This document shows, one piece after another, positions 1 to 64,000 of a stretch of 64,000 nucleotides of DNA. Source of the DNA: an uncultured Spirochaetota bacterium (GTDB lineage Bacteria > Spirochaetota > Brevinematia > Brevinematales > JAOACQ01); NCBI GenBank assembly GCA_963835575.1, contig CAWIGG010000003.1, forward strand, positions 268,480 through 332,479, given 5' to 3'. Made by a program: the position numbers and the translations under genes. The notes beneath the pieces are model-generated. The model ran no database searches and had not been told where the DNA came from. It saw nothing but the letters and a program-made list of their open reading frames with translations. Each line of letters starts with the position of its first letter. The stretch's first letter is position 1.

Positions 1-137
1 TGGACTGTTAAAAAAACCCTACCCGTGAAATCTTGGCAATTCTAACAGGGTATTGCGTGAAAAAGCCATTAAAAGTTGCAAAATTTTGATGGGAGAATAT
101 AATTACCCGCAAAATTGAAAGTGTGGGAGGTTAGAAT

Positions 138-932
138 ATGGGTGATCTTAATTCAGTGGACAAAAATAATAAAATGGTTAAAATTCCAGGTGGTACTTTC
201 CAGATGTATTCCCAAAAGGTAACAGTCTCATCATTTTCTATTTCAAAATTTGATATCAAGCAGGGCGAATGGGTAGAGATTATGGGAGATAATCCATCAC
301 ATTTTAATGATAATCTTAATAATCCCGTTGAAAATGTTTCATGGTATGATGCGGTTGTTTATTGCAATAAAAGGAGCATAAAAGAGGGCCTGACCCCGGT
401 GTACTCAATCAGTGGAAGTACCGATCCTTCCTCCTGGGGAGCAGTGCCGACTTCAATAAATTCCATCTGGAATACTGTTACCGCTGACTGGTTTACCAAC
501 GGATACCGGTTGCCTACAGAAATGGAATGGATGTGGGCGGCCATGGGGGCCGATACGGCGAATCCGGGGCAGGTTAATCTCACCGGCTACAATAAAGTCT
601 TTGCGGGGAGCACAGGGGCTAATGGTATTAATGACTATGCCTGGACCAACGGCAATAGCGGAGGAACCACGCATCCGGTAGGTACTAAATTGACGAACGA
701 GCTTGGCCTGTATAACATGAGCGGGAATGTGTGGCAGTGGTGCTGGGACTGGTATAGGAATTATCCGATGGATTCGCAAACGGATTACCGTGGAACGGCT
801 TCGGGCACGCGCCGCGTCTTACACGGCGGCAGTTGGTACGACGGATCGTCGTACGCTACGGTTGCCTATCGCGCCGACCGCAACCCGTTTAACCAGCTCA
901 ACAATATCGGGTTCCGTGTTGTGCGCCCCTGA
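138..932 (+). CDS. FGE-sulfatase (SUMF1/CLec-fold) domain protein; candidate DGR target
   Basis: Motifs NPVENVSWYDA, YRLPTEMEW, NELGLYNMSGNVWQWCWD, RVLHGGSW and terminal IGFRVVRP. Confidence 0.9.
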   Translation: MGDLNSVDKNNKMVKIPGGTFQMYSQKVTVSSFSISKFDIKQGEWVEIMGDNPSHFNDNLNNPVENVSWYDAVVYCNKRSIKEGLTPVYSISGSTDPSSWGAVPTSINSIWNTVTADWFTNGYRLPTEMEWMWAAMGADTANPGQVNLTGYNKVFAGSTGANGINDYAWTNGNSGGTTHPVGTKLTNELGLYNMSGNVWQWCWDWYRNYPMDSQTDYRGTASGTRRVLHGGSWYDGSSYATVAYRADRNPFNQLNNIGFRVVRP

Positions 933-945
933 GTTCTGCAGAAAT

Positions 946-996
946 CGAGTCCCTTTAGCCGCGTAGGCGTCAAGCCTGAGCGGGTTAAGGGACTCG
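946..996 (+). other. GC-rich imperfect hairpin just downstream of the FGE gene
   Basis: CGAGTCCCTT (946-955) pairs with AAGGGACTCG (987-996); inner AGGC/GCCT stem. Confidence 0.7.
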
Positions 997-1042
997 TAAG
1001 CGAAATACACGTCGCGTTTGCGCGGCGTCGCCTTATATTGTA

Positions 1043-1698
1043 TTGGATATAGATTTGCCATTGTTAACGCAATTTGTATCGTTTCCTTGTGGGCTAACTG
1101 GGAACACCGGAAGGTGCTTTTTTAAGCATCATACCGTAAAAATACCCATGTACAACGCCGTGATCCGGCTCATGGGTTTCTGCGGCCTCCGGGCTTCCGA
1201 AGTCATCGGACATGAAAAACGAGAGGGCGGAGGACTCCGGATCCGGGATATAAACCTTACTTCCGGAGAAATTACGATCCGGGACGCAAAGGACACCAGG
1301 GTGAAAGAAAAACGGCAGAAGAAGAATAAAACAGGCCGGGTAGTTTTCGCTCAGGGAGAAACCCTCGAGGCCATGCGGACCTGGTGGATAAAAATAAGGT
1401 CCTCTCTCTCCGGCCAGGCTCCGGAAGATTATTTTTTCTGCAACCGGTTCGGGGGAAAATAAACAACAGCCAGTTGCGGAGGGCTTTTCGTATATACGGG
1501 AACAAGGCCGGGATCCCGCAAGAAAAGCGGCATCCCCATGCATTACGTCATTCGGCCGGCACGAGGTTTAATAAGGTTACAAAAGACCTGCTTATAACAC
1601 AAAAAATTCTCGGACATGCTAACGCCCATGAAACCGTTCGTTATGCCCATGTGTCCGGCGCCGATATCGAGGAAACGATGAAAAGGGTATTGGGGTAA
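1043..1698 (+). pseudogene. Small tyrosine recombinase (catalytic domain), frameshifted, copy 1
   Basis: GLRASE, HPHALRHS, LGH, TVRYAH split over ORFs 1043-1462 and 1384-1698; one A missing in the A-run near 1456 relative to copy 2; start uncertain. Confidence 0.8.
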
Positions 1699-1733
1699 TT
1701 TGAAATCCCGGATAAGCCGTTAAGGGGGGGGGA

Positions 1734-1790
1734 TGGGTATTTTTGAAGCGGCTCGCAATGGCGATGTTGCGTTTATTCAGAGTTATTGGT
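1734..1790 (+). pseudogene. Remnant of an ankyrin-gene 5' end
   Basis: Encodes MGIFEAARNGDVAFIQSY then a stop; near-identical to the start of 2741-3124 (MDVFEAARNGKVAFIKSY). Confidence 0.6.
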
Positions 1791-1890
1791 TATAATCCTA
1801 TAGGTACTGACAAAAAATTGAAGCAGAAAGGCCAAGATAGAATTATTTGTCGGAAAGTTAACGGATTCAGGTATTTATTAGGGGGTATTT

Positions 1891-2229
1891 ATGATTTACA
1901 CAGAAAAAGAAGTTCAGGATATTCTAAAAAATTATTTTGGTAATAGAATTAATGAAATCTTTAAAACCGATGGTTTTAGTTTATTTTTAAAGGAGTATTA
2001 CAGCAATGGAATCGGAAATAATCCTCTAATTCTTTTTTTAAATAAAAATTATATGGAGCTTGGAATTCAAGAATATTCTTTTGCTCCCCCCAAATACACT
2101 AATTTAAATGACATAGATTTGTCTAAATGGGAATTTCCCAGAATTCATCCTATAGAAAACTGGATGTATATGAAGGAAAGTAAGATAACTAAAATAATTG
2201 GTGATCATGAAGTCATTAGGACAAAATAA
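1891..2229 (+). CDS. Hypothetical protein
   Basis: 112-aa AT-rich ORF with a GGGGG RBS-like sequence upstream. Confidence 0.5.
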   Translation: MIYTEKEVQDILKNYFGNRINEIFKTDGFSLFLKEYYSNGIGNNPLILFLNKNYMELGIQEYSFAPPKYTNLNDIDLSKWEFPRIHPIENWMYMKESKITKIIGDHEVIRTK

Positions 2230-2322
2230 AGACCGGGAAAATCACCTGGTCAAAGCTAATTGTCATATCAAACAGCGAGGTAATTTATGTCTATTTTCCA
2301 GGAAAGAAGTTGATTTAACGGT

Positions 2323-2721
2323 ATGATTGATTTAAAAAAGGCGGTTCTGTTTTCAAGTGGTGATTCTAATATTTCTTTTTTAGCAAAATGTTTGGCAGAT
2401 GAGGTGAGAGCTGATTTAGTGCCTTTTATTAAAATAAATAACTGTGATTTTAATAAATATAATTTAATATTCATTGGTTTAAAAATTGAGGAAGGGAAAT
2501 TAGATCCATATTATAAGAGAATTAAATTTAAGAATAAAGATGTTCAAATATTTTATTTTTACCCGTCTGATACAAACGCATCATTTGATGCACTCGAAAA
2601 AAAACTTGTTAATAATATGATTAAAGGTGATAAGAACTTTTATACTCCTGATTTTGATAGAAAGAAATTATGTGATAATATTCAAACTTGGGGTACTTTA
2701 GTAAGTCAATACACAGTTTAA
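2323..2721 (+). CDS. Flavodoxin-fold-like hypothetical protein
   Basis: AVLFSSGDSNISFLA...YNLIFIG resembles a degenerate flavodoxin N-terminus. Confidence 0.45.
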   Translation: MIDLKKAVLFSSGDSNISFLAKCLADEVRADLVPFIKINNCDFNKYNLIFIGLKIEEGKLDPYYKRIKFKNKDVQIFYFYPSDTNASFDALEKKLVNNMIKGDKNFYTPDFDRKKLCDNIQTWGTLVSQYTV

Positions 2722-2740
2722 AAATAAATGGGGTTAGAAA

Positions 2741-3124
2741 ATGGACGTTTTTGAAGCGGCTCGCAATGGCAAAGTTGCTTTTATTAAGAGTTATAAAGGC
2801 GATGTCAACGCCGTGACTAAAGACGGCTGGACGGCTTTGATGGAAGCGGCAGGGGAAGGGCGCATGAACATTGTCAAAGCATTGATCGCGGCGAAGGCCG
2901 ACGTCAACGCGGCGGCTAAAGACGGCTGGGCGGCTTTAATGTATGCGGCTTCAGAAGGGCAAACGAGTACAGTTAAAGCATTGATCGAGGCAGGGGCCAA
3001 TATCAACGCAGCGAATAATAAAGGCGAGACGGCTTTATCGCTTGCTATTGATAATAAGCATACAGGAATTGCCAAGCTCTTGAAAGAGGGGGCAACGCAG
3101 AATTCGGAGAAAATTGTACTCTAA
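2741..3124 (+). CDS. Ankyrin repeat protein; last codons and stop come from a Tn3-type IR
   Basis: Repeats DVNA..KDGWTALMEAA..G...VKALI..GA; stop TAA lies in the CTAAG of IR 3088-3125. Confidence 0.9.
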   Translation: MDVFEAARNGKVAFIKSYKGDVNAVTKDGWTALMEAAGEGRMNIVKALIAAKADVNAAAKDGWAALMYAASEGQTSTVKALIEAGANINAANNKGETALSLAIDNKHTGIAKLLKEGATQNSEKIVL

Positions 3125-3125
3125 G
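3088..3125 (+). mobile_element. Tn3-family (Tn501/Tn1721-like) 38-bp terminal inverted repeat
   Basis: GGGGGCAACGCAGAATTCGGAGAAAATTGTACTCTAAG: GGGG start, internal GAATTC, TAAG end. Confidence 0.8.
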
Positions 3126-3161
3126 CCGTAGCCGATACCCCGGCCCATTGTTTGTCGGATT

Positions 3162-3384
3162 CTAATTTTTCTTCCCATTAACGGTATCTTTCATAGCTCT
3201 TCCTGGCTTGAAACATGCAGATTTTCTGGCCGGGACTTTTACTTCTTCTCCAGTTTTAGGGTTTCTTGCAACCCTGGCTTTCCTTTGCTTTATGCCGAAA
3301 GTTCCGAATCCACGAATCTCGATACGATTTCCAGCACCCGTATTCTCAATGGAATCCTTCAATTTATCAATGAATTTAGTGAAC
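3162..3384 (-). pseudogene. HU/IHF-family DNA-binding protein, 5'-truncated
   Basis: RIEIRGFGTF...ARNPKTGEEV...FKPG; N-terminal helix missing, similarity ends near 3384. Confidence 0.75.
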
Positions 3385-3567
3385 GAATAAGGGATGCGCT
3401 GTCAAGGACGGTCAATGTGAGGCCTTCAAAGGACACAACAGGCCCCCCCTTGACAGGACTTATTTAAAGCCCCTACAAAGGGTATATTTCAGGCCTATGA
3501 TTGAAAATAACAACGCCATAACAACGAGGTTCTAACCCTCACTATGTACAAAGTTACCTAAGGGCCA

Positions 3568-3858
3568 TTATAAAACAACAGCGATAATGTCGTCGCCGGA
3601 AAGGATAAGGTAATCCGCTTCTTCAATCTTGATCTGTGTTCCGGCGTACTTATCATAAATTACTTCATCCCCTACTTTCACTTCGACAGGAATAAGTTCT
3701 CCCTTGTCGTTCTTCTTTCCAGGGCCTATAGCCTCAATAACTCCGCGCTGCGTTTTTTCTTCCTGCGCGGTTTGAGGGATATAAATACCGCCTTTAGTTT
3801 TTTCTTCAGTCTTATTTACTTTGATTAAAACCCTGTTACTCAATGGTTTGACCTTCAT
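3568..3858 (-). CDS. groES: Co-chaperonin GroES
   Basis: MKVKPLSNRVLI...TKGGIYIP...VKVGDEVIYDKYAGT. Confidence 0.97.
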   Translation of the reverse strand: MKVKPLSNRVLIKVNKTEEKTKGGIYIPQTAQEEKTQRGVIEAIGPGKKNDKGELIPVEVKVGDEVIYDKYAGTQIKIEEADYLILSGDDIIAVVL

Positions 3859-3899
3859 ATATCGCCTCCAATATAATTATTATTTTAATAAAAATAAGC

Positions 3900-5534
3900 T
3901 TAATACATATCACCCATTCCGCCGCCGCCTCCCGGAAGCATCATCGGGGCTTTTCCATTTTCAGGCTTATCGGTGATCAGCACTTCGGCTATCAAAAGCA
4001 GGCCTGCGATGGAGGCTGCGTTTTGAAGGGCGATCCTTCCGACTTTGGCAGGATCTATGATACCCGCTTTAACCATATCAACCCATTCGCCTGTTAAAGC
4101 ATTATAACCGATCCCTTCTTTTGATTCCTTGGCTTTATAAACGACAACAGATCCGTCGATTCCGGCGTTGTCGGCTATCAGGCGCATAGGCGATTCGAGA
4201 GACTGGTAAATAATGTTTATTCCGACTTTCTCATCCGGGTTATCAGCTTCAATTTTAGCAACGGCTTTCTGCGCCTTGAGCATCGCAAGTCCTCCACCGG
4301 GAATGATGCCTTCTTCTATCGCGGCCCTGGTGGCGGAAAGTGCGTCTTCAACGCGAGCTTTCTTTTCTTTTAATTCAACTTCGGTAGCGGCACCAACTTT
4401 AATAATGGCAACGCCTCCGGAAAGTTTTGCGAGCCTTTCCTGGAGTTTTTCCTTGTCGTAATCTGAAGTGGTATCTTCTATCTGTTTTTTAATCTGCTTG
4501 ATTCTTGCCTGTATGTCTTCTTTTTTACCGGCCCCGTCGATGATGACTGTGTTTTCTTTATCGATTTTGACTCTCCTGGCCTTTCCGAGATCGTCCAGGG
4601 TTGTGTTCTCAAGCTTCATGCCTTTTTCTTCTGAAATTACGTTGGCTTTTGTAAGAACAGCTATATCTTCAAGCATGGCTTTCCTTCTGTCTCCGAATGC
4701 GGGAGCTTTCACAGCCACGCTGTTTAATGTCCCTCTCAGCTTGTTGACAATTAAAGTGGCCAGAGCTTCTCCTTCGATATCTTCAGCGATAATAAGAAGT
4801 GTTTTACCGCTCTGGGCGATTTTCTCAAGAAGCGGGACAATCTCTTTCAGAGATGATATCTTCTTGTCATAAACCAGAATGAAAGGCTCTTCAAGTTCCG
4901 CTATCATGCTTTCAGCGTTTGTAACCATGTAAGCTGACAGATAACCTCTGTCGAACTGCATGCCTTCTACAACATCCACTAAAGTGTCCATGACCTTGGA
5001 TTCTTCTACAGTTATAACCCCGTCTTTGCCTACCTTGTCCATGGCATCTGCGATATATTCGCCGATTGTCTGGTCATTATTAGCTGAAATTGACGCCACG
5101 TTGCGGATCTCTTCCCTGCCTTCAACCTTTTTTGACATCTTTTTGATCTCTTCTACAACGACTGCCACGGCTTTATCAATGCCTTTCTTGATAAGTGTGG
5201 GATTGCTGCCAGCTGTAACATTCTTAAACCCTTCCTTAATAATTGCATGAGCGAAAACAGTGGCTGTAGTAGTGCCGTCACCAGCTATATCATTTGTTTT
5301 TGTCGCAACTTCCTTAACAAGCTGCGCTCCCATGTTCTCAAAGCGATCATCAAGTTCGATTTCCTTGGCTACGGTAACGCCGTCTTTAGTTATAGTCGGA
5401 GCACCGAATTTCTTGTCAATAACTACATTACGACCTCTCGGGCCGAGCGTTGCACCAACCGCTTTTGAAAGTTTTTCAACACCGATTAGTAATTTTTGAT
5501 GTGCTTCACTTGAAAACATCAAATCTTTTGCCAT
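3900..5534 (-). CDS. groEL: Chaperonin GroEL (start placed at MAKDLMFS)
   Basis: [29 protein letters not shown]-type tail; RBS AGGAG before ATG at 5534. Confidence 0.98.
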
Positions 5535-5915
5535 ACGATCATCTCCTATATTATTATTTAAAAATCCAACGTTGTTTAAAAAATTTAAAAGAAATATAAT
5601 CAAATTTCTGTGTCATATACTTACATTTTCTCAAATTAATGTTTTCCATAGTGTCAAAAATCGATTGATTTGTTTGATTAATCCAATTAAACTTTGTAGT
5701 GCGAATTTTTGCAGGACAAAATTAAAGGAAAGGTAAGTTGTGTTTTACTGTATTCGCATTAAGTGAGCAAGTATAGTCAGTATTTTCATTATTGTCAACA
5801 GGTCGAATTGCTTCATAATAAATCCACTCAAAACGGAATCGTTGCCTCAAATAAAAATCCACTCCAAATTATACTAAATCCAGTTCAAAACTGCAATGGA
5901 CTAGAGGATGAAATT

Positions 5916-5954
5916 GGGGTTACCTTGGAAAAGGGAAAAAATAGTACGTCTAAG
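5916..5954 (+). mobile_element. Tn3-family terminal inverted repeat
   Basis: GGGGTTACCTTGGAAAAGGGAAAAAATAGTACGTCTAAG; first 15 nt identical to the ends at 7984 and 8186. Confidence 0.75.
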
Positions 5955-6488
5955 GATTTTTAGAGTTAACAACATCATTCCCTATAAATATTTATAAAAA
6001 TGCGTCAGATTGAAGTACACGGCCCTATGGGAGCGAAGCTGCCACCAGGGGCAAAGTAAGCTCCTCAGCCTGGCCGACCTGGTACAGCTCCAGGGAGATA
6101 TCGCCTTGGTACTCGCCCAGGCTTCCGGCAGATCGGCGGAGTGCATTCGGTCGGATGAAAGCCTCATCGGGCATCGAAAGACGGCCTCACATTGACCTTA
6201 TTGAGGCTCTATTTTCATAACAGCCCTTAAAAACGGCTCTTCCCCGGACATGTCGCCATTTCCGGCCATCGCCGCCGATCGGCGAATTGATGCATCGATC
6301 GAAAAGATAGCGAAACAAGACAATTGGGCTGATATAAGGATTCGTATAAATTATATAAATCACTTGGTTATAATTAGCAACAAGGGAATAATCATTGTAA
6401 ATATTATTACTTTCGGCTTGAATATTTGGAGAAAATGTCGTATAATTGTTTATGAAGATGTCGTAATATTATAAATGAGGTTATTATT

Positions 6489-6902
6489 ATGCCGATAGGC
6501 AATACTTTAGAAAAAAGGATACAATACAGGATTAAAAGGAATAAAGCTTCTGTGTTTTTGCTTTCGGATTTTGCTGATTTATCAGATAAAGATCAGATTA
6601 TGCGCGCATTAAAAAAGCTAATAAACAAAAAGCTTGTTGTCAAAGTAGGGCAAGGTCTTTATACCCGAGCAAGAATATCAACAATAACGAATAATCCTAT
6701 TCCTGAAAAGGATATTATATCTGTTGCCAAAGAAGCTTTAAAAAAACTTAATGTAAAAGTTGTACCATCTAATTACGATATAATGTACGAAACAGGGAAA
6801 TCAACCCAGGTTCCAACTGGAAGGGTTATAACTGTTAAAAGTCGAGTGTCAAGAAAAATTGGGTTTAATGGAAACTTTATAAAATATGCCAAAGCAAATT
6901 GA
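6489..6902 (+). CDS. Type IV TA antitoxin, AbiEi-like (DUF6088-like wHTH)
   Basis: VFLLSDF..L...DQIMRALKKL....VKVGQGLY, STQVP; overlaps the downstream toxin gene. Confidence 0.75.
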   Translation: MPIGNTLEKRIQYRIKRNKASVFLLSDFADLSDKDQIMRALKKLINKKLVVKVGQGLYTRARISTITNNPIPEKDIISVAKEALKKLNVKVVPSNYDIMYETGKSTQVPTGRVITVKSRVSRKIGFNGNFIKYAKAN

Positions 6903-7860
6903 AAAAATTGTTTATGAAGATATTGCCGCTGAACTTGGCGTTAAGCCTTCTTTTATTGAAAAAGATTATTACGCCGTACATATACTAAATGAATTATCAA
7001 AGATAGAATATGAAAACGCAAAGTTAATATTTTCAGGCGGAACTTGCTTATCAAAGGGATACAAGCTTATAAAAAGATTTTCTGAAGACCTTGATTTTAG
7101 AATAGATACAACTGTGCCTTTTACAAGGCCGCAAAGAAGAGAGTTTAGAGAATTTATAATATCAAAAATTAAAGACCTTCCAGACTTAGAGTATTTAGAA
7201 GAATCTTTAGACATAAAAAACAATAGTGAATTATTCGGGTTTAATGTTAAATATCCGAAATTGTTTACTTTTAGTGGTGGATTAAGAAACGATTTAAAAT
7301 TGGAATTTACTTTTAAAAACTTGCAACTCCCCACTAATACATGTCCAATTGAAACCTTTGTATCAAAATATACTGGTAAAACTGAAATAACAAAGATGAA
7401 TTGTATTTCCCCTGTTGAAATCGGAGCAGACAAATTAAGTGCTTTGATGTGGCGGGTTGATATAAAAAACAGAACAAAGCCACAAGGTCATGTCGCAAAT
7501 GATGCAACCATCATAAGACATTTACACGATTTATCTGCTTTAGAAAAGCTTCTATTAAACGATGTTTTTATAAAGTGTGCTGAGAAGTCTTTTGAAACCG
7601 ATAAAGGTCGTAGTGGTTCTAATGATCACATTATTTTAGCTGAATATGCAAAAAGGACTTTAGATAAGTTAAAAACAGATAGTATTTATGCCAAAGAGTA
7701 CAAGGAATTTGTTGATGCTTTGTCTTATTCCAAAGAATCTGAGACGATTGATTTTAAAAGGGCTTTATCATCTTTTGAGAGAATTGTTGATTTTATCAAA
7801 ATGGATATTAATAAAAATCATGCAATTAAAAAAGACAATAGCCGTGGGATGGGAATGTAA
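6886..7860 (+). CDS. AbiEii/AbiGii-family nucleotidyltransferase toxin
   Basis: IEKDYY, FSGGTCLSKGY..IKRFSEDLDF, DKLSAL, RHLHDL. Confidence 0.9.
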   Translation: MPKQIEKIVYEDIAAELGVKPSFIEKDYYAVHILNELSKIEYENAKLIFSGGTCLSKGYKLIKRFSEDLDFRIDTTVPFTRPQRREFREFIISKIKDLPDLEYLEESLDIKNNSELFGFNVKYPKLFTFSGGLRNDLKLEFTFKNLQLPTNTCPIETFVSKYTGKTEITKMNCISPVEIGADKLSALMWRVDIKNRTKPQGHVANDATIIRHLHDLSALEKLLLNDVFIKCAEKSFETDKGRSGSNDHIILAEYAKRTLDKLKTDSIYAKEYKEFVDALSYSKESETIDFKRALSSFERIVDFIKMDINKNHAIKKDNSRGMGM

Positions 7861-7983
7861 ATAATATTAGGGTTTACCGAAATCCAGCCCAGCTCCTCAG
7901 CCCGGCTGTTTTTTCCGCCGCCGGCCGGCCACTGCAGATTCCCCCGCCTTTAGTTCGGTCATTACCTCGATGGCGGTCTTAAT

Positions 7984-8186
7984 GGGGTTACCTTGGAATT
8001 CGGAAAAAATAGTACGCTAACGAAATATAAACCTATCCATCTTATTATATAATAAGAACTTAAAAATATCATCAATTTCAGATGATAACCCAAATCTTAT
8101 GATTTTATCGGATTCAGTAACTCTTTACCCGGTAATGATATTATAATTCTTAACGTACAAAAATATCCAAATTCCAAGGTAACCCC
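7984..8186. mobile_element. Tn3-derived miniature inverted-repeat element (TIME-like), 203 bp
   Basis: Left IR GGGGTTACCTTGGAATTCGGAAAAAATAGTACGCTAACG; right IR (reverse complement) GGGGTTACCTTGGAATTTGGATATTTTTGTACGTTAAG; no transposase; no 5-bp TSD. Confidence 0.85.
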
Positions 8187-8742
8187 ATGTACAGCGCCGT
8201 GATCCGGCTCATGGGTTTCTGCGGCCTCCGGGCTTCCGAAGTCATCGGACATGAAAAACGTGAGGGGGGCGGCCTCCGGATCCGGGACATTGATCTTACT
8301 TCCGGAGAAATTATAATCAGGGACGCAAAGGACACCAGGGTGAAAGAAAAACGGCAGAAGAAGAATAAAACAGGCCGGGTAGTTTTCGCTCAGGGAGAAA
8401 CCCTCGAGGCCATGCGGATCTGGTGGACAAAAATAAGGTCCTCTCTCTCCGGCCAGGCTCCGGAAGATTATTTTTTTCTGCAACCGGTTTGGGGGAAAAA
8501 TTAACAACAGCCAGCTGAGGAGAGCATTTCGTATATACGGTGCCAAGGCCGGGATCCCGCAAGAAAAGCGTCATCCCCATGTATTACGTCATTCGGCCGG
8601 CACGAGGTTTTATAAAGTTACAAAAGACCTGCTTATAACTCAAAAAATACTCGGCCATGCGAACGCCCATGAAACCGTTCGTTATGCCCATGTCTCCGGC
8701 GCTGACATCGAGGAAACGATGAAAAAGGTATTGAGGAACTAA
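8187..8742 (+). pseudogene. Small tyrosine recombinase copy 2, abutting the TIME, frameshifted
   Basis: High nucleotide identity to 1148-1698; extra T in the T-run near 8471; HPHVLRHS, LGH, TVRYAH in the second frame. Confidence 0.8.
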
Positions 8743-8855
8743 TCCCCACTGCCGATCCGTCCGGGATATCCAGGAGATCTTTCCAGGACGATATCGACCT
8801 GGTTGCCAGATTCCCGGACGGATCCCCTCACAGGGTTAAAAAGACGGCCATACAA

Positions 8856-9379
8856 CTACTTTGTTTTTTTATTCATCCAAGATTTAATATTTAAAAAATC
8901 AATTTTAAAAAACTTTAAAATCTCAAATATTAATACGAAAATACCAACAATGTCAATAACAATACCCAATACTTTATAATTATATATGTATATTAATATG
9001 CCGACTGCAATTATGATACAAGTTATTGCTATAATAAGTATTTTGCGGAAAAAAGTAAGCACTTTACTAAAAAACAAGTTACGCTTTTCTCTTTTATCCG
9101 ATTTCTTTTTTTCATCTGATCTATATTTATCAAGTTCCAATTTTTGAGTTTGTAATTCTCTTTTTAATATTTCGATTTCCTCTTCATTTTTCTGGGCTTT
9201 ATATTTAAATAATTCTTGTTCTTGAATATATTTGTCCAAACTTTTTTCGGTGATAGAACTTAAAGTATTATTTAAATCATATTCAGTAATATCTTCAGGT
9301 TTTTTTGTCTGTTTTCTAAGAGCTACAATATTAGCTTTTGCTTGTTCTTCAGACATATTACCTTTTTTATATTCATCCT
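8856..9379 (-). pseudogene. 3' fragment of a gene (coiled coil plus 2 TM helices) cut by the Tn3 IR at 9380
   Basis: ORF 8856-9356; the frame continues upstream toward the IR, with no RBS. Confidence 0.55.
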
Positions 9380-9630
9380 GGGGTCCCCGCAGAATTCGGG
9401 AAATTTAGTACGCTAAGGGATAAAATATTGCTGTAAGGGCCGTGTTTGCTATATTTTTGGCACATTGCTATATCCATATTTCAGCAACAAGATACCCGGT
9501 TTTATCCCTTAGATTCGGCGATTTTACTATGTTTTTAGGGCTATTTCTCCCCTCCATGTTGCTATTTTAGTAGATTTTAGCAACATGCTATCGTTAGCGT
9601 GCTGTTTTGCCCGAATTCTGCGTTCACCCC
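9380..9630. mobile_element. Tn3-derived miniature element, 251 bp
   Basis: Left IR GGGGTCCCCGCAGAATTCGGGAAATTTAGTACGCTAAG; right IR (reverse complement) GGGGTGAACGCAGAATTCGGGCAAAACAGCACGCTAACG; internal TGTTGCTA-like repeats; no TSD. Confidence 0.85.
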
Positions 9631-10792
9631 TTTCAGGACAATGGATTGACAGGCTAAGAAAACAGGTTCCCATGAGATATCTTGTTCTTGATATGGATAG
9701 TTCTGTAAGCGAAACCTATGGCAGACAGGATGGGACAGCATATAACGGACATTTTGGATGTACTTGTTATCATCCTCTTTTTTGTTTCAACCAGTTTGGA
9801 GATGTCGAGTTTGCACTGCTGAGGGAAGGTAATGTACACAGCGCTAAGGACTGGAAAACAGTACTGGAACCAATAGTTTCCCGTTATCGTAATTGAAAGT
9901 TTCCACATTACTTCAGGGGTGATGCCGGCTTTGCCAAGCCGGAGATTTATGAGTACCTGGAATCAGAACACTTCAGGTATGCGATCCGCTTGCCAGCCAA
10001 TGACGTCCTGCATCGTGAAATCGATCATCTCATGACAAGGCCGGTAGGACGGCCATCACATGCACCAGTTGTCTGGTATCATGAATTCCAGTACAAGGCT
10101 GCAGTATGGAATCGGAATCGCCGGGTAATAGCAAAAGTTGAATGGCACCAGGGGGAACTATTCCCCCGTGTTGGATTTATTGTAACAAATCTTCGATCCA
10201 AAAAGAGGAAAGTTGTCCGTTTTTACAATATGAGAGGAACAGCGGAACAATGGATCAAGGAGGGCAAGAATGCGGTAAAGTGGACACGTTTATCGTGCCA
10301 TGACTTTATCGATAATCATGTCCGGCTCCAGTTATTTGTTCTTGCTTACAATCTTGGGAACTTCTTTCGAAAGTCAGCATTACCCAGGTCAATGCGACAT
10401 TGGACAATGACAACTCTCAGGGAGAAACTGATCAAAATCGGCGCTAAAATCGTACGACATGCCCGATATATAGTCTTTCAGATGGCCGAAGTTGCGGTTT
10501 CGCAAGAGATGTTCGCCGCTATTCTTGGAAGAATTGGCAGACTACGGCTCCTTTTTGGAGTTGGCGAATAACAAGATTAAAAACAGAAAAAAGATAATTT
10601 ATACAAGGGATTACTGTCGGGTTTTTGTAAAAAGGTTATCAGAAAATTGCCCGAAATCTGATATTATAAAAACTATGAAGGAATTTCATGAAAAGAAAAC
10701 CTGAAATTGCCATTGACAAGGTTATTTTGCGGTTTTATAATAAGAAAATCTCTCAAAAGGGAGAATACTGTAAGTCATTTGGGAAATATCGG
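9631..10792 (+). mobile_element. IS1380-family element, 5'-truncated, transposase with internal stop
   Basis: LDMDSSVSETYG.Q.G..YNGHFGCTCYHPL, VIAKVEWHQGELFPRVGFIVTN, YN.RGTAEQWIKEGK; TGA at 9894-9896; probable right end GGGAAATATCGG at 10781-10792. Confidence 0.85.
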
Positions 10793-10870
10793 ATAAATAT
10801 TATTTATTTTTTTCATTTTTCACATATTTGAATCGTATTATATATAGAAGCATAAAACGGAGGATTTTTA

Positions 10871-13333
10871 ATGAAGAAACTGTTTTTTATCCCGGTATTG
10901 GCTGTCATATTAACGGCCGGCTGCGCTGTTATTCCCGGAGGTCCTTCCGGCTCTAACAGTTCTTCGGCATCAAGCAGTCCTTCCCAGGTCATCTACCCAA
11001 ACTATATTCTGGAAATCACTTACTGCAGTCCCGGCCCTGATGGGACCTGGTTTACAACGGATGACATCGCCCTGGAGTACCAGATTTATTTTAATAATAA
11101 TCAGGATAATATATTGTACTCAACCGGACCCGACCATATTCCTTTTACTTCCGACGATTATATTGAAGGCTACTGGACCAATATAGGCGGCTACAGCGGC
11201 AAATGGTGCAACGGTCCGGGCCCTGACGGTATATGGTTCACCGCCGACGACCATGTCGAACATGCAGAAAGATGGGACATAAAACCAAACCTTATCTATT
11301 CCAACCAGGGATCGGACGGGACCTGGCTGACAGGCGACGATATTCAATCGGGGTATTATCAGGATACTCTTGACGCGTACGGCGATATTACCAAACGCAT
11401 CCGCTATGGTGGTAAGGGCCTTGACAACACTTGGCAGACTGCTGACGACACTTTAGGACAGGATTGGTTCGGAACATACTGGAAAGCCGACTATGACGGC
11501 GATAAACAGGGCATATACTGGGCCTGGACGCATTACTCTTCATACGATTCTAACGATAATTTGAGAGAATTTCGTCTTCATGTATTTTCAGCCGGCTCGA
11601 AATTTTATACCCGGGAGTATCTTTTTACGAACGCGGGGCCGGACGGCGTCATGTTTACCGGCGATGATCCTCTGGCCTATTACAAAATCGCCATTAAATA
11701 TGATTCCTTTCCGACAAACTTGAACGATAGTTCGGCAAATGTCGATCCCGCAAATATCGGAGATTTAGAGGTTTCCGGTGTTCCCGACGGCAGCCATCCA
11801 TTTACCAATTCCAGGGTCTTCGGTTTTTCACAGATAGGAAATTCTCAGGAAGATCCGCAGGTTTTCACGCTTTGTCCGGACGTCAATATGCGCGCATGGC
11901 AGAAATGGGATATTTGGGGAACGAATACCAGCGATTACAGCCAGGCCTATATCAATAAATGCCGGAGCAGCAATATCCTTTTCATTGCCGGAGGAACGAT
12001 GTCGATCGTGTTCAGAGACGAAGCGGCAAATGACGCCCAGTTCCAGGATTGGGCCACAAGGGATGCAGGGGGAAATCTTATGGAACATGCGGGGATCTCG
12101 CCGGGAGCCTATAGGGGTTCTATGGCTAATCCTTCTTTCCGTGCGCATGTCCTGGAATATTTAAAAAAACAAATCGATCTGGGCGTTGACGGTTTATTCC
12201 TGGATGAATTGGACGGCGGTTATTACGGCAATGAAGGATACGATGATTATTTTATCAGGGACTTTAACCGTTATCTTATGAATAAATATCCCGGATATAC
12301 CAGGAATGACTGGATCCAAAATTTCGGTATGACATCGAATAATGTAATCCGCAGGGACATCCCCTACTCTGATTTATACGGAAATTTTAATTACCGTAAA
12401 TATCTTGAACAAAAAGGCTGGAATGGAAATCCAGGAACAGCGGCAAATCCTCTGGCTCCCGAATGGGGTTATCCTGTTGCAAACCGCTTCGATATTCATG
12501 ACACAAGTTTTACCGGGAAATATGTGGGGCTTTATATTAAAGATATTATGGTTTCGCTTCGGAAATACGCGAGGGATAAATATTCCAGGGAGCTTTTGAT
12601 CACAGCTAATGGAATTTTTCCATGGATGGATTTCAACAGTCTGGGGATGTATGATGGCAATCATGATGATTATGGTATGGTAAACGCGGATTATGTTCCG
12701 GTCCAAGGCGGACATCTCAACGGTTCTAAATCGCTGAAAACCGTCTATTTGAAAATGCTGGCGAAAAGCCGGGATGTTTCAGGCAATGTGCCGCTGGTCC
12801 TCTTTATGGACTGGCCCAATATTATGATTAACGGTTACTATAATCTGTCCCTTGCTGAAAAGGAGGATTTCTGGCGGATCTACGCGGCCGAGGCCTATTC
12901 CTGCGGCCTGCAGTTTGCCTTCCATCTCCGGACGGTTATACCTTCCGAACCGACGGCTACAGATTCCGGAATACTTTCTTTCCTCGCGGATTACTCACGG
13001 TTTTATCAACAGAACGCGGGATTATACCGGAACGTGACGAACACAGGAATTTCTGCTTCAACCGGAGCCAAGACCAATATTGCCTGCAATCTGACTTACC
13101 AGCCTGATAAAGACCGATATATTCTGCATCTTGTAAACCATAATTATAACAATCAGATCATGCCGCAATCGGCTTTTACCGTTTCTCTTAATCTGGACCG
13201 CAGCCCGACAAACATAACGCTGATTTCGCCGGATACGAATATCACGCAAAATTTGTCATTTACAAAGGCTGGAAGTTTATTACAGATCAATGTGGACAAT
13301 ATTGATTTTTATGATGTGTTGATAATCGAATAG
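10871..13333 (+). CDS. Lipoprotein with N-terminal GxDGxxxTxDD repeats and a putative glycoside-hydrolase-like TIM-barrel domain
   Basis: Lipobox LTAGC; six repeats; LGVDGLFLDE motif; C-terminal LHLVN beta-domain typical of GH proteins. Confidence 0.65.
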   Translation: MKKLFFIPVLAVILTAGCAVIPGGPSGSNSSSASSSPSQVIYPNYILEITYCSPGPDGTWFTTDDIALEYQIYFNNNQDNILYSTGPDHIPFTSDDYIEGYWTNIGGYSGKWCNGPGPDGIWFTADDHVEHAERWDIKPNLIYSNQGSDGTWLTGDDIQSGYYQDTLDAYGDITKRIRYGGKGLDNTWQTADDTLGQDWFGTYWKADYDGDKQGIYWAWTHYSSYDSNDNLREFRLHVFSAGSKFYTREYLFTNAGPDGVMFTGDDPLAYYKIAIKYDSFPTNLNDSSANVDPANIGDLEVSGVPDGSHPFTNSRVFGFSQIGNSQEDPQVFTLCPDVNMRAWQKWDIWGTNTSDYSQAYINKCRSSNILFIAGGTMSIVFRDEAANDAQFQDWATRDAGGNLMEHAGISPGAYRGSMANPSFRAHVLEYLKKQIDLGVDGLFLDELDGGYYGNEGYDDYFIRDFNRYLMNKYPGYTRNDWIQNFGMTSNNVIRRDIPYSDLYGNFNYRKYLEQKGWNGNPGTAANPLAPEWGYPVANRFDIHDTSFTGKYVGLYIKDIMVSLRKYARDKYSRELLITANGIFPWMDFNSLGMYDGNHDDYGMVNADYVPVQGGHLNGSKSLKTVYLKMLAKSRDVSGNVPLVLFMDWPNIMINGYYNLSLAEKEDFWRIYAAEAYSCGLQFAFHLRTVIPSEPTATDSGILSFLADYSRFYQQNAGLYRNVTNTGISASTGAKTNIACNLTYQPDKDRYILHLVNHNYNNQIMPQSAFTVSLNLDRSPTNITLISPDTNITQNLSFTKAGSLLQINVDNIDFYDVLIIE

Positions 13334-13344
13334 GGATAAATTGG

Positions 13345-13385
13345 GCTGTCCCAAAGGTTTCACGCTTTTGGGACAACTTTTTTTT
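13345..13385 (+). terminator. Rho-independent terminator
   Basis: TGTCCCAAAG...TTTTGGGACA stem followed by a T-run. Confidence 0.75.
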
Positions 13386-13497
13386 ATTTCAAAATAATTT
13401 TCCCCCATCAATTAATTAAAGAAATATTTTTCAATTTTTTCAATTTTTACATATTTGAATCGTATTATATACAGAAGCATTAACAGGAGGATTTCAA

Positions 13498-16400
13498 ATG
13501 AAGAAGCTGATATTTTTTGTTCCGGTATTAGCTGTTATATTACTAACCGGCTGTGTACTGATGCCGTCCGGCAATAACAGCCGGAACAATAATGGTAATA
13601 TTGCCGACACAACTACCAGCTGGAACTTTATCACCGGCAAGACCGGGAGTAAGACCGTCATGACGCGTGTGGATGGAAATTATTCGGCGGGCGTCAACAT
13701 CGGAATGGACAAATACGCTTCCATATCCGTTTTGAGCGAAATAAAAAGCAAAGCTTCCAGAGACCTGCTGAATGGGGCTAAAAATCTTCTTTTTGACGGG
13801 ACCAACTCCACACCCCCCGGCTACTCCTGCGCTTTTGAGTACAACAGCGATTATTATATGCTCTTCGGATACAGCCAGGGTATCTTTAAACTCTATAAAT
13901 ACTCCAGTGAGGATGATACAAATGTTTACTTTACATCCAGTTCTCTCTGGGATTTTTCCCAGGTCAGCAATATCATCAATTCGGCTCCTTATAATAGTAT
14001 GCAGACGCCATGGATATTATGCCCGACATACAATGACGCAAGAAAAACGTTCTATTTCACGCTCTGCTATTGGGTGCATAATACAGTTAAAGGGGATTAT
14101 ATCAAGATCAGAATATATGAGTCCAAACTTCAGGGCTCCGCTTTCGGACCGGCCTCAGAACTAAGGGGCACAATTAACCCCTTCCATCCCATTCATTACC
14201 TGAACGGACAGTGGCACAGCGAAAATGACTTTAGCGGACGGGGCGGACTCTGGTGGGTCGGCAGGATGTATGTGACCCAGGACGGTAAAAAGGTTTATTT
14301 CAACTGCATGAACCTTAACGGGGATAATACCGTCATGAAGCAGACTTCGCCTTTTATTCCCCCTCTGCCGAATGCCAATGATCTGGCCGGTTCGGGAATA
14401 TCCGATATGTTTGACCCGCGGATGATCCGGACATATGTCTGTTCGGCTGACATACTGGACGACGGTACCCTGACGAACGTCCGGCAGCTTCCTTCAAGCA
14501 TCAACCGCGGAGGCGTCAACTTTGTCTGCGATATCTCGCCCGACGGATCGACGCTCTATATAGCGCATATGAATATGGATGCCGCCGGCTGGGCAGCCCT
14601 CTGGGCGGCCGGCTGGGGCCCAGACGGTTTGGTCCTTCAATGCTGTCAACAGCTTGCCTCAGATGTACAGTACTGGAACGGCACTATTGAGGCAATGAGT
14701 TCAATTGTGCCTACAGGAAGCCTGACTCTGGAATTATTGTTTGACGGTTACATCGCCGACACAAGCGGTTTTAATCAGCCCTTTACCGTAAACGGGACCG
14801 TTCTGACCAACGATAGGAATAATAATCCGAAAAACGCCAGTTATTTTAACGGCGTCAGCGATTATATCACCATTCCGGATTTGAGAAATACGGCGTCCTT
14901 TACATACAGCTGCTGGTATTACTATATCTCCAATACCGGGAACTGGGACAGGCTTCTCTATTTCGGAAAGGATTCCGACAATAATATCAGCCTGCATATC
15001 CGGAATCAGGGAGGCGCCTATCTGCAGTACTGGTATAATTATAATAATAACCTCGCCTCAAGCGTTATCAGTTCGACCGTAATGCAAACGAACCAGTGGT
15101 ACCATATCGCGCTTGTCGTGGATTCCCAGGCAAAGACCAGCTCTTTATACATCAACGGAAATCTTGACGCTTCAAGCGCCTGGGCACTCGACCATACGCC
15201 TGCGGACTTGGGAGCCTGCTCTGAAAACTATATAGGAAGAATCGGCAATGATTATTTAAAGGGCATTCTGGACGATATCCGGTTTTATAACCGCGCCCTT
15301 AATTCCAGCGAGATCGCTAAATTATGGGGCGGGCCTGTTACTACCAACGGTTCCGACTCAAGGCTGCCGGACATACCTGATGATCAACTGGTTCATAACG
15401 GGAACCCGAATAATTATAATGTCTATATATTAACAGGGGATTCCCTTTCCAACGAATCCGTTACGGTGAACAACCTCGCCGTCGATACCTCAACCGTCGG
15501 ATCGATATCGGCATCCGTCCAGAATATCCTCAATTCCAAAAACACATTGACGGTGGTATCCGAGACTTACTCGCCGTCCCCCGACTATGTCATTGACTAT
15601 ACCGGCCCGGCTAAACAGGTTTCCGACACTTATTACGGCGTCAACATACAGATCATAAGCCACCGGTTTTTCACTCTGCCGAAGTATAAAGAACTGATCA
15701 GGAATATCAAAGTGGATATAGCCCGTTTTCCCGGCGGCCAGGAAAAGGTCCGCTATGACCGGAATGATCCATCCTCGGACAATGATGAACTGGGTACAAA
15801 CGGGCCGTACCAATTTAAATTGACAGGGGGAGATGTATCCAATTATATCGCTTTATGCCGCGAACTGAATATTCAGGCGGAACCGGAAGTCAATCTTTAT
15901 AATGATAATGTTGACATGGAAAGCAATATGATCGACCAGATCGTGAACGGACTGGGATATGACCTTAAATATATTTCCGCCGGAAATGAACCTGATAATG
16001 ACACCGCTAATTATATAGATGTATATAAACGCTACTTCCAGGCTATAAGAGCCGTCAAACCGGATGTCTCTTTTGCTTTTTCAGAACTTTGCTCCTGGGA
16101 TAATCCGGATTTAAATAATTACCTGGACAATATGCTGGGCCAGTTGAGCGGCTGCAACCCGGGAGCCCTTTCAGTCCACTGGTATATGCTCGGCGATCAT
16201 GGACAGGATCCGAACTCGCCCGATTATCCTTCCATTGAACATCTGGTTATCCGGAATAACAGCCACATTGAAATATCCTACCTTTCAAATATCTATTTAA
16301 CAATGAAACAGAAAAGGGACCAATATATACCGGGCAGCAAGCTTTTTATCGGAGAATTTAACGCATGCTGGAGCGCTACGCCGGCATCTGTAGTAATACA

Positions 16401-16812
16401 AGATTCCCTGGCAACGGCCATATATACGGCAGAGGTTTTTGAATACGGCAAAAAGCTCGGTTTCGATTCCATGCAGTATTTCAGCCTGTCGGACCCTCTG
16501 GAATGGGATTTATGGAAACCGGCATTAATCGCCGTTAAAAACGACTATGATACCATGGTCGTCAGGCCCCAGTATTATGTCCGGATGTTCTACAAATATG
16601 TTTGCGGCGATAAATTTGTCGATATCGCCGATAATCAAAAAGATGATTACTCAATTTACGCTTCCAAAGACAATAATTATAATTATCTCATGCTCATCAA
16701 CCGGACGGAAGATAAAAACTACAAAATGTATACAAGGGTCATCACTCAGCAGGGTACAAAATGCCTGAAGCTGATATTGCCCAAACATTCGGTAACGGCT
16801 ATAAAGTTTTAA
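13498..16812 (+). CDS. Large lipoprotein: N-terminal beta-rich region, LamG/ConA-like domain, C-terminal clan-A glycoside-hydrolase-like domain
   Basis: Lipobox LLTGC; NQWYHIALV...LYING, GILDDIRFYNRAL (LamG); RFPGG, SAGNEPD, FIGEFN (GH-A catalytic-like). Confidence 0.75.
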   Translation: MKKLIFFVPVLAVILLTGCVLMPSGNNSRNNNGNIADTTTSWNFITGKTGSKTVMTRVDGNYSAGVNIGMDKYASISVLSEIKSKASRDLLNGAKNLLFDGTNSTPPGYSCAFEYNSDYYMLFGYSQGIFKLYKYSSEDDTNVYFTSSSLWDFSQVSNIINSAPYNSMQTPWILCPTYNDARKTFYFTLCYWVHNTVKGDYIKIRIYESKLQGSAFGPASELRGTINPFHPIHYLNGQWHSENDFSGRGGLWWVGRMYVTQDGKKVYFNCMNLNGDNTVMKQTSPFIPPLPNANDLAGSGISDMFDPRMIRTYVCSADILDDGTLTNVRQLPSSINRGGVNFVCDISPDGSTLYIAHMNMDAAGWAALWAAGWGPDGLVLQCCQQLASDVQYWNGTIEAMSSIVPTGSLTLELLFDGYIADTSGFNQPFTVNGTVLTNDRNNNPKNASYFNGVSDYITIPDLRNTASFTYSCWYYYISNTGNWDRLLYFGKDSDNNISLHIRNQGGAYLQYWYNYNNNLASSVISSTVMQTNQWYHIALVVDSQAKTSSLYINGNLDASSAWALDHTPADLGACSENYIGRIGNDYLKGILDDIRFYNRALNSSEIAKLWGGPVTTNGSDSRLPDIPDDQLVHNGNPNNYNVYILTGDSLSNESVTVNNLAVDTSTVGSISASVQNILNSKNTLTVVSETYSPSPDYVIDYTGPAKQVSDTYYGVNIQIISHRFFTLPKYKELIRNIKVDIARFPGGQEKVRYDRNDPSSDNDELGTNGPYQFKLTGGDVSNYIALCRELNIQAEPEVNLYNDNVDMESNMIDQIVNGLGYDLKYISAGNEPDNDTANYIDVYKRYFQAIRAVKPDVSFAFSELCSWDNPDLNNYLDNMLGQLSGCNPGALSVHWYMLGDHGQDPNSPDYPSIEHLVIRNNSHIEISYLSNIYLTMKQKRDQYIPGSKLFIGEFNACWSATPASVVIQDSLATAIYTAEVFEYGKKLGFDSMQYFSLSDPLEWDLWKPALIAVKNDYDTMVVRPQYYVRMFYKYVCGDKFVDIADNQKDDYSIYASKDNNYNYLMLINRTEDKNYKMYTRVITQQGTKCLKLILPKHSVTAIKF

Positions 16813-16832
16813 TATTAAACATTCATTATAAC

Positions 16833-16867
16833 GAAACAGGGTTGGATACTATGTCCAACCCTGTTTC
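16833..16867 (+). terminator. Hairpin terminator
   Basis: GAAACAGGGTTGGA...TCCAACCCTGTTTC. Confidence 0.7.
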
Positions 16868-16894
16868 TATTAAAGATCAGTATTAATCCTTGAA

Positions 16895-16973
16895 GGGGTC
16901 CCGCCAACATTTCCGACAAAACCCCCTCTAAGTGATTTTCTTAGCATACTATTTTTCCCGAATTCTGCGTCAA
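16895..16973. mobile_element. Pair of facing Tn3-family IRs (Tn4430-like left; decayed Tn1721-like right)
   Basis: GGGGTCCCGCCAACATTTCCGACAAAACCCCCTCTAAG (16895-16932); reverse complement of 16940-16973 TTGACGCAGAATTCGGGAAAAATAGTATGCTAAG lacks the GGGG tip. Confidence 0.7.
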
Positions 16974-17062
16974 TTATTTCTTTGATAATAGGTTGCCTTC
17001 CCTTTCCCCATTCTTTTATAAGACCCAAACCGATTAATTTATCAAAATCTTTTGCTCTGGTT

Positions 17063-17099
17063 GGGGTCAGCTCACGAAACGGGAAAAATCGTAGCTAAG
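17063..17099 (+). mobile_element. Tn3-family terminal inverted repeat
   Basis: GGGGTCAGCTCACGAAACGGGAAAAATCGTAGCTAAG. Confidence 0.7.
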
Positions 17100-17119
17100 G
17101 TTTAAAGTTACTTAAGATA

Positions 17120-18544
17120 TTATATTTTTAGTTCATTTGGTATTAAAGGAAGTTCAATAATAAAAGTGGACCCATTATTCTTACTCTCAACTCTGATAAT
17201 ACCACCAAACATTTCAATTACTCTTTTAGAAATAGATAACCCGACTCCAGTCCCTGGATAGTTAGTTAACTTACTATCCTTTATCCTGAAAAATCGGTCA
17301 AAAATCTTTTCTTGATTTTCAATACTGATACCAATACCAGTATCAATCACTTCTATGAAAGCTTTATTTTGAATAATTTTAGAAATAATGGATACAGTTC
17401 CAGTTTCTGTAAATTTAACAGCATTTTCAACAATATTAAATAATGCCAGATATATTAATTCTTTATCCACCATAACTTTTGCATTAGAAAGACCATCTTG
17501 ATTATTAAAAAGTATATTCTTACTTTCGGCAAGTGAGGTAAGATTTTCAAAAACCTGATTTATGCTATGTTGCAATAGTATGGGCTCTTTGGAAAAGTTA
17601 GCACTTTCCTCCAACCTTGCTAATAGGAGAAGTTTATTAATCAAGGTCTGAAGAAAAGCAGTTGATTCTAATAAATAATAAAAAGATTCTTTGAGATCAT
17701 CATTAAGATCAGGGGAATTGATTTGATTCTCAATTTTAATCCGGATGACTGATAAAGGGGTTTTTAATTCATGTGCTACATCTGAAATGAATTGTTTCTG
17801 GTGCTCAAACGACTTTTCAATCCGGGATAAAAGATTATTGATTTCATCAGTCAATTGACCCAATTCATCTCCGGGATTCTCAAGAGGTATCCTTTCATGC
17901 AGGTTGTTAGTACTTATCCGGTTTGTCCTCACTATAATTGTCTTTATCGGTTTTAGAATTCTCCCGCCGAATAAATAGCCCACTATACCGATGAAACCAA
18001 GGAAGAGAAAAACACCAAGAAAATCAGCTATTGAAATTAATTGAAATTCCTTAAAATAATCATTGTATTTTACAGCTGTGATTATATAATAGTGAATTTT
18101 ACTATTGAGAAAAACGGGTTCTATGCGGGTTCTGAAATATGACTGTTCGTCATGATTTTCTGGTTTACTCAAGCTAACTTTTGTGTTATGGATTCTTTTT
18201 GATTTTTTTAATGCTGAAGTCATAATAAAATCTGAATCACTTAAAACAATAGGATTTATCTTTGCATAGGATGAAATATAAAGAATCTGTTTATCTGAAG
18301 AAAGGACCATTGTCCATCTATCATCAATCAAGGATAAATCATCCGTTTCTTTAGTTATTATGAAGTCTTTATCCTTATCTAATTCAAAAATGTTAATTAT
18401 CTCTTTAGTTAAATTTTTTAATTCTTTATCCTCAGAATCGTAAGTGAGCTTAACGAATAGTGCTAGGACAAAAACACTAAAGATGATTATGATTGTTGCG
18501 CTCAATGCTATGTATAATAGTGAAATACGTGTTCTGATTTTCAT
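17120..18544 (-). CDS. HAMP-domain sensor histidine kinase
   Basis: 2 TM, HAMP (DELGQL), FISDVAHELKTPL, NIVENAVKF, DTGIGI, GTGVGLSI. Confidence 0.95.
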   Translation of the reverse strand: MKIRTRISLLYIALSATIIIIFSVFVLALFVKLTYDSEDKELKNLTKEIINIFELDKDKDFIITKETDDLSLIDDRWTMVLSSDKQILYISSYAKINPIVLSDSDFIMTSALKKSKRIHNTKVSLSKPENHDEQSYFRTRIEPVFLNSKIHYYIITAVKYNDYFKEFQLISIADFLGVFLFLGFIGIVGYLFGGRILKPIKTIIVRTNRISTNNLHERIPLENPGDELGQLTDEINNLLSRIEKSFEHQKQFISDVAHELKTPLSVIRIKIENQINSPDLNDDLKESFYYLLESTAFLQTLINKLLLLARLEESANFSKEPILLQHSINQVFENLTSLAESKNILFNNQDGLSNAKVMVDKELIYLALFNIVENAVKFTETGTVSIISKIIQNKAFIEVIDTGIGISIENQEKIFDRFFRIKDSKLTNYPGTGVGLSISKRVIEMFGGIIRVESKNNGSTFIIELPLIPNELKI

Positions 18545-19224
18545 TTCAGATCCTTATCAGTTAAAATAAATCCAAAACCTCTTTTTGTTTGAATGAGTGA
18601 TTTTTCTTGAGTATCAATTTTTTTTCTCAAATTTTTAATATGAACATCAATGAAATTTGACATGGAAGTCTGGTCGAGTGATTCTCCCCATATATGTTCT
18701 CCAATATCTATTCTAGTTACCAACCGGTCTTTATTGTATGCTAAGAACTCAATGATTTCATACTCTTTTGGAGAAAGGCTAATCAATATTCCTTTACTCT
18801 TTGCTTGTTTGAGAGAAGTATTGATTTCAAGATTGCTTATTATTATTATATTCTGACTGATTTTAAACTCCCTCCGTAAAAGGGATCTGATCCTGGCTAA
18901 TAGTTCAGAAATTGCGAATGGTTTCGTTAAATAGTCTTCCGCACCAAGGTCCAAACCTTTCACTCTATCTTCCACTAAATTTTTTGCCGACAACATTAAC
19001 ACTGGGATAGAAAGAGAATTTTTCCTGATAGTTTTCAATACAGCAAAACCGTCGACTCCGGGAAGCATGATATCCAATATCATTAAATCAAAGAGAGATT
19101 CAAAGACTTTATCCAGAGCTTCTTCACCATTTGCAGCCCTTTCCACTAGGTATTTCTCACTGATCAGAGTATCAGCAATGCTTTTAGCTAAAAGCGGATC
19201 ATCTTCAACTAATAAAATTTTCAT
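18541..19224 (-). CDS. OmpR-family response regulator
   Basis: MKILLVEDD, LDIMLPG, DYLTKPF, wHTH IDVHIKNLRKKI. Confidence 0.95.
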   Translation of the reverse strand: MKILLVEDDPLLAKSIADTLISEKYLVERAANGEEALDKVFESLFDLMILDIMLPGVDGFAVLKTIRKNSLSIPVLMLSAKNLVEDRVKGLDLGAEDYLTKPFAISELLARIRSLLRREFKISQNIIIISNLEINTSLKQAKSKGILISLSPKEYEIIEFLAYNKDRLVTRIDIGEHIWGESLDQTSMSNFIDVHIKNLRKKIDTQEKSLIQTKRGFGFILTDKDLK

Positions 19225-19281
19225 TTTATACCTATAAATTATTTAATAGTATTACACGCAGCATTTCATATTTCAAGTTTT

Positions 19282-19319
19282 TTAACCTTCATTCAATCTT
19301 CATAGTAGTAAGTTATAAT
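19282..19319 (+). promoter_or_regulatory. Tandem 11-bp direct repeat (OmpR-family box-like) and -10 element
   Basis: TTAACCTTCAT/TCAATCTTCAT followed by TATAAT at 19314 in the divergent intergenic region. Confidence 0.55.
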
Positions 19320-19343
19320 ATAAAAGATTTATAGGAGAGAATT

Positions 19344-20555
19344 ATGAGCCAATCCATAAGTAAAGATTCTAAATTCATGCTGAGTAAAGTTCCAGAAGTA
19401 ACGATTTATTTCTGGATCATCAAAGTATTATGCACAACTGTTGGCGAGACTTTCTCTGATTTTCTGAACATTAATCTTGGTCTCGGTCTGACTTATACCT
19501 CAATTATTATGGGAGCCTTATTTCTAACGGTGATCATCTTCCAGTTTAAAGCGAAGAAATATATACCTGGCCTTTACTGGCTGACTGTCGTTATGATCAG
19601 CATCTTTGGTACCCTAGTGACGGACAATCTGTCAGATAAAATGGGCATCCCTCTGGAAGTAAGCACTGCTGTATTCAGCATTGCCCTCGCGGCGACCTTT
19701 GCCATATGGTTCGTTTTGGAAAGAACACTCTCCATCCACTCTATTCTTACCAGAAGAAGGGAAGCATTTTACTGGCTGGCTATTCTCTTTACGTTCGCCC
19801 TGGGAACGGCATCGGGAGATTTAATGGCTGAGAGCCTGGGTTTAGGCTACCTCACAACAGGTATCATCGTTTTTGCAGTAATTGCTTCAGTAATAGTTGT
19901 CTGGAAATTCGGTCTTGATTCTGTACTTTCATTCTGGATTGCCTATATTATGACTCGCCCGTTGGGAGCTTCTTTAGGAGATTTTCTATCACAGAATAAG
20001 ACAAATGGTGGACTGGGGATGGGAGCAACAACTACCAGTATTATTTTCCTTTCGGCAATTCTTCTAACAGTTCTGTTCCTTTCTATCACACGGCGCGATA
20101 TGATAAAAAAAACAGTAACTCAAGATGTAACCAAGTCAAAAGGACTGGCGGTTTCCTGGCAAGTAGCACTAACTTTAACTGTGCTAGTGATCGCTGCCGG
20201 ATCTGGCTATATTTGGCGCCATACTACAATTCAGAAAGAATCTGTGGTTTCTGCTTCACCTGTCTTACCTTTAGGGGATCTGTCCGTTTTCCGAAAAATT
20301 ACAGAAGATACACTGGGCCTAGTACAAGCAGGTAATATAGCTGCCGCTAAGACCCGTGTCAACGATTTGGAGTCTGCCTGGGATAATGCAGAGGCTCGAC
20401 TGAGACCGATGAACCCGACAAAATGGAAATTGGTTGATAAATCTATAGATAATGTTTTAAGGCAATTACGGGCTGTTCATCAAGATGTTGATTCCTGTCA
20501 AAAGTCACTGGAATCACTGGTTTCCACACTCAATACCCTAGATAAAAGGAAGTGA
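19344..20555 (+). CDS. COG4705/DUF347-family membrane protein with C-terminal helical domain
   Basis: KVPEVTIYFWIIKVLCTTVGET, FTFALGTASGD, TRPLGASLGD. Confidence 0.85.
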   Translation: MSQSISKDSKFMLSKVPEVTIYFWIIKVLCTTVGETFSDFLNINLGLGLTYTSIIMGALFLTVIIFQFKAKKYIPGLYWLTVVMISIFGTLVTDNLSDKMGIPLEVSTAVFSIALAATFAIWFVLERTLSIHSILTRRREAFYWLAILFTFALGTASGDLMAESLGLGYLTTGIIVFAVIASVIVVWKFGLDSVLSFWIAYIMTRPLGASLGDFLSQNKTNGGLGMGATTTSIIFLSAILLTVLFLSITRRDMIKKTVTQDVTKSKGLAVSWQVALTLTVLVIAAGSGYIWRHTTIQKESVVSASPVLPLGDLSVFRKITEDTLGLVQAGNIAAAKTRVNDLESAWDNAEARLRPMNPTKWKLVDKSIDNVLRQLRAVHQDVDSCQKSLESLVSTLNTLDKRK

Positions 20556-20627
20556 AATTACAGCAAATTTAAAAATGATATTTTTCATTTAGTTCCATTT
20601 TGATATCAATATTTAAGGGGTTTTTCT

Positions 20628-21488
20628 ATGTCGTTAATCTTGCAAGCTATCGTTCTTGGCCTGGTCCAGGGTTTGTCTGAATTTATTCCGATTTCCAGTT
20701 CTGCACATCTGATCATTATTCCCTGGCTATTCCACTGGAATGATCCAATAATATCCAGCCTGACCTTTGATGTGGCTTTACATCTGGGTACATTAGTTGC
20801 ATTAATTATATTCTTTGCTTCTGATTGGTTGAAACTGATACAAGCTTGGATAGCCAGTATTATTGAACATAAAATCGGCAATGATATTAACCGTAAGATG
20901 GCGTGGCTAATCATAATCGGAAGTATACCAGGTGCTTTTGCAGGGTTTATAATGGAAAGCAGAATTGAAAAATACTTTCATTCCGATCCTATTGGATTTG
21001 TTCCTATGATAGCAATGGGGGTGATGATTGCGTTTATGGGCTGCATGCTTTTCCTGGCAGACAAATTGGCAAGTCATTCACGAAAGTTGGATAAACTATC
21101 ATTGAAAGATTCAATCCTTATCGGGCTTGCTCAGGCTATGGCAATTTTCCCGGGTGTTTCCCGTTCCGGCAGTACAATTACAGCTGGTCTTGCTCTTGGT
21201 CTGGAAAGGGAAACTGCTGCTCGCTTTTCATTTCTTTTGTCAGCACCGATTATCGCAGGAAGCGGTCTATTTAGTCTTTTTAAAATATACAAGGGATTTC
21301 ATTCAGGTGCCATCACTCACACAGAAATCATGCTGTTTCCAATCGGATTGATAGCAGCGGCTGTCAGTGGTTATTTCTGCATTAAAGTCCTATTAAATTT
21401 CTTAAAAAGAAATTCATTGTCTGTATTTGTTTATTATCGCTGGGCTTTGGCAATCCTTGTGATCGTGGTCGCATTTATACGTAAATAA
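20628..21488 (+). CDS. uppP: Undecaprenyl-diphosphate phosphatase
   Basis: LGLVQGLSEFIPISSSAH, PGVSRSGST, ARFSFLLS. Confidence 0.95.
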   Translation: MSLILQAIVLGLVQGLSEFIPISSSAHLIIIPWLFHWNDPIISSLTFDVALHLGTLVALIIFFASDWLKLIQAWIASIIEHKIGNDINRKMAWLIIIGSIPGAFAGFIMESRIEKYFHSDPIGFVPMIAMGVMIAFMGCMLFLADKLASHSRKLDKLSLKDSILIGLAQAMAIFPGVSRSGSTITAGLALGLERETAARFSFLLSAPIIAGSGLFSLFKIYKGFHSGAITHTEIMLFPIGLIAAAVSGYFCIKVLLNFLKRNSLSVFVYYRWALAILVIVVAFIRK

Positions 21489-21855
21489 CGTTAAATAATT
21501 GAATAGGAAAGGAATAATAAATTATGCCAATCATAAGTTTTCTTTTTGCTTTGACTTTAAATACATCTATGGATACCAATTTAACTCTGAATGATTGTTT
21601 TCTGAAAGCAATACAAAGAAGTTATATTTTAGCGAACCAGGGAGAAACCCTAAAACAGGCTGAAGAGCAATATACACAAGCATGGCAGAATTTCATGCCA
21701 GTCCTATCTATGAGCGGTAGTGGCTATCTTTCGTCCTCTCAAGTTCTACCCAATAATAGTTCACTTGATATGAAAGTGTCACAGCCTCTATTCCGCGGTT
21801 TTAAAAGCATAGCAATACTTGAGCAATCAAAATTGCTGATTAAAGCGCAAAAAGA

Positions 21856-23251
21856 GAGTTTTTGTCAAATGTTGTGTATGACATACCCTCTCATTTTTTT
21901 ATGCTGCCTTTTTTACAAGCTCTCCGTTCTCAAAAACAGCGCCTTCCAATACAAGGCTAATCTTTTCATAACCTCTTAATTTTCTCCATCGCCTGGATGC
22001 CTTATCCAGTAATTTATAGACCATTATTAGAATCGTTTCCCTGGTTCCGCAGCCTCTCATCTTTTTAGTTCTTAATCGAACTGTAGAGAAGGTAGATTCT
22101 ATTACGTTTGTCGTACGGATATGTACCCAATGTTCCGCCGGACAGTTATAAAATTCGATCATAAGCTCCCAATCCTTTTCTAAACATTCGACAGCTGCTG
22201 GATATTTAGGATTAAAAACCGCCTGGAATAATTCAAAAGCTTTGATAGCATTATCCTTATCAGGAGCATTGCATATCTCATGAAGCATCTCTTTTGCCTT
22301 TGACTGTAATACTTTGGGCAGCTTGTTTAGAATGTTCTTTATCTTATGAACCCAGCATCTCTGCCATCTGGATTCAGGATATACTTCTTTGGCTGCTTTC
22401 CAGAATCCAAGGCTTCCGTCTCCGATAAAAAGAATAGGACCTTTCAAACCTTTTTCTTTTAGGTTTCTTAATATCCCTAACCAAGTCTCGGAATTCTCTC
22501 TGTAACCTTCTTCAACAAGAATAATCTCCTTTTCACCATTCTCATTGGCTCCGATCATTACAAGAGTGCATAAACGGTCTTCGCTGCCCTGTACATTGAA
22601 GTAAATGCCGTCAACCCATATATAGCAATACTTTTTATCGCTTAAATCGGATGTCCGCCACTCATCATATTCTTTACCCCATCCTTGTTTCATTCTGCTT
22701 ATACTTGAGGCTGATAATCCTTTCGCTTCTTCACCAAGCAATCCTCTCAAGGCATTCTCCATATCCATCTCTGAGACTCCATAGAGATACAACAATGGAA
22801 TGGCTTCCTCAATTCTCAGGCTTTTTCTCATATACGGCGGTACTATTAGGCTTTGAAAATTGTCGCCTCCGAGTCGGTTCCTTGTTCTCGGAATACATAC
22901 ATCAATAGCCCCTCCACCAATGAGAATCTGACGGGCTTTATGATACCCATTTCTTACTATTGCCTTTCTCCCGTCTTCGATAGTTAAATGCTCTCTCTCC
23001 TGAAGAAACCCATTAATTTCATCTTCCAGAGCCTTCTTGATTATTTCCCTGGCCCCGATCCTTGCCAATTCTTCAAGACATAAAAATTCTACTGTTTCAT
23101 CTTGATTAAAAGCCTGTAAGAGCTTAAAATCTTCGTTGTGCTTCGGCATATGGCGTATTCCTCCTTTTGTTTATTGTCGTAAATAAATTATAGAGGGTAC
23201 GCCATCTTTTTTATAATATTTATTCCTATACACAACTTTCTATTATAACTC
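21856..23251 (-). mobile_element. IS256-family element, complete (1396 bp)
   Basis: IRs GAGTTTTTGTCAAATGTTGTGTAT / GAGTTATAATAGAAAGTTGTGTAT; 8-bp TSD CAAAAAGA at 21848-21855 and 23252-23259. Confidence 0.95.
21899..23149 (-). CDS. IS256-family transposase
   Basis: RNGY, WVDGIY, IGDGSLG, QRCWVHK, IRTTNVIES. Confidence 0.95.
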   Translation of the reverse strand: MPKHNEDFKLLQAFNQDETVEFLCLEELARIGAREIIKKALEDEINGFLQEREHLTIEDGRKAIVRNGYHKARQILIGGGAIDVCIPRTRNRLGGDNFQSLIVPPYMRKSLRIEEAIPLLYLYGVSEMDMENALRGLLGEEAKGLSASSISRMKQGWGKEYDEWRTSDLSDKKYCYIWVDGIYFNVQGSEDRLCTLVMIGANENGEKEIILVEEGYRENSETWLGILRNLKEKGLKGPILFIGDGSLGFWKAAKEVYPESRWQRCWVHKIKNILNKLPKVLQSKAKEMLHEICNAPDKDNAIKAFELFQAVFNPKYPAAVECLEKDWELMIEFYNCPAEHWVHIRTTNVIESTFSTVRLRTKKMRGCGTRETILIMVYKLLDKASRRWRKLRGYEKISLVLEGAVFENGELVKKAA

Positions 23252-24162
23252 CAAAAAGATTCGTGGATATGGGCTTATGACCAGTTGTACCTGGATTCAG
23301 CCATTGCATTTTATAACCTTATCAGTATCCAAAAACAACTCGAGCATATCCGGAGCCAAGTCAGTCTTTACAATGACAGAACAAAAGAAATCGAAGCTTG
23401 GGTACGGATCGGGAGGAGTCGTCCTAGCGATTTGTCCAGTGTGAAAGCCGCCCGTGTACTTTCCTACTCACAACAGTTACAGATGGAAGGGCAACTTTCC
23501 AATGCCTTTGAATTATTTCAATTCTTGACCGGCATAACAAATTTATCAACCCTATCTCCCGAAACAAACTTACCGGACAGATTACCTGAATCAAGCGAAT
23601 TCCTTAAATCTTTGGAGGAACGCCCTGACTTAAAAGCAGCTAAATCACAAAGCTTTAGTGTAAAAAAAGCTATTGATATAGCAAAGAGTGATCGGTTACC
23701 TTGGGCCGATTTGGTAGTATCAACAGGGAATCCACAAGTGATAAGCAGCACACCCTGGAACTGGAATGTTCAGTTAGTCCTGACTTACAGTCTTTTTGCA
23801 GACACCTTTGTTCAATCTAAAATAAACCAGGCCGAATCATTAAGCAGACAGTCTGATAATGTTTATCAGTATATGTATGAAAGTATCCAAAGGGATGTTC
23901 GTATTTCCTATTCATCCTTATTATCTGATTTAGACCAAATCAAGACCTATCAGGAAGCCCTTAATTATCTTAAAGATAATTATCAGCTGATGGAAAAAGA
24001 TTACAGGCTTGGTGCCGTAAAGATTACAGATGTTTTAACTGCTTATAGCACTTATGAAGATTCCGTCCGTGTTCTGGATTCCCTTATATATACAGCACAA
24101 ATCGAATGGCTGCGTCTACAAATTTTTTCCGGCGAGTTTCAGCTTCCGGTGGAGGTTAAATT

Positions 24163-27100
24163 ATGATATTACCTGAATTATCAATAAAACGTCCACTATT
24201 TGCTTGGATGTTGATGACTGGACTTATTGTATTGGGTGCAATTTCATTTTTGCGAATGGGTATAAGTCAGCTTCCGGATGTGGATTTTCCAGTTGTTTCA
24301 GTCAATATCCGGTTGGAGGGCGCTGCTCCTGATGTTATTGAAACTGAGATAATCGATACTGTTGAAGATGCGGTGATGAGTATTCAAGGTGTCCGTTATG
24401 TGACCTCAGAATCAGAAAATAGTGAAGGGACAGTTACAATTGAATTTGATTTGAGCCGAAATATCGATCTGGCGGTCCAGGATGTCCAGGCAAAGGTAGC
24501 GGAAGTTTTGAAGAGACTTCCTAAGGATGCCAAACCTCCAACCATTTCAAAAGTTAACCCTGAGGATCAGCCAATACTGCTGTTGACATTGGATAGTGAT
24601 AAATATTCACCCCGGTATCTCATGGAATTTGTAAATGACCGATTAAAAAACCAGTTTTCAATGGTAGATGGTGTTGGCGATATTACACTTACCGGATATG
24701 TTGATCCTAACCTGCGTGTCTGGCTCTCTTCGAAAAATCTAAATAAGTATGATCTAACTGTTTCAGATATTGTCGATACCATTCAAAGAGGGAATTCGGA
24801 GATGCCCGCTGGAATTTTAAATAACAATAATAAACAGCTTTTTGTACGGACAATGGGAGAATCAACCTCTGTTTTCCAATATGAAAATCTCAAAATCGTA
24901 CATCGGAATGGGCAACCGAATTATTCATTACTTTCACTCAGTAATGTGGCTAGAGTTGAAGAAGGTATGGCAGATATTACTAGAATAAGTCGAGCTAACG
25001 GTATTACTGGTGTTGGACTCAGTATTAGAAAACAACGTGGTGCAAATGCCGTTAATACAGCTAAAGCCATTCGTGCTAAGATAGATGAAATTCGGAAGAC
25101 TCTCCCTGATGGGATGCATCTGGCTGTAAATTTTGATAGTACAACATATATAGAAAACTCAGTCAAAGAATTGTATTTTGTGCTCATATTATCTATTTTA
25201 CTGACAGCTTTCGTTTGCTGGATCTTCCTGGGTTCATGGTCTACAACATTGAATGTGCTTCTATCTATGCCGACTTCAGTAATTGGGACCTTCATTGTTC
25301 TTTATTTTTCAGGGTTTACTCTAAATATTTTTACTTTGATGGGGTTAAGCCTTTCAGTTGGAATAGTGGTTGATGATTCAATTATAGTACTTGAAAACAT
25401 AATAAGACACCAGGAAAAGGGTAAAAACCGTCTAACAGCAGCAATGGAAGGTTCCAGAGAGATAAGTTTTGCTGCAATTGCAGCAACCATCTCAATTGTA
25501 GCTATATTTCTTCCTACAGCATTTATGAGCGGTGTTATTGGAAAGTACTTTTTCCAGTTTGGTGTAACTATAACAGTGGCTGTATTACTTTCACTGGTAA
25601 CTGCTTTGACCCTAACTCCAATGTTCTGTTCCCGGTATGTTGGAACGGTAGAAAGGAAGACAACAACAGGAAAGTTAATTGATATGCTACTTGCCGGATT
25701 AACTAAAATGTACAGTAAAACCTTATCTTGGGTATTAGATCACCGCTTAGTTGTTATCATTTCAGCATTTGCATTTTTTGGTCTGAGCTTCCTGACTTTA
25801 AGGTTTATCAATAAAGAATTCATTCCACCTGAAGACCAGAGCCGCTTCAATATACGCATGACAACACCAATCGGATCGTCGCTTAGTTATTCTGATTCCA
25901 GGTTTTCAGAAGTTGAAAAATTCCTGGCAGGCCGAAAAGAAATTGACCGTTATGTACTGCAGGTGGGCGGTGGTTCTCCGGGCGATGCTAATGGTGGATC
26001 AATACTGGTGACAATGAAAGATCGTGGTCATCGAGGTATCGACCCTGTGGCAAAGCATGAACTTAGTCAACAGGAATTTATGGCGGTCTGCCGAAATCAA
26101 ATCAATAAGCTTCATGATGTTCATGCTGTTATTCAAGACCTTTCTATGAAGAATTTTGTTGCTTCACGGGGTTTTCCAATTGAATTTACGGTACAGGGTC
26201 CTGATTGGGATGGACTTGCTAATTATTCGAAACAAATAATGGACCGATTGGACAAAACAGGCCTTGTTAGTGATCTTGACTCGGATTATCAAGAAGGTGC
26301 ACCTGAAATTCATATTATTCCAGACAGGAATAAAGCGGTAGAATATAGTGTCAATATAGCTGATATTGATCAGACAGTAAATGCTATGATAGGAGGTGTC
26401 ATTGTCGGAACCTATCCAAAGGGTGGGCACCGCTATGATATTAATGTTAAACTTGAAGATTCCAAACAAACACCTGAAGAGAAAATCAAAAACCTTAATG
26501 TTTGGAATGATCATGGGGAACGGATACCTCTACTTAAACTGGTCACAATTGAGGAAACTATCACAAAGGTCAGGATCAACCGCTATAATCGAGAACGTGC
26601 AATAACAATTTATGCCAATATAAAAGAAGGAAAGTTTCAGCAGAAAGCATTACAGGAAGTTAATGATATATCCAGGAGTATTCTACCTGTCGGTTATTAT
26701 ATCAGTATGAGCGGTAGCTCAAAGACATTTGATGAATCTTATCAAAGTCTTTTATTTGCTTTGATTCTTGGAATCTTTATTGCCTATATGGTTCTTGCCG
26801 TACAGTTTAACAGCTTTATTGACCCTGTTACAATATTAATGGCACTCCCGTTCAGTGCTTCAGGAGCACTTTTAGCTTTGTTCATTACCGGTCGTTCTAT
26901 AAATATTTATAGTATGATCGGTTTTATTCTCCTTATGGGAATAGTAAAGAAAAACTCGATTCTACTGATAGATTTCACAAAACGTGTTCGAGCTGAAGGA
27001 AAAAAATCTTTAAAGGATGCTTTATTAGAAGCTTGCCCGATCAGATTACGACCGATTTTGATGACCTCGTTAGCAACAATAGCCGGTGCTGTTCCACCAG

Positions 27101-27279
27101 CATTATCCATTGGCCCATCGGCAGCAAGCCGCATGCCGATGGCTATTGCACTGATCGGCGGAGTGATCGTTTCTACATTATTGACCATTTTTGTAGTTCC
27201 TTGTGTTTATAGCGTATTGAGCCGGTTTGAACATCATGAAGTAGAGGCAAAAAAGGTATGGAAATCAGAAGAGAATTAG
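24163..27279 (+). CDS. RND efflux permease (AcrB/MdtC-like)
   Basis: SIKRPLFA, GIVVDDSIIVLENI, GIVKKNSILLIDF, RLRPILMTS. Confidence 0.95.
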   Translation: MILPELSIKRPLFAWMLMTGLIVLGAISFLRMGISQLPDVDFPVVSVNIRLEGAAPDVIETEIIDTVEDAVMSIQGVRYVTSESENSEGTVTIEFDLSRNIDLAVQDVQAKVAEVLKRLPKDAKPPTISKVNPEDQPILLLTLDSDKYSPRYLMEFVNDRLKNQFSMVDGVGDITLTGYVDPNLRVWLSSKNLNKYDLTVSDIVDTIQRGNSEMPAGILNNNNKQLFVRTMGESTSVFQYENLKIVHRNGQPNYSLLSLSNVARVEEGMADITRISRANGITGVGLSIRKQRGANAVNTAKAIRAKIDEIRKTLPDGMHLAVNFDSTTYIENSVKELYFVLILSILLTAFVCWIFLGSWSTTLNVLLSMPTSVIGTFIVLYFSGFTLNIFTLMGLSLSVGIVVDDSIIVLENIIRHQEKGKNRLTAAMEGSREISFAAIAATISIVAIFLPTAFMSGVIGKYFFQFGVTITVAVLLSLVTALTLTPMFCSRYVGTVERKTTTGKLIDMLLAGLTKMYSKTLSWVLDHRLVVIISAFAFFGLSFLTLRFINKEFIPPEDQSRFNIRMTTPIGSSLSYSDSRFSEVEKFLAGRKEIDRYVLQVGGGSPGDANGGSILVTMKDRGHRGIDPVAKHELSQQEFMAVCRNQINKLHDVHAVIQDLSMKNFVASRGFPIEFTVQGPDWDGLANYSKQIMDRLDKTGLVSDLDSDYQEGAPEIHIIPDRNKAVEYSVNIADIDQTVNAMIGGVIVGTYPKGGHRYDINVKLEDSKQTPEEKIKNLNVWNDHGERIPLLKLVTIEETITKVRINRYNRERAITIYANIKEGKFQQKALQEVNDISRSILPVGYYISMSGSSKTFDESYQSLLFALILGIFIAYMVLAVQFNSFIDPVTILMALPFSASGALLALFITGRSINIYSMIGFILLMGIVKKNSILLIDFTKRVRAEGKKSLKDALLEACPIRLRPILMTSLATIAGAVPPALSIGPSAASRMPMAIALIGGVIVSTLLTIFVVPCVYSVLSRFEHHEVEAKKVWKSEEN

Positions 27280-27342
27280 TATAGATATTTATTTTGTATT
27301 GTAAAATAAAGTAATATCTTATGTCTATAAGGAGGCATTTCT

Positions 27343-27816
27343 ATGGAAAGAAGAACAAACAAGTTCGTTATGGCCAGTATGGTATTAGTTGCTGTCTTCT
27401 GTATATCTTTATTTTCCTATGCTGAAGAAGGGAAGAAAGATATGCATGAAAAAGACAGAATTGTAAAGATGAAGGAAAAGTTGGGGTTGAGTGATGATCA
27501 GGTAACTAAAATCAAAGCTGTGTTTGCTGATTCAAAAAAGAACATTGAACCTCTAAAAAAGCAGTATGAAGCAGATCTGAAGTCCCTTAAGGACAAAGTT
27601 AAAGCAGGAGTTGCTGACAGTGAGCTTAAAATTTTACTTGACGCATTGCAGGCAGATGATCAAAAGATGATGGATGCTAGGAAGAATATTATGGAGCAAA
27701 TGAAGGCTATATTGACACCTTTACAACAGGCAAAAGATATCATCGGAGAGAGATCGGAAAAAGAAAAGGATAAGGGTGATAAGAAAGAAAAAGAGGAAGA
27801 AGAAGATAATGACTAA
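27343..27816 (+). CDS. Spy/CpxP-like periplasmic protein
   Basis: Signal peptide; LGLSDDQ and ILTPLQQ (LTxxQ-like) motifs. Confidence 0.7.
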   Translation: MERRTNKFVMASMVLVAVFCISLFSYAEEGKKDMHEKDRIVKMKEKLGLSDDQVTKIKAVFADSKKNIEPLKKQYEADLKSLKDKVKAGVADSELKILLDALQADDQKMMDARKNIMEQMKAILTPLQQAKDIIGERSEKEKDKGDKKEKEEEEDND

Positions 27817-27840
27817 TTCAACTTTGTAATAATGTTGATG

Positions 27841-27876
27841 TAAGTCTCAAGGCTGTTTCAACAGTCTTGAGACTTA
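27841..27876 (+). terminator. Hairpin terminator
   Basis: TAAGTCTCAAGGCTG...CAGTCTTGAGACTTA. Confidence 0.7.
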
Positions 27877-28839
27877 CTATATGTTTTTTATAAAACATTA
27901 TATGAATTTATCTTCAACTAGTTTACCTAGATATCTTAGAATCGATACCGAAATGAAAAATTACTCTTATCTGTTCGAAATGTTAAATTCGACTGACGAA
28001 AAAGCATTTCTGGAAATCGGTTTTGCTGATACTGTTAACGATGTCTGGATAAATAATATATGGGTGGAAAAGATTGATTGATATTTGTTGAAAGATAAAA
28101 AAGTTAGAAAAACAATTAGCTGTTAACGGACAAATAATTTATTCCCTGACAAAAAAAGTTGTTTACAGGACAAAATAAAAAAAACATAATTCACTGTATA
28201 TCAAAAAATGAAGCCCTCTATCTGATTTTATAAGTATCAAAGCAAGAAAATATCAGAGAGGGGACTTCTTGGCGCTTATTAAAAAATAAATTATAAATTA
28301 GTATTGACATATTTTATTTATGTGATACACTTGGTAAGCAAATCAGGAATATTTCCATAAATAATCAGTAACAATTCATTCTTAGCGGTTAATTTGAGCT
28401 TTAAATCCGGCTTAGGATCTTTTCAATAGTAGTTTTGCTAATTTTATAGATGTACGTATTTTTTACTTAGAAAACAATTAAAGGGGGTTCGATTATGAAA
28501 ATGGATTTTTCGAAGAAAGAACCTGAATTTAAGAGTTTCCAAACAAATACTGGGTTTGAATGTGAAAAAAAGTTATCCAGAACCAAAAAGGATAATTTAA
28601 CCGAAGAAAAGCATTTTTTCCTTCAAGAAACCCACATTAGTGACAATTAGTTTCCAACAACACTTATCTGAATGAAATTAAATTATTCTTTCAAATAACT
28701 AGTTTAATATTCTACTATAATAAACCAAGACATAACTTACGTGAGGTTTTTGAATTTTCCGGCGTTTCAATGAAAATAATATTAAGGGAAAAAGAAAAGG
28801 GGAAAAAACAAATAGTTTATATTAATAAGGAGGACGATT

Positions 28840-29052
28840 ATGGCGGTAAAAAAAGAGAATACGGCTGCAATTATGAAAAATACGGCCGGTAAAAAAAGCC
28901 CGGCAAAGTCTGATCTAAGCAAGTTTTTAAGCGAAGTTCAGCAAAAGGCTTATGAAATTTATATTGCAAGGCAGAAGACAGGGCAATCCGGCAATGAGAT
29001 GTCGGACTGGCTAAAAGCCGAGAAAGAGATTAAAAGCAGGTATAAAATTTAA
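28840..29052 (+). CDS. DUF2934-like small protein
   Basis: VQQKAYEIY..R...G..G....DWLKAEKEI; strong RBS AAGGAGG. Confidence 0.75.
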   Translation: MAVKKENTAAIMKNTAGKKSPAKSDLSKFLSEVQQKAYEIYIARQKTGQSGNEMSDWLKAEKEIKSRYKI

Positions 29053-29077
29053 TTTTGGTCCTTCGAAATGATCCATA

Positions 29078-29210
29078 GGGGTCACCGCAGAAAACAGAAT
29101 TTTAAGTACGTTAAAGATTTTTTCCCCTTACCTGATAAAGAAATACTGAATCTGATAAAATCAAAACTTTGGATTATTATCAGAAATTGATGATATTTTT
29201 AACAATATTA
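29078..29210 (+). mobile_element. Tn3-family IR plus adjacent res-like region
   Basis: GGGGTCACCGCAGAAAACAGAATTTTAAGTACGTTAAAG; the following ~90 bp is reverse-complement homologous to ~8060-8136 inside the 7984-8186 element. Confidence 0.75.
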
Positions 29211-29274
29211 TTTATAGGAATCCCGTTCTTTGATTGGCAATTTTATTGCAAAGAGAAAAAGCAAGTTGCGTAAT

Positions 29275-30864
29275 TTATTCCATTTTTACTAACGTACAAA
29301 GGTTTTCGTTTAGTGAGCTGACCCCTATTAGATCCTTTTTTGGTTCTCCAAGATAATATCCTTGCGAGTAATCGATCCCCATCTCAAGGCATTTGTCATA
29401 AACTTCCTTTGAATGAACGAATTCCGAGATTGTCTGAAGCCCAAGCTCCATTGCGAAATTGGCGATTGTCCGGGTAATGATCTGAGAGCTTTTATCGCTG
29501 TTGATATTTTTGATAAGAGAAGAGTCGATCTTGATGTAATCTACTTTCATATGAATAAGGTGGGAAAAATTAGAATATCCGGTCCCGAAATCGTCGATCG
29601 CGATTTTGCATCCGAGGTTTTTAACATAATTGATAAATTCGATCACTTCTTTATAATTCTCAATGTCTTCAGTTTCAAGGAGTTCAAAAATTGCCCTGCA
29701 GGCAGTGTCCTTGCGGGTGTTCAGCAGTTCATAAAGATATCCGACCGTTTTTTCATCCATTATGTCGTCCAGGGAAATATTCACTGAGAATTCATAGTCA
29801 TTGTCTTTGAAAAAACCGAAGGACTTTTCCAGCATAGTCTTTGTCAGATACCTGTAAAGCCTCGCTTTCTTGGCCGTATTGATAAAATTAAGGGGTGTGA
29901 GTATATTCCCGTTCACATCGATCATCCTCATAAGGCATTCGTATTTCTCAACGTTGCCGGTATGATTATTGATAATGGGCTGGAAATACGGTACGATACG
30001 GTCACCCTTAATGGCGTTCTTAAGCATTTTTGTCCAGAAAATATTATTCTCGTATTCCTTTTCGATTTCCATGAAATCCTGGTAAACAATGAAATTTTTC
30101 CTTGATACCTTGGCTCTCTTTAAAGCCATATCGGCGTTTCTGAGAGCTTTCCTTCCGATATCCTTTATCCCGATTTCCGATATATTCCCACTCGCCGTGC
30201 CTATGCCCACACTGACATTGATATAAAATTCCATTTCCTTATAGCTAATGGGATTGGTCATAACCTCCTCGGAAAAGTATATACCCCAATATTCGAGTTC
30301 TTTTATTTCAGTTTCCTTGTTGATGAGTATCATGTATTCGTCCGCGTGCATTTTATAAAGACTGTACGGTATCCCCAGATTTAAGTCTTTGAAACGGCAT
30401 GCCAGTTCCTTGAGTATGAAATCCCCGACTTCAGTACCATAAAAATTGTTTATTTCCTGGAAACAGTCGACATTGAATATTATGACGACCGGATTGCAGC
30501 ATAAGGCCAAGTCGTCCATGAATTTCTTCCTGTTAGGAATATTCGTGAGGGGATCGGTCAGCAACTGGGCCAGAAGGTTCTTGTTTGAATCCTCGATTTT
30601 TTCAAAACTTTTCCTCAAATTCTTAGTCAACCTGTTAAAATTATCCGCAAGTTCTCCAATCCGAATGTTTTTCATCCATTTCAGAGCCATCCATATTGCG
30701 GCAATCCATTCATCTTCCGATAAATTCCACTCCCGAATGTCCGTGTAATCCGGGGGCCGCCTTAAGCGCTCCTCCAATTCCTCAATAGTTTTCCCGCTAT
30801 AACAAGCCTCCGCGAAGGCCCTGATTTGTGAATTTGATGTTTGATTTACTGCGTTATTCACCAT
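29275..30864 (-). CDS. Degenerate GGDEF plus EAL domain protein (likely c-di-GMP phosphodiesterase)
   Basis: TDPLTNIPNR, GGDEF replaced by HADEY; PYFQPI, ECLMR, IDDFGTGYSN, IKIDSS, ISEFV, SQGYY. Confidence 0.9.
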   Translation of the reverse strand: MVNNAVNQTSNSQIRAFAEACYSGKTIEELEERLRRPPDYTDIREWNLSEDEWIAAIWMALKWMKNIRIGELADNFNRLTKNLRKSFEKIEDSNKNLLAQLLTDPLTNIPNRKKFMDDLALCCNPVVIIFNVDCFQEINNFYGTEVGDFILKELACRFKDLNLGIPYSLYKMHADEYMILINKETEIKELEYWGIYFSEEVMTNPISYKEMEFYINVSVGIGTASGNISEIGIKDIGRKALRNADMALKRAKVSRKNFIVYQDFMEIEKEYENNIFWTKMLKNAIKGDRIVPYFQPIINNHTGNVEKYECLMRMIDVNGNILTPLNFINTAKKARLYRYLTKTMLEKSFGFFKDNDYEFSVNISLDDIMDEKTVGYLYELLNTRKDTACRAIFELLETEDIENYKEVIEFINYVKNLGCKIAIDDFGTGYSNFSHLIHMKVDYIKIDSSLIKNINSDKSSQIITRTIANFAMELGLQTISEFVHSKEVYDKCLEMGIDYSQGYYLGEPKKDLIGVSSLNENLCTLVKME

Positions 30865-30955
30865 ACCCCTCTTTATGATAAATCTCTATGCGATCTTTCG
30901 TAACGGATTTTCAGTTACGACAATAGGCTTTAAGCCTATTGTAATAGCACATAAA

Positions 30956-31451
30956 TTACGCAATATTTAATACACGGTGCCGGTGTTCACATTCAGCCGC
31001 AATCTCCAAAGCCGTCCAGCCGTTTTCATCCCTGGCGTAAACATTGGCATGAGCTTCGATCAATGTTTTAACGGCACCCGTTTCGCCATATTTGGTAGCA
31101 TACATCAAAGCTGTCCAGCCGTGTTTATCCACAGCATTGATATCGGCCTCAGCCGATATCAATGAATGCATTGACCATTCTTACATTGACCGCGTCCATA
31201 TGACCATTGAAGGCCGCGATCATCAAAGCCGTAACGCCGTCTTTATCCACGGCGTTGACATCGGCCCCAGCCTTGATCAATACTTTAACCGCGTCCGTTT
31301 GACCATTTGCTGTAGCAATCATTAAAACTGTCCAGCCGTGTTTATCCCTGGCGTTAACATAGGCCCCAGCTTCGACCAGGGCTCTAATCGTTTTTACATC
31401 GCCAATTTCGGCAGTTTTAATTAATGTCATATAATTCACCAAATAAATCAT
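30956..31451 (-). pseudogene. Ankyrin repeat protein, frameshifted
   Basis: VNARDKHGWT/VNAVDKDGVTALM repeats over two ORFs; short GTCAATG duplication at the junction. Confidence 0.8.
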
Positions 31452-32304
31452 TGTTAGTCAATTTTTCGTGCAAATATACTTCCATTGTAGTCGTTATCGA
31501 ATAATGCCCCAGGTATTCAGATACAGCTTTTAGTTTTCCGGTTTTATTGAGCATTACTGCAGCAAAACTATGCCTAAGATCATGTGCCGACGTTGTTTTT
31601 GCGAGTACGCGGCGGACAGTGTTTTTAATCTGAGAGCTGACATATTCGCGCTGATAGGTCTTCCCTGAACTCGTCTCAAATAGTTTATTTTTCCCATTGA
31701 AAACATTTTCAATTCTATCTAAAAGCTCGATGGGAATTTTTACAGTTCGTTCCTTCGCGCATTTGCCCAATACCCGGATTTCAGCTATATCATTAATCAG
31801 GTTTATATTTTGTATTTTCGCATTTACCATTTCAGAGACCCGGCATCCAGTCAGGAATATAAACTCAATGAATAGGGCATTTCTTTTAGAGGCCTTCGCA
31901 ATGACCTGCATATATTCAGATTCAGAAAGTATTCGATCTTTTTTAGCCATCTTTGCTGTCGATCCGACCTTCACATATTTTATTTCATTCAATGCTGTTT
32001 TAATAATCGCTTCCTGGTCGGTTCTTAAGTACAGGGATTTTAAGGTAAAAATAATCGCGGCTTTGATCCCTGCTATTTTCGCATTGATTGTCCCGGCTGG
32101 TTTTCCAGCGTCTATCAAACTCGAAATATAGGTGCGAAATGTTTCCGGCTGGATAGGTCCCATCCCGCGTGCTTCTGCAAAAGCCAGATATTTTTTTACA
32201 AATAATTTATATGCTTGAGCGGTTCTTTCATTTGCAGGTGTAAAATTCCGCATTGTTTTTAAAATTAAATTCTGGTCAAGAATAACTTTTTGATTTGACC
32301 TCAT
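31417..32304 (-). CDS. Tyrosine recombinase/integrase (XerC-like)
   Basis: TGCRVSE, GK..KER, SAHDLRHSFA, LGH, TTMEVY. Confidence 0.92.
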   Translation of the reverse strand: MRSNQKVILDQNLILKTMRNFTPANERTAQAYKLFVKKYLAFAEARGMGPIQPETFRTYISSLIDAGKPAGTINAKIAGIKAAIIFTLKSLYLRTDQEAIIKTALNEIKYVKVGSTAKMAKKDRILSESEYMQVIAKASKRNALFIEFIFLTGCRVSEMVNAKIQNINLINDIAEIRVLGKCAKERTVKIPIELLDRIENVFNGKNKLFETSSGKTYQREYVSSQIKNTVRRVLAKTTSAHDLRHSFAAVMLNKTGKLKAVSEYLGHYSITTTMEVYLHEKLTNNDLFGELYDIN

Positions 32305-32852
32305 AAAAAAAGCCTCTATATTCTTAATTTTTCTTAAGTATATATTATTTTTAGGTGCAAATCAAGGGAGTGGGGAAAGAATATTTTTAAAAATAATCGA
32401 CAGGAGACAGGCGAGTTCCACATGGCTTTGGACGGATGCGGCCAGGAACTGGGAATCTGGTATTGTCTATAAAAACATGCATGATTTTGATGGGGGGTAT
32501 ATAATGCGATATTGAAATTGAATAAGTAATTTCTCTGGTTAAGGCAATGAAATGATATAAAATGAGGAGGAATGTCATGTATAATAAGAAAGATACCGCG
32601 ACCAGGAAACCCGCTAAATAAAGAAGTACAACTTTGAAATCAGGTACGAAGAAATACGCAGCCAAATCGGAAGCCAAATATTTTTTGGACGAAATAAAAA
32701 AGCTGATGCATGAAATATGTCTGGAAAGGCAGAAAAATGGAGTTGCCGGTGATGAGATGTCCGTGCCGTCCGACTGGTTACAGAGGTTAAGAATAAGTAC
32801 AAAAGAAAAAAGGGTAGTTCGTAGTACTTATTGTATTTTGAGGATTTGCATA

Positions 32853-33158
32853 ATGGATTATAAATTTGAAGAAAAGCGGAGAGATGAGAGGAAACTTTTT
32901 ATATTGGATACCGAATATGAGTTAAAAGGGATCTTATGTCCGTGCCAAATTATTGATATATCATCTCAAGGCATAAAAATGAGAGTAAAAGGGATTCTTA
33001 TGGCTGGGGACAACATAAAAATATCATTTGATAAACATACTATTACTGCAAAAGTCGTCAGGGTTGATGGAAATATTGTTGGGGTTATGTTTGAGCAGTT
33101 ATCGAATGAAGAACTGGATTATATCATGAATTTAAAAACATTCCAAAACTTATTATAA
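32853..33158 (+). CDS. PilZ-domain protein
   Basis: EKRRDER and DISSQG c-di-GMP-binding motifs; start placed at the ATG after GAGG. Confidence 0.85.
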   Translation: MDYKFEEKRRDERKLFILDTEYELKGILCPCQIIDISSQGIKMRVKGILMAGDNIKISFDKHTITAKVVRVDGNIVGVMFEQLSNEELDYIMNLKTFQNLL

Positions 33159-33229
33159 GAATTCAATAACAATGTAAATTCTATTGACTAATATCTGGAT
33201 AGAGGGGTAAGATATTAAAAGGAAAAACC

Positions 33230-34060
33230 ATGAATGTTTTAATCTACACACAATCATACTATGCCAGGAAAACATTTATCAGCGCTTTATTACCGTTTGG
33301 TATAACATTATATCACACAGAACAATCTGAAAATCTGATTAACAAAATTCAACAGCATCTGCCTGAAATAATAGTCCTGGATGTTATTAAGGAAGATTTT
33401 GCTGCCGTATTTGAACTCGTAAGAAAAATAAAAAACCATCCTTCAGAAGAAGCGAAAAAATCAGCCATAATTCTTCTTATTGGCTCTATTGATAAGCAAG
33501 CAATTACATCTGCAATACAGGTCGGCGTTATCGGATTTATAAAGAGCAATGAAACAGAAGATTTTGTTTATAAATATATTATGAACATTTATCAAAAAGT
33601 CCGGGGTATCCCGCCTGAAAGAAAATTTGTCCGGGTTATAATCGATCCTAATGATAGCATTGGCATTAAATTCCGTTCGCCGGTTAATTCACAGTTGATT
33701 ATCGGTCGGGTAAAGGATATCAGCCTGGGTGGTCTAGGTGTTGAACTGGTTGGCACATTTCCTTCGGATTCAATAACTATTGGATCAGTGATAAAAAACA
33801 TGCAGTTCATTTTAGATGGGAAGGAAATATTTATAGATGGAGTTGTGGTTGCTTACCAGAAAAACTTCTGTGCTTTTCTGTTTAAGGACATGACTGCAGA
33901 GATCAGAGAATCCATTTCTCAGTTTGTTTTTAAGAAGATTTCTAGTATTGAAGAAGAGAATAAAGTTGGGCAAGAAGGGACAGGCGCTGGCAAGGATTCC
34001 GGAAACCAGGATAATTCCCAAGGACAGAATAAAGTTGAGCAGGAACCAGGTAGTAATTAA
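33230..34060 (+). CDS. Atypical receiver domain plus PilZ domain protein
   Basis: PEIIVLD...GFIK (REC-like, acidic pocket absent); ERKFVR and DISLGG. Confidence 0.75.
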   Translation: MNVLIYTQSYYARKTFISALLPFGITLYHTEQSENLINKIQQHLPEIIVLDVIKEDFAAVFELVRKIKNHPSEEAKKSAIILLIGSIDKQAITSAIQVGVIGFIKSNETEDFVYKYIMNIYQKVRGIPPERKFVRVIIDPNDSIGIKFRSPVNSQLIIGRVKDISLGGLGVELVGTFPSDSITIGSVIKNMQFILDGKEIFIDGVVVAYQKNFCAFLFKDMTAEIRESISQFVFKKISSIEEENKVGQEGTGAGKDSGNQDNSQGQNKVEQEPGSN

Positions 34061-34226
34061 TAGGCCAGTGACGGGTATAAGTATCTTACAGGAATATTTA
34101 GTGATAGATAATTTATGATTACATAACGTTCTATGCAATAAAGATATACTACAAATTGGGACGAATTACTGACGCGCGGTTTAAAAAGAATATTTAAATC
34201 GGTTAAAACAATATTGGGATGATTAT

Positions 34227-34520
34227 ATGAGGCGCAAAAAAATAAATGAAACGGATATTATTGATAATATTATCTTTGATCAAGAAAACTTAAAAATGAG
34301 TATAAAAAAAAAGGAAATCCATATAATTGTTAATAAATTCCTTAATAATCTCCGGGCCTCTATAGAAAATCTTAAATATGGGGAAAGGATCGAACTAAGA
34401 AGATTTGGTACATTCGGAATTAAAAGACTGAAGCCTAAGTATTTAAGAGCAGTCTGTAACTTTCCTTATTTCAAAGCAGGTTTTGGGATGAAGATTAATG
34501 TTTGTTCTGGGAAAAATTAG
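34227..34520 (+). CDS. HU/IHF-family DNA-binding protein (divergent)
   Basis: GERIELRRFGTFGIK...PYFKAG. Confidence 0.7.
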   Translation: MRRKKINETDIIDNIIFDQENLKMSIKKKEIHIIVNKFLNNLRASIENLKYGERIELRRFGTFGIKRLKPKYLRAVCNFPYFKAGFGMKINVCSGKN

Positions 34521-34640
34521 AAATATATTTGAATCAGACTATGAAAAAACATATACTGCATCGTTTGATACTAATGATAATTTTATATGGGAAAGATTTG
34601 TAATTTTGACAAAATAATAATAGTGTATTTTTTATATTAT

Positions 34641-35924
34641 GGGCGGTTTTAAAAACCGCCTAATTTATCAACATTTCCCTGATAATAGAAAATATTTTCA
34701 AAATATTTCTGCCAACAGGTTAAAAACTGTTTCTATTACCAAAATTCAGCCAAACACGGGCAATATTATCCATATCTTCTGTATTTTAAGCCGCACAAGA
34801 CGCAATTCGACCTTTTACCACAACATACCGTGCTAAATTATAAACCAGATTCATCAGCCCGATTTGGCTCTCTGCCCTTTCTTTTCCTATCGATCGTATT
34901 GTACTGCCGTTCATACTATTTTCAACAAAACCAAAAACATGCTCAACACGAACACGGATGCGGCTCTTTCTTCTATTTTTTTCTTTCTGCTTCTCCGTCA
35001 ATGGCTTATTTCTGTATCCTTTTTCGTGAATCCGGTTTTTCATCTCAAATTTTTCTAATATTCCTGCTACCGTTGGGCCAACATATGCGCTGTCCGCGTA
35101 AAACGGCTTCCCTTTGTCTTTCTCATTCAATAGAGGTTCAACTACCTGTGAATCGTGAACGCTCGCATCTGTCGTGACATAAGAACGAATAAGTTTTGAC
35201 TTCACATCAACCTTTGTATGGTTTTTGTATCCGTAATGCCTCTCTTTATTCTTGGTCATCCAGCGCGCATCCGTGTCTTTATGGGAAAGCTTATGCGTAT
35301 TATCTTTCCAATCTTCCGGAACCTCGCCTTCTTTTATTTTCTTGTTTTCTTCGCGGCTGTTCCTCTGCCGGGGAACATCCACAAAACTTGCGTCTACCAT
35401 AACGCCCGCTTTCCCTATCACACCTTTATTCTCAAGATTCTCATCGAATATTTTAAAAAGTTTCTCTATTGCTTTCGCTTTCATCAGTTTTTCCTTGAAT
35501 TCCCAGATTTTACTGTAGTCCGGAACTTTGTCCGAAAGTGTTATCCCAAGATATCGCTGAACGGATAACCTGTCATTGATCTGAAATTCCGCTTGCTCAT
35601 CGGAAAGATTGTAATACCTCTGGAATATCAGTATCTTGAACATGAAAACATAGTCATAATGTGGCGCTCCGCCCGGCGTCTTCTGCTCTTTCGGCGCCAA
35701 AATCTCTGTTAACAGCGGCCGGAACATCTCAAAGTCTACAACTCTGTTAAGCTTATCCAGCGGTGTTTTTACGCCGCTTAGCTTTTCCATCCGCTCCTGA
35801 TATTCAAACAAGTTACGGTCTTTCCGCTTAATTTTTGTCATAGCCTTACCTCTGTTTTCTTTGACTATGATTATATGTTTTTATATACTATTTGTATATG
35901 ATACGTGGGTTTTTCAAACCGCCC
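34641..35924 (-). mobile_element. IS5-family element copy 1 (1284 bp)
   Basis: Ends GGGCGGTTTTAAAAACC / GGTTTTTCAAACCGCCC; near-identical to 55381-56664. Confidence 0.93.
34786..35841 (-). CDS. IS5-family transposase
   Basis: YNLSDEQAE...DRLS, MVDASFV, DTDARW, YGYKNH, ADSAY, RVRVEHVFG. Confidence 0.95.
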   Translation of the reverse strand: MTKIKRKDRNLFEYQERMEKLSGVKTPLDKLNRVVDFEMFRPLLTEILAPKEQKTPGGAPHYDYVFMFKILIFQRYYNLSDEQAEFQINDRLSVQRYLGITLSDKVPDYSKIWEFKEKLMKAKAIEKLFKIFDENLENKGVIGKAGVMVDASFVDVPRQRNSREENKKIKEGEVPEDWKDNTHKLSHKDTDARWMTKNKERHYGYKNHTKVDVKSKLIRSYVTTDASVHDSQVVEPLLNEKDKGKPFYADSAYVGPTVAGILEKFEMKNRIHEKGYRNKPLTEKQKEKNRRKSRIRVRVEHVFGFVENSMNGSTIRSIGKERAESQIGLMNLVYNLARYVVVKGRIASCAA

Positions 35925-35926
35925 AT

Positions 35927-36078
35927 AAGCAATGAGTTTTTCGGTCAGGTGAACAGCGGCTTCCTTTTTTTCAAACATGATTTCCTCCTCGGATTAGAGA
36001 AATGCATTGATGTTTTAAGATGTGAAAATTGGCCTAATCTTCTATGGGACAATGATTTTTAACCTGATATTATAACGC
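35927..36078. repeat. Direct repeat A (promoter plus gene start on the minus strand)
   Basis: Homologous to ~55190-55345; identical 36-bp core GATGTGAAAATTGGCCTAATCTTCTATGGGACAATG. Confidence 0.8.
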
Positions 36079-36202
36079 ATTTTCTTCTTTTTAGCAAAGA
36101 ATCGGCAAGTTCGCTCAAACCGGTTAGAGGCAATTGGACGGGTGCTTTTCATTTTATTAAATTAGAGTTGACTTAATATCCTGGAATAGTGAGGAGGGAA
36201 AA

Positions 36203-36502
36203 ATGCTGGCGAGTTTCTCGATCATTCCAATCGGAACCGGTAATGAGCTCAAGGATAAAGTAGCGGAAATCATTAAAATTGTGGATCAATCCGGCGTCCG
36301 TTACAGGCTGGGACCGATGGAAACAACGATCGAAGGGGAAGAAGAAATAATACTGCCTCTGATCATGAAATGCCATCACAAAATGCGCGAACTGGCCCCC
36401 AGGGTGCTGACCAGTATCGTCATCGACGACCATAAAGGCAGGAAGGACCGCCTGGAGGGTAAAGTGAACAATGTCATCGAGATATTGAAGAAAATAAAAT
36501 AA
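36203..36502 (+). CDS. MTH1187/YkoF thiamine-binding family protein
   Basis: SFSIIPIGTG...YRLGPMETTIEG...RVLTSIVIDD. Confidence 0.85.
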   Translation: MLASFSIIPIGTGNELKDKVAEIIKIVDQSGVRYRLGPMETTIEGEEEIILPLIMKCHHKMRELAPRVLTSIVIDDHKGRKDRLEGKVNNVIEILKKIK

Positions 36503-36597
36503 CAAGTCAAACGCTTCCAATATCAATGCTGCTTTGCAGGATGTTCTAACGGTTTTTTTGCACCTTTCCAGCAAAACCCGGCGCTGTAAAAACCATA

Positions 36598-37485
36598 TCA
36601 AGTCCTTTTTTTTATTTCATTCAGGAAAATTTCGGCACTTTCAAATATCATATTATCCGCTTTTTGAATTTCATTTTTTCTTTGAGAGATGTTTTGCTCT
36701 GCCATTCTTTCAATATCGGAAATATTGTAAAGGTCTATTCCGGGCCGGTTTGCAATCCTTTCATCGACATCACGCGGCACCGCAAGATCAATGATCAACA
36801 TTTTTTTATTCCGCGGAAAATGATCTTCATGAACTATAAGGTGCGGGGCTGATGTCGCAGATATAAGGATATCTGTTTCTTTTAATGTCTGGCGTAATTC
36901 AGAGAGCGGAAACGCCGCGCAATTCATCTGCCGGGCAAGTTCGTTCGCCTTATCAAAAGTCTTATTGCCGACCAGGATCATTCCGGCCCCTTTTTTCATT
37001 AAATACCGTAAAATGGTTTTATTGAGATTGTTGATCCCTATAATTGTTATCCGGCATTTTTTCAAATCAATCCCGAGTTTTTTTATCAATTCGACGGCGG
37101 CAAGGCTGTGAGAGGGTGCGCCCTTTGAAATCCCTGTTTCAGCGCGGACCCTTTTCCCGGTATGTAAGGCCGCCTGGAACATCATATTTAAGTATTTGGA
37201 CACTTTTCCCCGCGCTAATGAGAAAAGGTAAGCGGTTTTTACCTGATGGAGGATCTGGTTTTCGCCCAAAAGCGGGGATTCCAGTCCGGCAGCCAGACGG
37301 AATAAATGGAACACGGTTTTTTTGTCGGGATAATACGGCTTTTGATCGTCGTCTTCATACAGTTCCACCCGGTCGCATGTGCTGATCAGTACATAATGTG
37401 CCGGAAGCCTTGTCAATACCTGCCGGTAAAACTTTTCACGCTCCGTTATACTGTGCCGGGCGTCTTTATAGTCATGCCGGATCAT
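36598..37485 (-). CDS. hemA: Glutamyl-tRNA reductase (short form)
   Basis: STCDRVELY, HLFRLAAGLES..LGENQILHQVK, ISATSAPH, IDLAVPRDV. Confidence 0.9.
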   Translation of the reverse strand: MIRHDYKDARHSITEREKFYRQVLTRLPAHYVLISTCDRVELYEDDDQKPYYPDKKTVFHLFRLAAGLESPLLGENQILHQVKTAYLFSLARGKVSKYLNMMFQAALHTGKRVRAETGISKGAPSHSLAAVELIKKLGIDLKKCRITIIGINNLNKTILRYLMKKGAGMILVGNKTFDKANELARQMNCAAFPLSELRQTLKETDILISATSAPHLIVHEDHFPRNKKMLIIDLAVPRDVDERIANRPGIDLYNISDIERMAEQNISQRKNEIQKADNMIFESAEIFLNEIKKRT

Positions 37486-37936
37486 CGGATAATGCCTCCC
37501 TGATTTTATTCCGCCATTCCACGCTTTTTTTCACGTCCCGGCCGTTGGATGAAACGGCAACGCTCATAGGGCCTTCTTTATATATGGCCGGGGAAATAAA
37601 GCCGGACAATTCCGGATCGTCGCAGACATTGACGGGAATGCCTTTGGCCTTTGCGTCTTTCGAAATCCCGGCATTGGTCACTTTATCATTCGTGCAGGCA
37701 TAAACTAGATGAAATCCTATAAGATCGCCGGGCTCATATGCTTTTTCAATGATCCTGTATCCGGCCTTCCTGATTTCATCGCAAACGCAGAGGGCAACTA
37801 TGGTTATTCTGGCGGTATACTGCCTGATTGTCTGTATTTTATGAAAAGACGCGGGCCCTCCGCCGACAATAAGAATATTTTTATCTGTTATATCCAGGCA
37901 GACTGGCATGAAAATTTTATCAGGACTTTGTCTCAT
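37472..37936 (-). CDS. Precorrin-2 dehydrogenase/sirohydrochlorin ferrochelatase (CysG N-terminal/SirC-like)
   Basis: ILIVGGG, VYACTND..TN, VNVCDDPE..FISPA, VAVSSNG. Confidence 0.88.
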   Translation of the reverse strand: MRQSPDKIFMPVCLDITDKNILIVGGGPASFHKIQTIRQYTARITIVALCVCDEIRKAGYRIIEKAYEPGDLIGFHLVYACTNDKVTNAGISKDAKAKGIPVNVCDDPELSGFISPAIYKEGPMSVAVSSNGRDVKKSVEWRNKIREALSDDPA

Positions 37937-38217
37937 ATTTGATACTCCGTGACGATGTCCTTCTTTGTCAGCAGATCCAATATACCGTCTATAATTTTTT
38001 CCGGGGGGCATGAAAGGTCAAAAGACATATCCACGGTATAACGCTCAAAATTGCTTTTTCCTATATTGATGACAAGGATCTCATTCGGGGCGTTCAGGAT
38101 TTTAAGCTTTTCCAGGTCATAATCATCCAGATCGCTTAATGAACTGATAAAGATAAATCCCGCATCGGTCAATATTTTAGAAAGCTCGCCCAGCCGTCTT
38201 AACATTTCTTCCCTATC

Positions 38218-39892
38218 TTGCCTGTCGGTTATTTCATTTTCGGAGTCAAACCAGCCCCTTACAATAAGCGGGCAAATAAAAATTTTGTCAGCTTAGCTGA
38301 TTTTAATAATAAATTTCGAATAATCGATACTCAGACTATACAAAATCCTCTCTATTTTCTCAAATATTGGGCATATTTCATAAAATTATGCGCAAGGGAT
38401 ACCCAGCATAGCTCCAAATTCACTTTCCGTTGACCTCTGTAAACTGTCTGAACATAACCCTTCTGTGTTTTGATGTTTGAAAATACGTGTTCTTTACCTA
38501 TCCTGCGGTTGTATATCTTTTGCCCTTCTTCGCTGTAAAGTTTTGTTAAATAAGCATCAATCTTAGACCGATTATTCAATTCAAACTCACTGAAAATTAC
38601 TGTCTTTTGCTGTGTTTTCGGTTTGATGTTTTTATAACACTCACTGAAAAATGGACATCTTTCACAGCCCTTCCGTGAATACAAAAATGTATATCTTTGG
38701 TTATTTCGATCTAAATACCCATTTTCCTTACGGCCGCCCCGGCATCCCAGGATATATTCGTCATCAATCTTTTCCAGTTTAAAGTCTCTTCGCTTCTGTG
38801 ATTTATCACTGAAATCCCGCTCTTTCGTATCCACATAAAGGTCTTTTCCTTCCTCCACCATCCGGATTGTCTCTTCCATGTCCTGAAAACCCGAATCAAA
38901 AAGGTATTTGCTAGCCTTATCAACTTTTAATTCCGCTTTTTTCTGTTCCACCCTCTTTACCATTTCTTCCGTATGCTGTTTTTCCGGTGTTGTGATTGCT
39001 TCAAAATCTATAATCACATCATTATTACTGACCATCATCGCCGAATTATATCCCTGTATAAACACACTATGCGGATTTCCAGACATCAGCTTGCTTTCGG
39101 GATCAGTCAGGTTGGTGAATTCTTCGTCTGTCTTTTCCCCTCTCTCTACCTGTTTTTTGTATTCATCGATTTGGTTCAAAACACTATCGTAAATCTTTTT
39201 CCGCCTTGATACCCGCTTCTTCTCCGCTTCGTAATAAGGCTGCTCCAGCTTGCCTTCCCGGTAAGATTCTTCCAGTTCCAGGTCTTGTTTCACAATCTTT
39301 TCCGCCATCTTCTGGTAAGTGTCCATCAGCTTCCGGGTATGTTTCTTTCCCACATTCTTATTCTTACTCGCGTAGGCCTTGATCTTTGTGCCGTCACCCA
39401 CTACCATGTCCCAATCTATAGACCCCATTTCGTTGAGTATATATAAAAGCTGGCTGAACAACTCCTCGATCTTTTCCTGAAAAAGTACCTTGAACTCGCA
39501 AATTACCGAATGGTCAATTTTCAGCCGGTTTGAAACATACATAAACCCAATGTGTTTTTTCAGCAAATCTTCTATCTTTCGGCTGATACGATTTCCCGTA
39601 ATGTAACCGTAGAGTACCGCACAGATCACATCCCGAGGATTTTTAATCTCTCTGCCTCTATGGTCGTTCTTATAGTAAGCCGCGAAATCCTCCAGTTTAA
39701 TACGGTTTTTGATGAATTCTTTTAGTATAAATTCTCTGGAATTCTCATCAAACTGCTCGCCTATATTGATCGCGAGGAACTCACCCTGCTCCAGGCTGTT
39801 CTTTTCAAATCTTGCCATCTTTTTCTCCCGTTTTATTTTAACGGGAACCCTGCCGTATGTCCATGAAGCATGTTATAAAAACCGACAGGCAA
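38218..39892 (-). mobile_element. IS1182-family element (1675 bp)
   Basis: 13-bp IR TTGCCTGTCGGTT / AACCGACAGGCAA; 4-bp TSD TATC at 38214-38217 and 39893-39896. Confidence 0.9.
38352..39818 (-). CDS. IS1182-family transposase
   Basis: SRKIE, DHSVICEF, DGTKIKA, TDPES, QGYN, DSGF, CERCPF, EHVFSNIK. Confidence 0.9.
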   Translation of the reverse strand: MARFEKNSLEQGEFLAINIGEQFDENSREFILKEFIKNRIKLEDFAAYYKNDHRGREIKNPRDVICAVLYGYITGNRISRKIEDLLKKHIGFMYVSNRLKIDHSVICEFKVLFQEKIEELFSQLLYILNEMGSIDWDMVVGDGTKIKAYASKNKNVGKKHTRKLMDTYQKMAEKIVKQDLELEESYREGKLEQPYYEAEKKRVSRRKKIYDSVLNQIDEYKKQVERGEKTDEEFTNLTDPESKLMSGNPHSVFIQGYNSAMMVSNNDVIIDFEAITTPEKQHTEEMVKRVEQKKAELKVDKASKYLFDSGFQDMEETIRMVEEGKDLYVDTKERDFSDKSQKRRDFKLEKIDDEYILGCRGGRKENGYLDRNNQRYTFLYSRKGCERCPFFSECYKNIKPKTQQKTVIFSEFELNNRSKIDAYLTKLYSEEGQKIYNRRIGKEHVFSNIKTQKGYVQTVYRGQRKVNLELCWVSLAHNFMKYAQYLRK

Positions 39893-41430
39893 TATCGGCA
39901 AAAGAATGCCTGAGGTCGCTGTCAAGCCCCGCGATAATGCTTTTAATGCCGAGGTAGTAGGAATGCATGCCGGCTTCAAAAAGCTTTTTTTCCAGATATT
40001 TAGCTACCTCCCGTTTACCGGCGCCCCTTTCGCCGGTTATGAGCACAAATTTGGACTTATGTGAATTTTTTATTTCCCTCTCCGCGGTTTTGATAAAACT
40101 GAAATCCCAGACCCTTTCCCTGTCTTTAATATATTCCTCTATGAAAAGAGAGCCGTCTGTTCTGCTTTTTATTATTACTCCGGCGCCGCATATTTCATAA
40201 TTATCGATGATAACGAACCGGCCGGTGGACTCTATAGCCTGCGCCGTATCGAAGGCGAACGGTTTATCCGCTTCAAGGACGCATTCCGATACGTCATATC
40301 TGTCTATATGGTCTTTATTCTCAAGCTCCGTCAGTTCGGATGAGTCAATGATATTAATTATTTCTCTCAATTGAACAAGGATTTTGGCCGTTCCGATTTT
40401 AGCGATATATTTTTTCCCCCTGACGAGAGGAATATTTCCCATCCAGAAGAGGGTGGCCTCTATTTTTCTGCCGACCTGCGGGTAATTCTTCTCTGCTTTC
40501 CCGGCCATAATTTCTCCGGGCTTGATATATAAGTCGTCTTCCAGAGTAAATCCGCAGCTTACGCCTTCTTGAATGGTTCCAGCCGGGTTGAACTCGATCG
40601 TTTTGATCCTGGATTTTTTGTTCGAGGGGAAAAAAACAACTTCATCTCCTTCGGAAATGCCGCCGCAGGCTACCTGCCCGGCAATGATGCGCCGTGTATC
40701 CTCCCCGTCCGTAAATTTATAAACATCCTGGACGGGAAACCGGAAAGGCTTTTTTTCCTCTTTTGCCTGCTCCTTAAAACCGTCTATTTGTTCAATGACC
40801 GTCGGGCCGCTGAACCACCCGAGATTTGCGGAACGGACAGCGATATTTTCTCCATACCGGGCGCAGACCGGGATGAAACTTTCAGCCTTCAGCCCGATCT
40901 TTTCAAGGAATCCGCCGTATTCCTTTACAACGTCCTGGAAACTCTCCCTGCTGTAAGCGGTCAGGTCCATCTTATTGACCAATACGGCGATTTGCTTGAT
41001 CCCCAGGAGGGATATGAGATAGCCATGCCTTTTTGAGTTTTCCTGAATGCCTTCCTGTACATCAATCACAATCAGCGCGGCTGAGGCTTTAGCCGCACCC
41101 GTGATCATATTTTTCAGAAATTCCATATGACCCGGAGCATCGATGATGAGATAGTCCCGCTTCCCTGTTTTAAAGAAAACACGGCAGGTATCGATGGTAA
41201 TCCCCTGCGATTGTTCTTCCTTGAGCGAATCAAGCAGAAAGGCATATTCAAAATTTTTCGCGTTCTTCTCGCAATAAGCCCGGATGTTTTCGAGTTTTCC
41301 TTCCGGCAGGGAATGCGTATCCGCCAATAGTCTTCCTATTATACTGCTTTTACCATGATCGACATGCCCTGTAATGACGATATTAAACTGTTCTTTATTA
41401 TTCAAGCTGTGCTCCTAATCTCAGTCTGTA

Positions 41431-42318
41431 TTACATATAGCCGTCGCGGCGGAGAGTCTCGAGAGTGCCGCCATCCTCTTTGTCCTGCTCTCTTCCCGAA
41501 CGCTCAGCGACATTTGACAGCCGTCCGCTCTTCAATTCATCTATGACTGCCTCAATGGTTGAAGCTTCCGAATCAATCGGCTTTGTACAGGGATAGCAGC
41601 CGAGAGAACGGTAGCGTTTTCCATTTCCCTGATTCAGATACAATTTAATAAAAGGAATATTATCCCGCTTTATATATTCCCAGACATCAAGCTCAGTCCA
41701 GTCCAGGAGCGGATGGATCCGGATATGGCTTCCCGGCGGAAAATCAGTATTATAATAATGCCAGAGCTCCGGCGGCTGATCTCCGATATTCCACACGCTT
41801 GCTTCCGACCTGGGGGAGAAATATCTCTCTTTCGAACGGCTCCCCTCCTCATCGGCCCTGATGCCTACTATCACACCCTGGAAAGGGTCTTTCCGCAGGT
41901 CCGGTTCATATTTTCCCGTATTCAGGTTCATTTTGTACCGGGGCCATTCCCCGGAGAGAGTGTGCCTGAGGGCCTCGCTTTTCAAACTTTTACAGCATGC
42001 TATCCTGTCCGCATTTCCATCCGGGAATGTCAGCTTTTCCTCCAGCGCTTTTTTATTCTCGCCATAGATCATCTCAAGCCGCCATTCGCGGGCAAGCCGG
42101 TCCCGGAAGGCGATCATTTCCGGGATTTTATAATGGGTGTCGATATGAACAAGGGGGAAGGGAATATGACCGAAAAAAGCCTTCCTTGCCAGGTAAAGCA
42201 TGACCGTGCTGTCTTTGCCGATCGACCAGAGCATGCAGAGGTTTTTATTTTTAAATTCCCGGTACGCTTCCCTGAGGATATAAATACTTTCCGATTCCAG
42301 TTTTTCCATCCTGTCCAT
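41431..42318 (-). CDS. cysD: Sulfate adenylyltransferase subunit 2
   Basis: [37 protein letters not shown]. Confidence 0.95.
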
Positions 42319-42339
42319 TGTCCGCTCCTCTTCTTTTGT

Positions 42340-43065
42340 TTAACTTTTCCCGACATGCAGCCCGCATTCCTTCTTTTCAGGGCTTTCCCACCACCAGCGT
42401 CCGCTCCTTTCGTCGTCTCCCTCTCCGGTCGCCCGCGTGCAGGGCAGGCAGCCGATGCTGGCAAAGCCCTTATCAAAGAGCTTATTGTACGGGATTTGAT
42501 TCTCCTTTATATAATTCCAGACATCCCTGGACAACCAGTCGGATAATGGATTGATTTTTATGATATTGAATTGCTCATCCCACTCAAGCGGCAGAACTTC
42601 CGCGCGTGTCATAGACTGGCCCCTCCTGAGTCCGCAAATCCAGGCATCGACAGTGGACAGCGCTCTCTTAAGAGGCCGGATCTTCCGTACCTCACAGCAG
42701 AGTTTTCGCAGTTTAAGGTTTTTGTAAAAAAGATTGGGGCCGTTTTTCCGTTCGAGTTCTTCAACATCCCGGGATTCCGGGAATAAAACTTCATAGCAGA
42801 AGCCGTATTTCTCCATTGTTTCCTGCATCGTATCGTAAGTTTCCTGAAACACCCGCCCTGTATCCAGCGTCAGTATGCGCGCTTTCCTTTCTTTTAAAAG
42901 AAGCATATGCGTCAGAACCTGGTCTTCATTACTGAGGCTCGAAGCGAGAATGACATGCGGCGGCCCGAATGTATCAAGTGTCCAGTCAATCAATTCCCGG
43001 GTTTTCAAACTTCCGGTTTGTTTCTGATATTCCATTAATTTTTCTTTCAAGAAGCGCCTGCCCAA
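42340..43065 (-). CDS. cysH: APS reductase (4Fe-4S CysH-type); start uncertain
   Basis: LDTGR, CCEVRK, SIGCLPCT, RSGRWWWE, KECGLH. Confidence 0.93.
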   Translation of the reverse strand: MGRRFLKEKLMEYQKQTGSLKTRELIDWTLDTFGPPHVILASSLSNEDQVLTHMLLLKERKARILTLDTGRVFQETYDTMQETMEKYGFCYEVLFPESRDVEELERKNGPNLFYKNLKLRKLCCEVRKIRPLKRALSTVDAWICGLRRGQSMTRAEVLPLEWDEQFNIIKINPLSDWLSRDVWNYIKENQIPYNKLFDKGFASIGCLPCTRATGEGDDERSGRWWWESPEKKECGLHVGKS

Positions 43066-43177
43066 TTCCTAAATAACATAAGAATTCCTCCTGTGTTTAT
43101 TCCTGCAGTTCAGCAGCTAATCTTCCCGTTCTGCGAGGTATCATACTATTTTCAAAGCTTACCAATCCGCTTTTTGG

Positions 43178-44197
43178 TTATTGCCAGACTGTTTCGAATT
43201 TATATTCGAGTTCCAGCTTGATATTGATCTCCCCGGATGGCCGGCTGTAGCCGAACAGCGGCTTTATTGCCAGATCCTTGCCTGGTTTGATATTAGCGCC
43301 TACATATTCCCCCCGGACATTGCTGACGGAATCCGGGGAAGCATAGTCATAACGGATATACGGCGTAAATGCCCCATCAAAAAGCTTATAACCCAAGGTA
43401 AATGAAGCGACATAACCTGAAACGGCCGCATTATCAAGCGTAGAAACTAATCCTATATACTGAAGCAGGAAATCAACAGGTATTACCAGTGCATCAAAAG
43501 CCGGGTCGCTAGCCTTTATTCCCACAGCCCAGGACACTTCACGCTTTAAAGTGGAGCTGTTATAATCCTGGTAGCGGAAAGTACCGCCGATAGACAGCCC
43601 TTTGAAGAGCAATATATACAAGCTCACCTGTTCAGCGTAATTATCCGCTTTGGTATTTGTTCCGCTGAATATATTTTCAGATCCCTCGCCGTTTAACACC
43701 TGGATATAATAGTTGATAAATCCCTGTTTGTTATCCCCGGAACTGAAAAGCTTACCGGACAGGGCCAGTCCAAAATCAGCCGATTTGGTCGGCGATATAT
43801 TGGAGTATGTTTCTTCAGCAGATTTTACCGGTATCGGGTAGTTCCATTCGGAGAGATACCCGAAATAGGATTTTAATAATCCTCCCGATAGCACCGCTTC
43901 ATTCAGAAGCACCCAATCGAAATAGGCAAATTTTAAAGGCGTGGCCGGTTTTGAAAAGTCGGCAGTAAAACATCCCCTGATCGTATTCCCAAACCAGTCC
44001 TTTCCCTCGCCTGTCAATGTCAGGTACAGCCTGCCGATATAAAATGCTCCGCCCTTATCTATATTGCCGTTCGCCGAATTTGTATCAGCGGTTACTTCAT
44101 TATCCAGCCAGCCTAAAGTTTCCAGGCGGGTTTCAGCCCAGGCTGATACGCTTGATAAAAACAGTAAAAGCATTACAAATTTTATATGATGCTTCAT
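43178..44197 (-). CDS. Porin-like outer-membrane beta-barrel protein
   Basis: Signal peptide; RLYLT, KFAYFDW, SADFG, NGEG; amphipathic C-terminal strand LELEYKF. Confidence 0.6.
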   Translation of the reverse strand: MKHHIKFVMLLLFLSSVSAWAETRLETLGWLDNEVTADTNSANGNIDKGGAFYIGRLYLTLTGEGKDWFGNTIRGCFTADFSKPATPLKFAYFDWVLLNEAVLSGGLLKSYFGYLSEWNYPIPVKSAEETYSNISPTKSADFGLALSGKLFSSGDNKQGFINYYIQVLNGEGSENIFSGTNTKADNYAEQVSLYILLFKGLSIGGTFRYQDYNSSTLKREVSWAVGIKASDPAFDALVIPVDFLLQYIGLVSTLDNAAVSGYVASFTLGYKLFDGAFTPYIRYDYASPDSVSNVRGEYVGANIKPGKDLAIKPLFGYSRPSGEINIKLELEYKFETVWQ

Positions 44198-44235
44198 AAA
44201 GCAACTCCTTTTAAATAAAATTTTCATTTTTATAT

Positions 44236-44478
44236 TTATATGTTGAAATCGTCCTGTGGAACATTTTTTTTCCCAAAAGATATCTTGTTCCATAATTGTT
44301 CATGAAAGTAATATAAAAATATTTTAGAAACAAGTTCCACCAATCCTATTGAGAGGGCCCATTTCAATTTGCCTGTAATAATAAAAGCCCAAAGTACCGT
44401 ATCCAGCGTGCCGGTAATTCTCCAGCTGATCGCTTTAACCAGGCTTCTGGTATGGTTTTCGATTATTTTTTGCTTCAT
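44236..44478 (-). CDS. DUF2061 family membrane protein
   Basis: RSLVKAISWRITGTLDT...YYFHEQLW. Confidence 0.85.
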   Translation of the reverse strand: MKQKIIENHTRSLVKAISWRITGTLDTVLWAFIITGKLKWALSIGLVELVSKIFLYYFHEQLWNKISFGKKNVPQDDFNI

Positions 44479-44488
44479 TAACCTGCCC

Positions 44489-46876
44489 CTATTTTTTTAT
44501 TATGACACTCCAGAAGCCTTCAATCCTTTCCTGTTTAAGTATCGTATGGCCTTCCGAGATGACCGAACCCGGAACATTATTGATGGGTTCTCCGTCAGAG
44601 AGCCAGATTTCCAGCACTTCGCCCTTATTCATTTTCGAAAGCTCCATCTTTGTTTTCACAAAATTCATCGGGCATGCGACTCCCCGTAAGTCCTTGAAAT
44701 ATTTTGCCTGGGCCCGTCCATCCGTAAGCCCTGGCCTGAGAGTTTTTTTTACTCCGGGCTGCGCCTCCATCAGGGAGGATTTTTTAAAAGATAGGGAATC
44801 GTCCATATTCCGGTAAAGCTCCATCACATCCCGCGCGAGGGATAATATACTTTCTTCCCGATCGGTTAAAAAAACGTCTCTTTTACCGGCTGCCGCCTCT
44901 TCAATTAAGCGGCTGTAATCCGCTGCCTTATCCGGACTGAAAAACCCGGACTCAATAAAATATTTTTTAAAGCCGAGAAAAACCGTCCTGTCATCGCCGG
45001 CCTCGATGCCTTGAGTTATCAGGAGCATTCTGGCAGAATGAAAAAGGATGCTGTAAAATGCTTTTTCCTTTTCAGAAGGCGAATCCCCTGCGGATGTTAA
45101 AAATATTTTACCTTTTTCGATTTCATTGAAGTCCCTTTCAATAAAATCGAGTAAGCCGGCATAGCACTCTCCCGCACCCCGTCCGGCGAGCGAGAACACC
45201 TCTTCCGAGTCCCAGTCGAAATAATAATTTTTGTTCTCGGCAAATGTGGGAGGAGAGGAAAATTTACTGTCCAGCAAATGGGAAATATACCGCCGGCCAT
45301 GTTTTTCAATATATTCACTGAAATCCGAATATTCCCCGTACCGGCCGATAAAATTTTCCATTATCTTCATGATCAATTCCGGAACGTCCCTCGCGCTTAT
45401 TTCGCCTATCTTTTCACTGAACCGTGTTTTTCCATCACTGCCGGCCGCTCCCGAGGTGATGACATAAGCGGGGTAAAGCCTTTCGCCGCTGCGGGCCGCG
45501 AAGCCGTAAAGTCCGATGTCTCCCAGAAGATGCGCCCCGCATGAATTCGGACAGCCTGATATATGGAGCGTCACCTTTTTTGCTTTGTCCATGTCCAGCC
45601 TGCTTTTTTTGAGTTTTCTCATTATCTCTCCGGCCGCACCCCGCGATAGGCAAATCCCCAGCCGGCATGTTGAAGCCCCCGCACAGGAAATAATATTCCC
45701 GTAAAAAGGCGGGAAAGAAACCTCATCGAAAAGTTCCCTGAGAAAACCGTAAAATGTTGATAGATATTCCTCGGGAATATTCCTCAGGTGAATATTCTGA
45801 TCGAGGGTAAACCGGATCACATTATCGCCGAAATCCTTTAAGAAAGCCGATAACTTCAGGGTTTTTTCATAAGTCAAAACACCCAAAATAACCGGAACGG
45901 TAATAGAAAACAATCCTTCCTGTTTCTGAATCCGGACATACCGCTTTTTCCAGAGTTCATAGGATTGGATATCCTCCAATCCTTTTTTCAGGATTCCAGG
46001 ATGGCAGCCGGTATTCTTTATTTCAGCTATATCCAGCGGTATAAAACCCTGCTTTTTAATTTTGTCGAATTCTTGAGTAAAAAGCCTGTTGAACTCTCCT
46101 TCGCCCATGCGGTCATACAAAAAACGCAGCCGCGCAGTGTTGCGGTTCTTCCTATTGCCATGTTTATTGAAGATGCTTTTAACGGCTACGGCAGCCGCAT
46201 ATACCTCGTTTTCAGGAATAAAATCCAGCAGGAGCCTGCCCAATGAAGATTTGGCCCCCATCCCGCCGGCAGCATAAACACGGAATCCTTTTAAGCCATT
46301 CTCTATCCGCGCAATAAATCCAAGGTCATTTACGGAGGCGGAGGCGGTATCCTGACCGGAATTTGAAAAAGCGATTTTAAATTTCCGGGGCAATGCCCAG
46401 GAATCGCCTTCCGATATAAAACGGCTCGTGAGAGCGACGGCATAGGGCGAGACATCGAATATCTCTTCCCTGCTGATTCCCGAGTCGGCAGAAGCGGTAA
46501 TATTACGGACAGTATTGCCCCCTCCGCCCCTGGTTGTCAGGCCGATTTCTTTTAATTCTTTGATAACGCCTGCAATATGTTCCAGCTTTATATTATGGAT
46601 CTGTATTTCCTGGCGTGTGGTAATATGAAGCAGTCCGCTGCCGTATTCCGATGAAAGTTTTGCTATCTTTTCAAGTTGAGAAGGCGAAATGATGCCGGCG
46701 GCACAGCGCACTCTGATCATGAAGATATTATCTTCCCTTTGCTCATAAACCCCGAACGGCACCCGGTGTGTTTTGAGCAGAATCTTATCAATTTCATCGC
46801 GCTGATATTTTTCTATCAAAATCTTAAATTCCTGAAGCTCTTTCCCAAGATTATCCGGCAGCCGATAACTAATCAT
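44489..46876 (-). CDS. Siroheme sulfite reductase with C-terminal TusA domain
   Basis: GVYEQR, HITTRQ, LPRKFK, CAGASTC...GCPNSC; terminal DLRGVACPMNFVKTK. Confidence 0.9.
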   Translation of the reverse strand: MISYRLPDNLGKELQEFKILIEKYQRDEIDKILLKTHRVPFGVYEQREDNIFMIRVRCAAGIISPSQLEKIAKLSSEYGSGLLHITTRQEIQIHNIKLEHIAGVIKELKEIGLTTRGGGGNTVRNITASADSGISREEIFDVSPYAVALTSRFISEGDSWALPRKFKIAFSNSGQDTASASVNDLGFIARIENGLKGFRVYAAGGMGAKSSLGRLLLDFIPENEVYAAAVAVKSIFNKHGNRKNRNTARLRFLYDRMGEGEFNRLFTQEFDKIKKQGFIPLDIAEIKNTGCHPGILKKGLEDIQSYELWKKRYVRIQKQEGLFSITVPVILGVLTYEKTLKLSAFLKDFGDNVIRFTLDQNIHLRNIPEEYLSTFYGFLRELFDEVSFPPFYGNIISCAGASTCRLGICLSRGAAGEIMRKLKKSRLDMDKAKKVTLHISGCPNSCGAHLLGDIGLYGFAARSGERLYPAYVITSGAAGSDGKTRFSEKIGEISARDVPELIMKIMENFIGRYGEYSDFSEYIEKHGRRYISHLLDSKFSSPPTFAENKNYYFDWDSEEVFSLAGRGAGECYAGLLDFIERDFNEIEKGKIFLTSAGDSPSEKEKAFYSILFHSARMLLITQGIEAGDDRTVFLGFKKYFIESGFFSPDKAADYSRLIEEAAAGKRDVFLTDREESILSLARDVMELYRNMDDSLSFKKSSLMEAQPGVKKTLRPGLTDGRAQAKYFKDLRGVACPMNFVKTKMELSKMNKGEVLEIWLSDGEPINNVPGSVISEGHTILKQERIEGFWSVIIKK

Positions 46877-47270
46877 TAAGCACCTCCAGTTTCTCCTTGA
46901 AAACTTCCCCACCGCGTATTTTGTAGGAATTCACGGCAGGCCGGCCGCCGGCCAGGGAAATAATAACATGGCTTACATCCGGATCATAAGCTATCCGGAT
47001 ATCCTCCTGCGAAGGCCATGCGGGCGAAGCCGGGTGGCTGTGATAAACAGCGATGAGTTTTTCGCCTTTTTCCCTCGCTTTTTTCAGAACGGCGAACTGC
47101 TCTTTCGGGTCTAAACTGAAATGTTCCGGGCTGTTATCAATATTGGTCATCGGATAAAAGTTTGTTGCAAGATCACACATTCCGCTCAGGTAGCCGCAAG
47201 CCTCTATAGGGGCTTCCCTCTGCGCATGGCCGATGATCGCATCTAGTATTTTTTTCTTTATCCACATCAT
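46869..47270 (-). CDS. JAMM/MPN (Mov34, M67) metallopeptidase, HcyD/Mec-like
   Basis: EACG, YHSHP...PSQED. Confidence 0.92.
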   Translation of the reverse strand: MMWIKKKILDAIIGHAQREAPIEACGYLSGMCDLATNFYPMTNIDNSPEHFSLDPKEQFAVLKKAREKGEKLIAVYHSHPASPAWPSQEDIRIAYDPDVSHVIISLAGGRPAVNSYKIRGGEVFKEKLEVLND

Positions 47271-47491
47271 TTCTCTATTACCACCCTGTATCTGTTTTCC
47301 CGGACAGGATCGATCCCGATTATTTTAAAGCCCTGCTCTGCGCATGCCTTGGGTACGTTATCGAGAGGTTCGCCTTCGGTCAGGAGAACTTCCAATAGAT
47401 CTCCCTTCTCCATTTTTGACAACTGCAGTTTTGTTTTGACAAAAGTCATCGGGCAGTGTTCCTTAACGATATCCAGAGTATAAACCTTCAT
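47267..47491 (-). CDS. TusA/SirA-family sulfur carrier
   Basis: LDIVKEHCPMTFVKTK. Confidence 0.9.
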   Translation of the reverse strand: MKVYTLDIVKEHCPMTFVKTKLQLSKMEKGDLLEVLLTEGEPLDNVPKACAEQGFKIIGIDPVRENRYRVVIEK

Positions 47492-47535
47492 AAACTGATT
47501 ACCTCTCTTTCAGGCTATTTATTATAAATTTACAG

Positions 47536-48018
47536 CTATATAAACAGGGTTTGCCCGCCGGATGAAATATCCAGAAACTTGGCCACCCCCAATACTTTCC
47601 TTACTTCCGGTATAAAATCCTCTTTTACGAGCCCCAGGATGACCATCGACATCTCGCAGGCGTAAAAGTTCACACCCAGGGTTTTGGACGCCTCTATCAA
47701 CTCGGTTAATGTCGCGACATTTCTCTTTTTCATCATCGATATCATCAAAACAGGGCTCAATCCTCCGAAGTTCAGGCGGCTGAGCGGCAGATTCCCGAAT
47801 CCTCCCATAAGAAAACCAAAAAACCTTGCCAGGAAGCCCTTTCCAAGAAAACTCCGGCCCTTTTTTCTTTTTATCGCGTTCAGCCCCCAGAAGGTAAAAA
47901 ATAAATTAACCTCATAATTTACCGCCGCCGCTCCGCTTGCCAGCGTAAACACGGCTATAAGTTTATCAAAATCTCCGCTAAAGCTGATGATAGAGAGCTT
48001 TTTTTTCGGATCTGTCAT
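47536..48018 (-). CDS. DsrE2-like (DsrE/DsrF family) protein
   Basis: LSIISFSGDFDK, FFTFWGL, YACEMSM. Confidence 0.88.
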   Translation of the reverse strand: MTDPKKKLSIISFSGDFDKLIAVFTLASGAAAVNYEVNLFFTFWGLNAIKRKKGRSFLGKGFLARFFGFLMGGFGNLPLSRLNFGGLSPVLMISMMKKRNVATLTELIEASKTLGVNFYACEMSMVILGLVKEDFIPEVRKVLGVAKFLDISSGGQTLFI

Positions 48019-48030
48019 ATTAATCTCCTT

Positions 48031-48846
48031 TTACTTCTTTAAATCGCAGGCAGCCTGTTCTTCGTCATGGAGTTGTGCGATGGCCGGTTTTAATCCGCAG
48101 ACCGGACATTCCGGATTTTTCTTTAATTTTACTTTCCTGAAATCCATAGTTTTGGCATTCAAAATCAGAAGCTGATTATAAAGGATTTCCCCGATTCCCA
48201 GGATATACTTTAGGGCTTCCGTCGCCTGTATGGTGCCCAGAATTCCGGCTACGGCCCCTAATACTCCCGCCTGTGAACATGTCGGAACGGCATTCAAAGG
48301 AGGCGGGGATGTAAAAACACAGCGGTAGCATGCCGTCTCACGCGGCTTTACAGTCATTGTCTGGCCTTCAAACCGGAGGATGCCTCCGTGCGAAAAAGGC
48401 TTGTTTTCAAAGACACAGGCGTCATTGATCAGGAATTTTGAAGCGAAATTATCGGTTCCGTCAATAATAAAATCATATTCCCGGATAATACCCCTGATAT
48501 TCGAGGCTTCCAAATGCTCCGCATAAGTATTAATTCCAATACCGGGGTTCAATGCATGCATTTTGTTTTTTGCGGACTCGACTTTCAATTTACCGACATC
48601 ACCGGTAAAATGTATAATCTGCCTTTGAAGATTGGACAGGTCAACCCTGTCGTAATCGGCTATGCCGATGGTACCGACGCCGGCAGCGGAAAGATAGAGT
48701 GCGGCAGGCGCCCCCAGCCCGCCGGCGCCTATGATCAGGACTTTACTGTTCAGGATCTTTTCCTGGCCTTCAATACCGACGTCTTTCAATAATATATGCC
48801 TAGAATACCTTTCCAGCTGTTCATCATTAAAATCCATTTCTTTCAC
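48031..48846 (-). CDS. ThiF/MoeB-family adenylyltransferase (E1-like, HcyF-like)
   Basis: RYSRH, GAGGLG, SNLQRQ, DGTDNF, CYRC, CPVC. Confidence 0.95.
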   Translation of the reverse strand: MKEMDFNDEQLERYSRHILLKDVGIEGQEKILNSKVLIIGAGGLGAPAALYLSAAGVGTIGIADYDRVDLSNLQRQIIHFTGDVGKLKVESAKNKMHALNPGIGINTYAEHLEASNIRGIIREYDFIIDGTDNFASKFLINDACVFENKPFSHGGILRFEGQTMTVKPRETACYRCVFTSPPPLNAVPTCSQAGVLGAVAGILGTIQATEALKYILGIGEILYNQLLILNAKTMDFRKVKLKKNPECPVCGLKPAIAQLHDEEQAACDLKK

Positions 48847-48879
48847 TCCTCATAAAGTGATATTGTAAAATTACCCTGT

Positions 48880-50325
48880 TTATAGAGTTTTGAAAGCATC
48901 CTCTATATCCTCTATCAAATCTTCCCTATCCTCTATACCGGCCGATAACCGGAGCATATTTTCCGGAACTCCCAATTCTTTTTTTGTTTCAGGTGGAAAC
49001 TCGCAATAAATCGTTGATGACGGGTGGATTATCAATGATTTATTATCATTGATATTGGTCGCCCGGCGAATTATTTTAAGGTTATTCATAAACCGGAAGC
49101 ATTTTTCTTTCGATTCCAGTTCAAACGTAAGAATACCGCCGAACTGGCCGTTAAAAAACTTCTTCGCATAAGCATGATAGGGGCTTCTTTCAAGTCCCGG
49201 ATAATTCACCCGCTTCACTTCCGGATGATTATGTAAGTATAATGCCAGGTCCATCGCGTTTTGAGAACTTCTGTCCATCCTGAGAGCGATGGTTTCAAGG
49301 CCGAGAGTGTGTAGATACGCATTCTGGGCGGACATGCATGCTCCAAGATTGCGGTAAACTTCCCTGCGGAGTTTCATTAAAAAAGTAGATTGACCAAATT
49401 TTTTATAATCATTCTGAAGCTTTTCAATTTTACTCCAGTTGAAGTTCCCATAGTCAATAATAATTCCCCCCACCGACGTGGCTCCTCCCGACATATACTT
49501 TGTTGAGGATATCACGTCAATATTCACACCGTAATCCTTTGAATGGAACAGGTAAGGCGTGCTGGCCGTGTTATCCGCTATGAGAAGAATCCCATGTTTT
49601 TCCGCGGTCCTGCCCAAAGCTTCAATATCAAAAACCGCAAGCTGGGGATTGGTTATGGTTTCGATAAATATTGCCCTTGTTGTTTCATCTATTGATCTTT
49701 CAACCTCCTCCGGTTTATGGAAATCGGCATATTTAACTTTCAGGCCCCAGGGCTTCAGTGTATTTTCCATAAGTGAATAAGTATTACCGAAGATGTATTT
49801 AGAGGTTAAAATCGTATCATTAGTTTGAGCTAAAGCAAGGATCGTATTGGCAATCGCCGCCATACCGGAAGAAAGCGCGATAGATCCGAAGCCGCCGGCT
49901 AAAAAATTGATCTTCTGTTCAAATTCAGCAACTGTCGGGTTGGAAATCCTCGAATAGGAATGGGCTGATTTCTTACCCAAAAAAGCGTTTTCAATATCTT
50001 CGGCGTTTTCAAACTCAAAAGCGGCGCAATCATAAATCGGTGTTCTTAAGGCTTTGTGTGCATCATTATTTTTATTAGGCCCATGGATAGCCTTTGTCAT
50101 AAATCCTTTTATTTTAAAATCACCTCCACCCATGAAATAGAGAATATCGATTATATCGTTCTCTTTCAAATAAGTGTCGATAAACCTTTCTTTTTCGATA
50201 TAAGCACCATTCAACTGAACCGAAACCATATCCGGCGATTCTACTTTCCGGATCCGGATAACTTCAGCTATACTGAGATTACTGCTTTCAAAGCTTTGAC
50301 GTTCTCCATTAATAATAATATTCAT
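48880..50325 (-). CDS. ThiS-like sulfur carrier fused to O-acetylhomoserine sulfhydrylase (MetY-like PLP enzyme)
   Basis: aa 1-68 ThiS fold ending LYFMGGG; then YSRISNPT, SSGMAA, DNT, SSTKY, LRLSAGIE. Confidence 0.85.
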   Translation of the reverse strand: MNIIINGERQSFESSNLSIAEVIRIRKVESPDMVSVQLNGAYIEKERFIDTYLKENDIIDILYFMGGGDFKIKGFMTKAIHGPNKNNDAHKALRTPIYDCAAFEFENAEDIENAFLGKKSAHSYSRISNPTVAEFEQKINFLAGGFGSIALSSGMAAIANTILALAQTNDTILTSKYIFGNTYSLMENTLKPWGLKVKYADFHKPEEVERSIDETTRAIFIETITNPQLAVFDIEALGRTAEKHGILLIADNTASTPYLFHSKDYGVNIDVISSTKYMSGGATSVGGIIIDYGNFNWSKIEKLQNDYKKFGQSTFLMKLRREVYRNLGACMSAQNAYLHTLGLETIALRMDRSSQNAMDLALYLHNHPEVKRVNYPGLERSPYHAYAKKFFNGQFGGILTFELESKEKCFRFMNNLKIIRRATNINDNKSLIIHPSSTIYCEFPPETKKELGVPENMLRLSAGIEDREDLIEDIEDAFKTL

Positions 50326-50340
50326 AACAACTCCTTTATA

Positions 50341-50368
50341 TCATACTATTCCTATCTATTTAGTATGA
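50341..50368. promoter_or_regulatory. Palindromic operator, candidate Rrf2 (CymR/IscR-like) site
   Basis: TCATACTA-N12-TAGTATGA just upstream of the sulfur operon RBS. Confidence 0.55.
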
Positions 50369-50498
50369 AATATTATAGAAAATCATTTTATTTTTGTCAA
50401 TAATAGACATACAATTATTTATTTGCTGAATATCAGGGAAGTTGACTATTTAATTTTATGATGATATTATAGGATTAATATATTAACCAGGAATATCC

Positions 50499-52439
50499 AT
50501 GCTCAGAATAATATCAAGAAGATCATCTCTTGCCCTGAAACAGGTTGAAGAAGTATTTTCTCTATTAGGCAAAAAAGAATACCGTCTCATCACACTGGAA
50601 ACATACGGTGACAGGCATAAAGAAATATCGCTTCTTGAAAACACCATGCAGGACATTTTTACACACGAACTGGATGAAGCATTACTTAAAGATAAAGCGG
50701 ATGCGGCTATCCATTCCGCAAAGGATTTACCATATCCGCTGCCGGAAGGATTGGAAATTGTCGCGCTGACAGAGCCTCTTGACAACACGGATTCTCTTGT
50801 CAGTTTTAATCATAAAAAACTGAGGGAATTACCGGATGGAACGGTTCTCGGGGTGAGTTCCCCGATAAGAAAAAAATATATAAAGCAGGTCCGTCCTGAC
50901 ATTAAAACCGTCAGCATTCGCGGGACAATTGAAGAGAGGCTTCATTTAATAGAAGAAGGATTGATCGGCGGTACTATCGTCGCCACATGTGCCCTTATCC
51001 GGCTTGGGTTGAAAGAAAGGATCGCCGAGATATTACCTTATAAAACCCATCCCCTGCAGGGTTCACTTGCCGTAACTGCCCGCCGGAATAGAGCGGACAT
51101 GAAAGTGCTCTTCAGTAAAATTGACCGGCGCAGGAAGCTTGGTAAAGTTTACCTGGTCGGCGCAGGACCGGGCGATCCTGAACTGCTGACGGTGAAGGCC
51201 GATAAGATATTAAAGCAGTCCGATGTTATCGTGTATGATGACCTGACCGGCGGAGAAATAATTTCGCAGTATAAAGGGGAAAAAATATACGCCGGCAAAC
51301 GGAAGGGGAGCCATTCAATGGAACAGGACGAAATCAATGAGCTTCTCTATCAATTTGCTTTGAGCGGTAAGGACACGGTCCGGCTTAAAGGCGGAGATCC
51401 GTTGATTTTCGGCAGAGGCGGCGAAGAACTAAGTTACCTAGGAGCAAGGCTTATCAATACGGAGGTGGTCCCGGGCATCACGGCTGGCCTTTCAGCCGCA
51501 GCCAGCGCAAAAATACCCCTCACCATGCGGGGCATTTCCGAAAGCGCCGGTTTTGTGACCGCTCAGTCCGCTTCAAAGAGAGATATTCCGGTCCCTTCTG
51601 ATGACACGCTGGTTTACTATATGGGCGCGTCCCGCCTGAAGGAACTTTCCGGGGCTCTCATCCGGGCGGGGATTGATCCTTCGATGCCCGCTGCGCTCAT
51701 TCATAATACCGGTTCTTCCGGAGAAATAATTAAATTGAAAAAGGTTGATGAGCTCGGGCAAAAAGACCTGCATTCACCGCTCATCGTCATCATAGGCGCG
51801 GCCGCGGGGGAATACAGGCACCTCCCGCGTGTTCTCTACATGGGCCTGGAATTAAATCATACCTATTCCTTTATCCCCGGAAAACTGATACATTATCCGC
51901 TGATCCGGGTCCGGGAAAGGAGCAGCCGGAGAATGCCCGATTTTTCTTCTTTTAATGCGATTATCTTTACATCAAAAACAGCGGTCAGGCTTTTCTTTCA
52001 AAAATACCGGCCGGAAAATTTAAAAATATACGCTATCGGCGATTATACCAGAATGGAAATTGAAAAACTCGGATTTTCAGTTGAGGGGGTGTCCCCTAGA
52101 CCCGATTCGGATGTGTTCGCGGAAATGATAAAAAAGTTGAATTACAACCAGATACTTTATCCCTGTTCAAGCCTTTCCAACAATAAGATCCTGTCTCTGC
52201 CGGAGGTACAAAAACTTGTGCTTTACGATGTCATACCCGTTAAGAGGAAGAAACTCGACTTAAATGAATTTCAGGGGGTTTATTTCTCATCGTCTTCCAC
52301 AGTCGAGGCTTTTTACGGGATTTATAAAAATTTCCCGGATCATCTTGTTTATTATGCTCAAGGGTCTTATACTTTCAATAGACTTAAAAATTATGGTTTA
52401 GCGGAGGAATTGATAATCAATGTTCAAGAGATACCGTGA
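50499..52439 (+). CDS. HemC-CobA-HemD triple fusion
   Basis: SRRSSLALKQ, AIHSAKD, IRGTIEERL (HemC); LVGAGPGDPELLT, RLKGGDP (CobA/SUMT); IIFTSKTAV, AIG, FSSSSTV (HemD). Confidence 0.88.
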   Translation: MLRIISRRSSLALKQVEEVFSLLGKKEYRLITLETYGDRHKEISLLENTMQDIFTHELDEALLKDKADAAIHSAKDLPYPLPEGLEIVALTEPLDNTDSLVSFNHKKLRELPDGTVLGVSSPIRKKYIKQVRPDIKTVSIRGTIEERLHLIEEGLIGGTIVATCALIRLGLKERIAEILPYKTHPLQGSLAVTARRNRADMKVLFSKIDRRRKLGKVYLVGAGPGDPELLTVKADKILKQSDVIVYDDLTGGEIISQYKGEKIYAGKRKGSHSMEQDEINELLYQFALSGKDTVRLKGGDPLIFGRGGEELSYLGARLINTEVVPGITAGLSAAASAKIPLTMRGISESAGFVTAQSASKRDIPVPSDDTLVYYMGASRLKELSGALIRAGIDPSMPAALIHNTGSSGEIIKLKKVDELGQKDLHSPLIVIIGAAAGEYRHLPRVLYMGLELNHTYSFIPGKLIHYPLIRVRERSSRRMPDFSSFNAIIFTSKTAVRLFFQKYRPENLKIYAIGDYTRMEIEKLGFSVEGVSPRPDSDVFAEMIKKLNYNQILYPCSSLSNNKILSLPEVQKLVLYDVIPVKRKKLDLNEFQGVYFSSSSTVEAFYGIYKNFPDHLVYYAQGSYTFNRLKNYGLAEELIINVQEIP

Positions 52440-53358
52440 CAGAAGGATAGACGCTGCGACCCGCCTGAAGCATCAGGAAACTTTTTTAAAAAAAGAAGAT
52501 TTCATCTGGCCCATATTTTTATTGGAAGAAAACGATAGGGTTGAAAAGATAGACTCTATGCCCTCTCTTTATCGATATTCAGCCGATAAACTGATGCCTG
52601 TTTTGGAGGAGCATATCAACCGCGGCTTAAAAGCCGTTCTTTTATTCGGAGTGCCCGATAAAAAAGGGATTGAAATGGCCTATAGTCCGGAAGGCATTGT
52701 ACAGAAGGCCGTACCCCTGATAAAAAAAGCATTTCCCCGGCTCGAGGTTATAACAGATGTGTGCCTGTGTTCCTTTACGCAGGACGGGCACTGCCATATC
52801 GGCGATAACGACAAAACATGCGCCCTTCTCGCGAAAGTCGCTCTAAGTCATGCCAGGGCGGGCGCCGACATTGTCGCTCCTTCCGATATGATGGACGGCA
52901 GGGTCTTTTATATCCGGAAAGCGCTTGATGAAGCCGGTTTCACCAAAGTCCGGATCATGTCTTACGCGGCCAAGTATGCCTCTTCTTTTTACGGGCCTTT
53001 CCGCACCGCGGCCGATTGCGCCCCAAAAAAAGGCGATCGAAAGTCTTACCAGATGGACCCCCCGAACGCTCAGGAAGCCATGGAAGAAATCGCTTCCGAC
53101 ATCGAAGAAGGGGCCTCCAGCATCATTATAAAACCGGCTCTTTCCTATCTCGATATTATTTACCGCGCAAAACAGAAGTTCCGGGTTCCGATAGTCGCTT
53201 ACAACGTTTCGGGGGAATATTCGATGCTGAAACTGTTGATGGAGAAGGGATTGGCCGGGAAAGACATCGTTATGGAAACGCTCATCTCAATAAAACGCGC
53301 CGGAGCGGATAGAATAATATCTTATTTTACCCCGGAAATGCTTCAATTTTTAGAATAA
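52420..53358 (+). CDS. hemB: Porphobilinogen synthase
   Basis: DVCLCSFT.DGHC, APSDMMDGR, FYGPFR, IKPA, YNVSGEY. Confidence 0.96.
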   Translation: MFKRYRDRRIDAATRLKHQETFLKKEDFIWPIFLLEENDRVEKIDSMPSLYRYSADKLMPVLEEHINRGLKAVLLFGVPDKKGIEMAYSPEGIVQKAVPLIKKAFPRLEVITDVCLCSFTQDGHCHIGDNDKTCALLAKVALSHARAGADIVAPSDMMDGRVFYIRKALDEAGFTKVRIMSYAAKYASSFYGPFRTAADCAPKKGDRKSYQMDPPNAQEAMEEIASDIEEGASSIIIKPALSYLDIIYRAKQKFRVPIVAYNVSGEYSMLKLLMEKGLAGKDIVMETLISIKRAGADRIISYFTPEMLQFLE

Positions 53359-53366
53359 GAGGCTTT

Positions 53367-54617
53367 ATGACACTATACGAAGAAGCGTCAAAAGTGATGC
53401 CCGGCGGAGTGAATTCACCCGTCCGGGCCTTTCGTTCGGTCGGCATGGATCCTTTGTTTGTAAAAAAAAGTGAAGGAAGATATTTGTACGGCGAAGACGG
53501 CCGGAAATACCTGGATTTCTGCCTTTCCTGGGGCGTGCATATTTTAGGGCATAATCATCCGGCTGTTATCAAGGCATTAAAACAAGCCCTGAAAAACGGC
53601 ACGTCCTTCGGATTTTCCCATTCTTATGAAAACCGGTTTGCGCTTTTGATCAAAGAGTGCATGCCTTCCATTGAGAAAATCCGTTTTGTGAATTCAGGCA
53701 CGGAAGCTGTTTTATCCGCCATCCGTTTGGCCAGGGGATTTACCGGACGGGAAAAAATAATTAAATTTGACGGATGCTACCATGGCCATAGCGATGCCCT
53801 CCTGGTTAAGGCAGGTTCAGGTGTGGGTGAGATGCCTGCCGCCTCTTCATCGGGTATTCCGGAAGAAGTCGTTAAAAACACGATTTCCCTGCCCTATAAT
53901 AACAAAGAATTATTGGAAAAAATAATAAGAAAAAACGGGAAAACAACAGCATGCGTGATTTTGGAGCCTATCCCTGCCAATATGGGTGTGGTAATCCCTG
54001 AGGAAGGGTTCCTTGAGTTTTTAAGAAAAATAACCCGGGAATTTGATATCCTCCTCATCTTCGACGAAGTAATTTCCGGCTTCCGAGCGGGACCCGGAGG
54101 GGCCCAGGGACTTTATGGAATCCGGCCTGACCTGACGGCGCTGGGAAAGATCATCGGGGGAGGCCTGCCGGTCGGCGCGTTCGGAGGCCGTTCTGAAATC
54201 ATGGACAGGCTGGCACCCGGCGGCGATGTTTACCAGGCGGGAACTCTTTCCGGCAATCCATTGGCGCTGCGCGCCGGATATGCTGCCGTGAAGTACCTGA
54301 AAAATCATCCCTCAACTTACAAGATTCTTAACGATCTCACTTCTGAATTCAGCAGGGAATTCAGGAAAATCTCAAAATATACCATTAATTCCATCGCTTC
54401 ATTTTTTACTATTTTTTATACCGAAAGGCCTGTCAATAATTTTGAGGATGCCGGGAAGCAGGACAAAAATGCTTTTCAACTTTTCTATAAAAATTTGTTT
54501 AAAAGATGTATTTTATTCCCCCCTTCAATGTTTGAAGCGTCTTTTTTAAGCATACGCCATCGATACAGGGATTTAGAAAAGATTCTCAAAATATTCAAGG
54601 AATCTTGCGTTCAATAG
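53367..54617 (+). CDS. hemL: Glutamate-1-semialdehyde 2,1-aminomutase
   Basis: PGGVNSPVRAF, NSGTEA, GCYHGH, GKIIGGGLP, QAGTLSGNP. Confidence 0.97.
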   Translation: MTLYEEASKVMPGGVNSPVRAFRSVGMDPLFVKKSEGRYLYGEDGRKYLDFCLSWGVHILGHNHPAVIKALKQALKNGTSFGFSHSYENRFALLIKECMPSIEKIRFVNSGTEAVLSAIRLARGFTGREKIIKFDGCYHGHSDALLVKAGSGVGEMPAASSSGIPEEVVKNTISLPYNNKELLEKIIRKNGKTTACVILEPIPANMGVVIPEEGFLEFLRKITREFDILLIFDEVISGFRAGPGGAQGLYGIRPDLTALGKIIGGGLPVGAFGGRSEIMDRLAPGGDVYQAGTLSGNPLALRAGYAAVKYLKNHPSTYKILNDLTSEFSREFRKISKYTINSIASFFTIFYTERPVNNFEDAGKQDKNAFQLFYKNLFKRCILFPPSMFEASFLSIRHRYRDLEKILKIFKESCVQ

Positions 54618-54749
54618 ACCGTATGTGCGGGCTTCCGCAGAGTCCGCCTGACCCATTCCTTATTTTATTTAAAGTTGCAATTGTATTATAATATAAAATA
54701 TTATCAGATTTTATCTTCTAAAAATTATTTAACGGGTATAAAACATATT

Positions 54750-55184
54750 ATGAAATTAACAACACGGACCCGCTATGGAGTCAGGTTTTTATTCCAATTG
54801 GCACTTAATTATGATAAAGGCACCATGCAGCTGAGTGAAATTGCTAAAAAGGAAAATATTTCGGAAAAGTATCTGGAGCAGATTGCCAGCACTCTGAAAT
54901 CGGCAGGATTTATCAGGGCACAGAGAGGAGCCCAGGGAGGGTATCAATTGGCGCGTGATCCCTCTTCCATCAATCTGGCCGACGTGGTCAGCGGACTGGA
55001 AGGTTCGCTGTCGGTCATGGACTGCCTGGAAAAAGACGGTTGTGAAAAAAGCGGTAATTGCGCCGCGCAAAATGTCTGGCGAAGGCTGGACGATTCAATA
55101 AAAAAATCATTGAAGAGCATATATCTGTCCGATATGGTTGATGATTACCACAGGGAATGCTTCCAGCCGAATTTTGATATCTGA
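54750..55184 (+). CDS. Rrf2-family regulator with three Cys (IscR/CymR-like)
   Basis: MKLTTRTRYG, ISEKYLEQI, RGAQGGY, C..C..C. Confidence 0.92.
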   Translation: MKLTTRTRYGVRFLFQLALNYDKGTMQLSEIAKKENISEKYLEQIASTLKSAGFIRAQRGAQGGYQLARDPSSINLADVVSGLEGSLSVMDCLEKDGCEKSGNCAAQNVWRRLDDSIKKSLKSIYLSDMVDDYHRECFQPNFDI

Positions 55185-55189
55185 TCATC

Positions 55190-55345
55190 ATAAATTAAAT
55201 TTTTCCGTTAAGTGGACCGCGGCTTCCTTTTATTCAAATATGTTTCCCATCCTCTGATCAGAGAAATGCAGCGCTTTTTTAAATGATGTGAAAATTGGCC
55301 TAATCTTCTATGGGACAATGGACTTTAACCGGATATTATAATGCA
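55190..55345. repeat. Direct repeat B (decayed copy of 35927-36078)
   Basis: Shared GCGGCTTCCTTTT, AGAGAAATGCA and the 36-bp identical core at 55285-55320. Confidence 0.8.
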
Positions 55346-55380
55346 AATCACATTTTTATCAAAAATTATTATAAACATAA

Positions 55381-56664
55381 GGGCGGTTTTAAAAACCGTC
55401 TAATTTATCAACACTTCCCTGATAATAGAAAATATTTTCAAAATATTTCTGCCAACAGGTTAAAAACTGTTTCTATTACCAAAATTCAGGCAAACACGGG
55501 CAATATTATCCATATCTTCTGTATTTTAAGCCGCACAAGACGCAATTCGACCTTTTACCACAACATACCGTGCTAAATTATAAACCAGATTCATCAGCCC
55601 GATTTGGCTCTCTGCCCTTTCTTTTCCTATCGATCGTATTGTACTGCCGTTCATACTATTTTCAACAAAACCAAAAACATGCTCAACACGAACACGGATG
55701 CGGCTCTTTCTTCTATTTTTTTCTTTCTGCTTCTCCGTCAATGGCTTATTTCTGTATCCTTTTTCGTGAATCCGGTTTTTCATCTCAAATTTTTCTAATA
55801 TTCCTGCTACCGTTGGGCCAACATATGCACTGTCCGCGTAAAACGGCTTCCCTTTGTCTTTCTCATTCAATAGAGGTTCAACTACCTGTGAATCGTGAAC
55901 GCTCGCATCTGTCGTGACATAAGAACGAATAAGTTTTGACTTCACATCAACCTTTGTATGGTTTTTGTATCCGTAATGCCTCTCTTTATTCTTGGTCATC
56001 CAGCGCGCATCCGTGTCTTTATGGGAAAGCTTATGCGTATTATCTTTCCAATCTTCCGGAACCTCGCCTTCTTTTATTTTCTTGTTTTCTTCGCGGCTGT
56101 TCCTCTGCCGGGGAACATCCACAAAACTTGCGTCTACCATAACGCCCGCTTTCCCTATCACACCTTTATTCTCAAGATTCTCATCGAATATTTTAAAAAG
56201 TTTCTCTATTGCTTTCGCTTTCATCAGTTTTTCCTTGAATTCCCAGATTTTACTGTAGTCCGGAACTTTGTCCGAAAGTGTTATCCCAAGATATCGCTGA
56301 ACGGATAACCTGTCATTGATCTGAAATTCCGCTTGCTCATCGGAAAGATTGTAATACCTCTGGAATATCAGTATCTTGAACATGAAAACATAGTCATAAT
56401 GTGGCGCTCCGCCCGGCGTCTTCTGCTCTTTCGGCGCCAAAATCTCTGTTAACAGCGGCCGGAACATCTCAAAGTCTACAACCCTGTTAAGCTTATCCAG
56501 CGGTGTTTTTACGCCGCTTAGCTTTTCCATCCGCTCCTGATATTCAAACAAGTTACGGTCTTTCCGCTTAATTTTTGTCATAGCCTTACCTCTGTTTTCT
56601 TTGACTATGATTATATGTTTTTATATACTATTTGTATATGATACGTGGGTTTTTCAAACCGCCC
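55381..56664 (-). mobile_element. IS5-family element copy 2 (1284 bp)
   Basis: Same ends and orientation as copy 1; about five substitutions seen. Confidence 0.93.
55526..56581 (-). CDS. IS5-family transposase
   Basis: Protein identical to 34786-35841. Confidence 0.95.
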   Translation of the reverse strand: MTKIKRKDRNLFEYQERMEKLSGVKTPLDKLNRVVDFEMFRPLLTEILAPKEQKTPGGAPHYDYVFMFKILIFQRYYNLSDEQAEFQINDRLSVQRYLGITLSDKVPDYSKIWEFKEKLMKAKAIEKLFKIFDENLENKGVIGKAGVMVDASFVDVPRQRNSREENKKIKEGEVPEDWKDNTHKLSHKDTDARWMTKNKERHYGYKNHTKVDVKSKLIRSYVTTDASVHDSQVVEPLLNEKDKGKPFYADSAYVGPTVAGILEKFEMKNRIHEKGYRNKPLTEKQKEKNRRKSRIRVRVEHVFGFVENSMNGSTIRSIGKERAESQIGLMNLVYNLARYVVVKGRIASCAA

Positions 56665-56686
56665 AATATTAAAAGGCTGTTAAGAT

Positions 56687-57934
56687 ATGGTTTCAAATAA
56701 CAACGCTAAACTTCTTGACCATTTTGTTATAGGTGACGATCTGAACTGGGATGCACCATGGATCGATGTATGGTTATGGGTCGAACTACCGTTCTGGATA
56801 ATGGTTAACAATACGACATTTCCCGTCGAAGTCGATGGTCACAAGTTTCAGGTTGCCATATTTGACAATTACTTCGAATTGTATGGGGGTGGCATAGCCG
56901 ACTCAAAAAACACTGTGATCTACAATGGACCACTAAAAAATATTAATGATCTGAGCGATGAAATTAAGCAATTTCATAAAAAAAATCTCAATGTTCCTTT
57001 AATGTGGCGAAAGTGTAAGACCATTCTGAAGATTATGTCTCGTTGCAACGAAGATATATGGAAATCCGCAATCTGTGAAAGCGGTCTACATGAACAAACG
57101 GTTCATTATTACTTGGCCGAATTGTGCAGAGTCCATATCCCAATTGCTAATAAGCTGGTTCAAGGTTATCGTCTCTCTACATACGACTATTTTGCGTTCG
57201 AGGTGTCTCCATGGGATGTACCTCTTTGGCGTGTGGAACGGAATGCCCAAGCGGTTAGAATTTGCATTATCCCTTACCGTGAATGGGATGAGAAGCCACA
57301 GGTAATAGAGGCTCCGTTCGATGAGATTATTAAGAATAAAATTTCGGGTAAGAAACTAGATTTTCATTCAGCATCATACAAACTTATTGAAGGAGAGGAC
57401 TTGGAAAAAAGTATTGCAGCAAGTGCAAGTCCTGGAGAGTTTGAACTGCTCGATTCTTTGAACTTAATGGAGCGCGGCGATTATTCTGGTGCGGTTCGTC
57501 GAATAACGACTGCCATTGAGGTTATTGTGGGAGCAGTTGTCCGTATAGCTGTCGAAGCGAAAGAAGGAGCACAAAAAGCAGATGATTTTCTTAAGGTCAC
57601 AGAAACAAATTTTCCGGCACGGATAGTCAAATACGAAAAGTTCAGTGGACGCAAACTACCGAAAGAACATCGAGCGGAATTAGATGTTACTCGCATGCTC
57701 CGGCATCGAATTGTTCATAAGGGTTATAGAATCGGTTCTGGCGAACGTGGTATGGCACAGAGGGCCGTAGACACAGGGCGATGGATCTACAATTGGTTTG
57801 AGAATGACGAGGAACGGTCAAAGGTCAGGGAGACGAGAATAGCGTTCCGCGGACTCGGTCGCGACATGAGTTTTGGCATTTTTCCTACAAAAATAACACC
57901 CGACGGAGTGGTTGTCTCACCAATTCCACGATGA
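56687..57934 (+). CDS. Hypothetical protein with C-terminal HEPN-like RxxxxH motif
   Basis: AVRRITTAIEV helix and RHRIVH; base composition differs from neighbours. Confidence 0.55.
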   Translation: MVSNNNAKLLDHFVIGDDLNWDAPWIDVWLWVELPFWIMVNNTTFPVEVDGHKFQVAIFDNYFELYGGGIADSKNTVIYNGPLKNINDLSDEIKQFHKKNLNVPLMWRKCKTILKIMSRCNEDIWKSAICESGLHEQTVHYYLAELCRVHIPIANKLVQGYRLSTYDYFAFEVSPWDVPLWRVERNAQAVRICIIPYREWDEKPQVIEAPFDEIIKNKISGKKLDFHSASYKLIEGEDLEKSIAASASPGEFELLDSLNLMERGDYSGAVRRITTAIEVIVGAVVRIAVEAKEGAQKADDFLKVTETNFPARIVKYEKFSGRKLPKEHRAELDVTRMLRHRIVHKGYRIGSGERGMAQRAVDTGRWIYNWFENDEERSKVRETRIAFRGLGRDMSFGIFPTKITPDGVVVSPIPR

Positions 57935-58036
57935 ACGAAGGTTATTATGGGTGCTCCTGGAAATTAAAAAGGTGTTATTTCTTGAATATAAGGACAATAG
58001 TTTGTAATGTTTTTAAGATAGCAAGAACAATAAAAG

Positions 58037-58107
58037 ATCTTGTGAAAATAGTCCCATAGAACTATCATGAAAGTAACGTACTATGATATTTCATTGTGAA
58101 AATTGAA
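58037..58107 (+). repeat. ~70-bp repeat upstream of the DHH gene
   Basis: ATCTTGTGAAAATAGTCCCATAGAACTATCATG...TTGTGAAAATTGAA. Confidence 0.75.
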
Positions 58108-58183
58108 CAAATAATCATGAATTGTTTAAAGATCTTAATGCCATCCTTGTTGGCAAAAGACTGGAAATTCAAGGGGATTAATT

Positions 58184-59152
58184 ATGGCCTACTCACGTGT
58201 CATCGCTCACTCAGATTTTGACGGTATCGCTTCTGCCAGCCTCTGTGTTCTGCTTTATGGCGATATGGAAATCAAATTTACCGGTCCGATGGACATCAAT
58301 ATGCGAAAATTTCCTATTAGTAATAGCGACATCATAGTCGATCTTCCTTACGGTAGTTCCGCCGGTCTTTGGTTCGACCACCACGAGGGTAATACCGAAG
58401 ATGTTCGTCTAATGGGGACCGATCCAGACTCGATTCCTGGCAAGCGGATGGTTTATCCGAGCTGCACAGGGCTTATATATGACACCTTTAAAGATACTTT
58501 CGCGTTCCCCGCATTCATTCCGGAACTGGTCGCCGGCGTCAACCGGGTAGACAGTTTTAGTTATGCCAATATCGCTGACTGGCGGAAGGAAACCCCCGAC
58601 CGGATTATCGACCTGGCGATCAAGACCGAGTTTCCAAGGCACAGTGACTCTTTCGTTTTCATGAAGGACATGGTTTACAGGATCTCGGAAAAACCTGTCG
58701 GAGAAATCATCAAAGAAAAGGATATCCTCGCTTACTATCAGAAAACTAAAGAGAACGAAGAACGGGCAGTTCAACTTATAGATAAATTTTTGAAGGTCCA
58801 AGACCCTGAAACCAAGAAAATCCTCCTGCTCGATTTCTCTGATTTTAAATCTCCTGTACGAATCAACCGGAGCCTCGCTTTTCTTAAAGAACCCACTGCC
58901 CATGTAATCATCGCCATTCTTCCTCTGTTTAATAATGGGGTTAAAAGCACCGATCTTATGTTTTCTATGAGTCTTGCCATTGGAGCGCCTGAGACATACG
59001 ATCTTGGAGACATCGTCCGTTCCCTCAATATTGGCGACGGTCACAGAGGAGCCGCTTCTGGTAAAGTAGAATCCAAGGGGAAAGCAGAAATGCTAAAAAA
59101 CAAGGACAGGACGCTGGAAAAGATTCTGCAAAGTCTGAAGAACTTGCAGTAA
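58184..59152 (+). CDS. DHH-family phosphoesterase
   Basis: HSDFDG, IVDLP, FDHH, GDGHRGAA. Confidence 0.88.
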   Translation: MAYSRVIAHSDFDGIASASLCVLLYGDMEIKFTGPMDINMRKFPISNSDIIVDLPYGSSAGLWFDHHEGNTEDVRLMGTDPDSIPGKRMVYPSCTGLIYDTFKDTFAFPAFIPELVAGVNRVDSFSYANIADWRKETPDRIIDLAIKTEFPRHSDSFVFMKDMVYRISEKPVGEIIKEKDILAYYQKTKENEERAVQLIDKFLKVQDPETKKILLLDFSDFKSPVRINRSLAFLKEPTAHVIIAILPLFNNGVKSTDLMFSMSLAIGAPETYDLGDIVRSLNIGDGHRGAASGKVESKGKAEMLKNKDRTLEKILQSLKNLQ

Positions 59153-59201
59153 AATGAATTTGAAAGTAAAAGAGAATATGGTGGTATGAACTTACATATT
59201 T

Positions 59202-59277
59202 ATCTTGTGAAAATAGTCCCATGGAACTATCATGTAATTAAGTAATAGATATATCATAATATTTTGTGAAAATTGAA
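59202..59277 (+). repeat. Second copy of the ~70-bp repeat, downstream of the DHH gene
   Basis: ATCTTGTGAAAATAGTCCCATGGAACTATCATG...TTGTGAAAATTGAA. Confidence 0.75.
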
Positions 59278-59699
59278 TGAATTCAAATTCAAGCTGAGGA
59301 ATTAAGATAATTGTGAAGAAGGATTCTGCCAACGATTCTGGCGAGAAAATAATACTATATGCTGCAAATGGAAGAAATGGGTTTATAAGAATTCAAAAAG
59401 GAAAGAAATTTACTAGGGTTCAAGCTTTTAACAATGAAAAGGAACCTTTGGGCCCAGCTTATAGCGTGGAACATTCATTCGGATATCAGTATAAAAAAGA
59501 CATTGGCGATCCAGTATCCAGGCTCATTGTTGTTGCAAAAATGGATTTTTTAATATTGTGAAAATAATCCATTAATACAAGTTGTTCGGAGTGTGGATAT
59601 TGCCAAAAAATGGAAAAACCGAATTTCCAAAAGATTATGAAAAAGCCTATGAAATAAGAAAATAGATGATTACTGAAAAGCTTAAAGGAGGTTTGTCGA

Positions 59700-60317
59700 A
59701 TGAAGGTTTTGGCTTTTAATGGAAGTCCGCATAAAAACGGCAGCACATTTACTAGTCTAAACATAGTATCTGAAGAACTCAAAAAAATGGATATTGATGT
59801 GGAAATGGTTCATATCGGTAATAAAATAATAAGAGGCTGTAATGGCTGCTACAAATGCAGGGATCTGAAAAAATGTGTTTTTAATGACGATGATGTAAAT
59901 AAATATCTTGATAAAATTCAAAATGTAGATGGTATCATAATAGGTTCTCCAGTTTATTATTCCGGTATAGCCGGGACCCTCAAATGTTTCCTAGACAGAT
60001 TGTTTTTTGCTGGCCCTGATATGCGTTTTAAAGTGGGCGCTGCGGTGGTATCATTAAGGCGTTCCGGTGGAGTTTCCACTTTTCAGCAAATAAACAATTA
60101 CTTCAATTTAACTCAAATGATCATAACACCCTCTCAATACTGGAATGTGATCCATGGTACGAATTCAGAAGAAGTATTACAAGATGAAGAGGGGGTACAA
60201 ATAATGCAAACTTTAGGCAAGAATATGGGATGGCTACTTAAAATAATTCATTCTGGAAAAAAAGAAATAACAGAGCCTGCACAAACCCAAAAAGTTAGAA
60301 CAAATTTTATTCACTGA
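59700..60317 (+). CDS. Flavodoxin family / iron-sulfur flavoprotein
   Basis: NGSPHKNGST, GCNGCYKC....C, GSPVYY, RRSGG. Confidence 0.9.
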   Translation: MKVLAFNGSPHKNGSTFTSLNIVSEELKKMDIDVEMVHIGNKIIRGCNGCYKCRDLKKCVFNDDDVNKYLDKIQNVDGIIIGSPVYYSGIAGTLKCFLDRLFFAGPDMRFKVGAAVVSLRRSGGVSTFQQINNYFNLTQMIITPSQYWNVIHGTNSEEVLQDEEGVQIMQTLGKNMGWLLKIIHSGKKEITEPAQTQKVRTNFIH

Positions 60318-60674
60318 TTACTAAAAAGATTGAGGGGGATTGTGAAGAGGGTGTAGAATGACAAAAAAGTCATATACTGACGAGCACATAAATCTTTATT
60401 TTACTGTTATCTTTTGGAAATGTAAAAAAATAAAGTTGTATACTAAAACAATAAATACGTATTTTTTTTTAAAACATTGTCTGAAATAAAGAGAAAAAAG
60501 TTGTATACCGATAGAATTTAAAATGAGTTAGCAAAGACTGCCAGGAAATTGGATAAAAAAATCTTTAAGTATACTCTTACTTATTCATGAGCCGACCCAC
60601 TGTAGGACAGAAACCTGACTTGCATATATCTCTTTTTCGTAATAAAATATATCAAAATGAAAAGGATTTATTGA

Positions 60675-61082
60675 TTGAATCGAATCTACATTTTATTACT
60701 TATTATCACCCTGTTTATCTTGCCGGGCACTTCAGGCTGTTCTGCCAAGCAAAGGAGCTTTCAGGAACTGAAAAAAGTATTTCAGACTAACTCTATCCAT
60801 TATCTGGCTCTCGAAATGATTGATAAGAATGAAGTACCCATAAGATTGAAGGTTGATTATTTAACGAATTTTAATATTTACTTAGATTTGCGCTCAAAGA
60901 ATAGAGATATTAATCAGAAAATATTCAGTTTACTTGATGAAAATAATAATCCGAATAAACAAAAAATATTAGATAAACTTAGTAGGGAAAATAATGAAAC
61001 TGCTGTTTCAATATTTAAATATGATAATGTTTTAGAAAAAATTGCCAGAGAAATCCTGTGGAGGTCTTTTACGAACCAGTAA
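60675..61082 (+). CDS. Putative lipoprotein
   Basis: Hydrophobic leader ending TSGC; RBS AAAGGA. Confidence 0.5.
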   Translation: MNRIYILLLIITLFILPGTSGCSAKQRSFQELKKVFQTNSIHYLALEMIDKNEVPIRLKVDYLTNFNIYLDLRSKNRDINQKIFSLLDENNNPNKQKILDKLSRENNETAVSIFKYDNVLEKIAREILWRSFTNQ

Positions 61083-61141
61083 CCAGAAAGTCTTCCTTTC
61101 ACCTGGGGGGGACGTAAATAACCGGATAAGGGGGAATTTTT

Positions 61142-61852
61142 ATGTTTTTTCAAAACAGAGTAACGGCTTCAGTTTATACGTTCCTGATATCATTAAATTT
61201 GCTATTGCCTTCCCTTATACTCTGGCCTGATGGTAATCATTCCGCAAATCCGGATAAGCTTGCTTTGCAGACCAGCTTGAAAAGCATTGAAGATCAAATT
61301 AGAACCCTTCGGGAAGAGATCGACCAATTACATACCAAAAAAGAATCATTTAGGGATCAGATAGCATCTATTCACACTCAAAAGCGCATAGATGATATCA
61401 ATAGCCGTCTTCAGGATTTAAGTTTAAAAATATCAGCCGAACAGAAAAAGAATAATATTTCCAAATTGGTTGAGTTGACAAATCGCCAAAGCGTTATTCA
61501 GAAGGAATTGCCTATACAACAAGATCTGTTGAATCTGTATTTACAGTTGCAAATAGCTGATTCTAATATGCAGAACGAATATGTAAAATCCTTGAATGAG
61601 CAGATCAAGGCTAAACATAATGAAATTAAGGCCTTGTTTCAGCATAGACCTGCTTTGGCTATATCTACAAACTCCACTTCTTCAGCAGCTAAACCGGCGT
61701 TTATACCAAAACCCGAAGATTCCACAATCCAGACTATTCTCGACCAGTTAAAAGTGTTGGACGATAAGATCAATCAAGGCCTGTTGAAAATGGATTCACT
61801 GCAAAACAAAAGGTCGGTCCTTAAGAATCAACTCAAGGCGATGGGAAAATAG
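61142..61852 (+). CDS. Secreted coiled-coil protein
   Basis: N-terminal hydrophobic segment and long heptad pattern. Confidence 0.55.
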   Translation: MFFQNRVTASVYTFLISLNLLLPSLILWPDGNHSANPDKLALQTSLKSIEDQIRTLREEIDQLHTKKESFRDQIASIHTQKRIDDINSRLQDLSLKISAEQKKNNISKLVELTNRQSVIQKELPIQQDLLNLYLQLQIADSNMQNEYVKSLNEQIKAKHNEIKALFQHRPALAISTNSTSSAAKPAFIPKPEDSTIQTILDQLKVLDDKINQGLLKMDSLQNKRSVLKNQLKAMGK

Positions 61853-61871
61853 TATGGGAAGCTTAAAATTA

Positions 61872-62492
61872 TTAATTATTTCCTTTATTATTTTCAAATA
61901 CCATCTTAATCCTGACGTATTCATTCCAGGCGAGAAGAATGATAAGAATGTCAAAGATGGTTAAAAGAGCTAACCAGAAAGAGTGACTGTAAGTATAGCG
62001 ATAGATTTGATAGAGTATGAATAAAATTAAAACTACTATAGTAAGGGGGTAAGCCCAAAGCTTTTTCCTCCATAGAAGCCAGACCAGCAGCACTTTTATA
62101 ATGCCATGGGACAATAAGTAGAATTCGCCGAAATGCTGAGAACTGACTGAATAACCCCGTGTTAAATTAATGATAAAATTGGCTATGAAATCTTTCGGAT
62201 CTTCCACCAGTTCATTCTGTGTCAGGAAGATTATTATTTGATTCAGCCGGGCCGGATTGATGAAAATAAGCAGAATCCCAACAATAATTTCGAGAACTCC
62301 ATTGAGACCTTTCAAAAAAATACCAACCTCAAAACTGTCATGAAGCAGCCTGCTTTTTTCACTCCATTTTTTTATTCTGACTAATCCGGTTTTCAGCCTA
62401 TTAAACCAAGTCAATATAAAGCCTCCAATTACAATTTTTTGTGTTTTAATACCCTCATTTAAGAGTGCCAGTCCAGTTCGGTCGTCTTTCAT
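61872..62492 (-). CDS. DUF2127-family membrane protein (start uncertain)
   Basis: KGLNGVLE, ELVEDPKD, YLLSHGIIK, KLWAYP. Confidence 0.7.
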   Translation of the reverse strand: MKDDRTGLALLNEGIKTQKIVIGGFILTWFNRLKTGLVRIKKWSEKSRLLHDSFEVGIFLKGLNGVLEIIVGILLIFINPARLNQIIIFLTQNELVEDPKDFIANFIINLTRGYSVSSQHFGEFYLLSHGIIKVLLVWLLWRKKLWAYPLTIVVLILFILYQIYRYTYSHSFWLALLTIFDILIILLAWNEYVRIKMVFENNKGNN

Positions 62493-62703
62493 AGGTGTGT
62501 ATATTCAGGAAAAAGATTATATTCCCGTAATTGTGGTCTCTGTTATTGCCTGTCTTCTATTTGTAATAGGATTTCTCTATAGGGACCAGTTCATCAAACT
62601 AGTCCACAAGAAATATTCCCGAAAGGACGTTAAACCGGATGGGAATAGGAATTAAAAGCTGTTGTGAAAATCCTAATATTTCATTTATATTTAAAACTAT
62701 CCT

Positions 62704-63036
62704 TTAGATATCTTTTGATATCATTTTTTTTATATTAAACCTGTTCTGCGTTAATTCCAGTAATAACTGGAACCCAAAGCCTATATAAAGTGCCACTATC
62801 ATATGAAGCTGTGAAAAATACTGTTTTTGGGTTGCAACTGTAAATGGGTCCACCTGGAAATTAATGAACTTGATTAGCATCAGGTAAGATATGACAAAAG
62901 CGGCAATCGTGTAAATTGTCCAGATCTTATCCCGTATAAAGAGAAAGATAAGTCCGGCCAGGGCAAAAATGATATTCGGCCAATCGAACTGTTTGACCGT
63001 TACATTGAACACTGCAAGAATCTGGCCGCCCAAATT
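62704..63036 (-). pseudogene. Membrane-protein 3' fragment abutting IS256
   Basis: Hydrophobic ORF running to the IS boundary at 63037. Confidence 0.45.
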
Positions 63037-64000
63037 GAGTTATAATAGAAAGTTGTGTATAGGAATAAATATTATAAAAAAGATGGCGTACCCTCTATAA
63101 TTTATTTACGACAATAAACAAAAGGAGGAATACGCCATATGCCGAAGCACAACGAAGATTTTAAGCTCTTACAGGCTTTTAATCAAGATGAAACAGTAGA
63201 ATTTTTATGTCTTGAAGAATTGGCAAGGATCGGGGCCAGGGAAATAATCAAGAAGGCTCTGGAAGATGAAATTAATGGGTTTCTTCAGGAGAGAGAGCAT
63301 TTAACTATCGAAGACGGGAGAAAGGCAATAGTAAGAAATGGGTATCATAAAGCCCGTCAGATTCTCATTGGTGGAGGGGCTATTGATGTATGTATTCCGA
63401 GAACAAGGAACCGACTCGGAGGCGACAATTTTCAAAGCCTAATAGTACCGCCGTATATGAGAAAAAGCCTGAGAATTGAGGAAGCCATTCCATTGTTGTA
63501 TCTCTATGGAGTCTCAGAGATGGATATGGAGAATGCCTTGAGAGGATTGCTTGGTGAAGAAGCGAAAGGATTATCAGCCTCAAGTATAAGCAGAATGAAA
63601 CAAGGATGGGGTAAAGAATATGATGAGTGGCGGACATCCGATTTAAGCGATAAAAAGTATTGCTATATATGGGTTGACGGCATTTACTTCAATGTACAGG
63701 GCAGCGAAGACCGTTTATGCACTCTTGTAATGATCGGAGCCAATGAGAATGGTGAAAAGGAGATTATTCTTGTTGAAGAAGGTTACAGAGAGAATTCCGA
63801 GACTTGGTTAGGGATATTAAGAAACCTAAAAGAAAAAGGTTTGAAAGGTCCTATTCTTTTTATCGGAGACGGAAGCCTTGGATTCTGGAAAGCAGCCAAA
63901 GAAGTATATCCTGAATCCAGATGGCAGAGATGCTGGGTTCATAAGATAAAGAACATTCTAAACAAGCTGCCCAAAGTATTACAGTCAAAGGCAAAAGAGA
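63037..64000 (+). mobile_element. IS256-family element copy 2 (cut by window end; transposase starts at 63139)
   Basis: Reverse complement of the 23251-proximal part of copy 1; IR GAGTTATAATAGAAAGTTGTGTAT. Confidence 0.95.

Follow-up and report, generated by a model that had tools for sequence, protein, structure and literature searches.

A ubiquitin-like sulfur carrier fused to MetY, a likely JAMM-processed precursor in a protein-thiocarboxylate homocysteine operon

How can a sulfur carrier work when its C-terminus runs without interruption into a second enzyme? The question is raised by a 481-aa open reading frame (positions 48880..50325, (-) strand) in the window, as we call the whole 64,000-nt stretch of DNA analysed, since a carrier fused at its C-terminus must be cut free before it can be adenylated. 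We consider it likely that the gene encodes a precursor in a Wolinella-type protein-thiocarboxylate homocysteine pathway, made up of an HcyS-like carrier, a three-residue spacer and a MetY that consumes the carrier's thiocarboxylate, and that carrier and enzyme are released by a JAMM protease.

The fusion gene and its operon

The ORF (481 aa plus stop) reads without a stop codon from DILYFMGGG (residues 60-68) into DFKIKGF-MTKAIHG, and Pfam and homologs of the same architecture agree on its two domains. The HcyS/ThiS-like β-grasp carrier occupies residues 1-68 (50122..50325, (-) strand) and ends in YFMGGG; Pfam ThiS matches residues 6-68 (E 4.8e-7; 30.7 bits, cutoff 22.5), and the domain is modelled as a β-grasp by AF2 with pLDDT values of 68-88. 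The spacer D69-F70-K71 (50113..50121, (-) strand) is unconserved and falls within a segment (residues 63-101) of pLDDT below 50, and the linker between carrier and MetY is accordingly predicted to be flexible. Residues 72-481 (48883..50112, (-) strand) form the MetY domain, a PLP enzyme of the O-acetylhomoserine sulfhydrylase type that is matched by Cys_Met_Meta_PP at residues 77-479 (E 4.1e-111). Its PLP lysine, K276 (codon 49498-49500, (-) strand), is invariant in an alignment of 32 sequences (A1) and is the counterpart of Lys210 in T. maritima MetY when the two are aligned. With no stop before MetY, the carrier is not encoded as a separate small protein, and the gene is a variant of the Wolinella-type system, not its canonical form.

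The best solved relative of the MetY domain is 3ri6 (433 bits), which we take to be the carrier-dependent MetY of Wolinella. This structure leads the next one by 111 bits, with sulfide-type MetYs at 322 and 293 bits, and on this assignment it places the domain in the carrier-dependent clade. Arg270 of T. maritima MetY was considered as a marker of the sulfide type and proved unusable: the fusion has Arg (R325, invariant in A1) and 3ri6 has Gln.

A Shine-Dalgarno sequence, AAGGAG (50331..50336, (-) strand), is followed after 5 nt by the ATG of the fusion ORF. Further upstream lies a sigma-70-type promoter, TTGACA-17 nt-TATAAT (50372..50400, (-) strand), the sole 12/12 consensus match in a scan of 39500-50600. 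No RNA family, including an S-box/SAM riboswitch upstream of the gene, was detected by Rfam at gathering score in the whole window.

The fusion gene is the first of an operon. Its partners, all on the (-) strand, are a 271-aa E1-like adenylyltransferase of the ThiF/MoeB/HcyF type that has no rhodanese domain (48031..48846; Pfam ThiF, E 7e-83; NCBIfam MoeB and SAMP-activating E1), a DsrE2-family sulfur-transfer protein (47536..48018; DrsE_2, E 1e-41), a TusA/SirA-like sulfurtransferase (47267..47491; TusA, E 5e-19), a 133-aa HcyD-like JAMM/MPN+ metalloprotease (46869..47270; Prok-JAB, E 1.6e-24), and a siroheme sulfite reductase whose C-terminal part, residues 741-807, is a TusA domain (44489..46912; NIR_SIR, NIR_SIR_ferr and TusA). 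Sulfate activation and reduction genes continue downstream on the same strand (39873..43065; PAPS_reduct twice, GTP_EFTU and a partial APS_kinase): CysH-like at 42340-43065, CysD-like at 41431-42318 and CysN-like at 39873-41405. Siroheme/tetrapyrrole genes (a HemC-SUMT-HemD fusion, HemB and HemL) and an Rrf2 regulator are divergently arranged at 50499..55184, (+) strand, as recognized by Pfam. Elsewhere in the genome, a second, standalone ThiS ending in GGG (contig C4, 518473-518688) has a MetY paralog and a short ThiF as neighbours; it is 37% identical to the fused carrier and belongs to another operon with its own E1.

These results agree with the initial annotation in its reading of a single 481-aa ORF in which a ThiS-like carrier runs into a MetY-like PLP enzyme, in its list of operon partners (ThiF/MoeB, DsrE2, TusA, JAMM peptidase and sulfite reductase, each recognized by Pfam) and in the assignment to a Wolinella-type carrier/E1/JAMM/sulfite reductase/MetY cassette that the operon domains bear out. 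They do not agree with its suggestion that the product may be "self-processing", as the protease is encoded by a gene of its own and would act in trans.

Fused and split relatives

The cassette with a separate carrier is widespread. Species-representative genomes contain no fewer than 585 loci for a YFMGGG carrier; in the best 80 of these, the partner counts are 75 for ThiF, 70 for JAMM, 62 for MetY and 48 for sulfite reductase. The motif is present in 78 of the 80 split carriers and in all 48 fused proteins. Among the 78, the GGG is followed by 1-15 residues in 74 and by none in 3, and the remaining carrier (L082) is fused to DsrE2; the tails of the six split relatives from the same order are K, TCERIYN, ADERIYD, RF, AS and AS. 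Because 74 of 78 split carriers bear a tail after GGG, JAMM trimming already belongs to the system and the fusion corresponds to a very long tail. It thus adds little new logic, and what is seen here is a known bacterial pathway in a repackaged form that recurs, with no new mechanism.

The search for proteins combining ThiS and Cys_Met_Meta_PP that had been suggested for this locus found that the architecture recurs: the fused form accounts for 48 of the best 120 whole-protein database matches (the window's own protein counted), 3 of the 14 orthologs from 301 sampled genomes of another phylum, and 3 of 44 carrier-bearing metagenome loci. A carrier-only search (residues 1-80, against proteins of 264-842 aa) recovered its own protein alone among 19 candidates; the word index is too insensitive for a short divergent domain, and the fused relatives were found by the whole-protein search. 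In the fused proteins the linker measures 1 to 11 residues before a conserved TK anchor and also varies in sequence; in one protein, P0075, where the script found no anchor, it is about 20 residues long. The fused or split state changes at least 8-12 times on the tree.

Six of the seven same-order orthologs are two genes. From this distribution the fusion in the present lineage looks derived and is probably a recent, lineage-specific event, as the initial annotation had guessed. The closest MetY relatives are unfused, and the nearest (L104, 64% identity) is a solitary metY that follows an Rrf2 gene and has neither carrier nor E1 nor JAMM within 3 kb; the mutational path to the fusion can therefore not be inferred from it. 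ThiF and JAMM genes lie directly downstream in all five fused loci checked for context (the window, L013, L098, L099 and L100). The co-occurrence with JAMM that had been proposed as a check thus holds for these five fused loci, but it does not discriminate between the two forms, as split systems also have the protease.

The carrier-MetY junction

GGAGGT within the G67-G68 codons (50122..50127, (-) strand) marks the place where the ribosome-binding site of metY would have lain ancestrally; split relatives have their metY Shine-Dalgarno sequence (GGAGG) in these Gly codons, with 5-10 nt between it and the metY start. The ATA codon of I72 (50110..50112, (-) strand) stands where the relatives, in alignment over M-(N/K)-G-F-T-T-K, have the MetY start codon. 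Both had been raised as caveats from the sequence of this one locus, the GGAGGT as resembling a ribosome-binding site and the ATA as standing at the expected ATG, and both are confirmed by comparison with the split relatives. Four codons beyond the ATA, the ATG of M76 (50098..50100, (-) strand) is the only in-frame ATG, GTG or TTG between GGG and the TK anchor and a possible secondary start for free MetY. The position of M76 is mostly T or I, and never M, in the other 31 sequences of A1. Given this unusual ATG, MetY might be produced on its own as well, or even predominantly so.

The fusion could then be real while functional MetY derives mainly from initiation at M76, or at the ATA of I72 by way of GGAGGT, with the full-length protein a minor or decaying by-product and no obligatory 1:1 logic. 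The 9-nt distance from GGAGGT to the ATA, the uniqueness of M76 among 32 aligned homologs and among eight fused loci, the youth of the fusion in this lineage and a weak promoter-like site (9/12) within the carrier domain at 50169-50141 are in keeping with such a scheme. We nevertheless find it unlikely: translation starts very poorly at ATA, the AAAGGA preceding M76 is separated from it by 3 nt only, and a carrier without its own stop is made as a fusion in every molecule and still needs cutting. In addition, the stretch from GGG to the MetY core contains no start codon in frame in any of the seven other fused loci, so that MetY is made there solely as a fusion. Initiation at an internal start is compatible with the processed-precursor explanation.

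Alternatively, a single-base homopolymer error in sequencing or assembly might hide a stop codon between what are really two genes, as in the relatives. The junction is homopolymer-rich (GAT TTT AAA ATA AAA), and one added T or one lost A would give TAA right behind GGGDF or GGGDFK, respectively; such an error would also bring the locus into line with the six of seven same-order orthologs that are split. The junction rests on one assembly, the 90% cluster of the fusion protein having one member from one contig. A run search matched two metagenome runs, none of them an RNA run and each holding 0.05 (5%) of the sampled words; the contigs from these runs span just 49913-50063 and 50283-50400, and both intervals lie outside the 50095-50135 junction. 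Against an artefact, frequent indels are not apparent in the assembly (3524 ORFs of at least 100 aa, median 301 aa, span 85% of the genome), the same architecture occurs in many independent assemblies, and a split metY would lack a normal start, having ATA at the ancestral ATG and then M76 with just AAAGGA 3 nt upstream. We regard an artefact as distinctly improbable.

A programmed -1 frameshift (GGA GGT GAT to TGA after G68), by which the carrier would end exactly in GGG, was considered and rejected, because at this point an out-of-frame stop is absent from the other fused loci (GGA AGC, GGG CAG and similar).

Predicted release of the carrier by the JAMM protease

The JAMM motif of the operon's protease, E23...H77-S-H79-x7-S87-xx-D90, is intact, and E23, H77, H79, S87 and D90 are invariant in 30 homologs. 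Against the NCBIfam desampylase model the protein scores 75.3 bits (E 4e-21), under the curated cutoff of 130 bits. A model of the complex between carrier and protease, built on custom alignments and with a zinc ion included, scored 0.71 as compared with 0.01 for the best control. It thereby passes a mark that 116 of 157 solved complexes attain, as do 2 of 215 mismatched pairs, although this pass may reflect likeness to solved JAMM-ubiquitin-like complexes. Three runs share at least 62% of contacts, with partner pLDDT of at least 91. The GGG-D tail is threaded into the active site in the model, where carrier residues 62-69 touch E23, H77, S87 and D90. The predicted cut is G68/D69, at the border of the unconserved, low-pLDDT linker, and the model suggests that the operon's JAMM protease is most likely what separates carrier from MetY.

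The processed-precursor reading would proceed as follows. The JAMM protease would bind the β-grasp domain and hydrolyse the Gly68-Asp69 bond, giving a GGG-terminated carrier and free MetY. The E1 (ThiF/MoeB-like) would adenylate the freed C-terminus, and the adenylate would be converted to a thiocarboxylate using sulfide from the sulfite reductase-TusA protein, with DsrE2 and TusA perhaps passing sulfur on. MetY would add the thiocarboxylate to O-acetylhomoserine, and the same protease would hydrolyse the carrier-homocysteine adduct and thereby recycle the carrier. The steps after the first cut, from adenylation to adduct hydrolysis, reportedly follow the published Wolinella pathway. We infer a 1:1 stoichiometry of carrier and MetY, and gating by the protease.

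Protein-thiocarboxylate methionine biosynthesis in Wolinella succinogenes (Krishnamoorthy and Begley 2011) reportedly comprises HcyS, HcyF, HcyD, Sir and MetY. The present system resembles it in its ThiS-like carrier with a Gly-Gly end, E1 without rhodanese, JAMM protease, sulfite reductase and MetY, and differs in adding DsrE2 and free TusA to the operon and a TusA domain to the sulfite reductase. The Wolinella carrier is likewise said to have a residue after Gly-Gly that is removed by JAMM; here the carrier is not separate, and the extension after GGG is a 413-residue chain of spacer plus MetY. Passages of PMC8191291 state that Wolinella MetY uses the carrier thiocarboxylate, and the operon type corresponds to row 4e in Table 1 of Iyer et al. 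2006.

That the fusion is never cut, the ThiS-like domain serving as a tethered docking or regulatory module while MetY takes its sulfur from free sulfide or another carrier, is very improbable: passages of Iyer et al. propose such a role where certain ThiF proteins are fused to a ubiquitin-like domain, and the genome has its standalone ThiS near a MetY paralog, but GGG invariant in 48 of 48 fused proteins next to an unconstrained linker is the pattern of a cleavage and activation site rather than a docking domain, a dedicated E1 and JAMM are kept in five of five fused loci, and the second ThiS is only 37% identical, in a different operon that has an E1 of its own.

A carrier-enzyme fusion cut by JAMM, as in the processed-precursor reading, is not unprecedented, going by two papers on MoaD-MoaE. 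DRJAMM cleaves the D. radiodurans MoaD-MoaE fusion DR2607 (PMC8832034), and M. tuberculosis MoaX needs cleavage after Gly82 to work (PMC4326299). In these proteins, too, the Gly-Gly end of a carrier is joined in one chain to the N-terminus of a thiocarboxylate-using enzyme, and according to the same papers cleavage after Gly-Gly is required for activity and is performed in Deinococcus by a JAMM protease. The product there is molybdenum cofactor rather than homocysteine, the enzyme has a MoaE fold instead of being a PLP enzyme, and the cut is demonstrated by experiment, whereas it is predicted here.

The CysO-CysM-Mec system of mycobacteria and MetO-MetM-Mec-MoeZ of Streptomyces (the latter from passages of the GapMind 2026 preprint) share the use of a carrier thiocarboxylate as sulfide donor to an amino-acid-forming PLP enzyme and of a JAMM (Mec) for maturation and product release. 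Their carriers are separate, unlike the present one, and their PLP enzymes, CysM or the threonine-synthase-like MetM, belong to other families. A more distant parallel is found in eukaryotes. The ubiquitin-ribosomal protein and polyubiquitin precursors are N-terminal β-grasp fusions that are freed by a fold-recognising protease cutting after Gly-Gly; their proteases are mostly cysteine deubiquitinases, and the freed ubiquitin modifies proteins. Here the freed domain would carry sulfur instead, and the resemblance is one of analogy and distant homology, not membership.

On this reading fusion is tolerated because split carriers already end in disposable tails for JAMM removal, and it arises and reverts repeatedly; loss of the stop codon would only extend such a tail to a whole enzyme. 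A more general version of this argument, to which we give rather more credence than doubt, holds that JAMM would cut after GGG whatever follows, as each catalytic cycle requires it to break the carrier-homocysteine bond, and that the 3' end of the carrier gene would therefore be free of selection. From this freedom would follow that split carriers have random tails of 0-15 residues, that stop codons drift into the metY start region, and that whole genes undergo repeated fusion and fission, to MetY (at least 8 state changes) and even to DsrE2 (L082). The fused state would be a 1:1 bacterial polyprotein that is inactive as a carrier, and possibly without full MetY activity, until cut.

If JAMM does free the carrier, homocysteine synthesis would be the second pathway, after molybdopterin synthase, in which a bacterial ubiquitin-like N-terminal fusion is freed by a deubiquitinase-type enzyme, with the same logic as in eukaryotic ubiquitin-fusion genes. 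Nature supplies many pairs of fused and split systems, and these offer a ready test of how a protease that ignores downstream residues permits gene fusion and fission. A ThiS-MetY fusion is not mentioned in the literature searched (most subscription journals lie outside it), including the passages of PMC1779556 and of the GapMind preprint. Public annotation names the fused proteins either "sulfur carrier protein ThiS" or "O-acetylhomoserine (thiol)-lyase" alone, and tools for pathway reconstruction can therefore miss the carrier or the enzyme.

The fusion gene and its operon

The minus-strand ORF at 48880-50325 runs for 481 residues without an internal stop. Both domains that the initial annotation had read in one frame were recovered by Pfam with no stop between them, ThiS at residues 6-68 (E 4.8e-7, above the curated cutoff) and Cys_Met_Meta_PP at residues 77-479 (E 4e-111), and NCBIfam assigns the second part to the O-acetylhomoserine sulfhydrylase group. 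At the junction the sequence is ...DILYFMGGG-DFK-IKGFMTKAIHG. The gene is preceded by a Shine-Dalgarno sequence of its own (AAGGAG), and the TTGACA-17-TATAAT promoter upstream of it is the sole perfect match within 39500-50600. The operon content proposed earlier was confirmed by Pfam: genes for a ThiF/MoeB-type E1, DsrE2, TusA, a Prok-JAB (JAMM) protease (46869-47270) and a siroheme sulfite reductase follow, in this order, 3' of the fusion on the same strand. The JAMM motif is intact (E23, H77-S-H79, S87, D90), none of these residues varying among 30 homologs. The sulfite reductase (44489-46912, minus strand) carries TusA at its C-terminus (residues 741-807). Most related loci likewise show a TusA match where the sulfite reductase match ends, and this fusion therefore appears conserved in the cassette.

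The window operon is of the type combining ThiS/MoaD, JAB, E1, SirA, sulfite reductase and O-acetylhomoserine sulfhydrylase that is set out in the relevant part of Iyer, Burroughs and Aravind (2006; PMC1779556). In Wolinella, MetY uses the carrier thiocarboxylate, according to excerpts of PMC8191291. The closest solved structure to the window MetY domain is 3ri6 (433 bits), with two sulfide-type MetYs at 322 and 293 bits. We take 3ri6 to be the Wolinella MetY. The pathway is already known, reportedly having been worked out in Wolinella succinogenes after the operon type was described.

The cassette was located by a carrier motif, [DE][FI]LYFMGG together with PxxVSVQLN, which marks at least 585 loci from many phyla in a collection of one genome per species. 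A search of the 80 best carrier loci with the window's own proteins found ThiF in 75, JAMM in 70, MetY in 62, TusA in 61, sulfite reductase in 48 and DsrE2 in 16; many of the loci with a gene missing are on short contigs. MetY usually starts 220-260 nt downstream of the carrier start in this set.

Carrier tails and the proposed protease cut

A readable YF[ML]GGG end was found in 78 of the 80 best carrier loci. Three have no residue after GGG, 74 continue for 1-15 residues without conservation, and one continues for 157 residues that make up a whole DsrE2. The last, a 225-aa ORF in a Bacteroidetes MAG (L082, 10001-10675; tail QQKKLSLISFSGDFDKL...), represents another type of carrier fusion within this cassette. 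The six split orthologs from the window's taxonomic order carry the tails -K, -TCERIYN, -ADERIYD, -RF, -AS and -AS; their carrier stop codons adjoin the metY start or overlap it, and the Gly codons of the carrier contain the metY ribosome-binding site, a pattern repeated in 41 further split metagenome loci. Because adenylation of the carrier requires a free Gly carboxylate, the tails of split carriers must be removed. The Wolinella JAMM reportedly removes them, and is also said to hydrolyse the carrier-homocysteine bond in every cycle. In chemical terms, fusion to MetY only lengthens this tail.

Portions of Iyer et al. (2006; PMC1779556) list ThiG, MoaE, ThiF and sulfite reductase as fusion partners of carriers. 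JAMM cleavage of the D. radiodurans MoaD-MoaE fusion was demonstrated experimentally, as stated in extracts of PMC8832034, whereas cleavage of the window carrier-MetY protein is proposed from comparison; the abstract of PMC4326299 gives a cut after Gly82 as required for MoaX. No description of a ThiS-MetY fusion was found in the literature searched.

An AlphaFold model of the fusion (mean pLDDT 79.9) shows a beta-grasp domain and, with confidence, the MetY core; residues 63-101, modelled with low confidence, are presumably flexible. A complex of the JAMM with fusion residues 1-100, zinc riding along, scored 0.71 versus 0.01 for the best of three controls. Among solved complexes 116 of 157 attain this mark, as do 2 of 215 mismatched pairs, and the pass may reflect likeness, since JAMM-ubiquitin-like complexes have been solved. 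The runs share at least 62% of contacts, with partner pLDDT of at least 91, and carrier residues 60 and 62-69 contact JAMM residues including E23, H77, S87 and D90. The predicted complex supports JAMM-carrier binding, and the proposed mechanism, in which the JAMM would cut after GGG, is well supported by comparison.

Recurrence, reliability and origin of the fusion

A search for the ThiS + Cys_Met_Meta_PP architecture, as the initial annotation had suggested, found both domains in 48 of the 120 best whole-protein database matches, the window's own included (475-493 aa). YF(M/I)GGG is kept in all 48. In 47 of them 1-11 unconserved residues separate GGG from a conserved T(K/R)xxH anchor; in the other, P0075, the alignment gives a linker of ∼20 residues, and an automated search over 45 residues picked up no anchor. 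Orthologs occur in 14 genomes of a 301-genome sample of the phylum holding locus L048 (titled Omnitrophica), three of them fused, two with carrier and MetY in one frame but divided by a single stop, and nine separate; 80 metagenome loci comprise three fused, 41 split and 36 without a carrier by the pattern used. In seven fused loci read as DNA, the stretch from GGG to the anchor contains no in-frame ATG, GTG or TTG, and MetY is therefore made only as a fusion there. Co-occurrence with JAMM, also raised earlier, holds in all four other fused loci with flanks searched (L013, L098-L100), where ThiF, JAMM and sulfite reductase lie directly downstream. The ThiS-MetY architecture is real and recurrent.

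In the window genome itself, the fusion would be an artefact if a one-base error had hidden a TAA. The junction is homopolymer-rich, a run search returned no public reads spanning it, and the protein's cluster has one member. However, the assembly seems clean (85% of the genome lies in ORFs of 100 aa or longer; median 301 aa), the same architecture is attested elsewhere, and a split metY would be without a proper start at the ancestral position: in the alignment I72 (ATA) falls exactly on the start Met of split relatives, just where a MetY ATG had been expected. We consider such an error quite improbable and the ThiS-MetY fusion a real feature. Some MetY could still start on its own from the unique ATG at M76.

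In a FastTree phylogeny built from 124 MetY domains, 48 of them fused and 76 unfused (the MetYs of L009, L010 and L013 were left out by the ORF-length and motif filter), the fused state takes 12 changes, at least eight forced by well-supported branches. An AU test on a 51-row IQ-TREE subset, chosen after the first tree was seen and with the tested group defined by the trait itself, rejected monophyly of the fused proteins (log-likelihood difference 851, p 3e-6). The clade that holds the window MetY (13 rows, support 98) otherwise comprises 11 unfused proteins and the fused P0020, which is sister to a split gene pair in genome G018. The nearest relative of the window MetY (L104, 64% identity) is an isolated metY that follows an Rrf2 gene and lacks a carrier, an E1 and a JAMM gene within 3 kb. 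These relationships indicate that the window fusion is an independent and probably recent event, which the ATA at the ancestral start position fits. No orthologs of the window's MetY clade were found in the four same-genus and seven same-family genomes searched with this query, the best matches there being paralogs (36-40% identical). Two same-genus genomes without this clade have a differently arranged carrier/JAMM cluster (G001:C3:18520-22271 and G003:C20:11400-16215), in the order MetY (37% identical), carrier (52% identical to the window's, the match listed for G001 only) and JAMM (54-55% identical).

Genomic surroundings and a second carrier locus

By Pfam, the operon runs on into CysH-, CysD- and CysN-like genes, and divergent from it are a siroheme gene set (HemC-SUMT-HemD fusion, HemB, HemL) and an Rrf2 regulator. 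The 646-aa tetrapyrrole fusion (50499-52439, plus strand) joins porphobilinogen deaminase, uroporphyrinogen-III methylase and uroporphyrinogen-III synthase domains in one chain and is encoded divergently from the sulfite reductase operon; HemB, HemL, HemA and a SirC-like gene are close by. This protein probably provides a dedicated siroheme supply. Within the operon, between DUF2061 and CysH, a 371-aa protein with a signal-peptide-like N-terminus (43178-44293, minus strand) has no Pfam match and is a candidate outer-membrane oxyanion channel.

Two direct copies of an IS with a DDE_Tnp_1 transposase (34638-35925 and 55378-56665; 99.5% identical over 1288 bp) bracket the sulfate-assimilation, siroheme and carrier-MetY block (∼34.6-56.7 kb) in the manner of a composite transposon, a flanking that could be chance because the element has 22 near-full-length matches genome-wide. 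The GC content of the block is ∼0.43-0.47 versus 0.34-0.41 in its surroundings. At its C-terminus the CysN-like protein (39873-41405, minus strand) has just the first ∼55 positions of an APS-kinase domain, and a second transposase gene, DDE_Tnp_1_6 (38355-39818, minus strand), directly follows; a CysNC fusion may have been cut short by an inserted IS.

The window's genome contains a second, unrelated-looking carrier locus (contig C4, 517931-522182, minus strand), with an Rrf2 regulator, a 233-aa ORF, a 307-aa ORF that looks CysK-like on inspection of its sequence, a MetY paralog (40% identical), a 71-aa ThiS and a short ThiF. No JAMM-like ORF is evident among the minus-strand ORFs listed there, and the 71-aa ThiS ends exactly in GGG, without a tail.
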